From positions 142,377-206,376 of the forward strand of contig JAKPDD010000032.1 of assembly GCA_029552945.1 (NCBI GenBank): DNA of 64,000 nucleotides, written 5' to 3'. Positions 1 through 64,000 of this stretch are shown here, piece by piece. The DNA comes from Spirochaetota bacterium (GTDB taxonomy: Bacteria; Spirochaetota; GWB1-36-13; JAKPDD01). A program made the position numbers and the translations under genes. Below the pieces are notes generated by a model that did not search any database, was not told the DNA's origin, and saw only the letters and a list, made by a program, of their open reading frames with translations. Within the stretch, counting starts at the first letter, position 1, and every line of letters begins with the position of its first letter.

Positions 1-782
1 TTTAGGTCTTTAATGCTAAGCAATATTTTTCTTTTATTTTTATCAATTTCTATAACTTTAGCTTTAATATTTTGACCAACTTTAAAGATTTTTTCCGGTT
101 CAACTCTATCCCATGATATATCACTACCCCTTATGAGAGCAGTCTCAATATCATCAATCGAAACTATAATACTTTTTGGATTTATTTTTAAAATTTTTGC
201 TCCTACTTCATCACCAACCTTAAGTTCACTATATAATTTTTCAACTTTTTTTTGCTTAACATCCTCAAGTATTGGTTTTCTTGATACAACAACATTAATT
301 TTTCCATTTTTACCTTCTTTAAGATCAGCAACCTTAAGTCTGAATAATCTTCCTTTATATTTTTCAGGATTCTCAACCTTATCAAGAGAAACTTGAGACA
401 ATGGCAAAAAAGCTTCAACAACACCATTTATTAAAACTTTATACCCACCTTTCACTAAATCAACAACTTTACCCTCAACTTCTCCATTGTTTTTATATGC
501 ATTTTTTATTTCTTCCAATGTCTTAATTTCGTTAGCCTTTTTATATGATACTTTTACATAACTCGGTCCTACTTTTTCCACATAAACTTCAATAGTATCT
601 CCCTCTTTTGGGATAAAATCAAATTCATTTATGTCAAGTCTTGTTTCAGACTTCGTCCCTATATCAAGCAATACTTCATCCTGAAATACTTTCAGGATTG
701 AAGTCTTAACTAAATTCCCTATTGATAGGGCTGAAGTCTCTCCAAGACTTTTTTCCATAAGTTCTTTAAAGTTTTCGGTCAT
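1..782 (-). CDS. rpsA: 30S ribosomal protein S1, N-terminal portion; the 3' end runs off the window start
   Basis: Minus-strand translation begins with ATG at 782-780 preceded by GAGAGGAAAA. The protein begins MTENFKELMEKSLGE...VKTSILKVFQDEVLLDIGTKSE, collinear with the S1 N-terminus and repeated S1 domains. It is absent from the ORF track because it is truncated. Confidence 0.85.
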   Translation of the reverse strand, partial: MTENFKELMEKSLGETSALSIGNLVKTSILKVFQDEVLLDIGTKSETRLDINEFDFIPKEGDTIEVYVEKVGPSYVKVSYKKANEIKTLEEIKNAYKNNGEVEGKVVDLVKGGYKVLINGVVEAFLPLSQVSLDKVENPEKYKGRLFRLKVADLKEGKNGKINVVVSRKPILEDVKQKKVEKLYSELKVGDEVGAKILKINPKSIIVSIDDIETALIRGSDISWDRVEPEKIFKVGQNIKAKVIEIDKNKRKILLSIKDL

Positions 783-961
783 TGAATTTTCCTCTCTAAC
801 ATAAAGTTTTTAAAAAAAATAAAATTTAATTGCTAAAATTTAATAAACTAAAACAAACCTAAGTATAAAATTATTTTAAAATATCACATAAAAATAAACT
901 ATAACACTAAAGTTTTAAAAGACTAAGTCGATCCTTTTGTAAAATTAATCAGGACTAAATA

Positions 962-1744
962 ATGATTATAAAAACAATCACACTTGCTATAATACAGGGA
1001 ATAACAGAGTTTTTACCCATTAGTAGTTCAGGGCATACAATAATATTTGGGGAAATATTGGGGTTAAGTACAGACTTCCTTATATTAAACATAATACTAC
1101 ATGCTGGAAGCCTTTTAGCAATAATTTTATTTTTCTTCAAAGATATAATTAACCTAATAAGATATTTTTCATACAAAAAAAACCCGCTAATTTACCATAT
1201 AATAATAGCAACAATACCAACAGCAATAATGGGTTTAATCGTAAAAAAATATTATAAAATAATGGAAAATACAATATTTGTATCAATAATGCTTATTATT
1301 ACAGGTTTGATATTGATTTCAACAAAGTTTTTAGCTAAAAATAAAGAAAAAAATATTAACTTTCTCTCATCACTAATAATAGGAATAGTTCAGGGACTTG
1401 CTACAATACCAGGAATATCAAGGTCAGGATCAACAATTTCAGTAGCTCTTATCCTCGGTTTAAAAAGAGAGGAATCTTTTAAGTTTTCATTCCTGATAGT
1501 AATACCAGCTATAATCGGAGCTATATTAATAGAAATATTTGAATATATAAATAAACTCAAAAATTCACAATATATTACACTCAATTTAGATATATACACT
1601 TATATTATAGGATTTATTGTCTCTTTTATAGTAAGTATATTATCCCTGAGTCTGTTAAAGATTGTTATAAAGAAAGAAAAAATACACCTTTTTGCATACT
1701 ACTGTTTCCTAGTTTCAGTAGCAGGACTAATAATTGGAGGATAA
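962..1744 (+). CDS. uppP: undecaprenyl-diphosphate phosphatase (BacA/UppP)
   Basis: 260 aa, polytopic membrane protein with the EFLPISSSGH signature and PGISRSG motif of UppP. Confidence 0.9.
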   Translation: MIIKTITLAIIQGITEFLPISSSGHTIIFGEILGLSTDFLILNIILHAGSLLAIILFFFKDIINLIRYFSYKKNPLIYHIIIATIPTAIMGLIVKKYYKIMENTIFVSIMLIITGLILISTKFLAKNKEKNINFLSSLIIGIVQGLATIPGISRSGSTISVALILGLKREESFKFSFLIVIPAIIGAILIEIFEYINKLKNSQYITLNLDIYTYIIGFIVSFIVSILSLSLLKIVIKKEKIHLFAYYCFLVSVAGLIIGG

Positions 1745-1746
1745 AG

Positions 1747-4140
1747 ATGCCTTATATAAAGGAGATAATAACATTAATTTTAAGCTCTTTTACATTTGTA
1801 TATATATTAAGTATATTATCATTCCACACAACATACAAAAATATATTATACTATCCAACACCAAATGGTGAAAATCTACTTGGGCATATTGGTTCTTATG
1901 TTGCATCAATAAGCTTTTTTATATTAGGGAAAACAGCGTATATACTTATTATCCCATTATTCCTTATTATTTTTGCTCTTGTTTTTGACAAAAAAAAATT
2001 AATAATATATTCAAGAAATATTTTAATTATTCTTTTTTTAATAAGCGGGTTTATTGGACTCTTTTCAAAAGAGTTTTATGGTGGAATTATAGGAGGTATA
2101 AGCGGTATACTTTTTAGAGAACTTTTTGGTTTTGTAGGGACTCTTCTTATATTGATATTATTAACACTTGCAGCACTTTCATTAATATCAGAAAAAATTA
2201 AGAGATCAATAATAAACCCTAAAATAATGATGTTTTATATCATCAATAAAATATTTCTTCATAATATAAATAAAAATCAGAGTAACACAGATAATCACAC
2301 AAATTATGAAGAAAGAAAAGAAGAAAATAAAAATATAATAGAAATAAAAGAGTATTGCTTTGAACAAGAAAAACCTGTTAAAAAAGAAAATGATTTATTA
2401 GATAAAGGAATATATAGTAATAATTATCAAGAAAGAGAAGAAAACTATATAGAATATTTAAATATAAAATCTGAAACTAAAAGTAATATAGACTCTAAAG
2501 TAGATAGATTATTAGAAGAAAATATTCATAATAATAAAACAGATGAAGAAAAAATAAAAAATCAAGATCAAGAAAAAAAAGATTTAACAGGTTTTTCAGA
2601 TAAAATTAATAGAGAATTAGAAGAAAATAACTATGAAATTAATGGAATAGATGATAAACATGAAATAACAGATAAAATAGATAATAGTGATAATAAAGAC
2701 ATATTTATAAATAATATTAAAGAAGACAATAAAAATATCGAATCCATATTAACAAAAGACTTTAAATTTCCTGAAATCTCCTTACTTAAGGATAGCCCAA
2801 AAAATTACAAAAAAGATGAGGAAGAAGAAAAAATTACAGTGGGCTTAAAACTGGTTGAGGTATTAAAAGAGTTTAATATAGAAGTAACACTTGAAAATAT
2901 AGTATCAGGGCCTGTAATAACAAGATACGAGATAGTTCCCCCAAAAGGTCTTAAATTAAGTAAGATAATAAGCCTTGAAGACAATATATCACTAGGGCTT
3001 GCCTCACATGAAAAAATAAGAATAGAAGCACCTGTGCCAGGTAAAAAAGTTGTTGGAATAGAGGTCCCCAATAAATATAGGGCATTAATTACACTCAAAG
3101 ATATGCTAAATGATCCTGAGTTTAAACCAGAAAATATGGCAATACCATTTACTTTAGGAAAAGATATAACGGGAAAATCACACTACACAGACATTTCAAA
3201 GATTCCCCACCTACTTATAGCAGGCTCAACAGGTTCAGGAAAAAGCGTATGCCTTAACTCACTTATAACAACAATCTTGTACACTAAAAAGCCAGATGAG
3301 GTTAAACTTATACTTGTTGACCCAAAAAGAGTTGAACTTAAATTATATGAAGGTATCCCACACCTTATAACACCAGTAATAAAAGAGCTATCAGATGCTA
3401 TAAACATGCTTAATTGGGCTGTATCCTATATGGAAGAAAGGTATAAAATCTTAGAATCATGTAATGTAAGAAATATAAAAACCTATAACCTTATAAATAA
3501 AGAAAAAATGCCTTATATACTGATTATAATTGATGAGTTTGCAGACTTTATAATAACAGGTAAAAAAGAGATAGAGGACCCAATAATAAGACTTGCTGCA
3601 ATGGCAAGAGCTGTGGGAATTCATTTAGTTCTAGCAACCCAAAGACCTTCAGCAGATATAATAACTAACCTTATAAAAGCTAATTTCCCTGGAAGAATAG
3701 CTTTTAAAGTTGCAACAAAACTTGAATCAAGAATAATACTTGATATAAATGGAGCTGAAAAATTATTGGGCAAAGGTGATATGCTCTATGCAAGTCCCAA
3801 CTCTTTATCAATAAAAAGATTACAATCACCATTAATATCAGATGAAGAGGTAAATGCTGTTACAAATTACTATAGGAACAACTATTCTCCAATATACTGG
3901 GATATCATAGAAGAAACTGAGAAAGAAGCTTCAAGCCCAACAGATGAACCACTATTTAACGAGGCTGTTAACATAATTTTAAGAGATAGAAAAGCATCAG
4001 CTTCATATTTACAGAGAAGACTTAAAATAGGATATAATAGAGCAGCAAGAATAATAGAAATGATGGAAGATATGGGGATAATAAGTCCATCCTATTCTGG
4101 TAAAAGGGAGATTTTAATAGAATCATGGAATGAGATTTAA
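1747..4140 (+). CDS. ftsK: DNA translocase FtsK/SpoIIIE
   Basis: N-terminal TM helices and a low-complexity linker, a Walker A motif (GSTGSGKS) in the motor domain, and a C-terminal gamma (winged-helix) domain. Confidence 0.9.
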   Translation: MPYIKEIITLILSSFTFVYILSILSFHTTYKNILYYPTPNGENLLGHIGSYVASISFFILGKTAYILIIPLFLIIFALVFDKKKLIIYSRNILIILFLISGFIGLFSKEFYGGIIGGISGILFRELFGFVGTLLILILLTLAALSLISEKIKRSIINPKIMMFYIINKIFLHNINKNQSNTDNHTNYEERKEENKNIIEIKEYCFEQEKPVKKENDLLDKGIYSNNYQEREENYIEYLNIKSETKSNIDSKVDRLLEENIHNNKTDEEKIKNQDQEKKDLTGFSDKINRELEENNYEINGIDDKHEITDKIDNSDNKDIFINNIKEDNKNIESILTKDFKFPEISLLKDSPKNYKKDEEEEKITVGLKLVEVLKEFNIEVTLENIVSGPVITRYEIVPPKGLKLSKIISLEDNISLGLASHEKIRIEAPVPGKKVVGIEVPNKYRALITLKDMLNDPEFKPENMAIPFTLGKDITGKSHYTDISKIPHLLIAGSTGSGKSVCLNSLITTILYTKKPDEVKLILVDPKRVELKLYEGIPHLITPVIKELSDAINMLNWAVSYMEERYKILESCNVRNIKTYNLINKEKMPYILIIIDEFADFIITGKKEIEDPIIRLAAMARAVGIHLVLATQRPSADIITNLIKANFPGRIAFKVATKLESRIILDINGAEKLLGKGDMLYASPNSLSIKRLQSPLISDEEVNAVTNYYRNNYSPIYWDIIEETEKEASSPTDEPLFNEAVNIILRDRKASASYLQRRLKIGYNRAARIIEMMEDMGIISPSYSGKREILIESWNEI

Positions 4141-4273
4141 AAAAATTAATTTAAATTCCAGACTTTAGATACTAACTAATAACAATATTTTTATAATAAA
4201 AGTCTTTATTTTAATGATCTAATTTAGAGTAATAAATTAAATTTTAAAAAAAAAATTTCATAAAAAGATTCAA

Positions 4274-5632
4274 GTGGAGAATCTAAAATTGCAATATTTT
4301 GGAAAAGAAACAGAAAAGGCAATTAAAAACTTTGGGAAAGGGTTATTACCCCCTGAGCTTATTAAAGCTTACGGAGAAGTCAAACTTGCTGTTCTTTCAG
4401 CTGTTCAGGAAATAGAAAAAAAGTATACCAAGGAAGAATGGGAAGCTTTACAAAAAACATGCTTTGAAGTTATAGAGAATAACCTTGATGAAAATTTCAT
4501 ACTTCCTTTACTTCAAGGAGGAGCTGGTACAAGTATAAATATGAACGTAAATGAGGTTATAGCAAATAGAGCTAACCAAATATTAGGAAAAGATAGATTT
4601 CATCCTATTGAAGATATAAATGTTTATCAATCAACAAATGATACTTTTCCTACTGCAGTAACAATAACTTTATATAGAAAATTGCTTGATACAGAAAAAC
4701 TTGTAATAAATCTGCAAGAAACACTTATAAAAAAAGAAAATCAGTTCAGTAAAATACTTATGACTGGAAGAACCGAAATGCAGGATGCTCTCCCAATAAC
4801 CTTAGGGCAGGTGTTCGCAAGTTGGGCAGGAATGATAGAAAGAGATAGATGGAGAATACATAAACTTAAAGAAAGAATAAGAGTTATACCGCTGGGGGGC
4901 ACTGCAATAGGAACCGGGTATCCAGCACCTTCAATAATTGTATTTGCATCTGAGAAATTTTTAAGAGAAATAACTACTCTACCCTTGTCAAGAAGCCAAA
5001 ATCTTCCAGATGAAGTTGCTAATCAGGACAAATGGTCTGAACTTGCTTCTGTAATAAAGATAATAGCTGAAAATCTTTATAAAATCACAGGGGACCTGTT
5101 ATTGTATACTTCCAGTTTTATTGATGAAATTAAACACCCTGATCTACAATACGGTTCAACAATAATGGCAGCAAAAACTAACCCTGTTATACTGGAATAT
5201 GTAAGGGGTTTATCCATCAGTATAAAAAATGAGTGTCTTAAAATATCTGAGTTTACATCAAATGGCCAACTTCAACTTAATCCATATCTACCTTTTATTT
5301 TAGAATCATTTTTAAGAGTATTTGATTATATTGAAAAATCCATAATTTCATTTATTGATAATTTTTTGAATCAAATTGAAATAAATAAAGAAAAAATTGA
5401 AGAAAATCTGGTAAAGTCTAATATACTATTAAATGGTTTAATAGGAATATTAGGATACCAAAAAGTAAAAGAAATATATATACTTGTTAAAGAGAAAAAG
5501 ACAACAAAAATCGCGGAAATAAAAAATATAATTAAAGAAAAAACTGATCTTACTTATGATGAAATAGAGTTTTATCTTGATCCTATTAATATCTCATCTT
5601 TTTTTAGACTATGGAGAAAACAAAATGATTAA
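4274..5632 (+). CDS. aspartate ammonia-lyase / class II fumarase superfamily lyase
   Basis: Conserved blocks of the aspartase/fumarase family: GGAGTSINMNVNEV, QSTNDTFPTA, TGRTEMQDALPITLGQ and the GS-x2-M-x2-K-x-N signature (GSTIMAAKTNP). The start is uncertain: GTG at 4274 has no SD, while TTG at 4289 has a GGAG RBS 9 nt upstream. The stop overlaps hydF by 8 nt. Confidence 0.75.
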   Translation: MENLKLQYFGKETEKAIKNFGKGLLPPELIKAYGEVKLAVLSAVQEIEKKYTKEEWEALQKTCFEVIENNLDENFILPLLQGGAGTSINMNVNEVIANRANQILGKDRFHPIEDINVYQSTNDTFPTAVTITLYRKLLDTEKLVINLQETLIKKENQFSKILMTGRTEMQDALPITLGQVFASWAGMIERDRWRIHKLKERIRVIPLGGTAIGTGYPAPSIIVFASEKFLREITTLPLSRSQNLPDEVANQDKWSELASVIKIIAENLYKITGDLLLYTSSFIDEIKHPDLQYGSTIMAAKTNPVILEYVRGLSISIKNECLKISEFTSNGQLQLNPYLPFILESFLRVFDYIEKSIISFIDNFLNQIEINKEKIEENLVKSNILLNGLIGILGYQKVKEIYILVKEKKTTKIAEIKNIIKEKTDLTYDEIEFYLDPINISSFFRLWRKQND

Positions 5633-6836
5633 TACACCTTTATCTGAACAAATAAGAATTATACTTTTTGGAATAAGAAATGCCGGAAAATCAAGCTTAA
5701 TGAATAATATAATGAATAATTATATATCCATAGTCTCAGAAATCCCTGGGACAACTACAGACCCAGTAACAAAATCAATGGAACTTTTACCACTTGGGCC
5801 AGTTGCTTTTACTGACACAGCTGGAATAGATGATGTAGGGACAATAGGAGAATTAAGAATAAAAAAAACTATTGAGTTTTTAAGCATTTCTGATATTGTG
5901 ATATTTGTAACACCTATTGACAAAAGTTTAACAGATATTGAAAAAGAGTTTATAAATCAGATGTTATCATCATCAAAACCATTTATTGTTGCTCTATCTT
6001 TTGCAGATAAAAAGCCTTCCCCTGAGAAAATAGAGTGGGCTCAAAAGTTTAAATATATTAAAATAAACAATAAAACAAAAGAGGGAATAGAAGAAATTAA
6101 AAAAGAAATTATAAATTTAGCAGATAAAATAGAAACCGAGATCCCTCCACTTGAAGGTATTGTAAAAGAAAATGATCTTATTATTCTTGTTGTACCAATC
6201 GATCTTGCTGCCCCAAAAGGAAGACTTATCCTCCCGCAGGTTGAAACAATAAGAGATGCATTAGACAAAGATTGTTGTGTAATGATAGTAAAAGAAAGAG
6301 AATTAAAAACATTTTATGATGCATCCAAAATAAAACCCAAAATAGTAATTACAGATAGTCAAGCATTTTCAAAAGTATCGTCAGATATACCAAAAGACCA
6401 GATGTTAACATCATTTTCAATATTATTTGCAAAAAAAAAGGGGGACCTTTCTCTTTTTGTAAAAGGTTTAAAACAACTTAATAAAATAAAACCAGGTTCT
6501 AAAGTATTAATACTTGAATCATGTCACCACCATCAACAGGCTGATGATATTGGTACTGTTAAAATACCAAGACTATTTAGACAAATGGTAGAAAGTAAAG
6601 TAGAGTTTGATTTTGCAAGAGAACTTCCTGACGAAAACAAAATAAAAGAATATTCACTTGCAATACACTGCGGTGGTTGTATGGTAAATAGAAAAAAAGT
6701 ACTATATAGAATAAGAAAATTAGAGGAAAATAGAGTCTTATCAACAAATTATGGTTTATTCCTTGCATGGGCTAATGGACTTTTACCAAGAGCACTTGAA
6801 CCGTTCCCATTTGAACATGAATTATATTCTATTTAA
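5625..6836 (+). CDS. hydF: [FeFe]-hydrogenase H-cluster maturation GTPase HydF
   Basis: N-terminal GTPase with G1 GIRNAGKSS and G3 DTAG, and a C-terminal FeS-binding CxH...HCxxC signature (SCHHH...AIHCGGC). Start moved to the ATG at 5625, which has a GGAG RBS 8 nt upstream; the longer ORF from 5577 overlaps the preceding gene. Confidence 0.8.
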   Translation: MINTPLSEQIRIILFGIRNAGKSSLMNNIMNNYISIVSEIPGTTTDPVTKSMELLPLGPVAFTDTAGIDDVGTIGELRIKKTIEFLSISDIVIFVTPIDKSLTDIEKEFINQMLSSSKPFIVALSFADKKPSPEKIEWAQKFKYIKINNKTKEGIEEIKKEIINLADKIETEIPPLEGIVKENDLIILVVPIDLAAPKGRLILPQVETIRDALDKDCCVMIVKERELKTFYDASKIKPKIVITDSQAFSKVSSDIPKDQMLTSFSILFAKKKGDLSLFVKGLKQLNKIKPGSKVLILESCHHHQQADDIGTVKIPRLFRQMVESKVEFDFARELPDENKIKEYSLAIHCGGCMVNRKKVLYRIRKLEENRVLSTNYGLFLAWANGLLPRALEPFPFEHELYSI

Positions 6837-6869
6837 TGTTAAAAAAATTATTTTAATTCATTAATAAAT

Positions 6870-6897
6870 AAATTACTATATAATTATATAGTAATTT
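6870..6897. promoter_or_regulatory. perfect 28-bp palindrome (AAATTACTATATAA|TTATATAGTAATTT) between hydF and metK
   Basis: Read directly: 14 nt and its exact reverse complement with no spacer, about 50 nt upstream of the metK GTG start. Candidate operator site or AT-only hairpin. Confidence 0.5.
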
Positions 6898-6946
6898 TAT
6901 ATTAAATTTAATTAATTAAAATACTAAAATCAGAAGGAGAGCAAAA

Positions 6947-8089
6947 GTGATAAGAAAAGGTATAATATCATCTGAATCAGTAACAGAAGGACACCCAGAT
7001 AAAATAGCTGACCAAATTTCAGATACTGTGCTTGATGAACTTCTTAAACAAGACGAATACTCAAGAGTTGCATGTGAAACAGTTGCAGGTCATGGTTTTA
7101 TACTACTAACCGGTGAGATAACAACAAAAGCTAACATAAATTATCCTGAAATTGTAAGAAATAAACTAAAAGAGATAGGTTATACACACCCAAAATATGG
7201 TTTAAGTGCTGACCACTGTGGTGTTATAGTCTCAATAAATAGACAGTCACCAGATATAGCAATGGGTGTTGACAAAGAAGGAGCAGGGGATCAGGGGATG
7301 ATGTTTGGGTTTGCAATTGATGAAACACCTGAACTTATGCCAATGCCAATATCATTAGCACATAAATTAACTTTAAGATTAAGAGATGCAAGAAAAAATA
7401 ATGAAGTTGATTTTTTAGGTCCTGATGGTAAGTCCCAAGTTTCAGTAAGATATGAAGATGGTAAACCAGTCTCTGTTGAAGCTGTTGTTATATCTACTCA
7501 ACACACTGAAGATATAACAATAGAAAAGTTAAGAGAATATGTTATGGATGAGATAATAAAGAAGGTGATACCTTCAAACCTTATAACGAAAAATACAAAA
7601 TATTTTATAAACCCTACCGGAAGATTTGTAATAGGGGGGCCTCAAGGAGATGCGGGCCTTACTGGTAGAAAAATAATTGTAGATACTTATGGTGGTTTTA
7701 GCAGACACGGAGGTGGGGCATTTTCAGGAAAAGACTCAACAAAAGTGGATAGGAGTGCTGCATATATGGCAAGATATGTTGCAAAAAACCTTGTTGCAGC
7801 TGGAATAGCAAATGCCTGTGAAGTACAGCTTGCTTATGCAATAGGAGTTGCAGAGCCAGTATCTATAATGATTGAAACATTTGGAACTAGCAATTTCGAT
7901 AATGAAAAAATAGAAAATATTGTAAGGAAAGTATTCCCATTAACTCCAAAAGGAATAATAGAACACCTGGGTTTAAGAAAACCAATATTTGCAAAAACAG
8001 CTGCATATGGGCATTTTGGTAGAGAACTCCCAGAATTCAGATGGGAAGCAAAAGATATGGTTGATAAGATAAAAGAACTATTAAAATAA
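6947..8089 (+). CDS. metK: S-adenosylmethionine synthetase
   Basis: N-terminus [18 protein letters not shown] and the GGGAFSGKD phosphate loop; collinear with MetK throughout. GTG start with a GGAGAG RBS. Confidence 0.95.
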
Positions 8090-8197
8090 TTTTAAATATA
8101 ATTTATTAAAAATCTATCACTTAAATTTTTGTTAAAAGATAAAAAATAATTAATTTTATATATCTAAAATTTTTTGTGAAAAAAATGGAGAAAAAAA

Positions 8198-8625
8198 TGA
8201 AGACATATATGAAGAAGAAAGAAGATGTAAAATTTAAATGGTATATTATTGATGCAAAAGATAAAGTTCTTGGAAGACTTGCAACTAAAATTGTTGAAAT
8301 TTTAAAAGGTAAAAATAGTCCAGACTATACACCACATATAGAATCTGGAAATGGTGTAATAGTAATCAATGCAAAAGAGGTTAAAGTAACCGGTAATAAA
8401 ATTAAAGACAAGATATATTACTGGCATAGTGGCCATCCAGGTGGAATAAAATCAATATCTTTCGGAGAAGCAATTAATAAAAACTACGAAATGCCTATTA
8501 CTAGAGCTGTTAAAGGAATGTTAGCAAAAAATAGAATGAGAGATCATTTGCTTACAAGGCTTAGGATCTTTCCAGGTCCTGAACATAATATGGAAGCACA
8601 AAAACCAGAAAAAATAGAAATCTAA
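8198..8625 (+). CDS. rplM: 50S ribosomal protein L13
   Basis: KWYIIDAKDKVLGRLATKIV matches the L13 N-terminus. ATG at 8198 follows GGAG by 7 nt; the ORF-track start at 8176 (GTG) is less likely. Confidence 0.9.
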
Positions 8626-8644
8626 ATAGAGCGAGGGTATTAAA

Positions 8645-9034
8645 GTGGAATTTGTATGGGCAACAGGTAGAAGAAAAACATCTATAGCAAGAGTAAGAAT
8701 AAAAAAAGGTAAAGGTATTATAAAAGTTAATGGATCAACTATTGAAGACTATTTTGTAAACAGAAAAGTATGGGTAGAAAAAGTTTATGCTCCATTAAAA
8801 GTTACTGATAATTTCGGTAAATATGATATATATATAAATGTACAGGGTGGTGGATTAACAGGACAGGCTGATGCTTGCTCCTTAGGAATTGCAAGAGCTC
8901 TTGTAAAAATTGATGAAACCAATAAAAGTGTATTAAGAAGAAATGGACTTTTAACAAGAGACCCAAGAATGGTAGAAAGAAAGAAATATGGTTTAAGAAA
9001 AGCAAGAAGAGCAAGACAGTACTCAAAAAGATAG
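8645..9034 (+). CDS. rpsI: 30S ribosomal protein S9
   Basis: TGRRKTSIARV near the N-terminus and the basic C-terminal tail LRKARRARQYSKR. Confidence 0.9.
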   Translation: MEFVWATGRRKTSIARVRIKKGKGIIKVNGSTIEDYFVNRKVWVEKVYAPLKVTDNFGKYDIYINVQGGGLTGQADACSLGIARALVKIDETNKSVLRRNGLLTRDPRMVERKKYGLRKARRARQYSKR

Positions 9035-9044
9035 TATTTCAAAA

Positions 9045-9070
9045 AAAAGAGGGGAAAATCCCTCTTTTAT
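9045..9070 (+). terminator. rho-independent terminator after rpsI
   Basis: GAGGGG-AAAAT-CCCCTC hairpin followed by TTTTATT. Confidence 0.6.
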
Positions 9071-9413
9071 TATATATATTTATCAAACTTATTTCATTAT
9101 ATAGAAAGCTTTATTTAAAATTAAATGTAGTTTTTTATATAAAAGTATAATTTATTTAAAGTTGATAAACTTTAGTTCCATTTATGTCATTATTTCTTCA
9201 ATTTCTATAAAATTTATAAGTAAAAATTTTTATTTTTTTACAGACCCATAGTAATTATAAGCCTCTGGTTTGTAGAATATAAAAAATATTAAATTCTTAT
9301 AATCCAGAGGATCTTGTTACTTTTTATAAGATTTATCTAAGATTTTTATAAAAAAAGAAAAATATTATAATCACTTATAGAAATTTATAAATCAACTTAC
9401 ATATTAAAAAACT

Positions 9414-9433
9414 TCCCCCTTTCTAAAAAGGGG
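9414..9433. terminator. bidirectional hairpin terminator at the 3' end of the liv operon
   Basis: CCCCCTTT-CTAA-AAAGGGGG hairpin. The minus-strand reading gives GGGGGAAGTTTTTT immediately after the livF stop, and the plus strand is followed by ATTTTATAT. Confidence 0.5.
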
Positions 9434-9444
9434 GATTTTATATA

Positions 9445-10278
9445 TTAATGTCCACCACCTAAATAAGCTTTTTTAATGTCTTCATTATTTAAAAGAACCT
9501 CAGCTTTATCACCTATTGTTACTCTACCTGTTTCAAGAACAAATCCAAAGTGTGATATTTTTAAAGCCTTTGTTGCATTTTGTTCTACAAGTAGAATTGT
9601 TGTACCAGTTTCTCTATTTAACATTTTAATAATTTCAAATATTTCCTTTACTATTATAGGTGCAAGACCAAGTGATGGCTCATCCAGTAGTAAAACTCTG
9701 GGTTTACCCATTAATCCTCTTCCTATTGCAAGCATCTGTTGCTCACCACCACTTAATGTGGCTGCGACCTGAGCCCTTCTCTGTTTTAGTTTAGGGAAAA
9801 AGGTATATATCATATCAAGAGACTTGCTTCTTTCAGCGTTTGATTGTTTAATAGAATAAGAACCTATCTTTAAGTTTTCTTCTACTGTCAGTTCAGGAAA
9901 AACCTGCCTTCCTTCAGGGACTTGAATTATTCCTTTTCTTGTTATTTTTTCAGGGCTCAAATTTGTTATATCCTCATCAAAAAACTCTATTTTACCTGCT
10001 GCTGCATGAACAAGTCCAGATATTACTCTTAGCGTTGTTGTTTTTCCTGCACCGTTAGCACCCAACAAAGAGACTATAGAACCTTCTGGAACACCAAAAG
10101 AAACCCTTCTTAAGGCCTGGATTTTTCCATAAAATGCGTCTATATTGCTTATCTTTAGAGCAAGTTTTTGTTCATTAACACCTTCTAACTTTTTAGCCCT
10201 TGATATTAATTCAGGCTTAACTTCAATTTTACTCCAGTCTATCTTTTCATCTATTGCAACATTATTTAAATCAGCCAT
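9445..10278 (-). CDS. livF: branched-chain amino acid ABC transporter ATP-binding protein LivF, with an N-terminal extension of about 35 aa
   Basis: Walker A GANGAGKTT and the LSGGEQQ signature; the YGKIQAL block is typical of LivF. Confidence 0.8.
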   Translation of the reverse strand: MADLNNVAIDEKIDWSKIEVKPELISRAKKLEGVNEQKLALKISNIDAFYGKIQALRRVSFGVPEGSIVSLLGANGAGKTTTLRVISGLVHAAAGKIEFFDEDITNLSPEKITRKGIIQVPEGRQVFPELTVEENLKIGSYSIKQSNAERSKSLDMIYTFFPKLKQRRAQVAATLSGGEQQMLAIGRGLMGKPRVLLLDEPSLGLAPIIVKEIFEIIKMLNRETGTTILLVEQNATKALKISHFGFVLETGRVTIGDKAEVLLNNEDIKKAYLGGGH

Positions 10279-10279
10279 T

Positions 10280-11077
10280 TTATTCCTCCTCAGTTCCTAA
10301 ATATGCTTCAATAACAGCAGGGTTATTTTGAACCTCTGCTGGTTTTCCTTCAGCTATTTGTTTACCAAAGCTTAACACATATATATACTCTGATATATCC
10401 ATTACAAGACTCATATCATGTTCAACTACAAGCAATGTTATTCCCATTTCATCTCTTATTTTCCTTAATACTAGTGAAAGCTCTTTCGTTTCTTTATTAT
10501 TAAGCCCTGCTGCTGGCTCATCAAGCATTAAAAACTTTGGTTTAGTTATAAGTGCCCTTGCAAGTTCAACAAGTTTTCTTGTACCATAAGGAAGTATACT
10601 TACAAATAGGTTTTCAATACCTCTTATCCCCAATATTTCTAAAACTTTTAAAGCTTCTTGGGTTGCTTCTTTTTCAACCTTTTTTGTGGAAGGAAGATAT
10701 AATATATCAGAGAAAAAGGATGCAAAACCACCAATTACAGGTAAATTGACAGGTTTTATTTTTGTATGTTGAGCAACAAGAAGATTATTTAGTACTGTCA
10801 TATTATCAAATAGTTCAAGGTTCTGAAATGATCTTGCCATGCCAAGTTTAACTATCTCATGAGGTTCATATTTTAACAGGTCATGACCATTAAACCTAAG
10901 TTCTCCCTCAGTAGGTTCATATATTCTTGTAACAACATTAAAAAACGTTGATTTACCAGCACCATTAGGACCAATTAGTGATACTATTGACCCCTCTTCT
11001 ATTTTTATACTTACATTATCAAGGGCTCTCAAACCCCCAAATTGCATAACAAGTTCTTTAACTTCTAATAAAGCCAT
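10280..11077 (-). CDS. livG: branched-chain amino acid ABC transporter ATP-binding protein LivG
   Basis: QFGGLRALDNVS, GPNGAGKST, and a LivG-type C-terminus. Confidence 0.8.
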   Translation of the reverse strand: MALLEVKELVMQFGGLRALDNVSIKIEEGSIVSLIGPNGAGKSTFFNVVTRIYEPTEGELRFNGHDLLKYEPHEIVKLGMARSFQNLELFDNMTVLNNLLVAQHTKIKPVNLPVIGGFASFFSDILYLPSTKKVEKEATQEALKVLEILGIRGIENLFVSILPYGTRKLVELARALITKPKFLMLDEPAAGLNNKETKELSLVLRKIRDEMGITLLVVEHDMSLVMDISEYIYVLSFGKQIAEGKPAEVQNNPAVIEAYLGTEEE

Positions 11078-11094
11078 AACAAACTCCTTTCCTT

Positions 11095-12243
11095 TTATTT
11101 TTTAACAAATCCAGATTTCTTCTGCATAATCTTAAGTTTAAACTGATAAAGCATATATACAATACCTTTAGGAGCAAATATTATCATAAGTATAACAGCT
11201 ATACCCATTATAGCAAGTGCCAAAGCCTGATATTTTTGAGGCAATATTGTTTTTATAATTTTCATATCAAGTAATTGATAAAGAGTAGCACCTATTATTG
11301 ATCCCTGTATAGTACCTACCCCACCTATAACTATCATAGCTAATACATACAAAGATACAGTAAGCATAAAGCTAGCTTCATCAACTGTACCTATTGTTAT
11401 CGCAAATATACCCCCCGCAATACCTGCTATAAAAGCACTTAAACCAAATGCTATGTTTTTATATAAAGCTATATTAACACCTAAAGTCCTTGCTGCAACT
11501 TCACTATCTCTTATACCACCTAATGCTCTTCCAACTTTTGTTTTCAAGAGGTTCCTTACCATAAGCACAATAAGATATAAAACCAATAAAGTAATAAAAA
11601 ACCCAGCTATGGCTGGTATGTTTGATGCAATATCTTGTAAATAGTTAAAAATAAAAGGTTTTGTTCCACTAGTTAGACTTACATAGTCCCAATAAGCTAA
11701 CTTTTCTCTTAATGCATAGTTTATACTATCTACCATTGAAGTTACAGTATACTTTATAGGAACAGTAGCTCCGGGGAACATATGTTTAAGTTCATTTTTA
11801 ATTATGTTTTCTACAACTATATGCAAGCCAAGAGTAGCGATACCAAGGAAGTGCCCTTTTAATCTTAATATAGGGGTACCTATAATAAATGCAAGTATTG
11901 ATACAGAAATTCCGCCCAGTATAATAGAAATAAGTATTGGGACACCAGCTTTTACACTCAATATAGCAGTAGCATAAGCACCAAGAGCATAAAAAGCAGC
12001 ATGTCCAAGTGATATCTGACCCGCATTACCTAATAACAGGTTAAGCCCCATAGCTAGAATAGAATATAATAGTGCAGAGTTTAATGCAGAAAGCCAACTT
12101 GTAGCAGTAAAAGGTAATGTTATAACAAATAAAAAAGCTAATAACTTATAGGTTTTTTTAGTAGATGGAGTGTCTTTTATAAAAGCCATAAGAAATAAGA
12201 CAACTCCAATAATAAGCCAAATCCAAACTAATATAGCACTCAT
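11095..12243 (-). CDS. livM: branched-chain amino acid ABC transporter permease LivM
   Basis: Polytopic permease with a LivM-like conserved core (GQISLGHAAF...GAY). Confidence 0.75.
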   Translation of the reverse strand: MSAILVWIWLIIGVVLFLMAFIKDTPSTKKTYKLLAFLFVITLPFTATSWLSALNSALLYSILAMGLNLLLGNAGQISLGHAAFYALGAYATAILSVKAGVPILISIILGGISVSILAFIIGTPILRLKGHFLGIATLGLHIVVENIIKNELKHMFPGATVPIKYTVTSMVDSINYALREKLAYWDYVSLTSGTKPFIFNYLQDIASNIPAIAGFFITLLVLYLIVLMVRNLLKTKVGRALGGIRDSEVAARTLGVNIALYKNIAFGLSAFIAGIAGGIFAITIGTVDEASFMLTVSLYVLAMIVIGGVGTIQGSIIGATLYQLLDMKIIKTILPQKYQALALAIMGIAVILMIIFAPKGIVYMLYQFKLKIMQKKSGFVKK

Positions 12244-12271
12244 TTTTTTCTCCTTACTCTATAATTTAAAC

Positions 12272-13441
12272 TTAAACTTTTTTAACTGTTTTTGTTTTAA
12301 CCAAAAGACCTTCAGGTTTAACTATCAATACAATAAGTATTATGAGAAATGATAATATTTCTTTAATATTTGTTATAAGACCAAGTACATAATCTATAAT
12401 TCCTAAGAGGAAACCACCGAGCACTGCACCAGGCAAGCTTGAAAACCCACCTAATATTGCTGCTGAAAAGCCCTTTAACATTAAGTTAGCTGTAGAGTAT
12501 AGATTAATAGTTTTACCTGCAAGATAAAAAATACCAGCAAGGCCACCTAGCATTACTGATATAGCCCAACTCATTATAAAAACCATATTAACATTTATAC
12601 CCATTAGCCTTGAAGTAGTTTGACTCTGAGCAGTAGCTCTTAACGCAATCCCCAACAATGTATATTTAAAAAGAGCAAATATTACAAGCATTATCAATAC
12701 TGTAACAACTAATGATAAAATCCCATCTATAGGGAAAGCTATACTTTCTCCAAGTTTAATATTACCACCTATTATTTCTGGCAATCTATGTTCTTCCTGA
12801 TCCCAGTAAAGTTGCCCTGCAGCTAGGTTAGTATAAAACATCCCTAACCCGAGAGTAAGTATAATCTGTGATATAGGATGCTGCTTTTGAACTGGCTTTA
12901 TAAAAACAGTTTCTGTAAAAACACCAAAAGCACCAGACAATAGAAGTGCTAATACTATAGCAATACCTATAGGCATAATAGCCCCACCTTCTGGTAAACC
13001 TATAGCAGTTATAAAGTGTTCTCCCAACAAAGTTAACACGAAAAATACTGAATAAGAAGCCATATCAGCCTGAGCAAAGTTAACAAGATCAGTAGTTCTG
13101 AAAATAAGAATTATTGCAAATGCCATAAGAGCAAAATAACTACCTGAAATTGAACCATTTATTATAGCGTTTACAACACCACTAAAACTATTAATATTCA
13201 TAAAGACATAACCTATTATTATTCCCCAAAAACCACCCCATAAAACTCTATTTATATTCTTTTTCCATGGGTGTCTTAACTTTTCAAGGGCATAATATAA
13301 ATGATAGGAAGGGATAAAACAGAAAAGCCCTCTTTTTAAAGTGTCTTTAAAAGCAAGATAAAAGACAAAAATAGTTGCACCTATAAAAACTATTAGTCCA
13401 ATATTTTTTAATATAGAGCCCAGATAAAAAATCACCGACAT
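12272..13441 (-). CDS. livH: branched-chain amino acid ABC transporter permease LivH, with an extra N-terminal extension of about 85 aa containing TM helices
   Basis: The canonical LivH core begins around residue 87 (GSYFALMAFAIILIF...). The preceding 85 aa form additional hydrophobic helices. Confidence 0.75.
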   Translation of the reverse strand: MSVIFYLGSILKNIGLIVFIGATIFVFYLAFKDTLKRGLFCFIPSYHLYYALEKLRHPWKKNINRVLWGGFWGIIIGYVFMNINSFSGVVNAIINGSISGSYFALMAFAIILIFRTTDLVNFAQADMASYSVFFVLTLLGEHFITAIGLPEGGAIMPIGIAIVLALLLSGAFGVFTETVFIKPVQKQHPISQIILTLGLGMFYTNLAAGQLYWDQEEHRLPEIIGGNIKLGESIAFPIDGILSLVVTVLIMLVIFALFKYTLLGIALRATAQSQTTSRLMGINVNMVFIMSWAISVMLGGLAGIFYLAGKTINLYSTANLMLKGFSAAILGGFSSLPGAVLGGFLLGIIDYVLGLITNIKEILSFLIILIVLIVKPEGLLVKTKTVKKV

Positions 13442-13484
13442 ATATAACTCCTTTAAATTTTATTTTATATATTATATAAAAATT

Positions 13485-14630
13485 TTAACCACCGTTTTTA
13501 TTTTCATCTATTTTTGTATGTTTATCAAGCCAGGAAAGTATTTTAGTCCATCCTACCTGTTGAGCCATTGGTTCAAAAGCAAGCCCAACATGTCCACCTG
13601 GAATTATTTCAAAAACATTTTCTTTTGCCCCAACATATTCATTAATAATCTTTGTAGAATCTATCGGCACTAAGTGATCTAGTTGTGCTGCAAGGTTAAT
13701 ATAGGGGCATTTTATATTTTTAAGATTAACTGATTTCCCATTTATAGTTAATTTACCATTAAAAAGATTATTATTTTGAAAAACATTTTCTATATATTGT
13801 TTAAAAACAGTTCCAGGAAAATCAATATTATCATTCATCCATTTTTCTACAAGTAGATACAATTGAATAAACTGAGGATTATTAAGATTTTCATAATATA
13901 TACTATTTTTCATAAACTCTCTATCAGCATATATCTCTATTACTCCATATCTTATAAACTTTCCAGGAATATTACCAAAAGCAGAAATTATTTTATCAGC
14001 ATCAAAATATTCTTTATTAGACCATAGAGCCAGCATACCACCTTTTGAACTATCACCCGGCGTTGTTAAAGTTGCAAGTGAATTAATCTTATCATTATGG
14101 ATAGCAGCATATATAAGAGCAAGTGATCCACCTATACACCATCCAAACATATTTAATTTTTCACAACCTGTTATATCTAATGCCTTATTTACAGCCGAAT
14201 CTATATAATGGTCTATATAAAAGTCCAATGTTAAAAACCTATCTTCATCATTAGGTTCACCCCAATCAATAAGAAAAACATCGTGCCCATTTTTGACTAA
14301 AAACTCTATAACACTATTACCTGGTCTTAAGTCCAATATATATGGCCTATTAATAAGAGCATATATAATAAGAAGGGGAGGTTTTTTAGGGCTATCGACC
14401 ACTTTTTTATACCTATAAAGCTTTATGTGCCCCTCTTCCCAAACCACATCTTTTGGTGTCAGTCCAACCTGAGGTAAGTCTTCAGGTGCTCTTAAATATT
14501 CAAACCTATATCCTGGAGTTATATCTGATAATTTAAATGAGCCATCTCTTATTCTAGCTGGTATAACTAACATTTCATTTATTAAAATATCTTGAATTTT
14601 TGATATAAACTTTTTATCCCATAATATCAT
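13485..14630 (-). CDS. phaC: class III poly(3-hydroxyalkanoate) synthase catalytic subunit PhaC
   Basis: Lipase box with a Cys nucleophile (GWCIGGS). Recognised from memory of class III PhaC blocks: LIDWGEPNDEDR, GNIPG, NNNLFNG, QLDHLVP and PGGHVG. Confidence 0.65.
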   Translation of the reverse strand: MILWDKKFISKIQDILINEMLVIPARIRDGSFKLSDITPGYRFEYLRAPEDLPQVGLTPKDVVWEEGHIKLYRYKKVVDSPKKPPLLIIYALINRPYILDLRPGNSVIEFLVKNGHDVFLIDWGEPNDEDRFLTLDFYIDHYIDSAVNKALDITGCEKLNMFGWCIGGSLALIYAAIHNDKINSLATLTTPGDSSKGGMLALWSNKEYFDADKIISAFGNIPGKFIRYGVIEIYADREFMKNSIYYENLNNPQFIQLYLLVEKWMNDNIDFPGTVFKQYIENVFQNNNLFNGKLTINGKSVNLKNIKCPYINLAAQLDHLVPIDSTKIINEYVGAKENVFEIIPGGHVGLAFEPMAQQVGWTKILSWLDKHTKIDENKNGG

Positions 14631-14726
14631 ATTGCTACCCTTTTTACTAATTTATTTATACTTATAGCAATCCTAAGAAAAAAATAATAATAAAATAAAT
14701 TTTGTCAATATTTTTTGTCAAAAATT

Positions 14727-16202
14727 TTAATTTGTTTTATGAAAAATTATTTCAAATTTTATATTAGGATAATCCATATTTAAAGTACCATAAGTTTTCT
14801 GATACTTCTTAACAATCTCCAAAAACCTATCATTTCCCAAAAACGGGTGATTACCATAGCCAAGATCAAGATAAAACTCAACCTGACCTTTTTTTAAATC
14901 AGCTATTGATCTCTGATATTCCTTTTGTGTTACTATTGGGACATCTGACATTTTTATAAATTTTATTATCTGTTCAGGACTATTTGATATCAATAAATAA
15001 TCTTTAAATATAGTAAAGAAAGGCATCTTTATACTTGGTGCAAAAAGTGATTTCAAGATACCTATTATTCCAGGAAGTTCAATAGCTGTTATTTCTATAT
15101 TATTAACAACTTTTTTTTCACCAATAAAGTTTGTAAAAACTTTCAAGAATTTATCTTTATCCTTGACCTCAACAATAAATACTGGCTCATCATTTAATAT
15201 AACACTACCTATATTTTGTCCAATCCATGAAAAAAAAAGGTCTTCAAATTCCTGTTCACTTAACCTCTTAGCAACACCAGTAGCCATAACAAGCCTGTCA
15301 AATAAATCTGGATAATCCTTTAATATAACTACCAAATACCTGTAAAGATTTTGAAAATCATTAAGTGATAGTGATACAAATGCTTCAGACCTTGCCGGTA
15401 TAAAATCAGAAAGATTTGAACTACCCATCTCTAAAGAAAGTAATTTCTCGTATACCTTTTGTTTATAGGTCTGAGGATTTTTAGAAATAATATCAAGTTC
15501 AAGTTTTATAAATTCTTCTTCAAAAAATAGGCTTATTGTTCCATAATCGATTTGCTGAGTTATTGGCAATAAAAATTCAAGTTGAGGGTAAAAAGATATT
15601 AAATCCTTAATAAGGTTATGTGGCATAAAAAAAGAAAATATATCACCTCTTGGTTTAATAGAAATATCTTCTTTATCTTCCATATATATATTAGCTTTTG
15701 CAGCAAGCAGAGCTTTCAAAGTGGGGCTTATTATCAAGAGATTCCTTTTTTTAGATAAAAACCCCAAAGTTTCATTTCTATTTTTTATTATTAATGCATC
15801 TTCATCCATTTTTGACAATTCATTATTATATTCAAGATAAATACCTTCTTTATTCAAAAACATATCCTTTAAAATAAGAGCAAGACTTAATAGCCCCCTA
15901 TAATATTTTGTATCAATTATTATTATAGGCCCTTCTGCAAGTTTTGCAGCAACTATCTGTATATTAGGTATTATTGGAATAAATTTTTCAAGTGGTTTAA
16001 TAAATGGAAAATTATTTTTAAGTATATCTTTATTTGTTTTAAATATTTTCTTAGGCTCTTTAATAGCAATAAAGGTCTGAACATAAGGAGGCAATGCTTT
16101 TTTGTAAGAGAAATTAGTTAACAAACAAAACACAAAATATATAGACATAATAAAAAAGAATATTACCAGACTATACTTTATAAACTTCTTCATTATAATC
16201 AC
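14727..16202 (-). CDS. hypothetical membrane-anchored protein (N-terminal TM helix, about 460-aa soluble part)
   Basis: Long ORF with coding-like composition and an N-terminal hydrophobic segment; no motif I can name. The 3' end overlaps the start of the radical SAM gene upstream. Confidence 0.45.
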   Translation of the reverse strand: MIIMKKFIKYSLVIFFFIMSIYFVFCLLTNFSYKKALPPYVQTFIAIKEPKKIFKTNKDILKNNFPFIKPLEKFIPIIPNIQIVAAKLAEGPIIIIDTKYYRGLLSLALILKDMFLNKEGIYLEYNNELSKMDEDALIIKNRNETLGFLSKKRNLLIISPTLKALLAAKANIYMEDKEDISIKPRGDIFSFFMPHNLIKDLISFYPQLEFLLPITQQIDYGTISLFFEEEFIKLELDIISKNPQTYKQKVYEKLLSLEMGSSNLSDFIPARSEAFVSLSLNDFQNLYRYLVVILKDYPDLFDRLVMATGVAKRLSEQEFEDLFFSWIGQNIGSVILNDEPVFIVEVKDKDKFLKVFTNFIGEKKVVNNIEITAIELPGIIGILKSLFAPSIKMPFFTIFKDYLLISNSPEQIIKFIKMSDVPIVTQKEYQRSIADLKKGQVEFYLDLGYGNHPFLGNDRFLEIVKKYQKTYGTLNMDYPNIKFEIIFHKTN

Positions 16203-17091
16203 TACCCTGAATAATATTTTTTTCTTTTAAAAATATATCTAACATTTGTTTCTTATTCAAATTTTCTTTAGGTGCAACTATATAACCAGGATTTGTAGTG
16301 TTATAAAGTCTTTGAATAATTATTGCAGGAGAAAGAATTTTAAGTGCTTCGCCTAAAATACCTAAATAATCCTGAAAAATCATAATTTCTATTTTCCCTT
16401 CATAATATTCTTTTTCAAATTGAGTATTTTTTACTATTTCAAGTTGGTGAAACTTAATAGCATCTGGTTTAAGCCTATTAATCTCTTTTACAGTATTTAT
16501 CATCATTTCTTTATTCTCACCAGGCAATCCAAAAATTACATGAAAACATACATAACAATCCCTGACTCTTTCTCTTAATTTATAATAACCATTTTTAAAC
16601 TCTTCATAAGTATGCCCTCTATTTATTCTTTTCAAAGTAGTATCATAAATAGATTCAAGCCCAAGCTCAATCCAAAGCATTGTTTTTTTTGAAATTTCAC
16701 TTAACAAATCAAGAACATCTTCTGGGAGACAATCAGCCCTTGTGCCTATAGAAATACCTAATATATCTTTCTCTTCTAATGCCTCACAATACAACTTTTT
16801 TAAAACTGAAACATTTGCATATGTATTTGTAAAAGATTGAAAATAAGCTATAAAACCTTTTGGTTTCCTACTTTTAAGTCTCTCTTTCCCAAGTCTTATC
16901 TGTTCTTTAACACTTTCTCTTGTCCTTGATCCAGAAAATGAAGAGTTATTACAAAAATAACATCCGCCAAATCCTTTACTACCATCTCTATTAGGACATG
17001 TAAAACCTGCATCTATACTTATTTTATAAACCGAGCCACCAAACTTTTTTTTAAGAAAAGATGAGAAAGAATAGTACCTATTTTCAAACAT
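16171..17091 (-). CDS. radical SAM protein, TIGR01212 (YhcC-like) family
   Basis: TCPNRDGSKGFGGCYFC cysteine motif near the N-terminus, characteristic of this family. Confidence 0.75.
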   Translation of the reverse strand: MFENRYYSFSSFLKKKFGGSVYKISIDAGFTCPNRDGSKGFGGCYFCNNSSFSGSRTRESVKEQIRLGKERLKSRKPKGFIAYFQSFTNTYANVSVLKKLYCEALEEKDILGISIGTRADCLPEDVLDLLSEISKKTMLWIELGLESIYDTTLKRINRGHTYEEFKNGYYKLRERVRDCYVCFHVIFGLPGENKEMMINTVKEINRLKPDAIKFHQLEIVKNTQFEKEYYEGKIEIMIFQDYLGILGEALKILSPAIIIQRLYNTTNPGYIVAPKENLNKKQMLDIFLKEKNIIQGSDYNEEVYKV

Positions 17092-17296
17092 GTTTTTATA
17101 AGCCTTTTTTATTTTTTAAAATTTAAATCTTAAGAAATTTAAATGATTTATCTAAAAAATTTTTAAATTAATTTAGATTAAAAAATAATTACTCACTTAT
17201 AGTGGATTTATAACTTCTAACTGAATTAAACTATTAGTTAAAGCTTAATTTATGAATCAAAATTAAGATACTGCTTAAATAGAAATAAATTATTTT

Positions 17297-17313
17297 AGGG
17301 GGATTCCCCCTAA
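17297..17313 (-). terminator. hairpin terminator downstream of acpP
   Basis: GGGGGATTCCCCC palindrome flanked by A/T runs, immediately 3' of the acpP stop on the minus strand. Confidence 0.5.
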
Positions 17314-17317
17314 AAAA

Positions 17318-17551
17318 TTAACCTATCTTTTTTTCTATATACTTTACAAGATCGCCAACTGTTTTTAATTCTTTGATTTCCTCTTCTGGGAATTTGATAT
17401 CAAATTCTTCTTCAAGAGCCATTACAGTCTCCATAACATCAAGAGAGTCTGCTCCAAGATCATCAATTATATTAGACTCCATTTTAATTTCATCTTCAGA
17501 TAAATTAAGATTTTCTGCTATTATTTCTCTTACTTTTTCAAAGACTGCCAT
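17318..17551 (-). CDS. acpP: acyl carrier protein
   Basis: 77 aa with the [20 protein letters not shown] phosphopantetheine-attachment motif and an AGGAGG RBS. Confidence 0.9.
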
Positions 17552-17637
17552 TTAATTTTCCTCCTTAGGTAATTTACAAAATATTTTTATTTTAATGAGT
17601 TTAAAAATTTAATTTCAACTTAAAAAAAAACAAAAAA

Positions 17638-18846
17638 TTAATCATTTATCTTTAAAAACTTTTTTTTACCTACTTTTATAACACATTTTACAGAAGAATC
17701 AAGTTCAATATCTTTATCAATCTTTTCACCGTTTATATATATAGCCCCTTGTTTAATAAGTCTTTTTACCTCTCCTTTTGATTCAACAATATTGTTCTCA
17801 ACAAGTATATCTATAACACTTCTCGGTTGAGTCAAATTAATAGTTGGAGTATTATCCGGAATCGATAACTTTTTACTAAAGACTTCTAAAAACTCTTCTT
17901 TTGCTCTTTTCCCTGTTTCATAATCATAATACTGTGAAACTATTGTCTCCCCTAACAAAAGTTTTATATCTCTTGGGTTATCACCGTGTTCTAATCTGTT
18001 TTTAAGTTCCATAATTTCATCAGGGGTAAAATCTGTTGCAAGCTCAAAATACTTTATTATAAGTTCATCGGGTATTGACATAATTTTACCAAAAATCTGT
18101 GTAGGACTTTCATTTATACCAATATAATTCCCTAAAGACTTACTCATCTTGTTTACTCCGTCAGTACCTTCTAATAATGGGAGAGTCATTACAACCTGAG
18201 GTTCCATGCCATATTCTCTTTGTATATCCCTACCAACAAGAAGATTAAATTTTTGATCAGTCCCCCCTATTTCAATATCAGCCTTAATTACAACAGAATC
18301 ATACCCTTGCATCAACGGGTATAAAAACTCCATAATAGATATTGGTCGCCCATCTTTGTACCTTTTACTGAAATCATCTCTCTCAAGCATTTTAGCAACA
18401 GTATATTTTGAAGTAAGCTCAAGAACTTCAGAAAAATTAATCTTTTCAAACCATTCTGAGTTATATCTTATTTCAGTCTTTTCAGGGTCCAATATTTTAA
18501 ATGCTTGTTCTTTATAAGTTTTTGCATTTTTTTCAACTTCCTCTTTAGTCAATTTTTTTCTTGTAGACGACTTACCCGAAGGATCTCCTATCCTGCCTGT
18601 AAAATCTCCAATTATAAAAACTATTTTATGCCCAAGGTCTTGAAAGTGTTTAAGCTTTCTTAAAACAACAGTATGACCTAAGTGTATATCAGGTGAAGAA
18701 GGATCAACACCTAATTTTACTCTTAATTGTCTCCCATCTTTCTGAGCCTGTAAAATCTTATTTTTAAGACCATCCTCTGGTATTACTTCAACAACACCTT
18801 TTAGTAGATAATTTATATCTTTCTCTAAACTCATATCCAACTCCAT
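17638..18846 (-). CDS. tyrS: tyrosine--tRNA ligase
   Basis: HIGH-type motif (PDIHLGH), KMSKS motif, and a C-terminal S4 domain. Confidence 0.9.
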   Translation of the reverse strand: MELDMSLEKDINYLLKGVVEVIPEDGLKNKILQAQKDGRQLRVKLGVDPSSPDIHLGHTVVLRKLKHFQDLGHKIVFIIGDFTGRIGDPSGKSSTRKKLTKEEVEKNAKTYKEQAFKILDPEKTEIRYNSEWFEKINFSEVLELTSKYTVAKMLERDDFSKRYKDGRPISIMEFLYPLMQGYDSVVIKADIEIGGTDQKFNLLVGRDIQREYGMEPQVVMTLPLLEGTDGVNKMSKSLGNYIGINESPTQIFGKIMSIPDELIIKYFELATDFTPDEIMELKNRLEHGDNPRDIKLLLGETIVSQYYDYETGKRAKEEFLEVFSKKLSIPDNTPTINLTQPRSVIDILVENNIVESKGEVKRLIKQGAIYINGEKIDKDIELDSSVKCVIKVGKKKFLKIND

Positions 18847-18963
18847 TTTTTATCTTTAAAATTTAAAAAAACAATAATTTAGTTTTATGATTTTAAAAAC
18901 ATTTTAATTATTTTTATAGTTAATTTATAATATTTAAAAATTAATAAACAGTAAGAGGTATTT

Positions 18964-20412
18964 ATGCCTGAAAAAGTTCATGTTATGAAATTTCCTTTCA
19001 TAGATCATGAAGTTGAGATTTTAATAGAAGAAAAACTATTAAAATATCTCAAAGAAATTTCAAGAGATGACCTATTTGAAGCATTAAATTACATAATAAA
19101 AGAACTTTCAAGTAATGCTAATAAAGCAAATCTAAAAAGAATACATTTTAGAAGAAAAGGTTTAGATATAAATAATAAAGAACATTATTCAATAGGTGTA
19201 AAGGATTTCTCAAAAGAGATAAATGAAAAATCAGAATTGTATTTTAACCTTGCAAAAGAGATGGGATTTTTTGTAAAAATAGAGATGTACATAGAAAACA
19301 ACAACCTTGTTATAAATATTATTGACAATAGCCCTATACTGCCCTTTGAAATTGAAAGAATAAGAGAAAAGTTTAAAAGAGCATATAGATTCAAAACTCT
19401 TGATGAAGTTTTTAAAGAAGGTATTGACTTTACCGAGGGTGGAGGGCTTGGACTAATAGTAGTTATTCTTATGTTAAGAAAAATAGGACTTGATGAAAAA
19501 GTCATGAAAATACTTACAAACAATGAAAAAACACATACAAGACTTGAAATACCGTTAAGTATTGTAACATCTCTGGAAAGTGATATTATTGCAGAAACCA
19601 TAGCCAAAGAAATAGAAGATATTCCTCAATTCCCACCACATATATTACAACTTCAAAAAATATTAGGTAATCCTAACTCTAACTTTAAAGATGTATCTGA
19701 GATAATCCAGAGAGACCCTGCACTTATTGCTGATATACTTAAAACTGCAAACTCTGTATTATATGCCATGCCAAATAAAGTAAATACGATAGAAGAAGCT
19801 GTTAAAATAATGGGTTTTAATGGCATAAGGAATTTAATTACAGTTTATACAACAAAAAAAATCTTAATGAATAATTATAGGCTGGATATAATAGAAAACA
19901 TTATGGCACATTCAGCAGAAGTTGCTTTTTATTCCTATGAAATAGCTAGATTATATGGTATAAGAAAAAATATTGATGAGATTTACACAGGTGGAATTTT
20001 ACATGATATAGGTAAAATAATCTTGAATGCATTAAGACCAGATATACTTGATAACATAAAAACAATATGTAGAGAAAAAGGTATTCCTTCATACATACTT
20101 GAAGACTTAACAAATGGTTATAACCATTCAATAATAGGAGGAAAACTCTCTGAGAAATGGGGTTTCTCAGAAATACTAACATCTATAATACGGTATCATC
20201 ATATACCATTGGATGCAAAGGATGAATATATAGAACCAGTTTCAATAGTCTATTTATCAGATATAATATACTACTACAAAAGGCAAGAAGTTATGTTTAA
20301 TGACCTTAATTTCAGAGTAAAAAACATGTTCAATTTTTCAGATAAGTCTGACTTTGATAAACTGGCTAATAGTTTGATTTCAAAGTTTGATAAAAAATTA
20401 TCAAATTGGTAA
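18964..20412 (+). CDS. signalling protein: N-terminal histidine-kinase-like ATPase (HATPase_c-like) domain fused to a C-terminal HDOD domain
   Basis: G2-box-like GGGLGL in the N-terminal half. C-terminal half has DPALIADILKTANSVLYAMPNKVNTIEEAVKIMGFNGIRNL and HD residues (HSAEV...GILHDIGK) typical of HDOD. Confidence 0.6.
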   Translation: MPEKVHVMKFPFIDHEVEILIEEKLLKYLKEISRDDLFEALNYIIKELSSNANKANLKRIHFRRKGLDINNKEHYSIGVKDFSKEINEKSELYFNLAKEMGFFVKIEMYIENNNLVINIIDNSPILPFEIERIREKFKRAYRFKTLDEVFKEGIDFTEGGGLGLIVVILMLRKIGLDEKVMKILTNNEKTHTRLEIPLSIVTSLESDIIAETIAKEIEDIPQFPPHILQLQKILGNPNSNFKDVSEIIQRDPALIADILKTANSVLYAMPNKVNTIEEAVKIMGFNGIRNLITVYTTKKILMNNYRLDIIENIMAHSAEVAFYSYEIARLYGIRKNIDEIYTGGILHDIGKIILNALRPDILDNIKTICREKGIPSYILEDLTNGYNHSIIGGKLSEKWGFSEILTSIIRYHHIPLDAKDEYIEPVSIVYLSDIIYYYKRQEVMFNDLNFRVKNMFNFSDKSDFDKLANSLISKFDKKLSNW

Positions 20413-20492
20413 TAATAGACAATTATGATAAATTATTAGGTTTATTACTAAAATCTTTAAAATTTTAAAACAAAATTTTAGATTATTTAATA

Positions 20493-21722
20493 TCAAAAAT
20501 TCTTATAAACTTCTATCTCCCCATCAAGGAAATCTGAAAAAACTACCATATTATTATAAACATCTAACCCTGTAGGTTGATTTTTACCCCATACCCAATC
20601 CACAACTTCAAGTGTAGAGGATTTTAACACAAAAACTTTACCAAACTCAGGACCCTTAAGAAGATACCCTTTTTTACCGTTACGCCCCCTTGAAGAAACA
20701 TATAAAAAATTCCCATCCTCTGATAAAACTATTGTATTAAGCTTGGGGGCAATATAATTTTCTTTTAGAACTTTATCATTATCAAATGATATTTTAAAAA
20801 CTTTTCCAGATCCCATTGAAGATGCATAAAAGACTCTGTTCTTATAATCAGGGACAAGGTGTCTCATAGAATTATCACACTTAATACTATAAACAATCTT
20901 ACCACTATCTATATCAATTTTATTAATTTGTTTTTTATCAAAAATAGCAACATAGATATATCTTTCATCAGGGGAAAGCACCATCCCACGTGGTATGCCA
21001 CCAGCTTTTATAGTTTTTAAAACAGTATAATTTTCTGTATCTAAAATTGTAATATCTTTACTTAACCAGTTAGATATAAACCCTTTTGTCTCATTCCTAT
21101 CAAACACTATAACTTTTGGATATTTACCAGGTGTTTTTATAGACTTTTTCATTTCAAAATTACTTAAGTCAACAACATGAATGTAACCTGTTGTCATTTG
21201 AGAAACCCAGAACTCATTCTTCTTTTTTAAAACAGCTGTTTCAACAAACCCTTTTTTACTGGAGAGGTTTAAAGGTATAATCCTCTTAATTACAGACATT
21301 TTTTGTGCATCTACTATATCAATACCATTATCATCAAGCAAAGGTATAAGAATAAACTTACCATCAGGAGTAAATCTTACAGACTTAGGTTGTTTCCCAG
21401 TTCTAATAATATTAATTAACTTTAAAGTACTATTCTTCTTTTCAAGCTTATCCTCAATAAAAATATCCTTGTTAATTTCTAAAGAAAACTCTTTTTCTAC
21501 ATAGTTATCACTAACTATCTTTATTTTATGATATCCATTATTCAGTTTTATGTATTTTATATTATCTTCACTGTCATACTTAATTATTTTAGCTTCATTA
21601 TTGTTTATAAAAACCTTATAGTCTTGAGGAAAAATTCTTAGTTTCAGCAATGCTTGAGTTGAAGAGTATAAGTAATAAGGAAAGATAAAAACAAATAGGA
21701 AAAACAATTTTATCAATTTCAT
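20493..21722 (-). CDS. secreted YVTN-type beta-propeller repeat protein
   Basis: N-terminal signal peptide and repeated units of the form P+xVxFSPDG+xLYV...IDxxxxK. Confidence 0.5.
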   Translation of the reverse strand: MKLIKLFFLFVFIFPYYLYSSTQALLKLRIFPQDYKVFINNNEAKIIKYDSEDNIKYIKLNNGYHKIKIVSDNYVEKEFSLEINKDIFIEDKLEKKNSTLKLINIIRTGKQPKSVRFTPDGKFILIPLLDDNGIDIVDAQKMSVIKRIIPLNLSSKKGFVETAVLKKKNEFWVSQMTTGYIHVVDLSNFEMKKSIKTPGKYPKVIVFDRNETKGFISNWLSKDITILDTENYTVLKTIKAGGIPRGMVLSPDERYIYVAIFDKKQINKIDIDSGKIVYSIKCDNSMRHLVPDYKNRVFYASSMGSGKVFKISFDNDKVLKENYIAPKLNTIVLSEDGNFLYVSSRGRNGKKGYLLKGPEFGKVFVLKSSTLEVVDWVWGKNQPTGLDVYNNMVVFSDFLDGEIEVYKNF

Positions 21723-21846
21723 AAAAACTCCAGTAAGAAAATTATAATTAAGAAAAAATTTAATAAATAAGCGTGTTTTACTTTAAAAAAAAATAAACTA
21801 TTCGATACTAAAAATAAAATGATAAAGAAACTAACGGAGAAACAAA

Positions 21847-23271
21847 ATGGAAGTTTTTTCTTTAAACATGGAAGTTGCAAAAAATGATTTTTTCCCATTT
21901 ATTCAAACAAAAAATACAGATATATCATCAACTGATGAAAAAAATAGTATGTTTAAAGACACTATTGAAAAAATAAAAAAAGAAGAGAATAGTAAAAAAG
22001 ATATAAAATCTAATAGTCAAGAATACAAAGAGATTATAAAGGAAGAAAAAGAGTATATTCAAAAAGAAGAACATAAAAACACAAGAAAAGAAACAAACAA
22101 TATAAATATAACAGGTTTAGGTCTTAAAGAAAAACAAAAAAAAATAGAAAACAATAAGACAAAAAACAATATTATAGATAAAAATAAGAAAAACAATTCT
22201 GGTTTTAATATACCTGGTTTAATAAATCTACTACAATTAATAAAAAGAGAGTTTGAATCAATTAACATTAGTAAAGAAATAAAAAACAATAATAATTTGA
22301 TAGAAACAGGCAAAAAAAATATACAGAATATAAAAAGTCTAATCCTAAAAATAGAAAAGAGTGATATAAATAACACAAAACTATTGAATAATGTTATAGA
22401 AAATATTAAAAAAGAGATATCTGAAATAAAAAATATTCTTGAAAAAATAGAAAACATCAAACTTGAGAGCAAAGAAGATAAAAACTTAAAAAACCTTAAA
22501 GAGATAATAAAAAAAATTCAAAATAATTTGGAAAACAATAATAATAAAAATGAGTTTAGTTTAAACCTTAAAACTATGATAAATAGAATTAATCAACCCG
22601 AAAAGATTGAAAACAAAATAAAAAAAGATGAAAACAATAAAATAGATTTGAAAATAGAAAAAAATGAGGATAAAAAAAATATAATAGTTAAAGATAAAAA
22701 AGTTGATAAAAAAATAAACGATAATAGACTGAATAAAGAAAACAAAGATAATGAAATACTTGAAAGAAATCCAAAAAACAATCTGGATAAAGAGAGCATA
22801 AAAAATGAAAAAATAAGAACTGAAGATAGGATAGAAACAAAAAATTACAAGGAAACTGTTGAAAAAATAATGAAGCAGATAGGAGAAAACTCAAGAGGTT
22901 TTATTACAAAAGACTCAGCTCATCTTACAATAAGTCTTAAACCAGAATCATTAGGAAAAATTAAAATAGTAATAAATATGAAAGATAATTTGATAAATGG
23001 GCGAATAATAGTCGAGAACGAGAACGTAAAAAATATACTTATGACAGAAATAGAAAAAGTTAAACAAACCCTTGCATCTTCAGGTATTAATCTTGACAAT
23101 CTTGATGTATATTCTCAAAACCAGGATTCTAATAGAGAAACATACCAGGAATATTTAATTCATAAAACAGCTGCAGAATTAAGAAAGTTTAATAACCAGA
23201 TAGAAAATTCCCACATATGGGATATTGATAAAAATTATTATCCAAACAGTAATATATATATAAAAGCATAG
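21847..23271 (+). CDS. fliK: flagellar hook-length control protein FliK, with an extremely K/N/E-rich low-complexity N-terminal region
   Basis: C-terminal Flg_hook-type domain (LTISLKPESLGKIKIVINMKDNLINGRIIVENENVKNILMTEIEKVKQTLASSGINL). Sits immediately upstream of flgD-flgE. GGAG RBS. Confidence 0.65.
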   Translation: MEVFSLNMEVAKNDFFPFIQTKNTDISSTDEKNSMFKDTIEKIKKEENSKKDIKSNSQEYKEIIKEEKEYIQKEEHKNTRKETNNINITGLGLKEKQKKIENNKTKNNIIDKNKKNNSGFNIPGLINLLQLIKREFESINISKEIKNNNNLIETGKKNIQNIKSLILKIEKSDINNTKLLNNVIENIKKEISEIKNILEKIENIKLESKEDKNLKNLKEIIKKIQNNLENNNNKNEFSLNLKTMINRINQPEKIENKIKKDENNKIDLKIEKNEDKKNIIVKDKKVDKKINDNRLNKENKDNEILERNPKNNLDKESIKNEKIRTEDRIETKNYKETVEKIMKQIGENSRGFITKDSAHLTISLKPESLGKIKIVINMKDNLINGRIIVENENVKNILMTEIEKVKQTLASSGINLDNLDVYSQNQDSNRETYQEYLIHKTAAELRKFNNQIENSHIWDIDKNYYPNSNIYIKA

Positions 23272-23279
23272 GAGGTTTT

Positions 23280-23717
23280 ATGGAAATAAATATTAACCAG
23301 GATCAAAGAGAACTTTTCGAAACACAGATGAAAGTTGATTATTTAAACAAACAGATATTAAAGGGGCAGCCAAGCAATAAAGAAATTCAAAAAGATGCCT
23401 TTTTAAGACTCTTAGTAGCAGAATTAAAACACCAAAACCCTCTTGATCCTATGAAAGACAGAGACTTTATAGCACAGATGGCACAATTAACAAACCTTGA
23501 AAAAATGGAAAAAGTAAGTCAAAACATAGAGAAATTAGTATCCACATACAATAATACATCAGTATATAATATGCTAGGTAAAAAAATCACATATATAAAC
23601 GATGCTGGTAAAATTGAATCCTCTGCTGTTGAAGCTGTTGAGTTTGAAAATGGTGATGCTTATATTGTAGTTAACAAAAATAGGATCAATCCGAAAAATA
23701 TAATGAGAGTTGAATAG
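23280..23717 (+). CDS. flgD: flagellar hook assembly/capping protein FlgD
   Basis: AFLRLLVAELKHQNPLDPM FlgD N-terminal motif. Confidence 0.8.
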   Translation: MEININQDQRELFETQMKVDYLNKQILKGQPSNKEIQKDAFLRLLVAELKHQNPLDPMKDRDFIAQMAQLTNLEKMEKVSQNIEKLVSTYNNTSVYNMLGKKITYINDAGKIESSAVEAVEFENGDAYIVVNKNRINPKNIMRVE

Positions 23718-23758
23718 AAAATAAGGATTTTTAAAAATAAAATTAAAAGGAGTTTTAA

Positions 23759-25162
23759 ATGGTAAGATCACTTTACTCTGGAGTATCGGGTTTAATAAAC
23801 CATCAGGTTAGCATGGATGTTATAGGTAATAATATATCTAATGTAAATACAATAGGATATAAAAAAGACAGAGTTGTATTTAAAGATATTATCTCACAAA
23901 TGATGAGTGGGGCATCAAGACCAACTGAAGAGAGAGGTGGGGTAAACCCAAAGCAGGTAGGTCTTGGTATGACTATTGCAGCAATTGATAAGATAATGAC
24001 ACAAGGTGCCATACAAACAACAGGTAAAAATACAGATGTTGCTATAATGGGTGAAGGATTTTTTATACAGAGGAATGGAGATAAAATATTTTATACAAGA
24101 GCTGGAAACTTTGGTATAGATAAAGACAAATACCTTGTTAATCCTTCCAACGGTTTTAAATTACAGGGTTGGAACTCAAGAGAACTACCTGATGGAACAA
24201 TGTTAATAAACACCTCAGAACAACCAGAAGATATAATAATACCTGTAGGTGATAAAATGCCTGCAAAAGCAACAACATATGTCAAATACAAATCTAATCT
24301 TAACTCAAACACTCCAATACCTATAGATCCAAATAATCCTACAGACATTGAAAGATCAAATGGAACAGTACATACTACAGCAATAAAAGTATACGATACA
24401 AAAGGTAATACACATAATCTTATTCTTGAGTTTAATAAAGTGTCTGAAAATAGATGGAGAGTTGTTGCAAAAGTCCCTGATGCTATTGAAGGGAGTGTAA
24501 GAGTTGATGTTACAAATCCAACTCCTGATGGAGATAACACGTTTTTTATAAACTTTGATAACAGGGGCTCGATAATATCAGTAGAAGATGGTTCTGGAAC
24601 AAACAGAGATATACTAAACGAAGGACAATTAAACATAAATGTTATTTTTAATGTGGACGATGGAACTTTAGATGCACAAGGAAATCCTATAGGACAACAA
24701 CAAACAGTAAGACTTGACCTTGGGACTGCTGGTGCTTTTGATGGGATAACACAGTTTGCAAGTCAAACAACAACAAAGGCAGTGGACCAGGATGGATATA
24801 CAATGGGATATCTAGAATCATTCCAGATAAATGATAAAGGAGTAATAATTGGTACATATTCAAACGGTGTAAGACGAGAACTTGCTCAACTTGCACTAGC
24901 CACATTTGTTAATGCAGAAGGTCTTGAGAAATCAGGAGAAACAAACTTTATAGAAACTGTAAACTCTGGAATGCCTAACATAGGCCCTGCTGGTGTTGCT
25001 GGAAAAGGTTTCATAGTAGCAGGTGCTCTTGAAATGAGTAATGTTGATCTTTCAAGAGAGTTTACAGATATGATAGTTATACAAAGAGGATTTCAAGCAA
25101 ATTCAAGGACAATAACTACAACTGATACTATGCTTGAAGAAGTTTTAAGATTAAAAAGATAA
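23759..25162 (+). CDS. flgE: flagellar hook protein FlgE
   Basis: N-terminus [35 protein letters not shown] and C-terminus [26 protein letters not shown], the conserved rod/hook termini. Confidence 0.9.
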
Positions 25163-25236
25163 AATTTTAATTTAGAATTTTAATTTTTTATAAATTTTTT
25201 ATTATATAAAATTTTAAGGATTAAAATAAGAACCTT

Positions 25237-25434
25237 ATGATAGAAGCAACAAAACTAAATGGGAAAACAATTTATATAAACCCTCATCTTATAGAAAGTA
25301 TAGAAGAGGAAGCTGATACAAGGATAAACTTTATAACCGGTAAAATGATAATAGTTAAAGAAAACACACAAGAATTAATAGATAGAATTATTAAATATAG
25401 GAGAAAATTAGGAATAAACTCACAGGAAGATTAA
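25237..25434 (+). CDS. flbD: flagellar protein FlbD
   Basis: 65 aa, MIEATKLNGKTIYINPHLIESIEE; sits between flgE and motA as in spirochete/Firmicutes/Thermotogae-type operons. Confidence 0.8.
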   Translation: MIEATKLNGKTIYINPHLIESIEEEADTRINFITGKMIIVKENTQELIDRIIKYRRKLGINSQED

Positions 25435-25455
25435 TACTATAAATAAGGAGCAATT

Positions 25456-26229
25456 ATGGAGATAACTACACTAGGTGGTATAATAATGGGTTTTGTATTA
25501 ATAGTAATGGGTATAGTAGCACCAGGTGGTGATTTATTACTTTACTGGGACGTAGCATCAGTATTTATAACATTAGGTGGAGCTTTATCAGGTACAATAG
25601 TTGCTTTCCCATTAGATACTTTAAAAAATATAGGCAAGTATTTCAGTATAAGTCTTAAAAAAATGGAGATAAATTATGAAGACACTATACATACTCTCTC
25701 AAGCTTTGCAGAAATGTCAAGAAAAGAAGGGATATTATCACTTGAAGATAAACTTGTTGAAATAAACGACCCTTTCTTAAAAAAAGGATTACAAATGGCA
25801 ATAGATGGCACTGAAGAAGATACCCTAAGAGCAACTCTTGATAAAGATATGGAAAAACTTGAAGAGAGACACGCCTTAGGAAAAGATGTATTTGATGTAT
25901 TAGGGTATCTGGCACCATCTTTTGGTATGATTGGAACTCTTATAGGTCTTATCATGATGCTTGCAAACCTTGAAGATAAGTCTGCAATAGGTAGTGGTAT
26001 GGCTACAGCATTAATTACAACTCTTTATGGAGCTATAGTAGCTAACCTTATCTGTATTCCTATAAACAAAAAACTTGAAATCTATCATAAGAGAGAAATG
26101 TTATTAAGAGAAATGATGGTTGAAGGGATCTTAACAATATTAAGAGGTGAAAACACAAGAACACTTAAAGACAAACTTATATCTTTCCTGCCAACAGAAA
26201 TGCGTTCGAAATTTATAGCAGAAGATTAG
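25456..26229 (+). CDS. motA: flagellar motor stator protein MotA
   Basis: MotA/TolQ/ExbB channel with a conserved C-terminal TM pair (GMIGTLIGLIMMLANL...ALITTLYGAIVANL). Confidence 0.85.
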   Translation: MEITTLGGIIMGFVLIVMGIVAPGGDLLLYWDVASVFITLGGALSGTIVAFPLDTLKNIGKYFSISLKKMEINYEDTIHTLSSFAEMSRKEGILSLEDKLVEINDPFLKKGLQMAIDGTEEDTLRATLDKDMEKLEERHALGKDVFDVLGYLAPSFGMIGTLIGLIMMLANLEDKSAIGSGMATALITTLYGAIVANLICIPINKKLEIYHKREMLLREMMVEGILTILRGENTRTLKDKLISFLPTEMRSKFIAED

Positions 26230-26242
26230 GGAAGGATCTGAC

Positions 26243-27010
26243 ATGGCAAAAAAATGTCCTGAACCTAAAAAAGGATCTCCAGCATGGATGACAACTTTTG
26301 GTGACATGAACTCTTTATTATTAACTTTCTTCGTATTGATGTTTAATATTTCAGAGATAAATGAGATACAGTTAAATCTTGTATTATCAGCATTCAAGGG
26401 AAGTTTCAGCGTTTATCAAGGGGGAACAACACTATCAAAGGGCTTATTAATAGATATGGGAATGAATGTAATGAGTCTTCCTTCAAAACAGAGCGGATCA
26501 AAACTGGATAAAGCACTAAAACTTGCTCAATCTATATTGGAAGCAGAAGTAAAAGCAAAAAAGGTCCAGATAAAAGAAGATGAGCGTGGCATAGTAATTT
26601 CTCTGGTAGGTGATGCATATTTTGAACCTGGTGATGCAACACTCTTACCAGAAACCAAAGCATTACTTGACAAAGTATCAAAAGTAATAATGGATATTAA
26701 AGAGTATCTGGGTACTGACAATAAAATAGAGGTTGAAGGTTTCGCAGACTCAGGACAAATAAGTACAGATAGGCCTTACTACACAAAATATCCAACAAAC
26801 CTTGACCTGGCTGCTGCAAGAGCAAATAATGTAATAAAATATTTTTGGGGAAGTGGGGTCCCACCAACAAGAATATATAAGGGCAAAGTTTACGCTAAGT
26901 TTAAGTCAATATCTTATGGAGAATTCCAACCAGTTGAACCAAATATATCTCCTGAAGCAAGAGCTTATAACAGAAGAGTTGATATAGTTATAGTAAGGGA
27001 AGAAGAGTAA
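26243..27010 (+). CDS. motB: flagellar motor stator protein MotB
   Basis: N-terminal TM helix with the conserved Asp (TTFGDMNSLLLTFFVLM) and a C-terminal OmpA-like peptidoglycan-binding domain. Confidence 0.85.
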   Translation: MAKKCPEPKKGSPAWMTTFGDMNSLLLTFFVLMFNISEINEIQLNLVLSAFKGSFSVYQGGTTLSKGLLIDMGMNVMSLPSKQSGSKLDKALKLAQSILEAEVKAKKVQIKEDERGIVISLVGDAYFEPGDATLLPETKALLDKVSKVIMDIKEYLGTDNKIEVEGFADSGQISTDRPYYTKYPTNLDLAAARANNVIKYFWGSGVPPTRIYKGKVYAKFKSISYGEFQPVEPNISPEARAYNRRVDIVIVREEE

Positions 27011-27012
27011 AA

Positions 27013-27749
27013 ATGTTTAACATATATCAAAAATTAAGATTAAAAAATTTATTTGAAAACCAAATTAATATTAATATCCCAATAGAATTAGGATTTGAAG
27101 CCCAAGATATTGAAACAATAGATAGAGGTCTTGATCTTTATTACCTTAAGTCAAAATTATCAGATATAGAGGTCGGGATAATACATTCGCCATTCGATAA
27201 TCTTAACATAGTAACTGAAAATAGTAGAATAAGAGAGTATTCTCTTAAGATTATAGCAAGTGCTATAGAAATAAAAAAAATAATTGATGCTAAAAAAATA
27301 ATATTTCATACAGGAATCAAAAATAGTACCCTTATAACAGAAAAAGAGTACAAAAACCTTTTAGAATCAATTAGAATTATAATCAGTATAGCAGAAAAAA
27401 CTCTATTATACCACTCCTGGAAAATACTTATGAAAAAACAGATTTTTTTGAGAAAATAATTAAAGATACAGAAATAAGTTTCTGTTTAGATATTGGTCAC
27501 ATAAACTGTTTTTCAAAAGAAAGTATTGATAAATGGCTTTCAATTATGGCTAAAAGAATTGAGCATGTCCACCTCCACGATAATGATGGTTCAGGGGATC
27601 AGCATGCCCAACTCGGAAGTGGTAATATTCAGTTTGATAAAATACTAAATTTTGTAATAAATAACAATATTGATATAACTTTAGAAACAGACTTTAATGA
27701 TTATGAAATCAATAAAAATTTTATTGGTAAATTTATCAAAAATAAATAA
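27013..27749 (+). pseudogene. sugar phosphate isomerase/epimerase (xylose-isomerase-like TIM barrel) gene disrupted by a -1 frameshift in an A6 tract at 27395-27400
   Basis: Frame 1 reads ...IRIIISIAEKT and stops at 27459. Frame 0 from 27375 reads NSIIPLLENTYEKTDFFEKIIKDTEISFCLDIGH...HVHLHDNDGSGDQHAQLGSGNIQF, the family motifs. Inserting one A in the A6 run restores a single ORF (...IAEKNSIIPLLEN...). Confidence 0.6.
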
Positions 27750-27773
27750 AAGTCTTTTAAAAAATAAATTTAA

Positions 27774-28400
27774 TTAAAGCCTCTTATTTTTCTTTAAAAT
27801 TAATGTATACCAAACAGGTTCAAACCATTTCCCTTCAAGATAAAAAAGTGGCCAGCAGGAATATATCTTCTCAATCTTAAAATCTTTTATTTTACTTATA
27901 ATTTTCTCCAATTTATCAATAGAAACAAACTTCTCTTTTGGCCATTGTTCCATAGCACCAATAGAAACCATAAACTCTAAAAAAACATCATTAAAAAAAT
28001 TATGAACAAACTCATCTATAAATATATATCCATCATCTTTAAGACATAATGAAGCTTTTTCTAAAAAACATTTAATATTTTTTATATATCTTACCACAGC
28101 CCCCATTATTATCATATCATATTTTTTATCTTTAATCACATTAATAAAATCATCATTTACATCCATACATATATCAGCAGGTGCAAACTTATCAAGCGTT
28201 GTAACCTTAGCACCCTTTTCTCTTAGAAGATCAGACAAAAACTGAGGACCACTACCTATATCCAATATCTCTTTACCTTCTAAAGAAAAGTTATTTTTTA
28301 TAATATCTATTCTATACTCAGAAACCCATTTTAGATGTCTTAGTTTATTTTTCCATAAATTTAAGTCTCTATCCCACTTTGTATATAAAATCTTTACCAA
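27774..28400 (-). CDS. class I SAM-dependent methyltransferase
   Basis: Motif I ILDIGSGPQFLSDLL and an acidic loop after beta-2 (VTTLD). Confidence 0.65.
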   Translation of the reverse strand: MVKILYTKWDRDLNLWKNKLRHLKWVSEYRIDIIKNNFSLEGKEILDIGSGPQFLSDLLREKGAKVTTLDKFAPADICMDVNDDFINVIKDKKYDMIIMGAVVRYIKNIKCFLEKASLCLKDDGYIFIDEFVHNFFNDVFLEFMVSIGAMEQWPKEKFVSIDKLEKIISKIKDFKIEKIYSCWPLFYLEGKWFEPVWYTLILKKNKRL

Positions 28401-29302
28401 TGAGAAAACTCCTTTTTCTCTATTTCTTCTATATTACTATATATAATAATTTCTTGATCTTTTTTCAAGTATAATCCAGGTTTACCATCTTCAATATAAC
28501 CTATTTGTTTTATAAAATCTTCTTTAATAATCTGGTTGGAAGAAAAACATATTTCATAATCCTCACCCCAGAAAAGAGAACTAAACTTTTCTTCATCTGA
28601 AAGTCCATCAAAAAAAGGTATTAAATCATACTCAATAAAAACAGCCTTTTTTGACTCTAAGGCGAGTTTAACAAGATCTTTTATTAAACCATCACTTATA
28701 TCTATCCCAGCACTTACAGTATACTTATCCTTTATAAATTCTACCTCTTTAATCCTAATTGGTGGGTACAAATGAGAAATAACATACCTATTGTTAAGAT
28801 CAAGATAATTATTTTTTATCTCTTTAAAACCCTTATAAGAACCACCAATAGACCCAGTTAAATAAAGAATATCTTTATCTCCTGCATTTTTCCTCAACCA
28901 TGGACTTTTAGTATATCCTATACATGTAACAGATATAAAGAAAACTGGCGAATAAACAAGGTCCCCACCTATTATCTTTAAATTATATTTGTTACATATA
29001 TGATAATAATTTTCAAAAAGAGAAATTATCTTTTCCTCATAATTCTTTGGATATCCTATACCCAGTAAAAAATAAGCTGGTTCTCCTCCATCTGAAAGTA
29101 TATCACTTATATTTACAGCAAGGGATTTATATGCTATTGAGTCAATAGGATAATAACTTTCAAAATGAGTTCCTTCAACAAGTACATCTTTAGTAATTAC
29201 AATATCGTTTTCCGATAAAAAAGCAGAATCATTTCCATAAATAGTTTCCCACTCATTAAAAAACTTCGACTTTATTAATTTTATAATGCTAGACTCAGAC
29301 AT
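28394..29302 (-). CDS. thiL: thiamine-monophosphate kinase
   Basis: PurM-superfamily blocks shared with ThiL: LVEGTHF, YKSLAVNISDI, IIGGDL, GEDYEICF and DISDGLIKDL. Confidence 0.7.
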   Translation of the reverse strand: MSESSIIKLIKSKFFNEWETIYGNDSAFLSENDIVITKDVLVEGTHFESYYPIDSIAYKSLAVNISDILSDGGEPAYFLLGIGYPKNYEEKIISLFENYYHICNKYNLKIIGGDLVYSPVFFISVTCIGYTKSPWLRKNAGDKDILYLTGSIGGSYKGFKEIKNNYLDLNNRYVISHLYPPIRIKEVEFIKDKYTVSAGIDISDGLIKDLVKLALESKKAVFIEYDLIPFFDGLSDEEKFSSLFWGEDYEICFSSNQIIKEDFIKQIGYIEDGKPGLYLKKDQEIIIYSNIEEIEKKEFSHW

Positions 29303-29717
29303 TATCTCTTATATACCTCTCAATTATTATAGCAGCAGAATATGTATCCTTTTTTTTATTAACATCTAAACTTGCCTGGTTAAGCCTAAAAATAGCCTCT
29401 TTTGTTGTACCATTTTCATTCACAGTAATTAAAGTAATACCCTTTGGGATGGATGAACTTAATCCTTTAATAAAGTCATCTATATTCTTGCCTATTTTTG
29501 TATCCATTCCACCAAGCCCTAATGGTCTGCCAATAACTATTTTATTTACACCCTCTTTTTTTACAAGTTCAATTATTTTTTTTATTACATCTCCACTATT
29601 TTTAAAATTACCCAGGCATTCTATAGAAAGAGTTTTCCCCCTTTTTATAGCAATTCCTATCTTTTTTAAACCAAAGTCAAGACCTAATATAGATTCATTA
29701 ATTATATTTTCAATCAT
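29295..29717 (-). CDS. ruvX: Holliday junction resolvase-like RNase RuvX/YqgF
   Basis: 140 aa with the ILGLDFGLKKIGIAI N-terminal catalytic motif. Confidence 0.7.
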   Translation of the reverse strand: MIENIINESILGLDFGLKKIGIAIKRGKTLSIECLGNFKNSGDVIKKIIELVKKEGVNKIVIGRPLGLGGMDTKIGKNIDDFIKGLSSSIPKGITLITVNENGTTKEAIFRLNQASLDVNKKKDTYSAAIIIERYIRDNV

Positions 29718-29843
29718 TCAACCTGACTTAAAAAATTTTTCTTCTAAATTTTTAATATAAGTGTAAATTTTAATTATACTTTAAATAAAATAATAAGATA
29801 ATTAAATATACAAAAATAATTTTAATAAAAACAGGGCTTACTG

Positions 29844-30404
29844 TTGGGGTATTTAATAAAAAAAACAGAAGAAGTAGCAATATTTTGTGCTTTTACTTTT
29901 AAAAACTTAGAATTTTATCATAAAGTTTTACAAAAAATAATAAAAAATTATGGTAATGTTGTTCTTGAATCTGAATTATACAATTTTTCAGAAGTAACAA
30001 AATATTATGATAAAGAGATGGGGAGCCCTCTTTACAAAAAAATAGTTGGTTTCGAGAGAACAATGCAGTTACAGGGATTACATAAGATAAAAATAGAGAC
30101 TAATGAATTAGAACAAGAATTCAGTCAAAAAAGCATGAGAACAGTAAATATTGACCCTGGTTATATTACTGAAGCAAAAGTAGTTTTATTCTCAACAAAA
30201 GATTTTTTTCATAGAATATATTTAGGGGATAACATATTTGGTGAAATTACACTTTACTATAAGTCAAAAGAAGGGTATAAAACATTCCCATGGACTTTCC
30301 CAGATTATAAAAAAGATGAAGTATTAATTTTTTTTAACGAATTTAGAAATTGGTATAGAAAAATATTAGGGAGAAATAGAAAAAAAAGTTTATTTTTAAT
30401 CTAA
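29844..30404 (+). CDS. conserved hypothetical protein
   Basis: 186-aa ORF with a codon-usage-like composition. The TTG start given by the ORF track is uncertain, and no motif was recognised. Confidence 0.4.
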   Translation: MGYLIKKTEEVAIFCAFTFKNLEFYHKVLQKIIKNYGNVVLESELYNFSEVTKYYDKEMGSPLYKKIVGFERTMQLQGLHKIKIETNELEQEFSQKSMRTVNIDPGYITEAKVVLFSTKDFFHRIYLGDNIFGEITLYYKSKEGYKTFPWTFPDYKKDEVLIFFNEFRNWYRKILGRNRKKSLFLI

Positions 30405-30424
30405 AATATTAAAAGGAGTTATTA

Positions 30425-30778
30425 ATGACTTTACCAAAAGAAGCTAATACAAGGATCGGAGTAGACTCTAGTTTCGAAGGTGTATTCAAAGCCAAAGGGA
30501 TATTATTAATAGAAGGTAGTTTTAAAGGAGATCTTATATATGCAGATCAGATATACATTGCTAATACTGCAATGATAGAATCAAACATAAGAGGTGGAGC
30601 AATATTTATAGAGGGTTCTGTTAAAGGAAATATATTTTCCAGTGGTAGAGTCGTTTTACTACCAGGGGCTAAAATATTTGGTGATATAACTACACCTGAA
30701 CTTATTACGCAAAAAGGAGTAATACTAAAAGGAATATGTAATATAACACAAGAAGGAACAGTAAACGAAAATGAATAA
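30425..30778 (+). CDS. bactofilin (polymer-forming cytoskeletal protein)
   Basis: Repeated G-x-I/V beta-helix pattern (IEGSFKGDLIYADQIYIANTAMIESNIRGGAIFIEGSVKGNIF...) typical of the bactofilin/DUF583 domain. Confidence 0.7.
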   Translation: MTLPKEANTRIGVDSSFEGVFKAKGILLIEGSFKGDLIYADQIYIANTAMIESNIRGGAIFIEGSVKGNIFSSGRVVLLPGAKIFGDITTPELITQKGVILKGICNITQEGTVNENE

Positions 30779-31694
30779 AACACTGATTACTCTAGGAGAC
30801 CCAGGTGGTATCGGATATGAAATATTTTTAAAGTCAATAGAATATTTAAAAAATAAGAATGTAACTATAATAGGAAATATATCTACTTTAAGGTATTATG
30901 CAAAAATATTTAACCTGACTCTAAATATGGAGGGACTAGATTTTATAAACATAGGTGAAGATAACTTTATACCTGAAATAGGTAAAAACTCAGAAAAAAA
31001 TGGGCATATAGCCATAGAATCAATAAATCAAGCAATTCGGATAATAAAAAATGATGTTAATATAAATCTTATAACTGGGCCTGTAAGTAAAAAATCAATA
31101 GTGATGGCAGGATATAAAGAATTTAGAGGGCATACAGATTATTTAGCAGAAAACTTTAATATAAAAGAATATACAATGTTACTTGCAAATCCAGTCTTTT
31201 CAGTAGCATTAGTAACAATACATGAACCATTATCAAAAGTCCCATTATTAATAAATAAAGAGTCTGTAAAAAAAACAATAATACACCTTAATGAATTCAA
31301 GAACAAAATAGACCCTGAAGATAAAATATATGTATGTGGTTTAAATCCTCATTCAGGTGAGGATGGAGCAATAGGAAGAGAAGATATTGAAATAATAAAA
31401 CCTGTAATAGATGAACTCAAAAATAAAAATATTAATGTAGAAGGTCCATTTCCTGCCGATAGTATATTTAAGAAAGGTTTTAGTGGAGAAGTAAAATACT
31501 TTGTAGCAATGTATCATGATCAGGGACTTACACCATTAAAAATGATAAGCAACCGGGTTGTAAATATAACACTTGGTCTACCATTTTTTAGAATATCAGT
31601 TGGTCATGGCACAGGTTTTGATATAGCTGGCAAAGGATTTGCTGATAATTTAAGTTTTTTAGAGTGTTTAAGATTTTTAAAATTAATTAGTTAA
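30771..31694 (+). CDS. pdxA: 4-hydroxythreonine-4-phosphate dehydrogenase
   Basis: LGDPGGIGYEI, GPVSK, HTDYLAE, NPHSGEDG and MYHDQGLTPLK motifs. Confidence 0.85.
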   Translation: MNKTLITLGDPGGIGYEIFLKSIEYLKNKNVTIIGNISTLRYYAKIFNLTLNMEGLDFINIGEDNFIPEIGKNSEKNGHIAIESINQAIRIIKNDVNINLITGPVSKKSIVMAGYKEFRGHTDYLAENFNIKEYTMLLANPVFSVALVTIHEPLSKVPLLINKESVKKTIIHLNEFKNKIDPEDKIYVCGLNPHSGEDGAIGREDIEIIKPVIDELKNKNINVEGPFPADSIFKKGFSGEVKYFVAMYHDQGLTPLKMISNRVVNITLGLPFFRISVGHGTGFDIAGKGFADNLSFLECLRFLKLIS

Positions 31695-31766
31695 TATTTT
31701 ATTTATTTAAAAATTTTAAAATAAAATTTTATTAGTATTTTATATAAAGGACTTTTAGGAAAATTC

Positions 31767-32996
31767 ATGCAGCCACAATTAAGAATTGCACATTTCAAAG
31801 ATAATTCATATATACTTATAGAAGGTAATGAAACAAACTCATCGTTTTATATAATAAAAGATGGGGAAGTAAAGGTAACAAGATCTGTTGATAAAATAAC
31901 AAACTCTAATGGTGAGTTACTAAAACCAGGGGATTTTTTTGGTGTAATATCTGCTATGAGTGGCCAACCCGCAACAGAAACAGCAATAGCAATGACAAAT
32001 GTCAATTTACTTGAAGTACCAAGTAATCAATTTGATTATCTTATAAAGCAGAGTGCTCCCCTTGCAATGAAGATAATAAGGTATTTCTCTAAAAAATTAA
32101 GATTTTTTGACCACCTTCTAACCCAACTTTCAGCTCGAAAACAGGGAGATGAAGAATCAGATGTGTCAAAATTATTCGAACTTGCTGAGTATTATTTCAA
32201 TAATGGAGCTATGAGTCTTGCATTATACGCATATCAAAGATATATTGATCTTGTACCCAATGGAGACAAGATTAATGAAGCAAAACAAAAATTAGAAAGA
32301 TATGAAGGTTTAAAATCAAGTGCTTTTAATCCTACACAAAACATTACAGGCTTTAATAGAAAATATAAGCCAGATACATTTATATTCTGCGAACACGAAC
32401 CAGGTAATGAATTACATATAATACAACAAGGGAAAGTAAAAATTACAAAAATACTTGGGGGGCGTGAAGTATTACTTGCTGTATTAAAAAATGGGGATAT
32501 ATTTGGCGAGATGTCAATACTGGAAAATAAACCAAGAAGTGCATCTGCAATAGCTTATGGCGGAGAAGTTGTAACTTTGGCAGTAAACAAAGAAAACTTT
32601 TCAAATATGGTTGTTGAACAACCTAAACTGGCAACAAGACTTATTACAATATTATCAGATAGGATATGGTCAATATACAGGCAAATTAAAAATATATTAA
32701 TAGCAGATCCAGTCGTAAGAACATTAGATACTCTTCTTACAATTGTTTTAAAAGAAAAAGTACCGATAAAAAGAGGAGAAAAGTTTATATTTGAGTTTGG
32801 TGTAAAAGAACTTATAAACATGCTTGGTCTTCCTTACGGAGAAGGTAAATTATTTGTTAATGAAGCTCTATCTGATACACGATTATTTAAAATAGAAGAA
32901 AGTAGAATAATATGTAATGATATTGATGAACTTGCAAAGATTGTAAATGCACAGTTAAAAAAATTAGAAATATTAAAGAAAGCAAAACAAAGGTAA
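31767..32996 (+). CDS. protein with two cyclic-nucleotide-binding (CNB) domains; the first lacks the phosphate-binding Arg, the second is canonical
   Basis: Domain 2 has FGEMSILENKPRSASAIA (canonical FGE...RSA). Domain 1 has FFGVISAMSGQPATETAIA, with no Arg in the PBC. No HTH was recognised in the C-terminal 150 aa. Confidence 0.7.
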   Translation: MQPQLRIAHFKDNSYILIEGNETNSSFYIIKDGEVKVTRSVDKITNSNGELLKPGDFFGVISAMSGQPATETAIAMTNVNLLEVPSNQFDYLIKQSAPLAMKIIRYFSKKLRFFDHLLTQLSARKQGDEESDVSKLFELAEYYFNNGAMSLALYAYQRYIDLVPNGDKINEAKQKLERYEGLKSSAFNPTQNITGFNRKYKPDTFIFCEHEPGNELHIIQQGKVKITKILGGREVLLAVLKNGDIFGEMSILENKPRSASAIAYGGEVVTLAVNKENFSNMVVEQPKLATRLITILSDRIWSIYRQIKNILIADPVVRTLDTLLTIVLKEKVPIKRGEKFIFEFGVKELINMLGLPYGEGKLFVNEALSDTRLFKIEESRIICNDIDELAKIVNAQLKKLEILKKAKQR

Positions 32997-33002
32997 TTTA
33001 TA

Positions 33003-33356
33003 ATGGCTAAAGAAAACGAAAGAGAAAGCTTTAGAGTACCTTTACATAACGTAATAGGTGAATATTTTTATGAAGGAACTGTTGAAAAATGTGAAATAGT
33101 TGATATCTCTTTTGGGGGTATTGGTATAAAAGTAAATCATATAATGAGTGAGGGAACAACAATAGATGTAAGATTCGAAGTACAAGGCTATGGGAAAATA
33201 TACTGTAAAGGGAGAATAACAGTATCAAGGGGAACAAGAGTGGGAGTAAACTTTACTCATATTCCTGAAAAGTCTATGAAGATAATAAAGAAAATAGTAG
33301 AAGATTATACGTCAGCCAATATAAAAAAGATGTTGGAATCAAAAAAGAATAAATAG
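33003..33356 (+). CDS. PilZ domain c-di-GMP-binding protein
   Basis: RxxxR (RESFR) and DxSxGG (DISFGGIG) motifs; 117 aa. Confidence 0.75.
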   Translation: MAKENERESFRVPLHNVIGEYFYEGTVEKCEIVDISFGGIGIKVNHIMSEGTTIDVRFEVQGYGKIYCKGRITVSRGTRVGVNFTHIPEKSMKIIKKIVEDYTSANIKKMLESKKNK

Positions 33357-33366
33357 TAAAAAATAA

Positions 33367-34914
33367 CTATTTATTAAAATCCTTTAAGAGTTTTTTAATA
33401 TTTAATTCAACTCTTTTCACAAGGTCTGAACTCACTTGATTTTTATTAACTTCCAAAAAAAGATTATAATAGAATATTGCCTTCTTAATATCCTTCTTAA
33501 GTTCATAAACATATCCTAAATTATAATAAGAAGTTGGTTCTGCTGGATCTTGGTTTATCACATCTTTTATCAACTCTTCAGCTTTATCAAGATTATTCAG
33601 TTTTATATAGGTAAAATACAAACTATTTATAATCTCTTTCTTATTAACTGCATCCTCACCCATTTTAATAAGTGAATATGCTTTTTCATATAAAACATAT
33701 GAAAGTGGTATTTTATTAATCTTTTCGTAAACAATGCCTAAATTATAATATAAAGATGGAGAATTTATATTGTTTTTAATGCCATCAATAAGCAATGTTT
33801 CAGCTAGTAAATATTTTTTCTGATTTATATACAGACTTGCAAGATTGTTATAAGCCTTATAAAAGTTTTTATCAAGACTTATAGACTTTTTATAATTTAT
33901 TTCTGCTTCTCTTAAATTATTTTCAATAAAATTTATATTGCCTAAAATAAAATATGAATAGGCTGTTTTAACATTTTTAATATAACCTTTTGCTCTGTTA
34001 TAATCACCTTCTGAATAATAAAAATCTGCTAAAATAGTATTGATTTCATTATCTTTAACCAGTTTTTCATTATACTTTTTTAAAAATTTTTCAAGTTCTT
34101 CTCTTTTTTTATTTTGAACCTTAATTCTAATAAATGATTTGATAAAAACTAAGTCTTCAGGATACAAACTTACTAAAAAGTCCAAAGAATTTTCATCATA
34201 AGTCATATATTTAAAATCGTTATAGTATTTAAAAAAAATATCTATATCAGGATAAAATACAATAAAACCATTTTCTGTTTTTATATACCTCTTATCATAT
34301 ACAAGTTCTTCGATTTTTAAATCACTAAATAACTTTTTTAAAATTTCTGATTTTGTCCTTTCTAATTCTTCAGATAATATATTATTGTCACTTATCTCTA
34401 TTTTCTTGTCTATAAAATATACATATGATAATGGTTCTTCATACAAGAATACAACATTATTACCTATTTTAATACCCTTATTAGTAACAGCCATCCTATA
34501 ATATTCATTGGCTTCCCTTATATTATTAATCAGAATAAGCTTTTTTTTATTAGAATCATCTTCTTCTTTAAAAGAATCACTTTTTATATCATATTTTATA
34601 ATTCTATTATCAACATTTACAAAAATATTATGATTATTATAGAAAATATCATCTATTCTAATATCTGTTTTGAACATACTAAGATATATTTTCTTTTCAC
34701 CATGAATAAAAAATATATAGACAGCATATTCATATAATTTTATTAAATACCTTTTATCATGTGTGGTCCCTTCATACCTAAAACTTCCATCCCCAAGTAC
34801 ATAATTAAATTTTGAGAAATAATTTTTTGCTCCTAATATAACCCCAAAAAAATCAATAAATAAAAATAAGATTATTATTTTAAAAATAGTTGGATAAAAT
34901 GTTTTATTTTCCAT
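33367..34914 (-). CDS. membrane-anchored TPR repeat protein
   Basis: N-terminal TM helix; multiple TPR-like repeats in the C-terminal half (AxxYYNLG..Y motifs). Confidence 0.6.
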   Translation of the reverse strand: MENKTFYPTIFKIIILFLFIDFFGVILGAKNYFSKFNYVLGDGSFRYEGTTHDKRYLIKLYEYAVYIFFIHGEKKIYLSMFKTDIRIDDIFYNNHNIFVNVDNRIIKYDIKSDSFKEEDDSNKKKLILINNIREANEYYRMAVTNKGIKIGNNVVFLYEEPLSYVYFIDKKIEISDNNILSEELERTKSEILKKLFSDLKIEELVYDKRYIKTENGFIVFYPDIDIFFKYYNDFKYMTYDENSLDFLVSLYPEDLVFIKSFIRIKVQNKKREELEKFLKKYNEKLVKDNEINTILADFYYSEGDYNRAKGYIKNVKTAYSYFILGNINFIENNLREAEINYKKSISLDKNFYKAYNNLASLYINQKKYLLAETLLIDGIKNNINSPSLYYNLGIVYEKINKIPLSYVLYEKAYSLIKMGEDAVNKKEIINSLYFTYIKLNNLDKAEELIKDVINQDPAEPTSYYNLGYVYELKKDIKKAIFYYNLFLEVNKNQVSSDLVKRVELNIKKLLKDFNK

Positions 34915-34990
34915 AAAAACCTCATAGATAGATAAAAATAACAGTAATTGGCATAAAAAATTTAAAAATTAAAAATTTTAATCAAAACAA

Positions 34991-35824
34991 CTAGAAATCT
35001 TCAAGATTAGAAACAATATTCAGTATCTTATTTGTTCTCTCCTCAGCTCTTTCTTTTATATCTCCAAGGTAATTACTCGCTTCAATAAAATAATTAATAA
35101 AACTACTTCTTTCTTCTGACTTTATAATCTTATAAAGTTTTTTAACATTTTTTATATAATTTTTTATAACTCTTATAGTTTCTTTATTAAGTATTGATAT
35201 GTCAGCATAAAGAGAAGGATTTTGATTAAGAATCCTGCTTATCATATCTATCCTTAGCCTGTATATAGGGCTACTATACTCAAGACTCTCTTTTATATCA
35301 ATACCAAGGTCTTTAAGAACATGAGTAATTGTGATAAAAGTAAAATGAGTAAGCCCCTGTATAACTGCCATCATTTTATCATGTTCTTCTGCCGATGACT
35401 CTTTTACTTTAGCCCCTTCCTTTTCAAACATCTCTTTAAGAAAGTTATACCAGTAATCTCCCCTGCCTTTGCACATTACAATAACCTGGTTTTTTAAACT
35501 TTTTATGCCAGGACCAAAAAGAGGATGAAGCCCAACTACAGATGATTTAGAATATTTAAGCATAAGAGACAAAGGTTCTCTTTTAATAGAAGTAAGATCA
35601 CATAAAAGAGAGTTTTCATTAACAAAAGGTGCTACCTCTTTTATCACAAGCGGAGTTACATTGATGGGAACAGATATTAAAATAATATCTGAACTTTTAG
35701 CTACATCTATAGAACTAATTTCTGTATTTTTATCACTTATTACTGTATCAATCCCATTTCTTCTAAAAAAATCGGCAAAAATCTTGCCCATAAGACCTTT
35801 GCCACCAATTATACCAACTTTCAA
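34991..35824 (-). CDS. tyrA: prephenate dehydrogenase
   Basis: N-terminal Rossmann fold (VGIIGGKGLMGKIFA) and a GLHPLFGP motif. TTG start with a GTGAGGA RBS that overlaps the stop of the upstream giant gene. Confidence 0.75.
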   Translation of the reverse strand: MKVGIIGGKGLMGKIFADFFRRNGIDTVISDKNTEISSIDVAKSSDIILISVPINVTPLVIKEVAPFVNENSLLCDLTSIKREPLSLMLKYSKSSVVGLHPLFGPGIKSLKNQVIVMCKGRGDYWYNFLKEMFEKEGAKVKESSAEEHDKMMAVIQGLTHFTFITITHVLKDLGIDIKESLEYSSPIYRLRIDMISRILNQNPSLYADISILNKETIRVIKNYIKNVKKLYKIIKSEERSSFINYFIEASNYLGDIKERAEERTNKILNIVSNLEDF

Positions 35825-35831
35825 ATTATCC

Positions 35832-38800
35832 TCACTTCTTTTTTATAATAAGAATAGTAATATCATCTTCCTGTTCTGCCATCCATTCATCAACACTTGA
35901 AATAACAGATTGTATAATCTCTTTACAACTTTTATTCCTGTTATCAGATACTATTTTAAATAATCTTTCTTCTCCAAACATATTTCTTTTTGTTAATTTA
36001 TCACCATTTTTTTTCTCTCTTTTAGCCTCTGTAATACCATCAGAATACAAAACTAACAGATCCCCTTTATTAAGTGAAAAACTTCTTATTTCAGCACCTC
36101 TTACTGCATCTTCAAGTATACCTATTAAAAAGCCAGAAGATGGGATAGGCTCTATATTCCCGGTATCAGATCTGCATATAAAAGGTTCAGCATGGTCATT
36201 ACCAAACATCTGGAAATTACCATGTTCATCAAACTTAAAAAGTCTCATTGTCATATACATATGATTATAGTTAGAACCTATATTGCTCTTTTTTGACAAT
36301 CTTGTCTGCATATTCTTATATAAAGTGTAGTTTATAGATTGATATATTTCTTTTATATCCTTTTCTCTGAAGTCTCTATTTTTAGTAAGTGCATTAAAAG
36401 CAACTTCAGCCATCATCATAACAAGCCCTGACTTCAAACCATGTCCTGACACATCTCCAAATACACCAAAATAAGGTTTATCATCCATAAATATATCAAA
36501 ATAGTCCCCCCCAACCTCAGTAGCTGTTCTCATAAAACTAGATATCTCATAAAACTCATTATCCTTAATATCAGGTAACAGAGATACTTGAATATCTTTT
36601 GCTATCTCCATCTCTTTTGCAATCCTTGCTTTCTCCTGCACTTCTTGATACAATTTTGCATTCTCTATCGATATTGCAGCCTCTATTGCAAAAGCTTTAA
36701 ATAATTCAAAAACCTCTTCATTAAAAAGCCCTTTAACCTGCCTATTATCAAGATAAATAACACCTAAAATTTTACCTGAGACAATTAAAGGTGCTGTCAT
36801 TATAGACTTCATTTTATAGTTTATAACTGTCGAATCATCAGCTAATTCCTCTTCAGCATCCATTACTATCTGCCCCTTGCCAGTTTCCAGTGTTGTCTGC
36901 ACAACATAAGTTGAATATACTATTTCCTCATCATTATCTGTTGACCTTAAAGAAGCAATTTTAAGAGGTTTTGTAAAGTCAAGGTCCTCGTATAATAAAA
37001 GTATGCCTCTTTCAGCACCGCCAACCTCCATAGCAAGGTCAAGTATTTTATTTATAAGTTCATTCATATCATGGATCTTTGCAAGTTGCTCAGAAAGCTT
37101 AAGTAAATATTTTAATTGTCTCTGATAATAAAACTCTGTTTGAGTGTGGCTTGTTGTAAATGTAACTGATGTATCTGTAACTTTCTGCTCCAATGGATGA
37201 GCCTGCCCAATTACCCTCTCTTTTAGCAACTTAGCATCTCTTATTGGATTTACAAGCTCTAAATCTTCAAATATTTTTAGAGCTTCATTAAATAATTCAT
37301 CTGCTTCTTTTTTCTCCATTTTAAAGAGTATTAATGACTTAATCATAAGATTTTTACCATAAAAAAACCTAAAATAATCATTATCGATAGTCTTTTTTAT
37401 AGAATTTTCAATGAGTTTTAAAGATTCTGGTAAATTTGGGGTTGAAGAAAAGAGGTTAATAGTTGCTAAAATTCTGTTTTCCCATTGACATATATAGTCT
37501 TGATTAATAGGTTTTGCAAACTCTTTTCCTTTATCTAATAATTCAATTGCCATTTTTTTATTACCAAGTCTTGCATAAAACTCAGCAAGAAAATAATAGA
37601 CTATTGTAATACCAAGGCTTATATTTTTCTCTTTTGCATATTCTAAAGACTTTGTAAGATTTCTTATTGCCTCCTCAATATCACTTTTAGCATAATAAGC
37701 AAGCCCGAGGAAAAAAAATGAATATATCTCAATAATAACATTCTTAAGATCCCTTGCCAGGTCTATAGTATGTGTAAACTCTTTTATAGCTTTCTCAGGG
37801 TCACCAACCAATGCATTAACTGAAGAATAATAGAAAGAATAATATAATTGAAAAATTGGAATATCTTTCTTGCTTTCTATCAGTTCTTCCAGATTTTTTA
37901 TACATTTTAAAGCATCTTTTTTTCTCCCTATATACCCAAGTGCATGGCCCAAAACACCATAAGAATATACTTTTTCAAGGAAATTAACATCTGATTTAAC
38001 ATCAAGTTGGTCTATCAGTTCTAAGCCTTTAGTAATATATTCTATCCCCTCTTTAAAATTCCCATTAGATGCTTCAACACGACCTATAGCACAATAAGGG
38101 ATAGCAAGAAAGTCATTCATTTCAAGTTTTTCAGCAAGTGGTATTAATTCGTAGTAATACTTTAAAGCTTCAGGCAAATTACCTTTAAGGTGATAACTTT
38201 TCCCCAAAAAAAACATTATTTTAACAAGATAAGTTTGGTTATTAATCTTTTTTGCAATATCTATATGTTCCTTAAGAACTTCTATATTATCATCAAAGCC
38301 AGATATTTGAAGATTTATCTCTGCTATTTCAAGCACAAGAGTAAGCCTTGATATTAATGCCTTTTCAGTATCTTTTGCAAACTTCTTTAATATATCAAGA
38401 GCAGTTTTAAAAAACTTTATTGCAAGTTTGAAAGAATATGAATCATTTGCTTTTTTACCCGCCTCTTTATTGTAATAATATGCTTTATTTCTTTTATCAG
38501 CCATAAGATAATGATAAGCAAGTTTATAGACTTTATCACCCTGGGTATATTCAGTTTCAATTATATCAGCAGCAAGACCATGCAATTCCCTAAGTAGATA
38601 GGAAGGTATCTGTGTCTGTAAAGTCTCAAGAACTTTATCATGAATAAAAGAGTATATTCCTTCACCCTTACTGGTTATTGTTTCCCCTATAAGCCCTTCT
38701 TTTTTAGCTTCAAGCAATAGTTCAAGCAATTCTTCTCTCTTCATCCTGAAAATTTTTTTCAAAATAAGTTTATACAAAAGTTCAAAACTAAACTCTTTGC

Positions 38801-40646
38801 CAAAAATAGATGCATAACTTAAAACCTCTCTTGTTTGTGGGGTAAGCCTATTTACTCTATCTACTATTCTATCTATTATAGATGATGAAAACCTAAAATC
38901 AGTAAGTTTATTAAGATTAACAACCCATCCATCTCTCTTCTGGCTTATTATCCCCTCTTCAACAACTGTTTTTAGGTTTTCTATTACAAGATAAGGATTG
39001 CCCTGTGTCGCATCATGTATTCTTGATGAAAGTTCAGAAATACCATTATAAATAATACCAAATATCTCTTTTATTATAGCTTCTGTATCATCAAGACTAA
39101 GTCCTGCTATTTTAATTATATCAGCATTGCCATTCTCAGCCTCTTTTTTTATTATATCATACAACTCTTTTACTCTTAAACTAGATTCTTCTTTTATAGA
39201 TATTATTATATAAATGCTATGTTTTTTTACGTAAGACTTAAAATAATCAAAAAACTCAATACTTCCATGATCCCAGAAATGTACATCATCAAAAACAATA
39301 ACCAAAGGATTTTGAGGGGATGAAATAGTTAAAAAAAAGTCTTTTAATTTTTCAAAGAACAGGTCTTTTTCATTTTTATTTGATATTATTCCCTCATTGT
39401 ATTTACCAAAAATATCAGATAACTCAGGTATAATTTTCGATAATATAATACCTTCATCCCCAATTTTATCTTTTATATTTTTAAGTAAGTTATCTTTTGT
39501 TTTTAAATCTAATCTTAAAATAGATTCTTTTAATTTTTTTACAGCCTCTATAAAAGGATAGTATGGATAAGTTGAATTATTTTCATTGTTTTTTACATAT
39601 GTAAAAAAAGCATTCTTTGAACCAGTATATTTTTGTAATTCAAGCAATAATCTTGTCTTACCATCCCCCGATTGACCAATTATATATGAAACAAATCCTT
39701 TACCAAGTATTGTACTATTAAGATGATTCAAAAGTATGTCAATTTCTTTTTTTCTACCAATAAGAGATGTTTTGAAATTAAGATTTTTGATCCTATCTTT
39801 TTTACCTAATTCAAGATAAAAGGTATGTTTTTGTTCATCATTTAAAGATAAATAAACTTTTAAGTCTTCTATAAGGCCATAAGCACTCTGGTACCTATCA
39901 TCTGGGTCCTTATTTATCAACTTTAATATTATTTTGTTTATTATAGGTGAAAGACTATGTACAATCTTTATTGGTTCTTCAGGCTTTTTAGCTATATGCT
40001 GGTGTAAAAGTGCACCAACATCATCAGCTTCATAAGGTAATTTACCAGTTATTATTTGATAAAACAATATACCAAGAGAATATAAATCAGACCTATGATC
40101 TATATTCCTTGTAAGAATACCTGACTGTTCAGGAGACATATAAGCAAAACTACCAACAACCTCTCTACTTGAAAAAGCTCTCTGAAAATTAAAAAGATTA
40201 GCAACACCAAAGTCTAAAACTTTAATAGTATTATCTTTTGTAACCATTATATTACTTGGTTTTATATCTCTATGTATAATATCCATAGAATGGACATAAT
40301 CCAATGCTTCGGCTATACCCAAAATAAACCTTACCTTATCATCTATTGAAAAACCATTACCTATAATATCCTTCAAACTTTTGCCTTCTATATATTCTGT
40401 AATTATATAAACTTTATTATTTTCCTCTATAAAGTCTAAAAACTTGATTATGTTAGGATGATTTAGTTTTGATAATGTTTCAGCTTCTTTTTTAAACCTT
40501 ATATATGATTGATCATCTTTATTTATTGAGTCTTTAATAGTTTTTATAGCAACAACAGATTCATTATTTATATCAACTCCTTTATATACAATACCCATAC
40601 CACCTTCATTTATCTTTTCTAAGATCTCATAGTTGCCTATTTTCAT
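35832..40646 (-). CDS. 1604-aa multidomain signalling protein: Ser/Thr protein kinase, P-loop NTPase (AAA_16/STAND-like), TPR array, GAF, and PP2C/SpoIIE-type phosphatase
   Basis: Kinase: GxGxxG, VAIK, HRDIKPSN and DFG. P-loop GQSGDGKT near residue 324. Many TPR-like repeats in the middle. GAF-like block around residue 1250. C-terminal PP2C motifs GGDYFD, GDVSGHG and LVLYSDGITE. Confidence 0.8.
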   Translation of the reverse strand: MKIGNYEILEKINEGGMGIVYKGVDINNESVVAIKTIKDSINKDDQSYIRFKKEAETLSKLNHPNIIKFLDFIEENNKVYIITEYIEGKSLKDIIGNGFSIDDKVRFILGIAEALDYVHSMDIIHRDIKPSNIMVTKDNTIKVLDFGVANLFNFQRAFSSREVVGSFAYMSPEQSGILTRNIDHRSDLYSLGILFYQIITGKLPYEADDVGALLHQHIAKKPEEPIKIVHSLSPIINKIILKLINKDPDDRYQSAYGLIEDLKVYLSLNDEQKHTFYLELGKKDRIKNLNFKTSLIGRKKEIDILLNHLNSTILGKGFVSYIIGQSGDGKTRLLLELQKYTGSKNAFFTYVKNNENNSTYPYYPFIEAVKKLKESILRLDLKTKDNLLKNIKDKIGDEGIILSKIIPELSDIFGKYNEGIISNKNEKDLFFEKLKDFFLTISSPQNPLVIVFDDVHFWDHGSIEFFDYFKSYVKKHSIYIIISIKEESSLRVKELYDIIKKEAENGNADIIKIAGLSLDDTEAIIKEIFGIIYNGISELSSRIHDATQGNPYLVIENLKTVVEEGIISQKRDGWVVNLNKLTDFRFSSSIIDRIVDRVNRLTPQTREVLSYASIFGKEFSFELLYKLILKKIFRMKREELLELLLEAKKEGLIGETITSKGEGIYSFIHDKVLETLQTQIPSYLLRELHGLAADIIETEYTQGDKVYKLAYHYLMADKRNKAYYYNKEAGKKANDSYSFKLAIKFFKTALDILKKFAKDTEKALISRLTLVLEIAEINLQISGFDDNIEVLKEHIDIAKKINNQTYLVKIMFFLGKSYHLKGNLPEALKYYYELIPLAEKLEMNDFLAIPYCAIGRVEASNGNFKEGIEYITKGLELIDQLDVKSDVNFLEKVYSYGVLGHALGYIGRKKDALKCIKNLEELIESKKDIPIFQLYYSFYYSSVNALVGDPEKAIKEFTHTIDLARDLKNVIIEIYSFFFLGLAYYAKSDIEEAIRNLTKSLEYAKEKNISLGITIVYYFLAEFYARLGNKKMAIELLDKGKEFAKPINQDYICQWENRILATINLFSSTPNLPESLKLIENSIKKTIDNDYFRFFYGKNLMIKSLILFKMEKKEADELFNEALKIFEDLELVNPIRDAKLLKERVIGQAHPLEQKVTDTSVTFTTSHTQTEFYYQRQLKYLLKLSEQLAKIHDMNELINKILDLAMEVGGAERGILLLYEDLDFTKPLKIASLRSTDNDEEIVYSTYVVQTTLETGKGQIVMDAEEELADDSTVINYKMKSIMTAPLIVSGKILGVIYLDNRQVKGLFNEEVFELFKAFAIEAAISIENAKLYQEVQEKARIAKEMEIAKDIQVSLLPDIKDNEFYEISSFMRTATEVGGDYFDIFMDDKPYFGVFGDVSGHGLKSGLVMMMAEVAFNALTKNRDFREKDIKEIYQSINYTLYKNMQTRLSKKSNIGSNYNHMYMTMRLFKFDEHGNFQMFGNDHAEPFICRSDTGNIEPIPSSGFLIGILEDAVRGAEIRSFSLNKGDLLVLYSDGITEAKREKKNGDKLTKRNMFGEERLFKIVSDNRNKSCKEIIQSVISSVDEWMAEQEDDITILIIKKK

Positions 40647-40699
40647 AGTAGGCCTCCTTTAAAAACTAAAAAATTTTTGTGATAAAAATTTTATAAAAA

Positions 40700-41083
40700 T
40701 CACAAAATGTCACTAAGTCTAATACCTGAAAAATAATCCCTAAGTCTTTTTTCAGCCCCTTCCCATACTTTTCTTGTATTACATTTACTAAAAGCACTGC
40801 ATCCTTTACAGTCTACAAGTTTAATATCATTTTCAAGGATAGATATAATTTTATCAAGCCTTATTTCAGAAGGGGGATCTTTAAGCACATAGCCTCCTTT
40901 TATACCTCTCTCACCATTTATAATACCATTTTTTTTTAATTTGATTATAATCTGTTCAACATATTTTCTAGGCAAATTCTGTGATAAAGATATTTCTTTT
41001 ACACTGGTTACTTTTTCCCCATAATTTCTTGCGATTTCAAGCAGTATTCTAATCCCATATCTTGATCTTGTTGAAAGTTTCAT
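40700..41083 (-). CDS. Rrf2 family transcriptional regulator with a 3-Cys putative Fe-S site
   Basis: N-terminal wHTH (MKLSTRSRYGIRILLEIA) and C-x2-C-x5-C (CKGCSAFSKC). Confidence 0.8.
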   Translation of the reverse strand: MKLSTRSRYGIRILLEIARNYGEKVTSVKEISLSQNLPRKYVEQIIIKLKKNGIINGERGIKGGYVLKDPPSEIRLDKIISILENDIKLVDCKGCSAFSKCNTRKVWEGAEKRLRDYFSGIRLSDIL

Positions 41084-41087
41084 ACTT

Positions 41088-42620
41088 TTACTCTAAAACA
41101 CTCTCTTTTTTAAGTTCAATAATATTAATAGCTTTTTCAGTAGCTTTTATAGCAGCCATTAACTGGTCTGAATGTACACCCTTTGTTTTATATTCCTTAC
41201 CTTCAAACTCCCAGGATATAGTTGTCTGAACCAGGGCTTCACTACTCCCCCCAGGTGGGATATTAACATAATAATCAACCAAATTAGGGACTGTAAACCC
41301 AAGTGTCTTAGCTGCAATCTTTAGTGCCTTAAAAAAAGCATCGAACCCCCCATCCCCCATTGATATAGATTCACATGTAGTATCTTTATATTTTACCATT
41401 ATAGAGGCAATAGGTTTAAGTTCATGAGAAGATGTTATAACATAAGATACAACACTAAATATATTTTTTATCTCTTTACTTTCAAGAATATCATCAATTA
41501 TATACGGAAGATCCTCCAAAGTTATAACATGTTTTAAGGCACTAAATTCAACTATTTTTTGCAAAACTTTAGCTTTTTCTTCCTCATTTAAATATATTCC
41601 CAATTTTTTTAAATTATGCTCAAGATTAGCTTTTCCTGATAATTTACCAAGTGCATACTCCCTTTCTCTCCCAAATCTTGCTGGATTAAGTTTATTTTCA
41701 TATAAATTCCCTTTCTTATCACCATCAGCATGTACACCAGCTGTTTGAGTAAAAACATTATCCCCCACTATTGGTTTATTTGCAGCCATCCTAACTGTAG
41801 AATAAAGCTGAACTGTTTTTGAGGTCTTATATAAATATTTCTCATCAATTGTAGTATAGAATCTATCTGAATAAAAATCCTTTATAGCTACAACAACCTC
41901 TTCAAGTGGAGCATTCCCTGCTCTTTCTCCCATCCCATTAACAGTAACATGAAGTCCATCAACCCCTGCCCTTATAGCAGCAAGACAATTGGCAGTCCCA
42001 AGTCCATAATCATTATGAGGATGAAAATCAAAATTTGTATCAGGAAAAATATCTTTAAGTTCTTTGATAAAATCAAATACATTTTCAGGGACCAACACAC
42101 CTAATGTATCAGGAAGCATTATTCTATTAACTCTGTCCTTCAAATTCTCTATAAGAAAAAATACATAATCCTTTGAATGAATCATACCATTTGACCAATC
42201 TTCAAGATATACATTTACTTTCATCCCTTTTTTCATAGCATAATCTATCTCTTTAAGTATATCAGAAAGATGCTCTTCTGGTGTTTTTTTTAGCTGAACT
42301 GACAAATGTTTCAGAGAACCTTTAGTAAGAAGGTTTATAACTCTAACACCAGTATTATATATCCAATCAATAGACTTTCCCATATCAACAAAACCAAGTA
42401 TTTCAAATTCATCTCTTTGCCCAAACTTTTCAACTATTTTTCTTATCAATTGGAACTCAGAGTCAGCAACCCTAGCACTAGTAAGTTCAATTCTATCAAC
42501 TTTTAAAAAATTAAGCAGGATATTTACAATATTTATTTTTTCTCCTTCAGTATAGGATACATTAGCCATCTGTTCTCCATCTCTTAAAGTTGTGTCCATT
42601 ATTTCTATCTTTTTAACCAT
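41088..42620 (-). CDS. cimA: (R)-citramalate synthase / 2-isopropylmalate synthase family enzyme, CimA-like
   Basis: DTTLRDGEQ, HxH (FHPHND), and a C-terminal LeuA-dimer regulatory domain. The SARV-type N-terminal region is more like CimA than the leuA at 56042. The cimA/leuA assignment cannot be made rigorous by eye. Confidence 0.6.
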   Translation of the reverse strand: MVKKIEIMDTTLRDGEQMANVSYTEGEKINIVNILLNFLKVDRIELTSARVADSEFQLIRKIVEKFGQRDEFEILGFVDMGKSIDWIYNTGVRVINLLTKGSLKHLSVQLKKTPEEHLSDILKEIDYAMKKGMKVNVYLEDWSNGMIHSKDYVFFLIENLKDRVNRIMLPDTLGVLVPENVFDFIKELKDIFPDTNFDFHPHNDYGLGTANCLAAIRAGVDGLHVTVNGMGERAGNAPLEEVVVAIKDFYSDRFYTTIDEKYLYKTSKTVQLYSTVRMAANKPIVGDNVFTQTAGVHADGDKKGNLYENKLNPARFGREREYALGKLSGKANLEHNLKKLGIYLNEEEKAKVLQKIVEFSALKHVITLEDLPYIIDDILESKEIKNIFSVVSYVITSSHELKPIASIMVKYKDTTCESISMGDGGFDAFFKALKIAAKTLGFTVPNLVDYYVNIPPGGSSEALVQTTISWEFEGKEYKTKGVHSDQLMAAIKATEKAINIIELKKESVLE

Positions 42621-42726
42621 TAAAGCTCCTTTAAATTATAAATAAGTCTAAATCAAATTAATTTAATAAATAAAAATATAATATAATTATATTTTATATG
42701 CTAAAATCTAAATAAAGGATATTTTA

Positions 42727-45615
42727 ATGATAAAATTAAAAAATATATTTTTTATAACTTGTTTTCTGGTATTTATCTTTTTTAACATAACATTTTCATT
42801 AGAGGATTATAATAATAAAAAAATAACAAAAGTTATTTTTAAAAATATAATAAACTCAGAAGAAAAAAAAATAAGGATGGCTCTCTTTCTTACAGAAGGA
42901 GCAACATTCAGAACTGAAGTTGCAGAAAATGATATAAATAGCCTATTTGAATTAGGCTTTTTTGATGATATCTCATTAGAAATAGAGATAAATCCAGATA
43001 ATACAATAAATCTTATATATACTTTTACAGAAAAACCTTTTATAAAAGAAATAATAATAGAAGGGAACAATGAGTTTAAGTCAGATAAAATAAAAGATAT
43101 GATTGAAAATAGGGAAAATTATTTCTATAACAAATACTCATTAGATAAAGATGCAAAGAGGATAAAAGAGGAGTATATTAAAAAAGGATATCTTGGAACA
43201 AAAGTTATTTTTTCTGTTGAAGATGAAAATAAAGAAAAAAATACTATAAAATTATATGTTAATATAATAGAAGGCCAACCCCTAATAATAAAAAAGGTTG
43301 ATTTTAGTAATAATATTTTTATAAAAACTGATATTTTAAAAAATTCACTTGACTTTATAAAAGAACCATGGGTTTTAAACCTTAAAACATACAATTTAAC
43401 AAGAGAAGACCTTGAAAAAGACCTTGAAAAAATTATCACAGAAGCAAACAAATATGGATATATTGATTTTAAGGTGGATAAAATAGACTTAAAAATATAT
43501 TTAAGTTATGAAACATTAGTAAAAAATGTTAAAGATCTAATAAAAAGTTATTTAAACGAAAGTCCAACTGATATTTTAAATACTACTCTTAATTACATTA
43601 AAGAAGAAAAATTTGAAGATGCCTACAACTTTTTATCTGATTTTTTTGATAAAAACTCTACTAAAGTAGATGAAGATGATAAAAAAGAATACAATAATGA
43701 TAAAAACAATATTTTAAATACTTTACAAATGTTTAAAAATATTAAAACAATAATAGATGAAACAATACCTGGGACAATAAGAGAAACAAAGATAGAAAAG
43801 AAAATAATATTAACAGAAAAAAATAAAGAAGCAGGATATTATATAAACTTCAATGTGAATGAAGGTAATACATATCTATTTGCTGGAATCGATATAAAAG
43901 GAAACAAAAGACTTACAACAAAAGAGATCAAAGAAAATCTTACACTGGAGAGGGGTGATATTTTTTCTTATTCCAAGTTTGAAGACTTCATAAGAAACAC
44001 ATATATAGAATATCAGACAAATGGATTTTTCTATTGTAAGTTAACTCCTATTGAAGATAAAGACACTAAAAAAGATACAATATTTTATACAATAGACATA
44101 TATGAAGGGGATAAAGTTCACATAGAAAATATGTATATAATTGGGAATACAAAGACTAAAAGTTTTGTTATAGACAGAGAAATAAGAATAAAAGAGGGGG
44201 AAGTTTATAATTTTTCAGCAATAAGAAGATCACAAGAAAGACTTATGAGGACACAGTACTTTAAGAATGTAGAGTTTGAACCAAGAATAGGTTCTGAAGA
44301 AGGTTTAATAGATATAATCTGGAAAATAGAAGAGGCAAAGACAGGTCTTTTTACAATAGGTGGTGGTTATAGTACCTTAAGCGGATTATCTGGTTTTGCT
44401 CAAATATCAGAAATGAATCTCTTTGGAATGGGTTACAATATATCTTTAAGAGGAGAATTGGGGCAAAATGGTAGATCAATAACAACAAGTTTTGGTTCAG
44501 GCTGGATAGGATATATTCCTGTAAGTTATAAGTTTTCAATATCATATTCATGGAATAGATTATTTTTTGTGCCAAAGTATGACAGAAACCATGATGGTTA
44601 TGCAGATAAAATAATCTTGAAAGATGATAATAACTATTACTTTGTTCAGGAAAACAATAACGATTACTATTATTACTATGACCAGGATAGAGACGGGAGC
44701 TTCACAACTTCAAATGGTATAGGGGATCCAAGTTACATTGGGCTTATATCAAGCCCTGAATGGCCAAACACTAATGACGACCTTTCAACAGAAAGATATA
44801 TAGATAAAAAAACAGTTGGTTTTTCCTTAGGTCTAGGATATTCAATCTCAGAATATTGGGGGATAGGCTTAGGACAATCTATCTCTTTTGGTAAATATTA
44901 TAATCCAAAAAACATAACAGTTAATAACCTTTATGAGAGTTCAGAATATAGATTAAAAACAGATATAGAAAAAGGTAATTATTCAATAGTAACAAAAACA
45001 AGTTTTTCAGTAGGTTATGATTCTACTGATGAGCCACTTATCCCAACAAAAGGTTTTATATTTTCACCAAGTGTAAGTTTTTATGGATTACAGGGTGGAT
45101 ATAATAAATACACAGACCTTTCACTTGACATTGCAGGATATGTTACTCTATATAAAATTAAAAGTGCAAGATTCAATATTGTATGGGCAAACAGATTGGG
45201 AATAGAAACAATAGCACCATTACCAGGAAAAAAAGACCCTCAAATATACAGTGAAAATAAATTAAGTTTTGATGGTATAAGAGAATTAAGAGGATGGGGT
45301 GATTATGTATATGAAGATAATCTTAAAGGTTTTGGCAAAGTGAGTTTTGGAAGCGAAATAAGAATTCCAATCCCAGGTACTGAAAGATTATTATGGTGGG
45401 CATTTTTCTTTGATGCAGGGAATGTTAGTAAAGACCCTTTAACATTACCTACAGACTTAAAAAAATATAAATATAGTGATGGATTCGGTCTTAAAATAGA
45501 GATACCAATGTTCCCAATAAGACTATATTTTGCTGAGAGGAGAGAATGGGAAAATGGTTCTTTAAGAAGCAAAGAAGGGCTTAACTTCTTATTATCAATT
45601 TCAGGATTCTTTTAA
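42727..45615 (+). CDS. bamA: outer membrane protein assembly factor BamA (Omp85), 962 aa, with low-complexity insertions
   Basis: Signal peptide, POTRA repeats, a C-terminal surface-antigen beta-barrel, and a C-terminal aromatic residue (…ISGFF). Confidence 0.85.
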   Translation: MIKLKNIFFITCFLVFIFFNITFSLEDYNNKKITKVIFKNIINSEEKKIRMALFLTEGATFRTEVAENDINSLFELGFFDDISLEIEINPDNTINLIYTFTEKPFIKEIIIEGNNEFKSDKIKDMIENRENYFYNKYSLDKDAKRIKEEYIKKGYLGTKVIFSVEDENKEKNTIKLYVNIIEGQPLIIKKVDFSNNIFIKTDILKNSLDFIKEPWVLNLKTYNLTREDLEKDLEKIITEANKYGYIDFKVDKIDLKIYLSYETLVKNVKDLIKSYLNESPTDILNTTLNYIKEEKFEDAYNFLSDFFDKNSTKVDEDDKKEYNNDKNNILNTLQMFKNIKTIIDETIPGTIRETKIEKKIILTEKNKEAGYYINFNVNEGNTYLFAGIDIKGNKRLTTKEIKENLTLERGDIFSYSKFEDFIRNTYIEYQTNGFFYCKLTPIEDKDTKKDTIFYTIDIYEGDKVHIENMYIIGNTKTKSFVIDREIRIKEGEVYNFSAIRRSQERLMRTQYFKNVEFEPRIGSEEGLIDIIWKIEEAKTGLFTIGGGYSTLSGLSGFAQISEMNLFGMGYNISLRGELGQNGRSITTSFGSGWIGYIPVSYKFSISYSWNRLFFVPKYDRNHDGYADKIILKDDNNYYFVQENNNDYYYYYDQDRDGSFTTSNGIGDPSYIGLISSPEWPNTNDDLSTERYIDKKTVGFSLGLGYSISEYWGIGLGQSISFGKYYNPKNITVNNLYESSEYRLKTDIEKGNYSIVTKTSFSVGYDSTDEPLIPTKGFIFSPSVSFYGLQGGYNKYTDLSLDIAGYVTLYKIKSARFNIVWANRLGIETIAPLPGKKDPQIYSENKLSFDGIRELRGWGDYVYEDNLKGFGKVSFGSEIRIPIPGTERLLWWAFFFDAGNVSKDPLTLPTDLKKYKYSDGFGLKIEIPMFPIRLYFAERREWENGSLRSKEGLNFLLSISGFF

Positions 45616-45629
45616 AAAAGAGGTTAGCT

Positions 45630-46145
45630 ATGAAAAAAATTTTTGCTTCCTTTTTTATTATATTAATTGTAAATCTATCTTATGCTAAAATAATACTAAA
45701 ACCAGGAATACTTAATCTTGAAAAACTATCAAACAGTTTTAAAGAATTATCAGACTTAAAGCAAAGTCTTTACAAAGAACTTGACATTAAAATCTTATTA
45801 AAAAACTCTCTTAATACTTCAATAATATATTTAGAAAAAGAGAGCTTAGGAAAAACTAATCTATCGCAGAAAATATTATTTGAATCAACAATAATACATT
45901 ATAAACAAAGGATATATAAAATAGAACAGGACGAAGAAAAGTTTAAGAAATTAGTAGAGAAAAACCCTGCATTCATAGAACTTAAGAAAAAAATGATTAA
46001 ATTTATAACAACAACAAAAATTAAATGGGGATTTGGATTTATTATTCAAAATGATCAAGATATAATTTTATTTATGGATAAATATCCAGACTTTAATAGA
46101 ATAATAGATGAAGAAATAAATTCTACAAAAGAAGGAGAGGAGTAA
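45630..46145 (+). CDS. putative OmpH/Skp-like periplasmic chaperone (divergent)
   Basis: Signal peptide and a coiled-coil-rich 171-aa protein directly after bamA; only weak similarity to the next gene. Confidence 0.4.
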   Translation: MKKIFASFFIILIVNLSYAKIILKPGILNLEKLSNSFKELSDLKQSLYKELDIKILLKNSLNTSIIYLEKESLGKTNLSQKILFESTIIHYKQRIYKIEQDEEKFKKLVEKNPAFIELKKKMIKFITTTKIKWGFGFIIQNDQDIILFMDKYPDFNRIIDEEINSTKEGEE

Positions 46146-46658
46146 ATGAAAAAGGTTGTAATATTATTATCAGTTATCATATTGCCTATTTTTTCAATAT
46201 CAGCAAAAGAACCAAAAATAATACAGATAGGATATGTAGATATACAAAAAGTAATGAACAACTATTCAAAAGGTAAACAGGCAATTCAGTACCTTCAGAG
46301 TTTAAAAGATTCTTATGAATCAAAGAAAAAAAATATGGAAGATGAAATAAAAAAAATTGAAAAAGAATTAGAAACAAAGTCAAAAGACCTCAATGAAACA
46401 CAGCTTAGAGATTACCTTACAACAATAGAAACAAAAAGACAGGAACTTGAAATATTCACTAAAAACGCTAATGCAGACCTTAAAAATAAAGAAACATCTA
46501 TGTTAAAGCCATTATATGAAAAGATTCTTGAAACCCTTAAAAAAATTGCCCAGGAACAAGGTTATAATCTCGTAATAGATAGTAAATATGTACTTATAGC
46601 AGACCCTGACCTTGATTTAACAGATCCCCTTATAAAGGCATTAGAAGCTAACCCTTAG
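46146..46658 (+). CDS. skp: periplasmic chaperone Skp/OmpH
   Basis: Signal peptide, IGYVDIQKVM start of the OmpH domain, and YVLIADPDLDLTDPLIKAL C-terminus. Confidence 0.75.
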   Translation: MKKVVILLSVIILPIFSISAKEPKIIQIGYVDIQKVMNNYSKGKQAIQYLQSLKDSYESKKKNMEDEIKKIEKELETKSKDLNETQLRDYLTTIETKRQELEIFTKNANADLKNKETSMLKPLYEKILETLKKIAQEQGYNLVIDSKYVLIADPDLDLTDPLIKALEANP

Positions 46659-46659
46659 G

Positions 46660-47238
46660 ATGAAAAAAAATTTAATACTGCTACTTATTATTTTACCAAT
46701 CTATTATCTATATTCTATAAAATTGCCAAAAGAACCAGAATTAAAGTCCCCAGAAATTCAAGACGAAAGTAATTTAAAACCTGTGATAATCGATATATAT
46801 GGCACTGCCTTTAAAATTAGAGGAAACGCGTATATAAAAGAGTTTACTTTAAAAATAAAAACTTTAAAAGAAGGATTTACTTTCTACAAGGACATAAGCT
46901 TAAACTCAATAAAAGAGATAGAAATACTTGAATGGAAAGGAGTTTTATACGATAAAGAAAAAGCAAGCTATCTATTTTATCCTGTCTATTACAAAATAAT
47001 TGACAATAATAACATAAGTTTTGAATATAAACAAAATATAAAAGAGTTAAACAAAATAATAGTAACCACCCCCTACGGTAAAACAACAGTTTTTTCAATA
47101 TTTTTTGATTATTTTAATGGTAAAAAGTGGGAATCTGGTATTGAAGGATTAAGTTTAACAAGAGAAAAACCTATACCAAAAGTCTTTACAAAAATAATAT
47201 TGGAAGTAAAAGAGGATAATAACAAAAAAAATGAATGA
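46660..47238 (+). CDS. hypothetical secreted protein
   Basis: Signal peptide; no recognisable motif. Confidence 0.4.
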   Translation: MKKNLILLLIILPIYYLYSIKLPKEPELKSPEIQDESNLKPVIIDIYGTAFKIRGNAYIKEFTLKIKTLKEGFTFYKDISLNSIKEIEILEWKGVLYDKEKASYLFYPVYYKIIDNNNISFEYKQNIKELNKIIVTTPYGKTTVFSIFFDYFNGKKWESGIEGLSLTREKPIPKVFTKIILEVKEDNNKKNE

Positions 47239-47605
47239 GTTAGAAGAGTGGTTAAAAAACAATCAAAATAAAATTAAAGACTACTTAGAAGAAAAAAACG
47301 AAGATAAATCTGAAGAAAATAATAAAAAAATAAAAATTGATATTCCTGAAATAGATCTTCATGGTCTAACACTAAGTCAGGCAATAATAAAAGTCAAATC
47401 TTTTATACTTGAAAAAATTGAATATTATGATAAGATAAGAATAATACATGGGAAAGGTAAACACAGCAGTACTCCAGTTCTAAGAGATGGGATAAGAGAA
47501 TGGCTTGAAAAATATAGAAAAAAAGAGAAATTAATAAAAGACTATTCCTACGAAAAGCCTGAAAATGGTGGAACCGGGGCAACAATTGTATGGCTTTTAA
47601 AATAA
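47231..47605 (+). CDS. Smr (small MutS-related) domain protein
   Basis: IDLHGLTLSQA...IRIIHGKGKHS...PVLRDGIREWL, the Smr pattern. Confidence 0.7.
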   Translation: MNELEEWLKNNQNKIKDYLEEKNEDKSEENNKKIKIDIPEIDLHGLTLSQAIIKVKSFILEKIEYYDKIRIIHGKGKHSSTPVLRDGIREWLEKYRKKEKLIKDYSYEKPENGGTGATIVWLLK

Positions 47606-49356
47606 AAAAAGAGTTTATAAAAAACCTACCTACAGAACCAGGAGTATATCTATTCAGCAAAGAAAATACAATAATATATGTAGGAAAGGCCAAAAATTTA
47701 AAAAAAAGAATATCATCATATTTTTCAAAAAAACATAATGATCTTAAAACACAACTATTATCACAAAACATTGATAAAATTGATTTTATAATAACAACCT
47801 CTGAAGTAGATGCATTAATTCTAGAAGATAAACTTATTAAAAAACATAAACCAAAATTCAATATACAATTAAAAGATAATAAAACCTATCCCTACATAGC
47901 CATAGATTATAATACACTTTTCCCCAGAATTTATAAAACAAGAGAAAACCACAAAAAAGGTGTAATATATTATGGCCCTTTTACTGAAATAAATATTTTA
48001 AATAATTTATTGAAAATAGGAATAGATTTTTTTGGTCTAAGAAGTTGTAAAACAAAAATAAAAAAGGATAAACCTAAAAAGGTTTGCCTTTACTACCATA
48101 TAAAAAAATGCCCTGGGTATTGCACTCTTAAAATTGATGAAAATGAATATATTAGTAACCTTGAAAACTTTAAAAAACTTATAACAGGAAATAGAAAAGC
48201 ATTGTTAACAGAACTTCATGAAAAAATGTTAAAATATGCTAATAATCTTGAGTTCGAAAAAGCAGCAAAAATAAGAGATACAATATTATTTATAGAAAAA
48301 ATTAAATCAAGCTCAATAATATACTTTAAACTTAAAAAAGATATTGATGTAATAGGCACCTTTACTGAAGACAAAAAAGAATATTTTATATCTATCCTAT
48401 CTTTCAGAGATGGAGTCGCAACATCGAAAAAAAGCATAAAAGTTAAAAATAATCTTTTAGCTGAAGAAGAGATGATATCCCAGGTAATATCAAGATATTA
48501 TATTGAAAATCAGACACCATCAATTATATTAACAAGAATTAAAGTAAACAAAGATATAAAAGAATATTTGTCAAAGTACTGGGGAAAAAAAGTTAAAATT
48601 ATTACTCCTAAAAAAACTCTTAAAATACTTGATATAGCTGATAAAAATGCAAAACATGAGTATATATTAGAAAACATGCAAATAAGAAATTACAACCTTA
48701 AAGAATTATTGAAACTATCAAAAGAACCTGAAACAATAGAATGCTTTGATATAGCTACAATTGAAGGAAAATGGAGTGTAGGTTCGTCTGTAAGATTTTA
48801 TAATTATAAACCTGATAAGTCCAATTATAGAGCTTATAAAATAGGCGACTTTGAAGTGCCAAATGACTATGAAATGATTCAAATCTTATTACTAAAAAGA
48901 ATAGGCTCAAAAAGGGAACTGCCAGATATGATAATAATAGATGGCGGTAAAGGGCAACTTAGTTCTGCCTTAGAGATTTTGAACTTTTTTTTTATAAATA
49001 TAGATGTAATAGCTATTGCAAAAAAAGAGGAAATAATATATACTAAAAATGGTGAAGAAATAGTACTTGAAAAAACATCAAAGATATTAAAACTTATAAC
49101 TAAAATAAGAGATGAATCACACAGATTCGCTAATATTTTACATGATAAAATAAGAACAAAAAGATTAAAAACAACAAACCTTGAAAAAATAAAAGGAATA
49201 GGTAAAAAAAGAATAAGTTTATTACTTGGTAAGTATGGAAGTATTGAAAACATGTTAAAAAACTCACCTCAAAAAATATCAGAAGAGACAGGTATTCCAC
49301 TCAAGATTGCAGAAAAAATAGTTGAAAATATAAAAATAAAAAATTTTTTAAGTTAA
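47590..49356 (+). CDS. uvrC: excinuclease ABC subunit C
   Basis: GIY-YIG (PGVYLF...IIYVGKAKNLKKR), a UvrB-interacting motif (FEKAAKIRD), and a C-terminal HhH (IKGIGKKRISLLL). Confidence 0.9.
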   Translation: MAFKIKKEFIKNLPTEPGVYLFSKENTIIYVGKAKNLKKRISSYFSKKHNDLKTQLLSQNIDKIDFIITTSEVDALILEDKLIKKHKPKFNIQLKDNKTYPYIAIDYNTLFPRIYKTRENHKKGVIYYGPFTEINILNNLLKIGIDFFGLRSCKTKIKKDKPKKVCLYYHIKKCPGYCTLKIDENEYISNLENFKKLITGNRKALLTELHEKMLKYANNLEFEKAAKIRDTILFIEKIKSSSIIYFKLKKDIDVIGTFTEDKKEYFISILSFRDGVATSKKSIKVKNNLLAEEEMISQVISRYYIENQTPSIILTRIKVNKDIKEYLSKYWGKKVKIITPKKTLKILDIADKNAKHEYILENMQIRNYNLKELLKLSKEPETIECFDIATIEGKWSVGSSVRFYNYKPDKSNYRAYKIGDFEVPNDYEMIQILLLKRIGSKRELPDMIIIDGGKGQLSSALEILNFFFINIDVIAIAKKEEIIYTKNGEEIVLEKTSKILKLITKIRDESHRFANILHDKIRTKRLKTTNLEKIKGIGKKRISLLLGKYGSIENMLKNSPQKISEETGIPLKIAEKIVENIKIKNFLS

Positions 49357-49406
49357 AATTTTAAAATAAAAAATAAAATTTTGCCAACCTAAAACTAAAA
49401 CTGTAT

Positions 49407-50261
49407 TTATAAATAATTCTTTATAGCTTCATGTATCTTTATAATAGATTCTTTCTGATTCATTATATAAAAGTGTAGCCCTTTTACACCATTTTTAAGT
49501 AAATCTAAACTTTGGTTTATAGCAAACTCTATCCCTATTTTCTTTATTACTTCCTGATTATCTTTGTATTTCTCAAGATTATTTTTAAGAGTTTCCGGTA
49601 ATAAAGGCTTTGCTATCTCTGTGATTTTCTGTAATTGATTATAATTTGTTATTATAAATATACCAGCTAAAATAGGCTTGTTTATCCCTATTTTCTCTAT
49701 TTTATCTATAAAATTATAAAATACTTTATTATCAAAAAACAATTGAGTTATACCAAAACTTGCCCCATTATCAAACTTTAATTTAAGATAATTAATATCA
49801 TCTTCAAGTGTTCTGGCTTCAGGATGTTTCTCTGGATAACAAGCAATACCTATACAAAAATCTTTTTTTGAAATATATTTTACAAGATCTGAGGCATGTT
49901 TAAAGTCACCCTCTTTTAAATCCCCTTCTTTCGGGGTATCACCTCTTAAAGCAAGTATATTTTCAATATTATTTTCTTTAAACTCGCTTATTATTTTATC
50001 CAATTCATCTATTGAACTTCCTATACATGTAAGATGAGCCATAGGCTCTATACCAATATTTGACTTTATATAACTTGCTATCTTTTCTGTGTTTTTTCTT
50101 GTTGAGCCCCCAGCTCCATATGTTACAGATATAAAGTCTGGCTTCAAGTATTTTATATCCATTATTGTTTGGTATAATTGTTCAATATTGCCATCTTTTT
50201 TTGGTGGGAAAACTTCAATTGAAAAACTTTTTTTATTTTGAAGGATCTTACTTATCTTCAT
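49407..50261 (-). CDS. metF: 5,10-methylenetetrahydrofolate reductase
   Basis: FSIEVFPPK, ISVTYGAGGSTR and HLTCIG motifs. Confidence 0.85.
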   Translation of the reverse strand: MKISKILQNKKSFSIEVFPPKKDGNIEQLYQTIMDIKYLKPDFISVTYGAGGSTRKNTEKIASYIKSNIGIEPMAHLTCIGSSIDELDKIISEFKENNIENILALRGDTPKEGDLKEGDFKHASDLVKYISKKDFCIGIACYPEKHPEARTLEDDINYLKLKFDNGASFGITQLFFDNKVFYNFIDKIEKIGINKPILAGIFIITNYNQLQKITEIAKPLLPETLKNNLEKYKDNQEVIKKIGIEFAINQSLDLLKNGVKGLHFYIMNQKESIIKIHEAIKNYL

Positions 50262-50325
50262 AAAAACCTCTATATAACTTATTGGTCATTTAGAGATATA
50301 AAATATAATAATAAAATACCATATT

Positions 50326-52161
50326 TTAAAAACCTGCCGAAAGATTGATATAATAGTAATCATCTCTATGAGATATAGGCCCTGCTATTGAAGGTTTTTT
50401 ATCACCAGCCCTGTAACCAAGGTAAAAACCTGCCGGGAATTGGAAAAAGAATGAACTGTAATGTTTTCTTGGTGACAACCTTAAACCTATCCCAAACCCA
50501 TACAACATATTTTCAATAGATACACTTTTATAATCTCTCCAGGCACCACCTGCCTCCGCAAACACAACAAAGGAAAGAGATTCTATAATATTTGTAGGGA
50601 ATCTAAACTCTATTGAAAAATAGGTAGTTGCCTTTGTTATACCAGACATAATATCTTCAATTACCTGTACGTTTGTTCTCATTTTCTTATCAAGACTAAG
50701 GCTTATACTATCATTTTTTTTACTTAAAAGAACATATGTCCTGTTTGTTACTGCAAAAATAAGATTAAACATAGGAGCAGGAAGATAAAACTCTATTATT
50801 GAACCAATTTTATTAGAGAGATTTTTGCCCCAAAACAATTGTGATTCAAATCCTAATTTTAATCCTTGAGTTATAAAAAAATTATCATCCACATTATCCC
50901 AGACTATAAACATACCAGAAGATGTGAGTATTTCAATGTCTCTCTTACTATCTGGCAGTTTTTCATATTTATCATCTACCAAATAACTTATTTTGTAATC
51001 TTCCTGTTGAAAAAGATATAAAAAAATATTTTCCCACAAATTAATGCCACTTGTTAATTTAATAGAATAGTTTTGAATAAGTTTATTGTTTTTTGTATCC
51101 TTTATTTCTTCTATCATATCCTCTTTTTTAAGAGTTAAATCAAAAAATATACCTTTCCAGAAAAATGGATTTGTATACTCAAGAATAAAAACAGGTCTTG
51201 ATAATGCAAGCTCCCAGCCTGCTCCTGCTCTAAATCTTTGAAGTGTGTCAAAAAGAGATATATCATAATATTCAATAGAAGTAATGACCCCTATATTTTT
51301 TGGTGCTGTAATTGTAGTCGCCAATTCTCTAAGATCAAGTTCGTCAACTTTTATTATAAGATCATAGTACGGGCTATCAAAATTTTTCTTAATAAACTTA
51401 AAATATATCTCTCTATAAAATCCCAGTTTTCTAAGTCTTTTATAAGAAAAAAAGAGAAGATCTGAATCCACCCATATATCTGGTTTAAGACCTATATAAT
51501 TTAATAAATCATCATAAGCTATGTTAGTTCCAACCAATTTAATTTCACCTATTCTTATTAAGGGTATATTTTTTATGTATACTACTATTACTGCTTCCTC
51601 TCTTTCATATTCATTAATTATGCTTAAACTTTTGTCTTTCCTTTTTACTATTTTATAATCTATCTCATAAGTAAAAATTCCATATTTTTGATTGTACATA
51701 TTAAAATCATCCAAAGCCTTTTCAATATAGTTTGTACTTATTGGCTTACCTATGATAACATTATTTTTTTTAAAAATATCCATTAATACATTAAGATTAA
51801 GTAATTTATTATCAATAACTTCTATATCGCCAAGTTTTTCATTTTCTACTATATTTATTTCAAGAAAGAATTCTTCGCCTTCTTTATAAAAAAGATATGA
51901 AACATTTTTAAAAAGACCTGATTCTATAATCTTAGCTATACCATTAGTTATTTCATAAACAAACACTTTTGAATCTGGCTTAATTTCAGTTAACTTTATT
52001 ATTTCTTCTTCTCTTAAAGAATCATTACCTTTTATAGTTAAAGACTTTAAAAAAATTTTTTTATTAAGAGAAATTTGAGAAAACTCTAATACTTCCCCCT
52101 TGATTTTAGCTGAATATAAAAAAACAAATGATATCACCAATAATACTCTATATTTTTTCAC
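50326..52161 (-). CDS. Omp85-family outer membrane protein paralog (POTRA plus surface-antigen beta-barrel), 611 aa
   Basis: Signal peptide, POTRA-like segments, a C-terminal barrel with FAEAGGAW...GFGIGLRL, and a terminal Phe. Confidence 0.7.
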   Translation of the reverse strand: MKKYRVLLVISFVFLYSAKIKGEVLEFSQISLNKKIFLKSLTIKGNDSLREEEIIKLTEIKPDSKVFVYEITNGIAKIIESGLFKNVSYLFYKEGEEFFLEINIVENEKLGDIEVIDNKLLNLNVLMDIFKKNNVIIGKPISTNYIEKALDDFNMYNQKYGIFTYEIDYKIVKRKDKSLSIINEYEREEAVIVVYIKNIPLIRIGEIKLVGTNIAYDDLLNYIGLKPDIWVDSDLLFFSYKRLRKLGFYREIYFKFIKKNFDSPYYDLIIKVDELDLRELATTITAPKNIGVITSIEYYDISLFDTLQRFRAGAGWELALSRPVFILEYTNPFFWKGIFFDLTLKKEDMIEEIKDTKNNKLIQNYSIKLTSGINLWENIFLYLFQQEDYKISYLVDDKYEKLPDSKRDIEILTSSGMFIVWDNVDDNFFITQGLKLGFESQLFWGKNLSNKIGSIIEFYLPAPMFNLIFAVTNRTYVLLSKKNDSISLSLDKKMRTNVQVIEDIMSGITKATTYFSIEFRFPTNIIESLSFVVFAEAGGAWRDYKSVSIENMLYGFGIGLRLSPRKHYSSFFFQFPAGFYLGYRAGDKKPSIAGPISHRDDYYYINLSAGF

Positions 52162-52618
52162 ATATCTGTCCTAAACTTTTATTTAAGTAATATAAAATAC
52201 TTTTTCCATCTAATATTATATTAACTCCTAAATAAAAAAGTGGTTCAAGAAAAAATCTTCTATTTTTAATCTCTTTATGAGGTATAAAGAGTCTACTATC
52301 ATTTATATTAACACCTTCCATAAATAGTACATCAATATCTATAATTCTTGGTCCCCATCTAATATTCTCTTCTCGCCCCATATTTTTTTCTATCTCTTTT
52401 ACTTTTTCAAGTACCTGATAAGGATTCATATTTGTTTCACACTTAACCACTGTATTTATAAAAAAGGGCTGGGAAGGACCAATCGGCTCTGTTTCATAAA
52501 AAGGTGCTATTCTTTTTAAATTAAAATATTCTGATAATATTTTTATAGCATCCTTTATATTTTTTTTTCTATCCCCTAAGTTTGAACCAATACCTAAAAA
52601 CAATATTCTATAGTTCAT
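52148..52618 (-). CDS. folK: 2-amino-4-hydroxy-6-hydroxymethyldihydropteridine diphosphokinase
   Basis: ILFLGIGSNLGDR, ETEPIG and WGPRIIDIDVL motifs. Confidence 0.85.
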   Translation of the reverse strand: MNYRILFLGIGSNLGDRKKNIKDAIKILSEYFNLKRIAPFYETEPIGPSQPFFINTVVKCETNMNPYQVLEKVKEIEKNMGREENIRWGPRIIDIDVLFMEGVNINDSRLFIPHKEIKNRRFFLEPLFYLGVNIILDGKSILYYLNKSLGQICEKI

Positions 52619-53414
52619 CTATGTTTGAATATAAAACCTCTAAACTCTTTTTCAATATATTCTTTTTATACTGTAACCAGAGTTTATCAATATTAATTGA
52701 TTTTTCAAGATATTTTTCAATTATTTTTGTTATTTGTACTATAACTTTTTTTGTAATGTCATTTATAGTTGATTCTATTTGTGACAATATTTTTTTATCA
52801 GTTAAAATAATCTTTATTTTTTTTTCTGATAGCTCAACAAAAAAAATCGTTGTATCAGTTTCAAACTTATTTATTGGCTTATCTATTGTAACACCATATT
52901 TTATTTTATAGTTATTTATTACTCTGTTGATCTCATAATTTTCAAGTTCTGCTTTATATTCTATACAATACAAAAAATTTTTAAAAAACTTAAGTTTAAG
53001 ATCTCTAAGCACTGGGTTTATTCTTTTAGGTTCACTTATAGAATAACTTTGAACAGACTTAAAGTTTATATAAAAAAGATTATCTTTACTATAAAACGAG
53101 TAGTCTTTCTCATCTATAATAATATCCTGAAAATCAAAAAAAGTTGAATCATCCAGATATATTCTCTTTTCATCAGGGTCTATATAAATAGCATCATTAT
53201 TTTCTATAACCATCTTAAGATAAAGAAAAAGAGGAACATCCATTTTAAAAGATGTAACACTTTCTTTATCAATTATTATTTTATATAAAAGAAGTTTGTT
53301 TTTAATATTATCAAAACTTTCACCAAGATTGAACTCTTTAAAATACCCTTGTTCAGCAAAACTATTCAGACTCAGTATAAATATAAATATCATAAATAGC
53401 AAACGCATCTTCAT
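52608..53414 (-). CDS. hypothetical secreted protein
   Basis: Signal peptide MKMRLLFMIFIFILSLNSFA; start moved to this internal Met. No motif recognised. Confidence 0.4.
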   Translation of the reverse strand: MKMRLLFMIFIFILSLNSFAEQGYFKEFNLGESFDNIKNKLLLYKIIIDKESVTSFKMDVPLFLYLKMVIENNDAIYIDPDEKRIYLDDSTFFDFQDIIIDEKDYSFYSKDNLFYINFKSVQSYSISEPKRINPVLRDLKLKFFKNFLYCIEYKAELENYEINRVINNYKIKYGVTIDKPINKFETDTTIFFVELSEKKIKIILTDKKILSQIESTINDITKKVIVQITKIIEKYLEKSINIDKLWLQYKKNILKKSLEVLYSNIDEL

Positions 53415-54393
53415 AACCTGCATAAATTTGATCAACATAAAGCATTAATGACTTTGCTTTAATAGGTTTATAAAAAATAATTCCTTTTTGACTTATATCA
53501 TCGACAAAATCAAGCTTATATTTTAAATAATTGAAAGAGGATTTTGTTGAACCTAATGAGTTTTTTGGGGTTAAAGAGAAAAGAAGTGTAGCCTCTTTTA
53601 TTCTATGAAACTTATAGTAATCAATGCTTTTTTCTAATGATCCAAGTGAAAATACAATTGCTTTTATTTTAACTGGCTCTTTTAGTTCTTCACCTCTAAT
53701 ATCCTTTATTATCATTTCAATACTAGGATTTTTATAGTCTCTTGTCCCCCAAAAAGTTGTTGGATCATTATCAAACATATAATCTACCATATTCCTTATT
53801 ATCTTTGTAACGCCATAATTTTCTTTTATCCACTTTCTGTAATTACTCTCTTCCTGTTTCAAAACATCTTCATCTTTTAATAAAGGTTCTTTATTTGTTA
53901 TAACATCTATTGTATTTCTTAATTGTATTTCTTTCAAAGTTCTTTCATTCTTTAATTCTTCAAGTTCGTACAAAGCTAAATATCTAAAATCTGAATAAAA
54001 CTTATCATCTCTTGAAAATATATATTGTACCTTACTTATAGAATCAGCTATAAGTTTTATTTTATCAGGCTCTTCCTCTATCCATATTATAAATTCATTA
54101 ATATTCTCATACTTTAATTGATACTCTTTTATTTCACCTACTTTTTCTTTTTTTACCTTTATTCTTATCTTATTATCTTCTACTTTTTTATATTCCAGAA
54201 TTTTGGTTAAAATTACTAAATTATTATTTTCATAAAAAGCTATTTGGTTAGACTTAAAATTTATATTAAGCGAAATATTGCCACCTTCAAGAAACCATAT
54301 ACCTTCTATATTTCTCTTCTGGCAATAAAAAAGATTAAATACTATAAAAGACAAAATAATAATTTTAAAAAGAGTTTTTATTATATTGTTCAT
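53362..54393 (-). CDS. hypothetical secreted protein with a C-terminal discoidin (F5/8 type C)-like carbohydrate-binding domain
   Basis: Signal/anchor MNNIIKTLFKIIILSFIVFNLFYC. MFDNDPTTFWGT block resembles the F5/8-type-C AfDGDpsTyW motif. Start moved to an internal Met to avoid a 100-nt overlap. Confidence 0.45.
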   Translation of the reverse strand: MNNIIKTLFKIIILSFIVFNLFYCQKRNIEGIWFLEGGNISLNINFKSNQIAFYENNNLVILTKILEYKKVEDNKIRIKVKKEKVGEIKEYQLKYENINEFIIWIEEEPDKIKLIADSISKVQYIFSRDDKFYSDFRYLALYELEELKNERTLKEIQLRNTIDVITNKEPLLKDEDVLKQEESNYRKWIKENYGVTKIIRNMVDYMFDNDPTTFWGTRDYKNPSIEMIIKDIRGEELKEPVKIKAIVFSLGSLEKSIDYYKFHRIKEATLLFSLTPKNSLGSTKSSFNYLKYKLDFVDDISQKGIIFYKPIKAKSLMLYVDQIYAGYEDAFAIYDIYIYTESE

Positions 54394-55525
54394 CTTTAAC
54401 CTCTTGATATAGTTTATAAATAAAAGCCTTATATTTATCACTAATCTTTTGATCTCTTCTTGCACTTATTTTAATAATATCTTCTATTAGCCTGTCAAGT
54501 TTATATTTTTTAAATGGGTAATTACTCCCCCAACTAAAAGGTGGTATAAACTTTGGTACCATACCCCCGCCATAAATGTTTGAAAAAGACCCAATAACTG
54601 AGCCGGAGTTTATAAGAGTACCTATACCCAATCTAGTATAATCCCCTATAAAACAACCCATTTTTATATTTCCAGTATTGATTAATGTATTGTCTATAAA
54701 AACCTTTATATTAGAATAGTTATTCTTCAAATCACTTGTTGTAGCTAAAGCCCCAAAATTAACAAAACTTCCAATATAACTATGTCCTACAAATCCATCA
54801 TGATGTTTATTAGTAAAGTCAAGAAAAACTGATTCCTCAACCTCCCCTGAGATTTTACATACACGCCCTATAAAACACCCTCTTACCTTAGCAGAGTCTA
54901 TTATTGTTTTTTCACCTATAACTGTTGGCCCCTGAATTAAGGATGGACCTATTATCTGAGCATCCTTTTTTATAATTATTGGCCCTTTCCTTGTATCAAA
55001 AAGGTTTAAATCTGTAACCAATGCCCCTTCCTCTATTATAACATTCTCTGGATTGCCTATAAAACTAATTTTAAAGTTATGTCTATTTTTTACTTTTAAT
55101 AATTCAATATCATTTTTTAACATGCCCGGTTGCATTTCTATAAATTGATAGATATACTCAATATATACTCCATAATCATTACTAATTTCAACTCTTTCAT
55201 AATTTTTAAAATACTTATCAAGTTCATCTTTATAATTAAAGATAGATAAGTCTATACCATCAGACTTAAATAAAACAGGAATATTATTTATAGTATATAA
55301 TTTTTTGTTATCTGGAGCTAATCTTTTTAGCCAGCATACAGAACCATTTATAAAGATACCACTGCCCTTGCCAGATTGTAACCTATCAACCTTATCACAT
55401 TTAATTCCATACAATTTTTCTATTCTTTCAAAAAGAGTAAAATAGCCTAGAACAAGGTCAAAAACCGGCTTTGTTTCAGACAAAGGATATTTTTTTACAT
55501 AGTTGAAGTCTTCAAATACTATCAC
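54365..55525 (-). CDS. left-handed beta-helix (hexapeptide-repeat) transferase family protein with an N-terminal domain of unknown function
   Basis: C-terminal half has hexapeptide repeats (GCFIGDYTRLGIGTLINSGSVIGSFSNI); no signal peptide. Confidence 0.5.
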   Translation of the reverse strand: MIVFEDFNYVKKYPLSETKPVFDLVLGYFTLFERIEKLYGIKCDKVDRLQSGKGSGIFINGSVCWLKRLAPDNKKLYTINNIPVLFKSDGIDLSIFNYKDELDKYFKNYERVEISNDYGVYIEYIYQFIEMQPGMLKNDIELLKVKNRHNFKISFIGNPENVIIEEGALVTDLNLFDTRKGPIIIKKDAQIIGPSLIQGPTVIGEKTIIDSAKVRGCFIGRVCKISGEVEESVFLDFTNKHHDGFVGHSYIGSFVNFGALATTSDLKNNYSNIKVFIDNTLINTGNIKMGCFIGDYTRLGIGTLINSGSVIGSFSNIYGGGMVPKFIPPFSWGSNYPFKKYKLDRLIEDIIKISARRDQKISDKYKAFIYKLYQEVKDEQYNKNSF

Positions 55526-55928
55526 TTTTTTCTATTTCCTTTTTAATTTTTTCTATTTTTTTACTAGCATCCCAACTCATTTTATGATTATATTTTTCAA
55601 GTATATTTCTGGACTCCTTATAATTTTCAAGTGATTTTTCCCATTCTTCTTTAAGTTCATAAAATTCTCCTAAAAAAAACAAAGCTATCCCGTAAGAAAG
55701 TTCATTATAATTTTTAAAAATTAATAGAGCTGAGTTTAAAAAATCTAATGCTTTTTTAAACTTGGACTTTTTATAAAGCTCTATCCCTATTAATAAATAG
55801 GAGATAGCTTTATCTCTTTCTTCTATCTCTTTTGGGTTATCAGTATTATACACTATCTCTTTTATCTCAAAACTCTGTTTATTTTCATCTGAAAAAAAGA
55901 TAAAATCTGAACTAATTTCAAAAGCCAT
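55512..55928 (-). CDS. small TPR-like protein
   Basis: 138 aa with two or three TPR-like helical repeats (ALDFLNSALLIF, YGIALFFLGEFYEL). Confidence 0.4.
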   Translation of the reverse strand: MAFEISSDFIFFSDENKQSFEIKEIVYNTDNPKEIEERDKAISYLLIGIELYKKSKFKKALDFLNSALLIFKNYNELSYGIALFFLGEFYELKEEWEKSLENYKESRNILEKYNHKMSWDASKKIEKIKKEIEKSDSI

Positions 55929-56041
55929 TTTATACTCCCTACTTTATTTTAAAAAGTGAAATAGAAAAGTTAATGATAAAATTATAAAATTTTAATATTA
56001 AATTTATCTAAATTAATTTCTTTATTTATAAAGGGTAAAAA

Positions 56042-57583
56042 ATGGAAAAAATATGGATTTTTGATACAACTTTAAGAGATGGTGAACAGGCACCAGGTGC
56101 ATCCATGAGTATTAAAGAAAAGATAGAAGTTGCAAAAGCTTTAGCAAGTATGAAGATAGATATAATAGAAGCTGGATTCCCAGTATCATCACCTGCTCAG
56201 TTTGAAGCATGTAAAGCTATAGCTGACAATATACAAGGTCCAATTATTGCCGGGCTTGCAAGAGCAGTTGAAAAAGATATTAAAGCATGTTACGATGCTT
56301 TAAAAAGTGCACAAAAGTTTAGAATACACACATTTATTGCAACAAGCCCAATACATAGAGAATATAAATTAAAAATGAGTAAGGAAGAGGTAATAAAAAA
56401 TGCTGTTAATGCTGTAAAATATGCAAAAACTTTTACTGATAATATAGAGTTTTCAGCAGAAGATGCTGCAAGAACAGAAAAAGAGTTTTTAGCTGAAGTA
56501 ACTGAAGCAGTTATTGAAGCAGGTGCTGTAGTTGTAAATATACCTGATACTGTGGGATATACAACACCTCAGGAGTTTTTTGAAATAATAAAATACCTTA
56601 AAACACATGTAAAAAATATAGATAAAGCAATACTCTCAGTACACTGCCATAATGACCTTGGGCTTGCTGTCGCAAACTCTCTTGCTGCATGTATAGCAGG
56701 TGCAAGACAGATAGAATGTACAGTAAATGGCATAGGTGAGAGAGCAGGAAATGCTGCTATGGAAGAAATTGTTATGGGACTTTCTGTAAGGCAAGACTTT
56801 TATAATCTATATACTGACATTGATAAGAAAAAAATTTACTCTACAAGTAAACTGGTTTCAAGAATAATAGGTTATCCTATAGCTCCAAATAAGGCAATTA
56901 TTGGTAAAAACGCTTTTGCACATGAATCAGGAATACATCAAGATGGAGTTCTTAAAAATAGATCAACTTATGAAATAATGAAACCAGAAGACATAGGAAG
57001 ATCATCAACCCAGATAGTACTCGGAAGACATTCAGGAAGAGCAGGTTTCAAAGCAAAAATAGAGGAGATGGGTTTTTATCTTAGCAAAGAGAAAATTGAC
57101 GAGCTTTATGAAAAGTTTATTTTAATAGCAGACAAAAAGAAAGAGGTAACAGAAGAAGATATAATATCTATTCTTGGAGACACAGGAGTACTAGAAAAAG
57201 GATATGAAATTCAATATCTTACTGTAGTAAGTGGACAGGAAGTAATCCCTACTGCTACTGTAATGATAAAGAGAGGGGACGAAGAATATAAGGCTGCTGC
57301 AATAGGAGATGGCCCTGTTGATGCAACTTATAAAGCAATTAACAAAGCTTTAAATATTGATAATGTTATACTTGAGGACTTTTTTATTCAATCAGTATCA
57401 GCAGGAAGAGATGCAATAGGCCAGGTAAATGTAAGTATAAAAGTATCTGATACTATTGCTACAGGTGTATATGCTGATACTGATATAATCCTTGCTGCTG
57501 CAAAATCATATCTTAATGCTATAAACAAAATTTTATACAAACAGGGGAGAAAAATAGAATATGATTTTCAAGAAAGGATTTAA
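56042..57583 (+). CDS. leuA: 2-isopropylmalate synthase
   Basis: Collinear with bacterial LeuA: IFDTTLRDGEQAPGASMS, RIHTFIATSPIH, NIPDTVGYTTP, HCHNDLGLAVANSLAA, and a C-terminal LeuA_dimer domain. Confidence 0.9.
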   Translation: MEKIWIFDTTLRDGEQAPGASMSIKEKIEVAKALASMKIDIIEAGFPVSSPAQFEACKAIADNIQGPIIAGLARAVEKDIKACYDALKSAQKFRIHTFIATSPIHREYKLKMSKEEVIKNAVNAVKYAKTFTDNIEFSAEDAARTEKEFLAEVTEAVIEAGAVVVNIPDTVGYTTPQEFFEIIKYLKTHVKNIDKAILSVHCHNDLGLAVANSLAACIAGARQIECTVNGIGERAGNAAMEEIVMGLSVRQDFYNLYTDIDKKKIYSTSKLVSRIIGYPIAPNKAIIGKNAFAHESGIHQDGVLKNRSTYEIMKPEDIGRSSTQIVLGRHSGRAGFKAKIEEMGFYLSKEKIDELYEKFILIADKKKEVTEEDIISILGDTGVLEKGYEIQYLTVVSGQEVIPTATVMIKRGDEEYKAAAIGDGPVDATYKAINKALNIDNVILEDFFIQSVSAGRDAIGQVNVSIKVSDTIATGVYADTDIILAAAKSYLNAINKILYKQGRKIEYDFQERI

Positions 57584-58919
57584 AAAAGGTGGGATACACT
57601 TACCAGAACACAAAGAAGAAACAGAAAATAAACCTTTTGTAAATGGGCCTATACCTAAAAAAGTAAAAATACCTCTACTCCAACACATAGGTAAACCAGC
57701 AATACCTGTTGTAAATATAGGTGACAAGGTTGATGAAGGGCAACTTATAGGCAAAATGGATGGGGAATTCTCAGCAAATGTACATTCCCCAATTATGGGT
57801 AATGTTACAGAAATAGGAGAGATATATACTCCTACAGGAATTAAGTCCAAATATATCGGGATAGAGTTTAGTGGTGGTATAAAAAACTGGAACAAGATAA
57901 ATACAAATTGGGAAAAGTTTAAAGAGAATGAAATACTTGAAATGATTAAAAATTCAGGTATTGTAGGTCTTGGTGGTGCTGCTTTCCCTTCACACATAAA
58001 GTTTAATCCACCAAAACCTATACATACTCTAATAATTAACGGAGCTGAGTGTGAACCATACCTTACTGTAGATGATAGGATTATGCAGGAAAAAGTTGAT
58101 TCCCTTATATTAGGTATAGAGATTTTAAAAAAAATACTTAAACCCAAGAACGTATATATAGGTATCGAAGATAACAAGGTTTCTGCTATTGAAATATTAG
58201 AAAAAAAAATGAATGGTATAGCAGAAGTTGTCACTTTAAAAACAAAATATCCTCAAGGAGGAGAAAAACAACTTATAAATGCTATACTTGGCATAGAAGT
58301 CCCTCGTAATAAACTCCCTTATGATGTAGGTGTAGTTGTTACCAATGTGGGAACTGCTTATTCAGTATATGAGGCAGTAATAAAAGAAAAGCCACTTATT
58401 GAAAGGTTTATAACCATAGCAGGACAGATAGTAAAATGGCCTGGTAACTATAAATTAAAAATTGGGACAATAATAAGAGATATTTTAGAAGATGTCCGTG
58501 TTCTTACTCTACCAAAAAAAGTAATAATAGGCGGTCCTATGATGGGCATTGCTCAATATACTATTGATACTCCAATAATTAAAGGGAGTTCAGGTATATT
58601 GGTATTTTCTGAAGAAGAGATAGAAAAGAAAAAAGAACATCTATGTATAAGATGTGGCAGGTGTCTTAATGTTTGTCCAATTGGACTTTTCCCCTCACTT
58701 ATGTATTCTGAAATATATAGTAATAATATAGACAGAGTAAAAGAAATAGGTATTTTTGATTGTATAGAATGTGGAGCATGTAGCTATATATGCCCATCTC
58801 AAATACCATTAGTAACCTATTTTAAGTCTGCCAAAATTAATTTAAAATATGAAAAATCATACTATCCTAATAAAATACCAGTTGTAAGAAGGTGGAGATA
58901 TGCAAATAAAGAAGAGTAA
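57561..58919 (+). CDS. rnfC: Rnf electron transport complex subunit C
   Basis: GIVGLGGAAFP, LIINGAECEPYLT, and two 4Fe-4S ferredoxin motifs (CIRCGRCLNVCP, CIECGACSYICP). The start overlaps the leuA end by 23 nt. Confidence 0.9.
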   Translation: MIFKKGFKKGGIHLPEHKEETENKPFVNGPIPKKVKIPLLQHIGKPAIPVVNIGDKVDEGQLIGKMDGEFSANVHSPIMGNVTEIGEIYTPTGIKSKYIGIEFSGGIKNWNKINTNWEKFKENEILEMIKNSGIVGLGGAAFPSHIKFNPPKPIHTLIINGAECEPYLTVDDRIMQEKVDSLILGIEILKKILKPKNVYIGIEDNKVSAIEILEKKMNGIAEVVTLKTKYPQGGEKQLINAILGIEVPRNKLPYDVGVVVTNVGTAYSVYEAVIKEKPLIERFITIAGQIVKWPGNYKLKIGTIIRDILEDVRVLTLPKKVIIGGPMMGIAQYTIDTPIIKGSSGILVFSEEEIEKKKEHLCIRCGRCLNVCPIGLFPSLMYSEIYSNNIDRVKEIGIFDCIECGACSYICPSQIPLVTYFKSAKINLKYEKSYYPNKIPVVRRWRYANKEE

Positions 58920-59955
58920 TATACAGAGTAAACTTATTGTTGAACCTGCTCCTCATATTAATCACAGAGATTCTGTACCTAAAATAATGTGGGGAGTTTT
59001 CATAAGCCTTGTACCTTCTGCTGTATGGTCTGTCTATTTTTTTGGTATACCAGCTCTTACAATAATTCTTATTTCTGTAATAACATGTATGATCACTGAG
59101 CTAATATTTAACATACTAAAAAAAACACCTTTAACAATATGGGATGGTAGTGCAGCAGTAACAGGAATACTCTTTGCCTTTACTTTGCCTGCTTATGTGC
59201 CTCTTTATGTACCAATAATAGGAAGCATATTTGCTATAGCTGTAGTAAAACAACTATTTGGAGGGCTAGGTTATAATATTATGAATCCTGCTCTTGCTGC
59301 AAGGGTATTTGTAATGTTTTCATGGCCAACACTACTTACCGCAAACAAGTATTTTTTACCTACAACTTCCCCTGAATCATTAGGAATAAACTTTAATATT
59401 ATATCAGGTGCAACTCCTATGCATCTATTAAAAGAAGTTGTACACACTGGTAAAATAGATAACTATTATGATGCATGGTCTCTTATTCTAGGGAAAACAC
59501 CTGGTGCTATCGGTGAGGTCTCAGTATTATTTTTAACAATAGGGGCTTTATATCTTTTTAAGAAAAAATATATAACTTATCACATACCTTTAAGTTTCAT
59601 ATTAACAGTAGTAATTTTAACATTCATATATGGGCTAGCAAGAGGTATCAGTATTAATCCTGAGTATAGTTTATTGAAAAACTCTCTCCTTTACTCATAT
59701 CTTCATATAATAAGTGGGGGTCTTATACTTGGTGCCTTTTTTATGTCAACAGATATGGTTACAACACCACTTACCAAAAAAGGAGAATTAATTGTAGGAG
59801 TTGGTTTAGGTATTTTAACCTTTATAATAAGAATTTTTGGTTCATATCCAGAAGGGGTCATGTTCTCAATCCTCTTAATGGAACTTGTAGTACCATTAAT
59901 AGACAGAAGTATTAAACCTAAAATATATGGTTGGGGTAAATATGAAACAAAATAA
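58900..59955 (+). CDS. rnfD: Rnf complex subunit D
   Basis: Polytopic membrane protein with the NqrB/RnfD conserved core (FFMSTDMVTTP); GGTGGAG RBS. Confidence 0.85.
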   Translation: MQIKKSNIQSKLIVEPAPHINHRDSVPKIMWGVFISLVPSAVWSVYFFGIPALTIILISVITCMITELIFNILKKTPLTIWDGSAAVTGILFAFTLPAYVPLYVPIIGSIFAIAVVKQLFGGLGYNIMNPALAARVFVMFSWPTLLTANKYFLPTTSPESLGINFNIISGATPMHLLKEVVHTGKIDNYYDAWSLILGKTPGAIGEVSVLFLTIGALYLFKKKYITYHIPLSFILTVVILTFIYGLARGISINPEYSLLKNSLLYSYLHIISGGLILGAFFMSTDMVTTPLTKKGELIVGVGLGILTFIIRIFGSYPEGVMFSILLMELVVPLIDRSIKPKIYGWGKYETK

Positions 59956-60541
59956 TTATATACTTATTATTATCTCATTTTTATCCGGTCTTCTAATAAG
60001 TGGTTTTTATTATTTTCTTTTTGATAAGATAGAGACTGTAAAAAAAGAAACACGTATTCAGCTTCAAAAGTCTTTTTTCCCCGAAGCTCAATTTTTTGAA
60101 GAAGTTAACAAAGATACTATAATAGTAAAAGATAAAAATAATGATATAATTGGTTATGTAGTTTATGGTTCAAGTAATAAAGGATACGGCGGTAATATTA
60201 ATGTAATAGTTGCATTCGATAATAATGGGAATATAAAAGACTTTTTGATGATTGAACACAACGAAACACCAGGTCTAGGTACTAACGTCAATAAAGAATA
60301 TTTTAGAAAAGGTTTTATCGGAAAACCACCTTTAAAAGAAGAACTCCCCTTATCAAAAGACGAGTTTATAACAAAATTAGGAATATATCCTGTAAGTGGT
60401 GCAACTTATTCTTCACTTGCGGTCTCTTACGCTTTAATAGATGCAGGGATAAAACTCTTTAAAAAAGATTATGGTGAAGACAATACCCTATCAGAAGAAT
60501 ATAACGAATGGGATGATATTTTCTTTTTTATGAATAATTAA
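59942..60541 (+). CDS. rnfG: Rnf complex subunit G (FMN-binding)
   Basis: N-terminal TM helix and an FMN-binding domain with YPVSGATYSS (covalent FMN attachment Thr motif). Start moved to the ATG at 59942, which has a GGGG RBS. Confidence 0.8.
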   Translation: MKQNNYILIIISFLSGLLISGFYYFLFDKIETVKKETRIQLQKSFFPEAQFFEEVNKDTIIVKDKNNDIIGYVVYGSSNKGYGGNINVIVAFDNNGNIKDFLMIEHNETPGLGTNVNKEYFRKGFIGKPPLKEELPLSKDEFITKLGIYPVSGATYSSLAVSYALIDAGIKLFKKDYGEDNTLSEEYNEWDDIFFFMNN

Positions 60542-60553
60542 GAGGTGTATATT

Positions 60554-61261
60554 ATGAAAAAAAATACATCAAACTGGCAAGAGTTTATAAAAGGTATATA
60601 CAAAGAGAATCCTGTACTTGTAAGTACTCTTGGTTTATGCCCAACACTTGCTGTAAGCACTCAAGCTATAAATGGAATAAGCATGGGACTATCTGTAATA
60701 ATAGTACTTACATTTTCAAATCTTATAATTTCGCTTATTAAAGACTACGTACCTTCAAACTTAAGAATACCCTCATATATAATAGTAATAGCTACATTTG
60801 TTACTATACTAAAGATAATCATAGAAGGATTTTTCCCTACAATAAATAAGTCTCTCGGAATTTTTATTCCATTAATTGTAGTAAACTGTATAATACTAGG
60901 TAGAGCTGAAGCTTTTGCCTCAAGAAATAACCCATTAAAGTCAGTTTTAGATGGTATAGGTATGGGGATAGGTTTTACTATCGTACTTACAACACTTTCA
61001 ACAATAAGAGAGGTCCTGGGTAATGGAACAATAACACTTAAGATTGGTGATATTGGTACAATAATAGATGTAGGACCTTTATATAAATTATTAGGTCTTG
61101 TTGATGATAATGGAGAAAAAGCACCATTAGTCTTTTTTCTCTTACCACCCGGTGGTTTTCTTGTATTAGGCTTTCTAATGGGCACTATAAACTACCTGCA
61201 AAGAAGCATAAAATTAAACCTTGGTTTCATAAAAAGAAGAGTCAACAAGAATGGAAAATAA
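60554..61261 (+). CDS. rnfE: Rnf complex subunit E
   Basis: LGLCPTLAVSTQAINGISMGL and GIFIPLIVVNCIILGRAEAFA, collinear with RnfE. ATG at 60554 lies 8 nt after AGAGG. Confidence 0.8.
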   Translation: MKKNTSNWQEFIKGIYKENPVLVSTLGLCPTLAVSTQAINGISMGLSVIIVLTFSNLIISLIKDYVPSNLRIPSYIIVIATFVTILKIIIEGFFPTINKSLGIFIPLIVVNCIILGRAEAFASRNNPLKSVLDGIGMGIGFTIVLTTLSTIREVLGNGTITLKIGDIGTIIDVGPLYKLLGLVDDNGEKAPLVFFLLPPGGFLVLGFLMGTINYLQRSIKLNLGFIKRRVNKNGK

Positions 61262-61685
61262 AACCTACTCTATAGGTGAAATAAGTAAACTACTTAATGT
61301 ACAATCACATACTATAAGATTCTGGGAAAAAGAGTTTCCTTTCCTTTCCCCTAATAGGAGTCAATCAGGAAGGAGGACTTATACACTTGATGACCTTAAA
61401 ATGTTACAATATATAAGAGACTTACTTTATAATAAGGGGTATACTACCAAAGGTGCATTAAAAAAAATAGAAGAGGAGATAGCCCAAAAAGGAAGTTTAA
61501 TTATACAAAAAAATCCAATAGATAACAAACTTGAAAAAAAAAATGAAGTTTCTCAAGCAAACAAAGATGCTGCTAATATATCTTTAACAGAACCACTTAA
61601 AACAATAATAGATAAAAAAATAGTAATGAAAATCTATAATGAAATAGAAACTCTTATAGAAATGTGGGAAAATATTGAAAGATGA
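61251..61685 (+). CDS. MerR family transcriptional regulator
   Basis: N-terminal HTH YSIGEISKLLNVQSHTIRFWEKEF. Confidence 0.7.
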   Translation: MENKTYSIGEISKLLNVQSHTIRFWEKEFPFLSPNRSQSGRRTYTLDDLKMLQYIRDLLYNKGYTTKGALKKIEEEIAQKGSLIIQKNPIDNKLEKKNEVSQANKDAANISLTEPLKTIIDKKIVMKIYNEIETLIEMWENIER

Positions 61686-62740
61686 ACAATCAAACTGGAT
61701 CAATAAAAGAAATAATAGAAGAGATAGAAAAAAAAGACCTTTCAGAATATGCTCAATTATCTTCTAATTCTCGGGGAAGAAAAATAAAAGAGCAGGAATC
61801 TCCAATAAGAACAGTATACATGAGGGATAGGGATAGAATTATACATTCATCCAGTTTTAGAAGGCTTAAAGATAAAACTCAAGTTTTTATATTTTCACCA
61901 AATAACTTATTAAGAACAAGACTTACACATACATTGGAAGTATCACAGATATCTCGTACAATAGCAAAAGCACTAAGACTTAATGAAGACCTTGTTGAGG
62001 CAATAGCTCTGGGGCATGATTTAGGGCATTCACCTTTTGGACATGTGGGGGAAAGAACACTCTCAAAACTTTTTAAATCAGGATTCAGACACAATATACA
62101 GAGTTTAAGGGTTGTAGATTTTTTAGAAAAGAATGGGCAGGGTTTAAACTTAAGTTATGAAGTCAGGGATGGGATATTAAAACATTCAAAATGGGGGGAA
62201 AGACTCTTTGAAACAAGAAAAATGTTTGAGCCAATAACTCTTGAAGGTCAAATAGTAAAAATATGTGATAGAGTTGCTTATATAAATCATGACTTAGACG
62301 ATGCATTAAGATTTGGATTAATAAAAAAAGATGTTATCCCATTAAATACTTTAAAAATACTTGGCCATAATCATAGCAACAGGATAAATACAATTGTGGT
62401 AGATATAGTAAATACAAGTAGAAATAAAAATCTTATAATGATGAGTAATAAAGTTTTAGAAGCTATAGAAGAAACTCGACTTTTTTTATTTGAAAAAGTT
62501 TATAGACACAAAATAATAGAAAATGAATCAAAAAAAGCTGAAAGAATAATATCTGAACTTTTTCACTTTTACAAAACCAACCCTAAACTAATACTTAAAA
62601 AAACAAAAGATATAAAATATAAATTTGTATCTCTAGAAAGAAGAATTGTAGATTATATTTCTATGATGACTGATGAATATGCTCTTTATGAATATAAAAA
62701 ATACATGATGCCTAAAAAACTTTTCAGAGTAAAATTATAA
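61682..62740 (+). CDS. dGTP triphosphohydrolase-like HD-domain phosphohydrolase
   Basis: RDRDRIIHSSSFRRL, TRLTHTLEV and GHDLGHSPFGH motifs of dGTPase-family HD proteins. Confidence 0.8.
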   Translation: MNNQTGSIKEIIEEIEKKDLSEYAQLSSNSRGRKIKEQESPIRTVYMRDRDRIIHSSSFRRLKDKTQVFIFSPNNLLRTRLTHTLEVSQISRTIAKALRLNEDLVEAIALGHDLGHSPFGHVGERTLSKLFKSGFRHNIQSLRVVDFLEKNGQGLNLSYEVRDGILKHSKWGERLFETRKMFEPITLEGQIVKICDRVAYINHDLDDALRFGLIKKDVIPLNTLKILGHNHSNRINTIVVDIVNTSRNKNLIMMSNKVLEAIEETRLFLFEKVYRHKIIENESKKAERIISELFHFYKTNPKLILKKTKDIKYKFVSLERRIVDYISMMTDEYALYEYKKYMMPKKLFRVKL

Positions 62741-62816
62741 AACTCTTATTTTTAAGTTTTTTAACAGTTAAAAAATAATTGGTTAATATATATATTAAAT
62801 AAAAAGGAGGAATAAT

Positions 62817-63731
62817 ATGAAAAAATCTTTCTTACTAGTTGTTTTTATACTATCAAGTGTAACAAATGTATACCCAGATGAATACAATAATCTTATAAGC
62901 CAGGGAATAGAACTTTTTAAAAAATATGAAGATGACAAAGCACTAGAATTGTTTGAAAAAGCTAAATTTATAAACCCTATATTACCTATAGCATATTTTG
63001 GTAGTGGAATGGTCTATTATGCAAAAAAAAATATATCTAAAGCTGGCATTGAGTTCAAAAAATACGTATTTTTAGCAACCTCAGAAAATCAAAAAAAAGA
63101 TTTTATAAGAAATGTTTACCAGGCAACAGCAAAAAATAGTAATGATGAAGAAAAGACTCTGTTTAATGAAGCTTATAATTTAATAGAAGAAAAAAAGCCT
63201 GAAGAAGCTATAGAAAAATTAAAAAAAGCAATTGAAATAAACCCCTACAATGCAAGATTATATTATGAAATAGGTTATGCATATATTGATGTCAACGACT
63301 TATTTAATGCAATTTTAATGTTAGAAAAAGGAAGAGAAATAAATCCAGTATATGAACCAACATTAAAAGAATTGTTATATTGCTATATAAAATTAAATAT
63401 TGATTATAAAATAAAAGAAATCGGGAATGATCTTGAATTAATAGGTGAAGATAAACAATACCTTTATAGAGAATTGAGTTCATATTTCTATCGAACAAAA
63501 CAACATGAACTTGCTATTTATATGTTTGAAAAATTAATTAAAATAGTTCCAGAAACATATTTAGCCTACTTTTTTATTGGCAATTCCTACTATAATATTA
63601 ATAATAAACAAAAAGCAAAAGAAAACCTCAATATTTTTATACAGAATATAAATAAGATCCCAGATTCTCCGGGTTTAGATAAAAATATTCTAAGAAAGAA
63701 TGCTGAAGATATTATAAAAAAGTGTAATTAG
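62817..63731 (+). CDS. TPR repeat protein with an N-terminal signal peptide
   Basis: Signal peptide; several TPR-like repeats (AIE.L.KA.E.NP...YY..G.AY). Confidence 0.5.
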   Translation: MKKSFLLVVFILSSVTNVYPDEYNNLISQGIELFKKYEDDKALELFEKAKFINPILPIAYFGSGMVYYAKKNISKAGIEFKKYVFLATSENQKKDFIRNVYQATAKNSNDEEKTLFNEAYNLIEEKKPEEAIEKLKKAIEINPYNARLYYEIGYAYIDVNDLFNAILMLEKGREINPVYEPTLKELLYCYIKLNIDYKIKEIGNDLELIGEDKQYLYRELSSYFYRTKQHELAIYMFEKLIKIVPETYLAYFFIGNSYYNINNKQKAKENLNIFIQNINKIPDSPGLDKNILRKNAEDIIKKCN

Positions 63732-63760
63732 ATATTTTGTAAAAATTTTTTAAAACTTAT

Positions 63761-63785
63761 AACAGGAAAGATAATCTTTCCTGTT
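63761..63785. terminator. bidirectional hairpin terminator between convergent genes
   Basis: AACAGGAAAG-ATAAT-CTTTCCTGTT, a 10-bp stem, flanked by A/T runs on both strands. Confidence 0.5.
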
Positions 63786-63787
63786 AT

Positions 63788-64000
63788 TTAAACTATTCTT
63801 GCTTTTTTATAGCCAGTAATAGAATTAATCTCTTTTACTCTATATTCTTTTTCAAAGTTTATAAACCCAATGTTAGGAGAAAGTAGTAATTCTTTATATT
63901 TATCAAAAGGAAGTCCTTCTATCATAAACCTTGTTATTATACCTTTTCTATATATAGAGTTTATAAAAACTGCTCCAACTACCCTATTGTTTACTACATT
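63788..64000 (-). CDS. hypothetical protein, C-terminal fragment; the 5' part is beyond the window end
   Basis: Minus-strand open frame ending ...NSITGYKKARIV* with the stop at 63788-63790. The window boundary is in frame with no stop for 70 codons. Confidence 0.4.
   Translation of the reverse strand, partial: NVVNNRVVGAVFINSIYRKGIITRFMIEGLPFDKYKELLLSPNIGFINFEKEYRVKEINSITGYKKARIV

What the first reader, a model, noticed from the sequence alone, without database searches (positions are those of the whole stretch)
4274..8089. Aspartase/fumarase-family lyase gene overlapping hydF, followed by metK
The lyase-family gene ends 8 nt inside the start of hydF, whose start has its own GGAG RBS. metK lies 110 nt downstream, and hydE, hydG and hydA are not in the window. 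This linkage suggests the lyase homologue has a dedicated role in H-cluster maturation, for example supplying ammonia or nitrogen for the dithiomethylamine bridge, rather than central metabolism. metK supplies SAM to the radical-SAM maturases. The lyase is N-terminally shorter than canonical aspartases but keeps the GS-x2-M-x2-K-x-N loop.
Basis: partly seen in the sequence, partly recalled or inferred. Interest (0 to 1): 0.55.

Follow-up and report, generated by a model that had tools for sequence, protein, structure and literature searches.

The report
Aspartase-like lyase coupled to hydrogenase maturase HydF
An aspartase-family gene overlaps hydF, the assembly factor for the iron-iron hydrogenase cofactor, and this pairing recurs across many bacterial phyla, but it was published in 2024 as a likely ammonia source for the cofactor's nitrogen bridge, so this locus is another, somewhat divergent, example of a known arrangement.

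Summary
A Lyase_1 (aspartase/fumarase superfamily) gene, most likely starting at TTG 4289 rather than GTG 4274, ends 8 nt inside a bona fide hydF (TIGR03918, 495 bits against a cutoff of 326). metK follows after 110 nt. The window holds no hydE, hydG or hydA.

The lyase-hydF linkage is strongly conserved. Of 80 species genomes carrying the closest lyase homologues, 62 have hydF, hydE or hydG within 10 kb. The lyase stop and hydF start overlap in 36 of 53 cases. The hyd-linked lyases form a clade separate from E. coli-type AspA and keep every aspartase-type catalytic residue.

The functional idea is not new. The gene's position in hyd clusters was noted in 2012 and 2016. Pagnier et al. (JBC 2024) showed in vitro that aspartate plus E. 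coli AspA supplies the dithiomethylamine nitrogen, and reported the aspA-hydF association. No hyd-linked lyase itself has been assayed.

The metK linkage is not conserved, even in relatives 66-73% identical, and looks coincidental.

The spirochaete version is a derived subclade. It has lost the N-terminal hairpin, has a GSTIMAAKTNP loop, and carries Glu at the AspB-His188 position.

Verdict: real, a new member of a known kind, modest interest.

The parts
4289..5632 (+). hyd-cluster-associated aspartase-family lyase, 447 aa. An alternative GTG start at 4274 is less likely.
   Evidence: Pfam Lyase_1 at 190.8 bits. The best NCBIfam hit is the AspA subfamily PRK12273, at 346.6 bits against a cutoff of 510. 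P0001 is 100% identical and 447 aa. The AF2 model has pLDDT 87.5, and Foldseek gives TM 0.86-0.89 to aspartase AspB.
4276..4279 (+). GGAG ribosome-binding site, 9 nt upstream of the TTG 4289 start
   Evidence: Read directly from the sequence.
4514..4558 (+). Conserved region 1, QGGAGTSINMNVNEV. This is the aspartase type, not the fumarase QTGSGTQ type.
   Evidence: Alignment with E. coli AspA, E. coli FumC and 80 homologues.
4628..4654 (+). Conserved region 2, QSTNDTFPT. This is the aspartase S-T-N-D type, against fumarase S-S-N-D.
4766..4795 (+). GRTEMQDALP. Thr162 is conserved. Glu163 sits at the position of AspB His188, E. coli AspA Gln191 and FumC His188.
   Evidence: Glu occurs in all 14 spirochaete-subclade members. 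Across the hyd-linked clade the position is Q in 38 and E in 37.
5153..5185 (+). SS loop GSTIMAAKTNP. The catalytic Ser290, Lys296 and Asn298 are kept. Relative to GSSIMPGKVNP it carries S-to-T, P-to-A, G-to-A and V-to-T changes.
5613..5616 (+). GGAG ribosome-binding site of hydF, inside the 3' end of the lyase gene
5625..6836 (+). hydF, the [FeFe]-hydrogenase H-cluster maturation GTPase and scaffold, 403 aa. Its start overlaps the lyase stop by 8 nt.
   Evidence: TIGR03918 at 494.9 bits (cutoff 325.55). Pfam MMR_HSR1, HydF_dimer and HydF_tetramer.
5670..5693 (+). HydF P-loop (G1), GIRNAGKS
6522..6680 (+). HydF [4Fe-4S] ligand motif: C300-x-H302 ... H348-C349-x-x-C352
   Evidence: C300, H302, C349 and C352 are invariant in 57 HydFs.
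6947..8089 (+). metK (SAM synthetase). A neighbour, not part of the conserved module.
   Evidence: TIGR01034 at 585.7 bits. The adjacency is not conserved. It is followed by rplM and rpsI and then a terminator at 9045-9068.

Best explanation
The lyase and hydF form a translationally coupled two-gene module of the [FeFe]-hydrogenase maturation system.

Shown here:
- The lyase belongs to a distinct, hyd-cluster-associated clade of the aspartase/fumarase superfamily.
- It keeps the full aspartase-type catalytic set.
- Its pairing with hydF is conserved across many phyla.

Inferred:
- The lyase most likely deaminates L-aspartate to fumarate plus ammonium.
- It is made together with HydF, so the ammonium is available where the T-protein and lipoyl-H-protein system builds the aminomethyl donor. 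HydF uses that donor to install the NH bridgehead of the dithiomethylamine ligand on the [2Fe] precursor.
- The enzymatic activity of this clade rests on residue conservation only.
- The use of the ammonium for the bridge rests on published in vitro work with E. coli AspA.

metK is an unrelated housekeeping neighbour.
For: - Gene identities are secure: HydF is well above its equivalog cutoff, and the lyase has the Lyase_1 domain and an aspartase fold.
- Linkage: 58 of 80 species genomes with the closest lyase homologues have hydF within 10 kb, in nearly all cases immediately downstream of the lyase. 62 of 80 have hydF, hydE or hydG within 10 kb. Typical orders are (TM1266)-hydG-hydE-lyase-hydF and hydG-lyase-hydF-hydE.
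- Translational coupling: 36 of 53 lyase-stop/hydF-start junctions overlap (-4 nt in 18 cases, -8 nt in 9), and 48 of 53 lie within 30 nt.
- In relatives 66-73% identical, the pair is kept intact while the flanking genes differ.
- Phylogeny: E. coli AspA groups with four unlinked loci. The remaining sequences form a hyd-linked clade with 90/100 NJ bootstraps, counting trees with or without L058.
- Active site: the aspartase-diagnostic QGGAGTS, QSTND and NPV motifs, the catalytic Ser of the SS loop, and its Lys and Asn are invariant in all 75 clade members.
- Literature: 15N from aspartate plus E. coli AspA enters the dithiomethylamine ligand in a defined maturation system. aspA is reported to lie almost always next to hydF, and ammonium stimulates the HydF GTPase (PMC11736057). 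The role is included in the 2025 maturation scheme (PMC12501116).
Against: - No hyd-linked lyase has been assayed. The published experiment used housekeeping E. coli AspA, and free NH4+ works equally well in vitro.
- The protein scores below every NCBIfam AspA and FumC cutoff.
- This spirochaete subclade has lost the N-terminal hairpin, altered the otherwise near-universal M-P-G of the SS loop to M-A-A, and carries Glu at the position that contacts the amino group.
- Many hydrogenase-bearing organisms have no hyd-linked lyase (PMC4794192), so it is accessory rather than essential.
- About 12 clade members are not hyd-linked within the DNA available.
- hydE, hydG and hydA of this genome were not located.
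Confidence: 0.62

Rival explanations
1. The lyase is dedicated to hydrogenase maturation but not as a plain aspartase. It could cleave or form another C-N bond, as other superfamily members do with N-substituted aspartates. It could hand ammonia directly to HydF or the T-protein within a complex. Or its ammonium could mainly serve as the monovalent cation that activates the HydF GTPase.
For: It forms a distinct clade scoring below all AspA cutoffs. There are clade-specific substitutions, for example Arg or Lys at window residue 235 in 72 of 75 members, against Pro or Gln in AspA-type sequences. Position 163 is Glu or Gln. The tight translational coupling suggests stoichiometric co-production. 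Ammonium is reported to stimulate the HydF GTPase (PMC11736057).
Against: All residues that bind and deaminate aspartate in AspB and AspA are conserved, and the pocket signature is aspartase-type. No lyase-Hyd fusion protein appears among the 150 best cluster representatives. There is no direct evidence for a complex.
Confidence: 0.22
2. The lyase is an ordinary housekeeping aspartase or fumarase of central metabolism that happens to lie next to hydF.
For: The module sits among housekeeping genes here: uppP and ftsK upstream, metK, rplM and rpsI downstream. The fold and catalytic residues are those of a normal aspartase.
Against: The adjacency and the stop/start overlap are conserved across many phyla, including Spirochaetota, Bacteroidota, Atribacterota, Planctomycetota and Bacillota. 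The pair moves as a unit. The sequences are phylogenetically separate from E. coli-type AspA. The fumarase-diagnostic residues are absent.
Confidence: 0.05
3. The lyase is a catalytically dead structural partner or chaperone of HydF in the derived spirochaete lineage.
For: It has lost the N-terminal hairpin, altered the SS loop (MPG to MAA) and sits on a long branch. The HydFs of the same lineage have a degenerate G4 motif.
Against: The catalytic Ser290, Lys296, Asn298, Thr81, Ser115, Thr116, Asn117 and Thr162 are invariant in all 14 subclade members. That argues for selection on catalysis.
Confidence: 0.05

Closest known systems
aspA genes embedded in hyd (hydE/F/G) clusters, as described by Pagnier et al., J Biol Chem 2024 (PMC11736057) and noted earlier in Pelobacter carbinolicus (PMC3543383), Sulfurospirillum cavolei and Desulfovibrio vulgaris (PMC4794192)
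   Same: A Lyase_1-family gene lies immediately next to hydF. The inferred role is the same: ammonium supply for the dithiomethylamine bridge. In wider relatives the cluster orders are also the same, hydG-(hydE)-lyase-hydF.
   Different: Here only the lyase-hydF pair is present, amid housekeeping genes, with hydG, hydE and hydA elsewhere. The protein belongs to a derived Spirochaetota subclade with no N-terminal hairpin, a GSTIMAAKTNP loop and Glu163. The papers treat these genes simply as aspA. They neither separated them phylogenetically from housekeeping AspA nor assayed one.
Aspartate ammonia-lyase: AspB of Bacillus sp. YM55-1 (PDB 1J3U, 3R6V) and E. coli AspA (1JSW)
   Same: The three-domain fold matches (TM 0.86-0.89). 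The aspartase-type substrate-binding motifs and the catalytic SS-loop serine are shared.
   Different: Identity is only about 32%. The protein scores below the TIGR00839 and PRK12273 cutoffs. It lacks about 20 N-terminal residues. Pfam FumaraseC_C is not detected. Glu replaces His188 (AspB) or Gln191 (E. coli AspA). The gene context is dedicated rather than metabolic.
Class II fumarase FumC (E. coli 1FUO)
   Same: Same superfamily and fold, with about 32% identity.
   Different: The fumarase-diagnostic residues are replaced by the aspartase versions: GSGTQ, SSND, His188 and NPT. The protein scores far below the TIGR00979 cutoff.

Membership tests
HydF (TIGR03918, [FeFe]-hydrogenase maturation GTPase) | Equivalog HMM score above the curated cutoff | tested here: met
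   494.9 bits against 325.55, covering the full length of the profile.
HydF (TIGR03918, [FeFe]-hydrogenase maturation GTPase) | Three-domain architecture: GTPase, dimerisation and tetramerisation/FeS domains | tested here: met
   MMR_HSR1 at aa 11-124, HydF_dimer at 177-273, HydF_tetramer at 278-393.
HydF (TIGR03918, [FeFe]-hydrogenase maturation GTPase) | C-terminal CxHx(~45)HCxxC [4Fe-4S] ligand motif | tested here: met
   C300-H-H302 ... H348-C349-G-G-C352. The Cys and His residues are invariant in 57 HydFs.
HydF (TIGR03918, [FeFe]-hydrogenase maturation GTPase) | Canonical GTPase motifs G1 (GxxNxGKS), G3 (DxxG) and G4 (NKxD) | tested here: inconclusive
   G1 (GIRNAGKS) and G3 (DTAG) are present. 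G4 reads S-F-A-D instead of N-K-x-D, as in all 10 spirochaete relatives. Whether nucleotide specificity is affected is not known.
HydF (TIGR03918, [FeFe]-hydrogenase maturation GTPase) | Co-occurrence with hydE, hydG and hydA in the same genome | not testable with these tools
   They are absent from the 64 kb window. HydG candidates looked up came from other samples. Related Brevinematales and Spirochaetota genomes do carry hydG and hydE.
Aspartase/fumarase superfamily (Pfam Lyase_1) | Lyase_1 domain and the three-domain helical fold | tested here: met
   PF00206 at 190.8 bits. AF2 pLDDT 87.5. Foldseek TM 0.83-0.89 to aspartases and fumarases.
Aspartase/fumarase superfamily (Pfam Lyase_1) | SS-loop signature GSSxMPxKxN with the catalytic serine | tested here: met
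   GSTIMAAKTN. Ser290, Met293, Lys296 and Asn298 are kept. Pro and Gly are replaced by Ala-Ala.
Aspartate ammonia-lyase AspA (TIGR00839 / PRK12273) | HMM score above the curated cutoff | tested here: not met
   TIGR00839 scores 260.8 against 681.2. PRK12273 scores 346.6 against 510. PRK14515 scores 234.3 against 876.
Aspartate ammonia-lyase AspA (TIGR00839 / PRK12273) | Aspartase-specific substrate-pocket residues (QGGAGTS, QSTND, NPV) rather than the fumarase versions | tested here: met
   All are present and invariant in the clade.
Aspartate ammonia-lyase AspA (TIGR00839 / PRK12273) | N-terminal RxExDxLGxxxVP hairpin and a recognisable FumaraseC_C C-terminal domain | tested here: not met
   The hairpin is absent in the window protein and the spirochaete subclade, and present in most other hyd-linked lyases. 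PF10415 is not detected, although the model shows a helical C-terminal domain.
Aspartate ammonia-lyase AspA (TIGR00839 / PRK12273) | L-aspartate to fumarate plus NH4+ activity | not testable with these tools
   Needs an enzyme assay. No member of the hyd-linked clade was found to have been characterised.
Class II fumarase FumC (TIGR00979) | HMM cutoff and the fumarase-type residues GSGTQ, SSND, His188 and NPT | tested here: not met
   247.4 bits against 664.75. All four diagnostic sites carry the aspartase version or Glu.
hyd-operon-associated ammonia-lyase (Pagnier et al. 2024) | A Lyase_1 gene in the immediate neighbourhood of hydF, conserved in related genomes | tested here: met
   There is an 8-nt overlap here. 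hydF is adjacent in 58 of 80 related genomes, and the closest relatives keep the pair.

The most novel reading that the evidence does not exclude
The hyd-linked 'AspA-like' proteins are a functionally distinct, uncharacterised fourth accessory maturation factor. They would bind HydF and deliver nitrogen directly, or act on a substrate other than free aspartate. The spirochaete subclade (truncated N-terminus, MAA loop, Glu163), together with its HydF carrying a degenerate G4 motif, would then be a co-evolved variant of that complex.
Probability: 0.15. Interest if true: 0.6.

Novelty: new member of a known kind. Interest (0 to 1): 0.27.

Why it matters
The origin of the NH bridgehead of the H-cluster was long an open point in [FeFe]-hydrogenase biosynthesis. 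The ammonia-lyase answer was published in 2024, so this locus does not open the question. It adds three things. First, a clean example of the lyase-hydF pair as a self-contained, translationally coupled module. Second, evidence that hyd-linked lyases form their own clade rather than being housekeeping AspA. Third, a reminder that no member of that clade has been tested biochemically. For annotation, such 'lyase family protein' genes next to hydF can reasonably be labelled as hyd-associated aspartase-like lyases.

Tried and rejected
- metK as part of the module: rejected. No metK lies within 10 kb of the lyase in any of 80 other genomes or in relatives 66-73% identical.
- A SAM riboswitch or other RNA element upstream of metK: no Rfam match at E <= 1 in 1-12000. 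The AT-only hairpin at 6870-6897 is not significant (z = -1.5).
- Lyase-HydF or other lyase-Hyd fusion proteins as Rosetta-stone evidence: none found. Apparent 2.7 kb ORFs in GC-rich loci were artefacts of stop-to-stop reading. Among the 150 best cluster representatives, the long proteins are fusions with cNMP-binding, peptidase S51 or malic-enzyme domains on canonical aspartases or fumarases.
- Locating this genome's hydG: a search seeded with a Brevinematales HydG found hits only in other samples, so I stopped.
- Fumarase reading: rejected on the diagnostic residues.
- The reciprocal count (the fraction of hydF genes that have a lyase) was not repeated.
Full report
**Observation**

The region holds three same-strand genes.

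- Lyase: the ORF is open from GTG 4274 to the TAA at 5630-5632. Gene callers on identical public contigs start it at TTG 4289, giving 447 aa (P0001, 100% identical). A GGAG lies 9 nt upstream of that TTG, and homologues begin at the same point. I therefore take 4289 as the start.
- hydF: it starts at ATG 5625, 8 nt before the end of the lyase stop codon, behind a GGAG at 5613-5616.
- metK: it begins at 6947, 110 nt after hydF. It is followed by rplM and rpsI and then the first convincing terminator, at 9045-9068.
- Upstream on the same strand are uppP and ftsK.
- No Rfam family matches in 1-12000.

**Identities**

- HydF is unambiguous. TIGR03918 scores 494.9 bits against a cutoff of 325.55. 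Pfam finds the GTPase, HydF_dimer and HydF_tetramer domains. The CxH...HCxxC cluster ligands are present.
- MetK is unambiguous: TIGR01034 at 585.7 bits.
- The lyase has only the Lyase_1 domain in Pfam. It falls below every NCBIfam cutoff: AspA subfamily PRK12273 at 346.6 against 510, TIGR00839 at 260.8 against 681, and FumC TIGR00979 at 247.4 against 665. This is why public records call it a 'lyase family protein'.
- Its closest solved relative is aspartase AspB of Bacillus sp. YM55-1, at 215 bits. An AlphaFold model (pLDDT 87.5) superposes on AspB with TM 0.86-0.89.
- The organism is an uncultured, low-GC (about 28%) Spirochaetota bacterium whose closest lyase homologues come from Brevinematia MAGs. 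The window also carries flagellar genes and an rnf cluster.
- No hydE, hydG, hydA or TM1266 homologue is in the window.

**Is the linkage meaningful?**

I scanned one genome per species with an alignment of lyase homologues. This returned 80 loci from many phyla. Seeds for HydE and HydG were confirmed against TIGR03956 and TIGR03955.

- 58 loci have a clear hydF, 29 have hydE and 33 have hydG within 10 kb. In all, 62 of 80 have at least one. I did not count a weak 110-bit GTPase hit in L020.
- The usual orders are (TM1266)-hydG-hydE-lyase-hydF and hydG-lyase-hydF-hydE. Thirteen loci also carry a HydA-type gene.
- Where hydF follows the lyase, the stop and start overlap in 36 of 53 cases (-4 nt in 18, -8 nt in 9). 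In 48 of 53 the two genes are within 30 nt.
- In relatives 66-73% identical to the window protein, the lyase-hydF pair is intact but the flanking genes differ. One has ftsK and uppP in another arrangement. Two have a response regulator upstream and cheW downstream.
- Other close relatives have TM1266-hydG-hydE-lyase with no hydF following. An ancestral hydG-hydE-lyase-hydF cluster therefore seems to have been split at different points, and the lyase stays with one half or the other.
- metK occurs next to the lyase only in the window's own genome.

**Phylogeny and active site**

- In a neighbour-joining tree rooted on E. coli FumC, E. coli AspA groups with four loci that have no hyd genes. Two further unlinked loci branch near the base. 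All other sequences form one clade that is overwhelmingly hyd-linked.
- Bootstrap support for that clade, with or without the single basal sequence L058, is 90/100. The Spirochaetota subclade that includes the window protein has 100/100.
- With at least 3 kb of flank on both sides, linkage is 50/57 inside the clade and 0/4 outside it (p = 6e-4).
- Sampling of housekeeping AspA is thin, because the scan kept only the 80 best matches. Monophyly should be rechecked with broader sampling and a likelihood method.
- All residues that define an aspartase rather than a fumarase are invariant in the clade: QGGAGTS, QSTND, the Thr of GRT, the SS-loop Ser, Lys and Asn, and NPV.
- The position equivalent to AspB His188 or E. 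coli AspA Gln191 is Gln or Glu in equal numbers in the clade. It is Glu in every member of the spirochaete subclade.
- That subclade is derived in other ways too. It has lost the N-terminal RxExDxLGxxxVP hairpin that most other hyd-linked lyases keep. In 8 of 14 members the SS loop reads M-A-A instead of M-P-G.

**Comparison with what is known**

- The presence of an 'aspartate ammonia-lyase' gene inside hyd clusters was noted in the Pelobacter carbinolicus genome paper (2012; PMC3543383). It was noted again for Sulfurospirillum cavolei and Desulfovibrio vulgaris (2016; PMC4794192), with its significance called unknown.
- Pagnier et al. (J Biol Chem 2024; PMC11736057) showed that 15N from aspartate enters the dithiomethylamine ligand when E. 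coli AspA is added to a defined maturation system.
- The 2025 maturation scheme includes this step (PMC12501116).
- The paper identified neighbours by Pfam domain and used E. coli AspA. It did not separate hyd-linked lyases from housekeeping AspA, and it did not assay one.

**Mechanism**

- Most likely (about 0.6): the lyase is an active aspartase, co-translated with HydF, that supplies ammonium locally. The T-protein and H-protein system needs that ammonium to make the aminomethyl donor for the bridgehead NH.
- What is shown: gene identities, conserved coupling, clade separation and conservation of catalytic residues.
- What is inferred: the enzyme's substrate and where the ammonium ends up.
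- Main rival (about 0.2): the clade has a more specialised role, such as a different C-N substrate, direct hand-over within a complex, or activation of the HydF GTPase by ammonium.
- A chance neighbour or a pseudoenzyme is unlikely, at about 0.05 each.

**Verdict**

This is a new, somewhat divergent member of a known arrangement, and interest is modest.

Noticed in passing
window 5997-6008 (HydF aa 125-128); L007, L008, L010-L016: The HydF G4 motif NKxD reads S-F-A-D here and [ST][FHC]x[DA] in all 10 Spirochaetota relatives; it is N-K in about 45 of 57 HydFs aligned. The same lineage carries the N-terminally truncated lyase, which could reflect co-divergence of the pair.
   Followed up: partly
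window 6870-6897: A perfect 28-nt AT-only palindrome, AAATTACTATATAA/TTATATAGTAATTT, lies in the hydF-metK spacer. It could be a weak hairpin or an operator. Its folding energy is not significant (z = -1.5).
   Followed up: partly
L004:433-759, L005:5376-5735, L010, L011, L088, L089 and others: A small TM1266-family 'iron-only hydrogenase system regulator' gene (TIGR03959, 106 bits) sits directly upstream of hydG in 12 of the related loci. It is absent from the window.
   Followed up: partly
L004, L005, L088, L089 versus the window, L090-L092: Among close relatives the hyd cluster is split at different points: TM1266-hydG-hydE-lyase without hydF in some, lyase-hydF alone in others. The lyase stays with one half or the other.
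   Followed up: partly
window residue 235 of the lyase (nt 4991-4993): Arg or Lys occupies this position in 72 of 75 hyd-clade lyases, against Pro or Gln in E. coli-type AspA. Asn238 (against Asp) and Leu334 (against Glu) differ likewise. These are candidate clade-specific surface or interface residues.
   Followed up: no
window 57558-61258: An rnfC-rnfD-rnfG-rnfE cluster (ferredoxin:NAD+ oxidoreductase) lies downstream of leuA (56039-57580). It fits a ferredoxin-based anaerobic metabolism. The following 150-aa ORF (61233-61682) gave no hit at E <= 1e-15, so rnfA and rnfB were not confirmed.
   Followed up: partly
window 35835-40658 (- strand): A 1608-aa ORF has an N-terminal Ser/Thr kinase domain and a long region resembling the TOMM kinase/cyclase fusion.
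   Followed up: no
window 16174-17115 (- strand): The only radical-SAM-type protein found among the window ORFs profile-scanned is the tRNA-modification enzyme MnmL/YtqA (TIGR01212, 297 bits). It is not a Hyd maturase.
   Followed up: yes
P0255 (1420 aa), P0340, P0342, P0339, P0373: More distant aspartase/fumarase relatives occur fused to cyclic-nucleotide-binding domains, peptidase S51 or a malic-enzyme NAD domain. P0255 has two Lyase_1 stretches plus cNMP-binding domains.
   Followed up: partly
L009:5510-6496: In one close relative that lacks hyd genes nearby, the gene after the lyase is a 329-aa radical-SAM-like ORF with only weak HydE similarity (52 bits).
   Followed up: no

What the first reader, a model, noticed from the sequence alone, without database searches (positions are those of the whole stretch)
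35832..40646. 1604-aa single-polypeptide kinase-NTPase-TPR-GAF-PP2C sensor, translationally coupled to tyrA
One protein carries an apparently active Hanks-type Ser/Thr kinase (VAIK, HRDIKPSN, DFG), a STAND/AAA_16-type P-loop NTPase, a long TPR array, a GAF domain and a PP2C/SpoIIE phosphatase with intact metal-binding Asp motifs. It has opposing kinase and phosphatase activities with two sensory modules. Its stop codon overlaps the RBS of tyrA (TTG start 7 nt later), and it lies downstream of an Rrf2 regulator and a cimA-like gene. It could be an amino-acid or redox-responsive switch. An alternative, less likely given the housekeeping context, is a STAND-type defence sensor.
Basis: partly seen in the sequence, partly recalled or inferred. 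Interest (0 to 1): 0.7.

Follow-up and report, generated by a model that had tools for sequence, protein, structure and literature searches.

The report
Kinase–STAND–TPR–GAF–phosphatase signalling protein
This is a real 1604-residue cytoplasmic signalling protein of an uncultured spirochaete that joins a protein kinase, a molecular-switch ATPase, two sensor modules and an RsbU-type phosphatase; the design is common in spirochaetes and already listed for Leptospira, its mechanism is unstudied, and its link to the neighbouring tyrosine-synthesis gene is only local.

Summary
ORF 35832..40646 (-) encodes 1604 aa with Pkinase, AAA_16/STAND NTPase, TPR array, GAF and SpoIIE-type PPM phosphatase. All catalytic motifs are intact and near-invariant in 47 homologues. 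Its TGA stop lies inside a GAGGA Shine-Dalgarno, 7 nt before the TTG start of tyrA. AlphaFold models (pLDDT 89 and 91) match a STAND-TPR protein (6MFV) and partner-switching phosphatases (SiaA, Rv1364c, RssB, RsbX, SpoIIE).

The architecture is common: 47 of the top 120 database clusters and 26 of the 150 best 50%-identity representatives. NCBI already names this protein "protein kinase". The same architecture is listed for Leptospira interrogans LIC12324, whose transposon mutants lose fitness in hamsters. It belongs to a modular family, kinase-STAND-TPR-GAF-[output], where the output is SpoIIE, histidine kinase, GGDEF, HD-GYP, AraC, sigma54-AAA or cyclase. That argues the phosphatase is a swappable output, not the kinase's antagonist. 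tyrA adjacency occurs only in the 77%-identical orthologue, not in 11 other contexts. No defence context was found.

Verdict: new member of a known, mechanistically uncharacterised kind. One new detail is a conserved alternating-threonine linker before the GAF domain.

The parts
35832..40646 (-). Whole ORF, 1604 aa plus TGA stop; a soluble cytoplasmic multidomain signalling protein
   Evidence: No transmembrane segment: the maximum KD19 value is 1.66 and falls within a GAF strand. The protein is 100% identical to HOJ49977.1/HOM37975.1/HPQ48780.1, named 'protein kinase [Spirochaetota bacterium]'.
39837..40646 (-). Hanks-type Ser/Thr kinase domain (residues 1-270), catalytically intact
   Evidence: Pkinase E 3e-56. 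Closest solved relatives are PknB, StkP and PknA. K35 is conserved in 47/47 homologues, D127 in 46/47, N132 in 47/47, D145 in 46/47 and E173 in 47/47.
38607..39779 (-). STAND nucleotide-binding oligomerisation domain (NBD-HD-WHD, residues about 290-680), with Walker A at 39654-39677 and Walker B at 39279-39302
   Evidence: AAA_16 E 5e-14. AF2 model has pLDDT 91.3 and pTM 0.83. The top Foldseek hit is 6MFV, a STAND-TPR protein (1e-12), followed by Apaf-1, CED-4, MalT and Cdc6/Orc1. Walker A G324/G329/K330 are conserved in 47/47; Walker B D453 in 41/47 (plus 4 Glu) and D454 in 44/47.
37206..38606 (-). TPR-like helical repeat array (residues about 681-1147, about 24 helices), the presumed sensor or specificity domain
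   Evidence: TPR_12 and TPR_MalT hits and a helical-repeat model. It is the fastest-diverging region: 14-18% identity in distant homologues against 37-44% for the kinase.
37122..37205 (-). Disordered linker (residues 1148-1175) carrying a conserved alternating-Thr motif, TSVTFTTSHTQTE (residues 1158-1170, coordinates 37137-37175)
   Evidence: pLDDT is below 50 here in both models. The motif occurs once per protein, always at this position, in the orthologue clade P0001-P0009, P0011 and P0014. Its function is inferred only.
36657..37121 (-). GAF domain (residues about 1176-1330); ligand unknown
   Evidence: GAF, GAF_2 and GAF_3 hits with E 1e-11 to 3e-9. High-confidence model. PDB sequence hit to the GAF of the HD-GYP protein 4MCW.
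36567..36656 (-). C-terminal part of a single 47-residue helix (protein residues 1310-1356) that joins GAF to the phosphatase and carries the IAKDIQVSLLP motif
   Evidence: Helix at residues 161-207 of the model. Q1353 and P1358 are invariant or nearly so. This corresponds to the coiled-coil linker and switch element described for RsbU, RsbP and RsbZ (PMC12143880).
35835..36566 (-). PPM (PP2C) phosphatase of the SpoIIE/RsbU subfamily (residues 1361-1604), metal-binding Asp residues intact
   Evidence: SpoIIE E 1e-34. Foldseek neighbours are SiaA 6K4E (2e-13), Rv1364c 3KE6, RssB, RsbX and SpoIIE; PstP, tPphA and STP rank lower. D1381 and D1398 are conserved in 47/47; D1536, D1594 and D1595 in 46/47.
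35822..35834 (-). Kinase-tyrA junction: TGA stop (35832-35834) inside GAGGA (35829-35833), a 7-nt spacer, then TTG start (35822-35824)
   Evidence: In the 77% orthologue the junction is TAA + 11 nt + TTG, so adjacency is conserved but the SD-in-stop overlap is not.
34991..35824 (-). tyrA (prephenate dehydrogenase, 277 aa, TTG start). It is co-transcribed with the kinase gene but is not a conserved partner of the family.
   Evidence: PDH_N and PDH_C hits and NCBIfam prephenate dehydrogenase models. Adjacent only in the window and in L003.
40700..41083 (-). Rrf2-family regulator (127 aa) with a C-x2-C-x5-C motif, 53 nt upstream of the kinase gene. Context only.
   Evidence: Rrf2 E 3e-33; IscR- and CymR-like hits below cutoff; sequence.
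41088..42620 (-). cimA-like citramalate/isopropylmalate synthase, first gene of the co-oriented run. Context only.
   Evidence: HMGL-like and LeuA_dimer hits. Best NCBIfam hit is Leptospira CimA at 608 bits against a cutoff of 950.

Best explanation
The gene encodes a soluble cytoplasmic signal-transduction protein of the STAND class. It belongs to a modular family with a constant chassis (N-terminal Hanks Ser/Thr kinase, STAND NOD, TPR sensor, GAF) and an exchangeable C-terminal output. In this protein the output is an RsbU/SpoIIE-type PPM phosphatase.

Proposed mechanism, by analogy with MalT, Apaf-1 and PknK for the N-terminal half and with RsbU, RsbP and RsbZ for the C-terminal half:
1. 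A ligand or partner protein binds the fast-evolving TPR array, and possibly a small molecule binds the GAF domain. This releases the NOD from its closed ADP state.
2. ATP binding drives oligomerisation.
3. Oligomerisation brings the kinase domains together for trans-autophosphorylation and substrate phosphorylation.
4. The same assembly dimerises or stiffens the GAF coiled-coil linker, which switches the PPM phosphatase on through its alpha1/alpha2 switch element.

The phosphatase most likely acts on a separately encoded phospho-protein of the partner-switching type (STAS/SiaC-like). It is less likely to reverse the kinase's own marks.

Shown here: the domain identities, intact and conserved catalytic sites, folds, family modularity, the lack of a conserved neighbourhood and the lack of defence context. 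Inferred: the order of events, oligomerisation, the ligands and the substrates. The tight junction with tyrA reflects operon packing in this lineage, not a family-wide functional link.
For: Domains and motifs are established. All three catalytic centres are near-invariant across 47 homologues that fall to about 25% identity. The NOD-TPR model (pLDDT 91) best matches the STAND-TPR protein 6MFV, then Apaf-1, CED-4 and MalT. NCBIfam TIGR03903 (TOMM kinase/cyclase fusion) aligns to residues 289-1049, which shows the chassis is shared with other effector fusions.

The GAF-PPM model (pLDDT 89) has one 47-residue connecting helix, and its nearest structures are partner-switching PPMs. The same GAF-SpoIIE cassette occurs alone and behind FHA, PAS, HAMP and REC inputs. 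Output swapping on the same chassis gives these counts in the top 120: SpoIIE 47, HisKA/HATPase 13, GGDEF 13, AraC 4, sigma54-AAA 4, HD-GYP 2, cyclase 1, LuxR 1. Among the best 150 representatives there are 26 KIN-NOD-GAF-PPM and 34 KIN-NOD-GAF with another tail. L014 holds tandem paralogues with AraC and SpoIIE outputs. The TPR array diverges fastest.

From the literature: STAND activation by inducer-driven NOD opening and multimerisation, with PknK named as a STAND kinase (PMC4381067, PMC9045387); and a general sensor-linker-PPM dimer mechanism that includes GAF inputs (PMC12143880).
Against: No STAS, RsbW or SiaC-like gene lies in the 64-kb window or next to any of 12 homologue loci (13-17, 55-62). 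The partner-switching substrate is therefore conjecture. Oligomerisation, ATP dependence and ligand identity are untested. The constant presence of an active kinase might mean the kinase regulates the output internally, for example through the Thr-rich linker, rather than acting as a parallel output. The AlphaFold models cover separate fragments as monomers and say nothing about inter-domain communication.
Confidence: 0.55

Rival explanations
1. Self-contained antagonistic switch. The kinase and the phosphatase act on the same substrate or substrates, or on the protein's own phospho-sites. The two sensory modules set the kinase/phosphatase balance.
For: Both enzymes are intact and co-conserved in at least 47 homologues. 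A conserved Thr-rich linker lies between the two halves and could be a shared cis substrate. PP2C+kinase fusions were noted in Pseudomonas, with the PP2C N-terminal (PMC1262709).
Against: The PPM is of the RsbU/SpoIIE type, not the PstP/PrpC/Stp type that normally reverses Hanks-kinase marks. The same slot is filled by GGDEF, HK, HD-GYP, AraC, sigma54-AAA or cyclase domains in sister proteins, and 31 of 150 representatives have no output domain at all. The kinase therefore does not need a fused antagonist.
Confidence: 0.2
2. Dedicated regulator of aromatic or branched-chain amino-acid metabolism. It would sense an amino-acid or redox signal and control TyrA, CimA or Rrf2, as the operon context might suggest.
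For: The run cimA-rrf2-kinase-tyrA is co-oriented and tightly packed, with gaps of 4, 53 and 7 nt. tyrA adjacency recurs in the 77% orthologue. Post hoc, aromatic-pathway genes appeared near some homologues: trpGD in L007, a Trp_repressor-family gene in L009/L012 and aroA in L010.
Against: tyrA is not adjacent in any homologue at or below 54% identity. A prospective test on new independent contexts found none in three (P0033, P0041, P0061), and the fourth look-up, P0009, only repeated the L009 lineage. The post-hoc hits are different genes on different strands. Rfam finds no riboswitch or T-box in the window. There is no ACT or other amino-acid-binding domain.
Confidence: 0.07
3. STAND-type anti-phage defence sensor (Avs-like or kinase-based abortive infection).
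For: The protein has a STAND NTPase with a rapidly diverging repeat sensor. PADLOC kinase models score highly: PD-T4-6 at 2e-86, mad6, and MkoA over residues 3-372.
Against: The PADLOC matches cover only the generic Hanks kinase domain, and no defence model covers the NOD, TPR, GAF or PPM regions. The window is core housekeeping, with flagellar hook genes, motAB, bamA/skp, uvrC, metK, ribosomal proteins and rnf. The 12 homologue contexts are also housekeeping or signalling. Sister outputs are classical signalling domains (GGDEF, HK, AraC, sigma54-AAA), not nucleases, proteases, TIR or Sir2. The conflict-system survey read here does not describe this architecture (PMC7159879).
Confidence: 0.03

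Closest known systems
[quoted passage not shown]
   Same: The listed architecture is the same and the phylum (Spirochaetota) is the same. Two independent transposon mutants had reduced in vivo fitness in hamsters (PMC5100919).
   Different: No TPR is listed for it. No biochemical or mechanistic work was found.
Mycobacterium tuberculosis PknK (STAND Ser/Thr kinase)
   Same: An N-terminal Hanks kinase is fused to a MalT-like STAND NTPase. PknK is cytoplasmic, forms homodimers and is classed as STAND (PMC4381067, PMC9045387; Krupa 2005 'Kinase + MalT-like').
   Different: PknK has no GAF domain and no PPM phosphatase output. It comes from a different phylum. Direct sequence similarity beyond the kinase domain was not tested here.
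Cyanobacterial 'dual kinases' (HstK / cbSTKIII: STK-GAF-HisKA; also STK-GAF-CYCc)
   Same: A Hanks kinase is followed by a GAF domain and a C-terminal signalling output. This corresponds to the HisKA and cyclase output variants seen among the window protein's homologues (PMC2176072, PMC1262709).
   Different: The output is a histidine kinase or cyclase rather than a PPM. Those surveys did not annotate the intervening AAA_16/TPR region.
RsbU/RsbP/RsbZ/SiaA-type sensor-linker-PPM phosphatases (partner-switching initiators)
   Same: The phosphatase belongs to the same PPM subfamily by Pfam and by structure. A sensor domain (GAF, as in C. difficile RsbZ) joins the PPM through a long helical linker and the alpha1/alpha2 switch (PMC12143880).
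   Different: Those proteins lack the kinase and the STAND module. They sit in or near operons with STAS and RsbW partners, which are absent from the window and from the homologue loci.
MalT / Pyrococcus PH0952-type STAND-TPR proteins (6MFV, 8BOB)
   Same: They share the NBD-HD-WHD NOD followed by a TPR/SUPR sensor and are the best structural matches.
   Different: Their effector is a DNA-binding domain or is absent. Here there are two enzymatic effectors, one at each end.
TOMM system kinase/cyclase fusion protein (TIGR03903)
   Same: Residues 289-1049 align to positions 477-1212 of the model (E 2e-70), so the AAA_16-TPR core is homologous and the protein also carries a kinase.
   Different: The score of 238 bits is far below the 706-bit cutoff. 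There is no cyclase domain and no TOMM gene context.

Membership tests
Hanks-type (eukaryote-like) Ser/Thr protein kinase, PF00069 | Pfam score above the gathering cutoff, plus the Gly-rich loop, VAIK Lys, alphaC Glu, HRD..N catalytic loop, DFG and APE motifs | tested here: met
   191 bits against a cutoff of 31.7. All motifs are present and conserved in 46-47 of 47 homologues.
Hanks-type Ser/Thr protein kinase | Phosphotransfer activity and autophosphorylation | not testable with these tools
   Requires an in vitro kinase assay.
STAND NTPase | P-loop NBD with Walker A and B, followed by a helical domain and a winged-helix domain (the NOD), then a C-terminal repeat sensor | tested here: met
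   AAA_16 at 53.7 bits against a cutoff of 32.6. The AF2 model shows NBD-HD-WHD followed by about 24 helices. The top fold hit is 6MFV, a STAND-TPR protein, followed by Apaf-1, CED-4 and MalT. Walker A is invariant.
STAND NTPase | Inducer- and ATP-dependent oligomerisation | not testable with these tools
   Requires SEC-MALS or cryo-EM with and without nucleotide.
PPM/PP2C phosphatase, SpoIIE/RsbU subfamily (PF07228) | Pfam score above cutoff, conserved metal-binding Asp residues, and a PPM beta-sandwich fold with N-terminal switch helices | tested here: met
   120.6 bits against a cutoff of 25. D1381, D1398, D1536 and D1594/D1595 are conserved in 46-47 of 47 homologues. Foldseek gives SiaA, Rv1364c, RssB, RsbX and SpoIIE with E 2e-13 to 1e-9.
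Partner-switching system (RsbU-RsbV-RsbW type) | A STAS-domain (or SiaC-like) phospho-substrate and a GHKL anti-sigma kinase encoded with, or near, the phosphatase | tested here: not met
   No STAS or HATPase_c_2 gene lies in the 64-kb window or adjacent in 12 homologue loci. The rest of the genome could not be searched, so a distant partner is not excluded.
GAF small-molecule sensor domain | GAF fold and Pfam score above cutoff | tested here: met
   GAF at 45.6 bits against a cutoff of 22.4; confident model.
GAF small-molecule sensor domain | An identified ligand (cNMP, bilin or other) | not tested
   No ligand-specific analysis was possible. The sequence has an NKFDE-like stretch (DNRQVKGLFNEE), which is not diagnostic.
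Anti-phage defence STAND (Avs-like) or kinase defence systems (PD-T4-6, MADS, Mokosh) | A full-length match to a defence-system model, a toxic effector domain, and a defence-island context | tested here: not met
   PADLOC hits are confined to the kinase domain, about residues 2-372. The outputs are signalling domains. The neighbourhood is housekeeping.
Kinase-STAND-TPR-GAF-[output] modular family (uncharacterised; LIC12324-like when the output is SpoIIE) | Colinear Pkinase + AAA_16 NOD + TPR + GAF + SpoIIE in one polypeptide of about 1600-1750 aa | tested here: met
   47 of the top 120 clusters and 26 of the 150 best representatives by local HMMs. Homologues at 41-77% identity cover the full length.
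Conserved operon / functional link with tyrA | tyrA adjacency retained across family members | tested here: not met
   tyrA is adjacent only in the window and in P0002 at 77% identity. It is absent in P0003, P0005, P0007, P0013, P0008/P0011, P0009, P0025, P0033, P0035, P0041 and P0061.

The most novel reading that the evidence does not exclude
The conserved alternating-threonine linker (T-x-T-[FY]-T-x-[ST]-x-T-Q-T, residues 1158-1170) between the TPR sensor and the GAF domain is a multi-site autophosphorylation cluster. The STAND-activated N-terminal Hanks kinase would write phosphates on it, in cis or within the oligomer, to gate the GAF-linker-PPM output. The protein would then be a one-polypeptide bridge from Hanks-type Ser/Thr signalling to RsbU-type partner-switching or sigma-factor control, with the number of phosphothreonines acting as a rheostat or timer. 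The existence of FHA-GAF-SpoIIE relatives shows that pThr reading upstream of this cassette recurs.
Probability: 0.15. Interest if true: 0.55.

Novelty: new member of a known kind. Interest (0 to 1): 0.3.

Why it matters
The family is large. It has at least 598 clusters at 50% identity with E<=1e-30 for the core. It is often present as tandem paralogues, and it is prominent in Spirochaetota. In Leptospira interrogans, disruption of a gene listed with the same architecture reduces fitness during infection. Despite this, nobody has shown how a STAND switch, a Hanks kinase and an RsbU-type phosphatase cooperate within one chain. This analysis gives a testable framework: a constant kinase-STAND-TPR-GAF chassis with a swappable output, plus specific residues and a candidate phospho-linker to mutate. 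It also removes a misleading lead, the supposed functional link to tyrA. For the genome scan, this finding is a correct observation of a known, if under-studied, protein type and not a new kind of system.

Tried and rejected
(1) Aromatic-amino-acid neighbourhood pattern. After noticing trpGD, a Trp_repressor-family gene and aroA near some homologues, I wrote the hypothesis down and tested four new loci. P0009 merely repeated the L009 lineage, and P0033, P0041 and P0061 had none. I rejected the pattern as chance.

(2) Defence system. PADLOC matches only the generic kinase domain.

(3) Regulatory RNA, T-box or riboswitch control of cimA or tyrA. Rfam at gathering threshold found 0 hits and ARAGORN found no tRNAs in the window.

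(4) Promoter and terminator scans were uninformative: 63 promoter-like sites against 61.9 expected, and 5 terminator-like sites against 2.6 +/- 2.0 expected. The terminator-like hairpin inside the tyrA 5' end (35804..35773) is not conserved in the orthologue.

(5) The genome-contig scan returned only one true relative, an uncultured Spirochaeta contig at 47% identity, because peptide-pattern seeding is strict. It could not be used to retrieve the Leptospira homologue.

(6) Searching with the GAF-PPM cassette alone, hoping for named Leptospira proteins, gave only RsbU-annotated metagenomic proteins.

I replaced it with local HMMs built from my own alignment. Those detect only KIN, NOD, GAF and PPM, so the other outputs appear just as unexplained C-terminal tails.

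(8) A PDB sequence search of the non-kinase part found only generic TPR proteins, a GAF domain (4MCW) and weak SpoIIE hits. Structure-based search was needed to place the NOD.

(9) Literature searches found no mechanistic study of this architecture.
Full report
OBSERVATION. The 1604-codon ORF at 35832..40646 on the minus strand is real. It starts at an ATG that follows an AAAGGAGG Shine-Dalgarno. The stop codon TGA (35834-35832) lies inside a GAGGA Shine-Dalgarno. The TTG start of a prephenate dehydrogenase follows 7 nt later and opens straight into the Rossmann GxGxxG. An Rrf2 gene and a cimA-like gene lie upstream on the same strand, with gaps of 53 and 4 nt. The identical protein is deposited three times at NCBI as 'protein kinase [Spirochaetota bacterium]' and occurs on five contigs of up to 294 kb. 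It is therefore not an assembly chimera.

ARE THE ENZYMES LIVE? I aligned 47 homologues that carry the full domain set, with overall identity falling to about 25%. In the kinase, K35, N132 and E173 are invariant, and D127 and D145 are kept in 46 of 47. In the NTPase, Walker A G324, G329 and K330 are invariant, and the Walker B acidic pair is kept in 41-44 of 47. In the phosphatase, D1381 and D1398 are invariant, and D1536, D1594 and D1595 are kept in 46 of 47. All three catalytic centres are under purifying selection. One homologue, P0015, has NLG in place of DFG and is probably a pseudokinase. No transmembrane segment is present, so the protein is cytoplasmic.

STRUCTURE. An AlphaFold2 model of residues 270-1175 (pLDDT 91.3, pTM 0.83) shows an alpha/beta NBD, a helical domain, a winged-helix domain and then about 24 helices of TPR-like repeats. 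Its best PDB match is 6MFV, the Pyrococcus STAND ATPase with a TPR sensor. Apaf-1, CED-4, MalT and Cdc6/Orc1 follow, and LGN-type TPRs match the repeat part. This confirms a STAND NOD with a TPR sensor.

A model of residues 1150-1604 (pLDDT 89) shows a GAF domain joined to a PPM fold by one 47-residue helix, protein residues 1310-1356. Its nearest structures are SiaA, the RsbU domain of Rv1364c, RssB, RsbX and SpoIIE. All of these are partner-switching or related PPMs. The PstP, tPphA and STP enzymes that normally oppose Hanks kinases rank lower. The long-helix geometry matches the sensor, coiled-coil linker and PPM switch mechanism described for RsbU and extended to GAF-PPM proteins such as RsbZ (PMC12143880).

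HOW COMMON IS IT? A word-indexed search returned 5594 hits at E<=1e-10. By my hand count of the precomputed Pfam lists, 47 of the best 120 clusters (90% identity) carry Pkinase + AAA_16 + GAF + SpoIIE, and most are from Spirochaetota MAGs. The same chassis also ends in other outputs: HisKA/HATPase (13), GGDEF (13), AraC (4), sigma54-AAA (4), HD-GYP (2), cyclase (1) and LuxR (1). About 28 clusters stop after the TPR array.

An exhaustive phmmer search of the NOD-TPR core against 1.84 billion 50%-identity representatives gave 598 hits at E<=1e-30 and 20,517 at E<=1e-10. I scanned the best 150 with local HMMs for the four conserved modules. The counts were 26 KIN-NOD-GAF-PPM, 34 KIN-NOD-GAF with a different C-terminal tail, 31 KIN-NOD and 53 NOD only. 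Tandem paralogues occur. L009 holds two full-architecture genes side by side. L014 holds an AraC-output gene that overlaps a SpoIIE-output gene by 4 nt. The GAF-SpoIIE cassette also exists alone and behind FHA, PAS, HAMP and REC inputs, and is always annotated RsbU-like.

LITERATURE. [quoted passage not shown] Two insertion mutants lost fitness in hamsters, which agrees with an earlier study cited there (PMC5100919). I found no mechanistic work. Kinase + MalT-like STAND (PknK), kinase + GAF + HisKA 'dual kinases' of cyanobacteria, and PP2C + kinase fusions have been catalogued since 2005-2007 (PMC1262709, PMC2176072, PMC4381067, PMC9045387). The equivalence therefore rests on architecture and phylum alone.

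CONTEXT. tyrA follows the gene directly only in the 77%-identical orthologue. There the junction is TAA + 11 nt + TTG, so adjacency is kept but not the SD-in-stop overlap. Eleven other homologue loci have unrelated neighbours: lipase and peptidase genes, flgK/flgL/fliW/csrA, thiG and radical-SAM genes, a GAF-HD-GYP gene, greA-like and PAP2 genes, cdaA, ferredoxin and hydrogenase genes, cheW/MCP/cheX, and BatD/VWA genes. A post-hoc impression that aromatic-pathway genes recur nearby was written down and tested on new loci, and it failed.

The 64-kb window itself is core chromosome. It carries uppP, ftsK, hydF, metK, rplM/rpsI, a liv ABC transporter, tyrS, fliK/flgD/flgE, motAB, ruvX, pdxA, bamA/skp, uvrC, metF, folK, leuA and rnf. 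It holds no STAS or RsbW genes and no defence genes. PADLOC models match only the generic kinase domain. Rfam and tRNA scans are empty.

MECHANISM. The constant part of the family is kinase-NOD-TPR-GAF, and the variable part is the C-terminal enzyme or DNA-binding domain. Every one of those outputs is a type known to be controlled through a helical linker from an upstream sensor. The TPR array is the fastest-evolving segment, as expected for the specificity determinant of a STAND protein.

I therefore propose the following sequence. Binding at the TPR array, and possibly at the GAF domain, opens the NOD. ATP-driven oligomerisation then activates the kinase by proximity. The same assembly sets the GAF-linker-PPM dimer to its active state. 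The phosphatase acts on a separately encoded partner-switching-type substrate. The domain assignments, folds, conservation and modularity are shown by the analyses above. The order of events, the ligands and the substrates are inferred.

The main rival is that kinase and phosphatase oppose each other on one substrate. Two findings weaken it: the PPM subfamily assignment, and the free replaceability or absence of the output domain. It is not excluded.

A NEW DETAIL. Both models leave residues about 1150-1175 disordered. In the orthologue clade (at least about 45% identity) this linker carries a conserved alternating-threonine motif. In the query it reads TSVTFTTSHTQTEF. In the relatives it appears as SSTFTMTSTQTEF, TKTHTMTFTQTEF, TDTQTYTLTATQTEF and TKTYTYTKTQTQF. 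The motif occurs exactly once per protein and always at this position. Across all 47 homologues the linker has twice the protein-wide Ser/Thr content, 0.21 against 0.105. Disordered linkers are often Ser/Thr-rich, however, so this comparison is not a controlled test. The motif is a plausible autophosphorylation cluster for the fused kinase, and I offer that reading only as the novel case.

VERDICT. This is a new member of a known, widespread but mechanistically unstudied architecture. It is not a rare design, not a defence system and not a tyrA-specific regulator. Interest is modest at 0.3. The open question it points to is how a STAND switch coordinates a Hanks kinase with an RsbU-type phosphatase. 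That question is real, and it is better addressed in Leptospira, where mutants already exist.

Noticed in passing
window 37137-37175 (-), protein residues 1158-1170: A conserved alternating-threonine motif (T-x-T-[FY]-T-x-[ST]-x-T-Q-T-E-F) lies in the disordered TPR-to-GAF linker. It occurs once per protein and only in the orthologue clade P0001-P0009, P0011 and P0014. It is a candidate multi-site phosphorylation cluster.
   Followed up: partly
L009 6001-11157 and 11258-16429; L014 1319-6004 and 6001-11244 (plus a third 1616-aa gene from 16518): Family members occur as tandem paralogues. L009 has two full kinase-AAA_16-GAF-SpoIIE genes side by side. In L014 an AraC-output paralogue overlaps a SpoIIE-output paralogue by 4 nt, which shows output swapping within a tandem array.
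   Followed up: partly
window 35773-35804 (-), inside the 5' end of tyrA: A terminator-like hairpin (GGCAAGATTTTTGCC followed by a T-run) lies 20-50 nt into the tyrA coding sequence. It is not statistically enriched (5 sites against 2.6 +/- 2.0 expected), and the stem is absent in the 77% orthologue (L003 4880-4920). It is probably a chance result of Phe codons in an AT-rich genome.
   Followed up: yes
window 40700-41083 (-): The Rrf2-family regulator carries a C-x2-C-x5-C motif (LVDCKGCSAFSKCNTRK), which suggests an Fe-S cluster. It follows the cimA-like gene after only 4 nt. IscR, CymR and NsrR models all score below their cutoffs, so its subfamily is unassigned.
   Followed up: no
window 41088-42620 (-) and 56042-57583 (+): The window has two HMGL-like/LeuA_dimer synthases. 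The first resembles Leptospira CimA (608 bits against a cutoff of 950). The second looks like a canonical leuA and sits just upstream of an rnf operon (57561-61261).
   Followed up: no
window 31767-33356 (+) and 18964-20412 (+): Other second-messenger signalling genes lie nearby: a protein with two cNMP-binding domains followed directly by a PilZ-domain protein, and an HDOD/HD protein. There is no evidence that they are linked to the kinase gene.
   Followed up: no
L003 6255-9466 versus window 49407-52618: In the 77% orthologue's contig, metF, a hypothetical gene and folK lie immediately after tyrA on the opposite strand. In the window the same genes lie about 14 kb away on the kinase's strand. 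A local rearrangement or inversion has therefore occurred even between close relatives.
   Followed up: no
window 14727-16202 (-) and 50326-52161 (-): Two sizeable ORFs (491 aa and 611 aa) have no Pfam hit at E<=1e-3.
   Followed up: no
P0015 (homologue, 39% identity): The DFG motif is replaced by NLG while the NTPase and PPM motifs are retained. This is probably a pseudokinase variant of the architecture.
   Followed up: no
L009 16432-16710 and L012 11153-11428: A small Trp_repressor-family (PF01371) gene lies convergent and immediately downstream of the P0008/P0011 and P0009 lineage genes. Synteny is conserved within that lineage only.
   Followed up: partly
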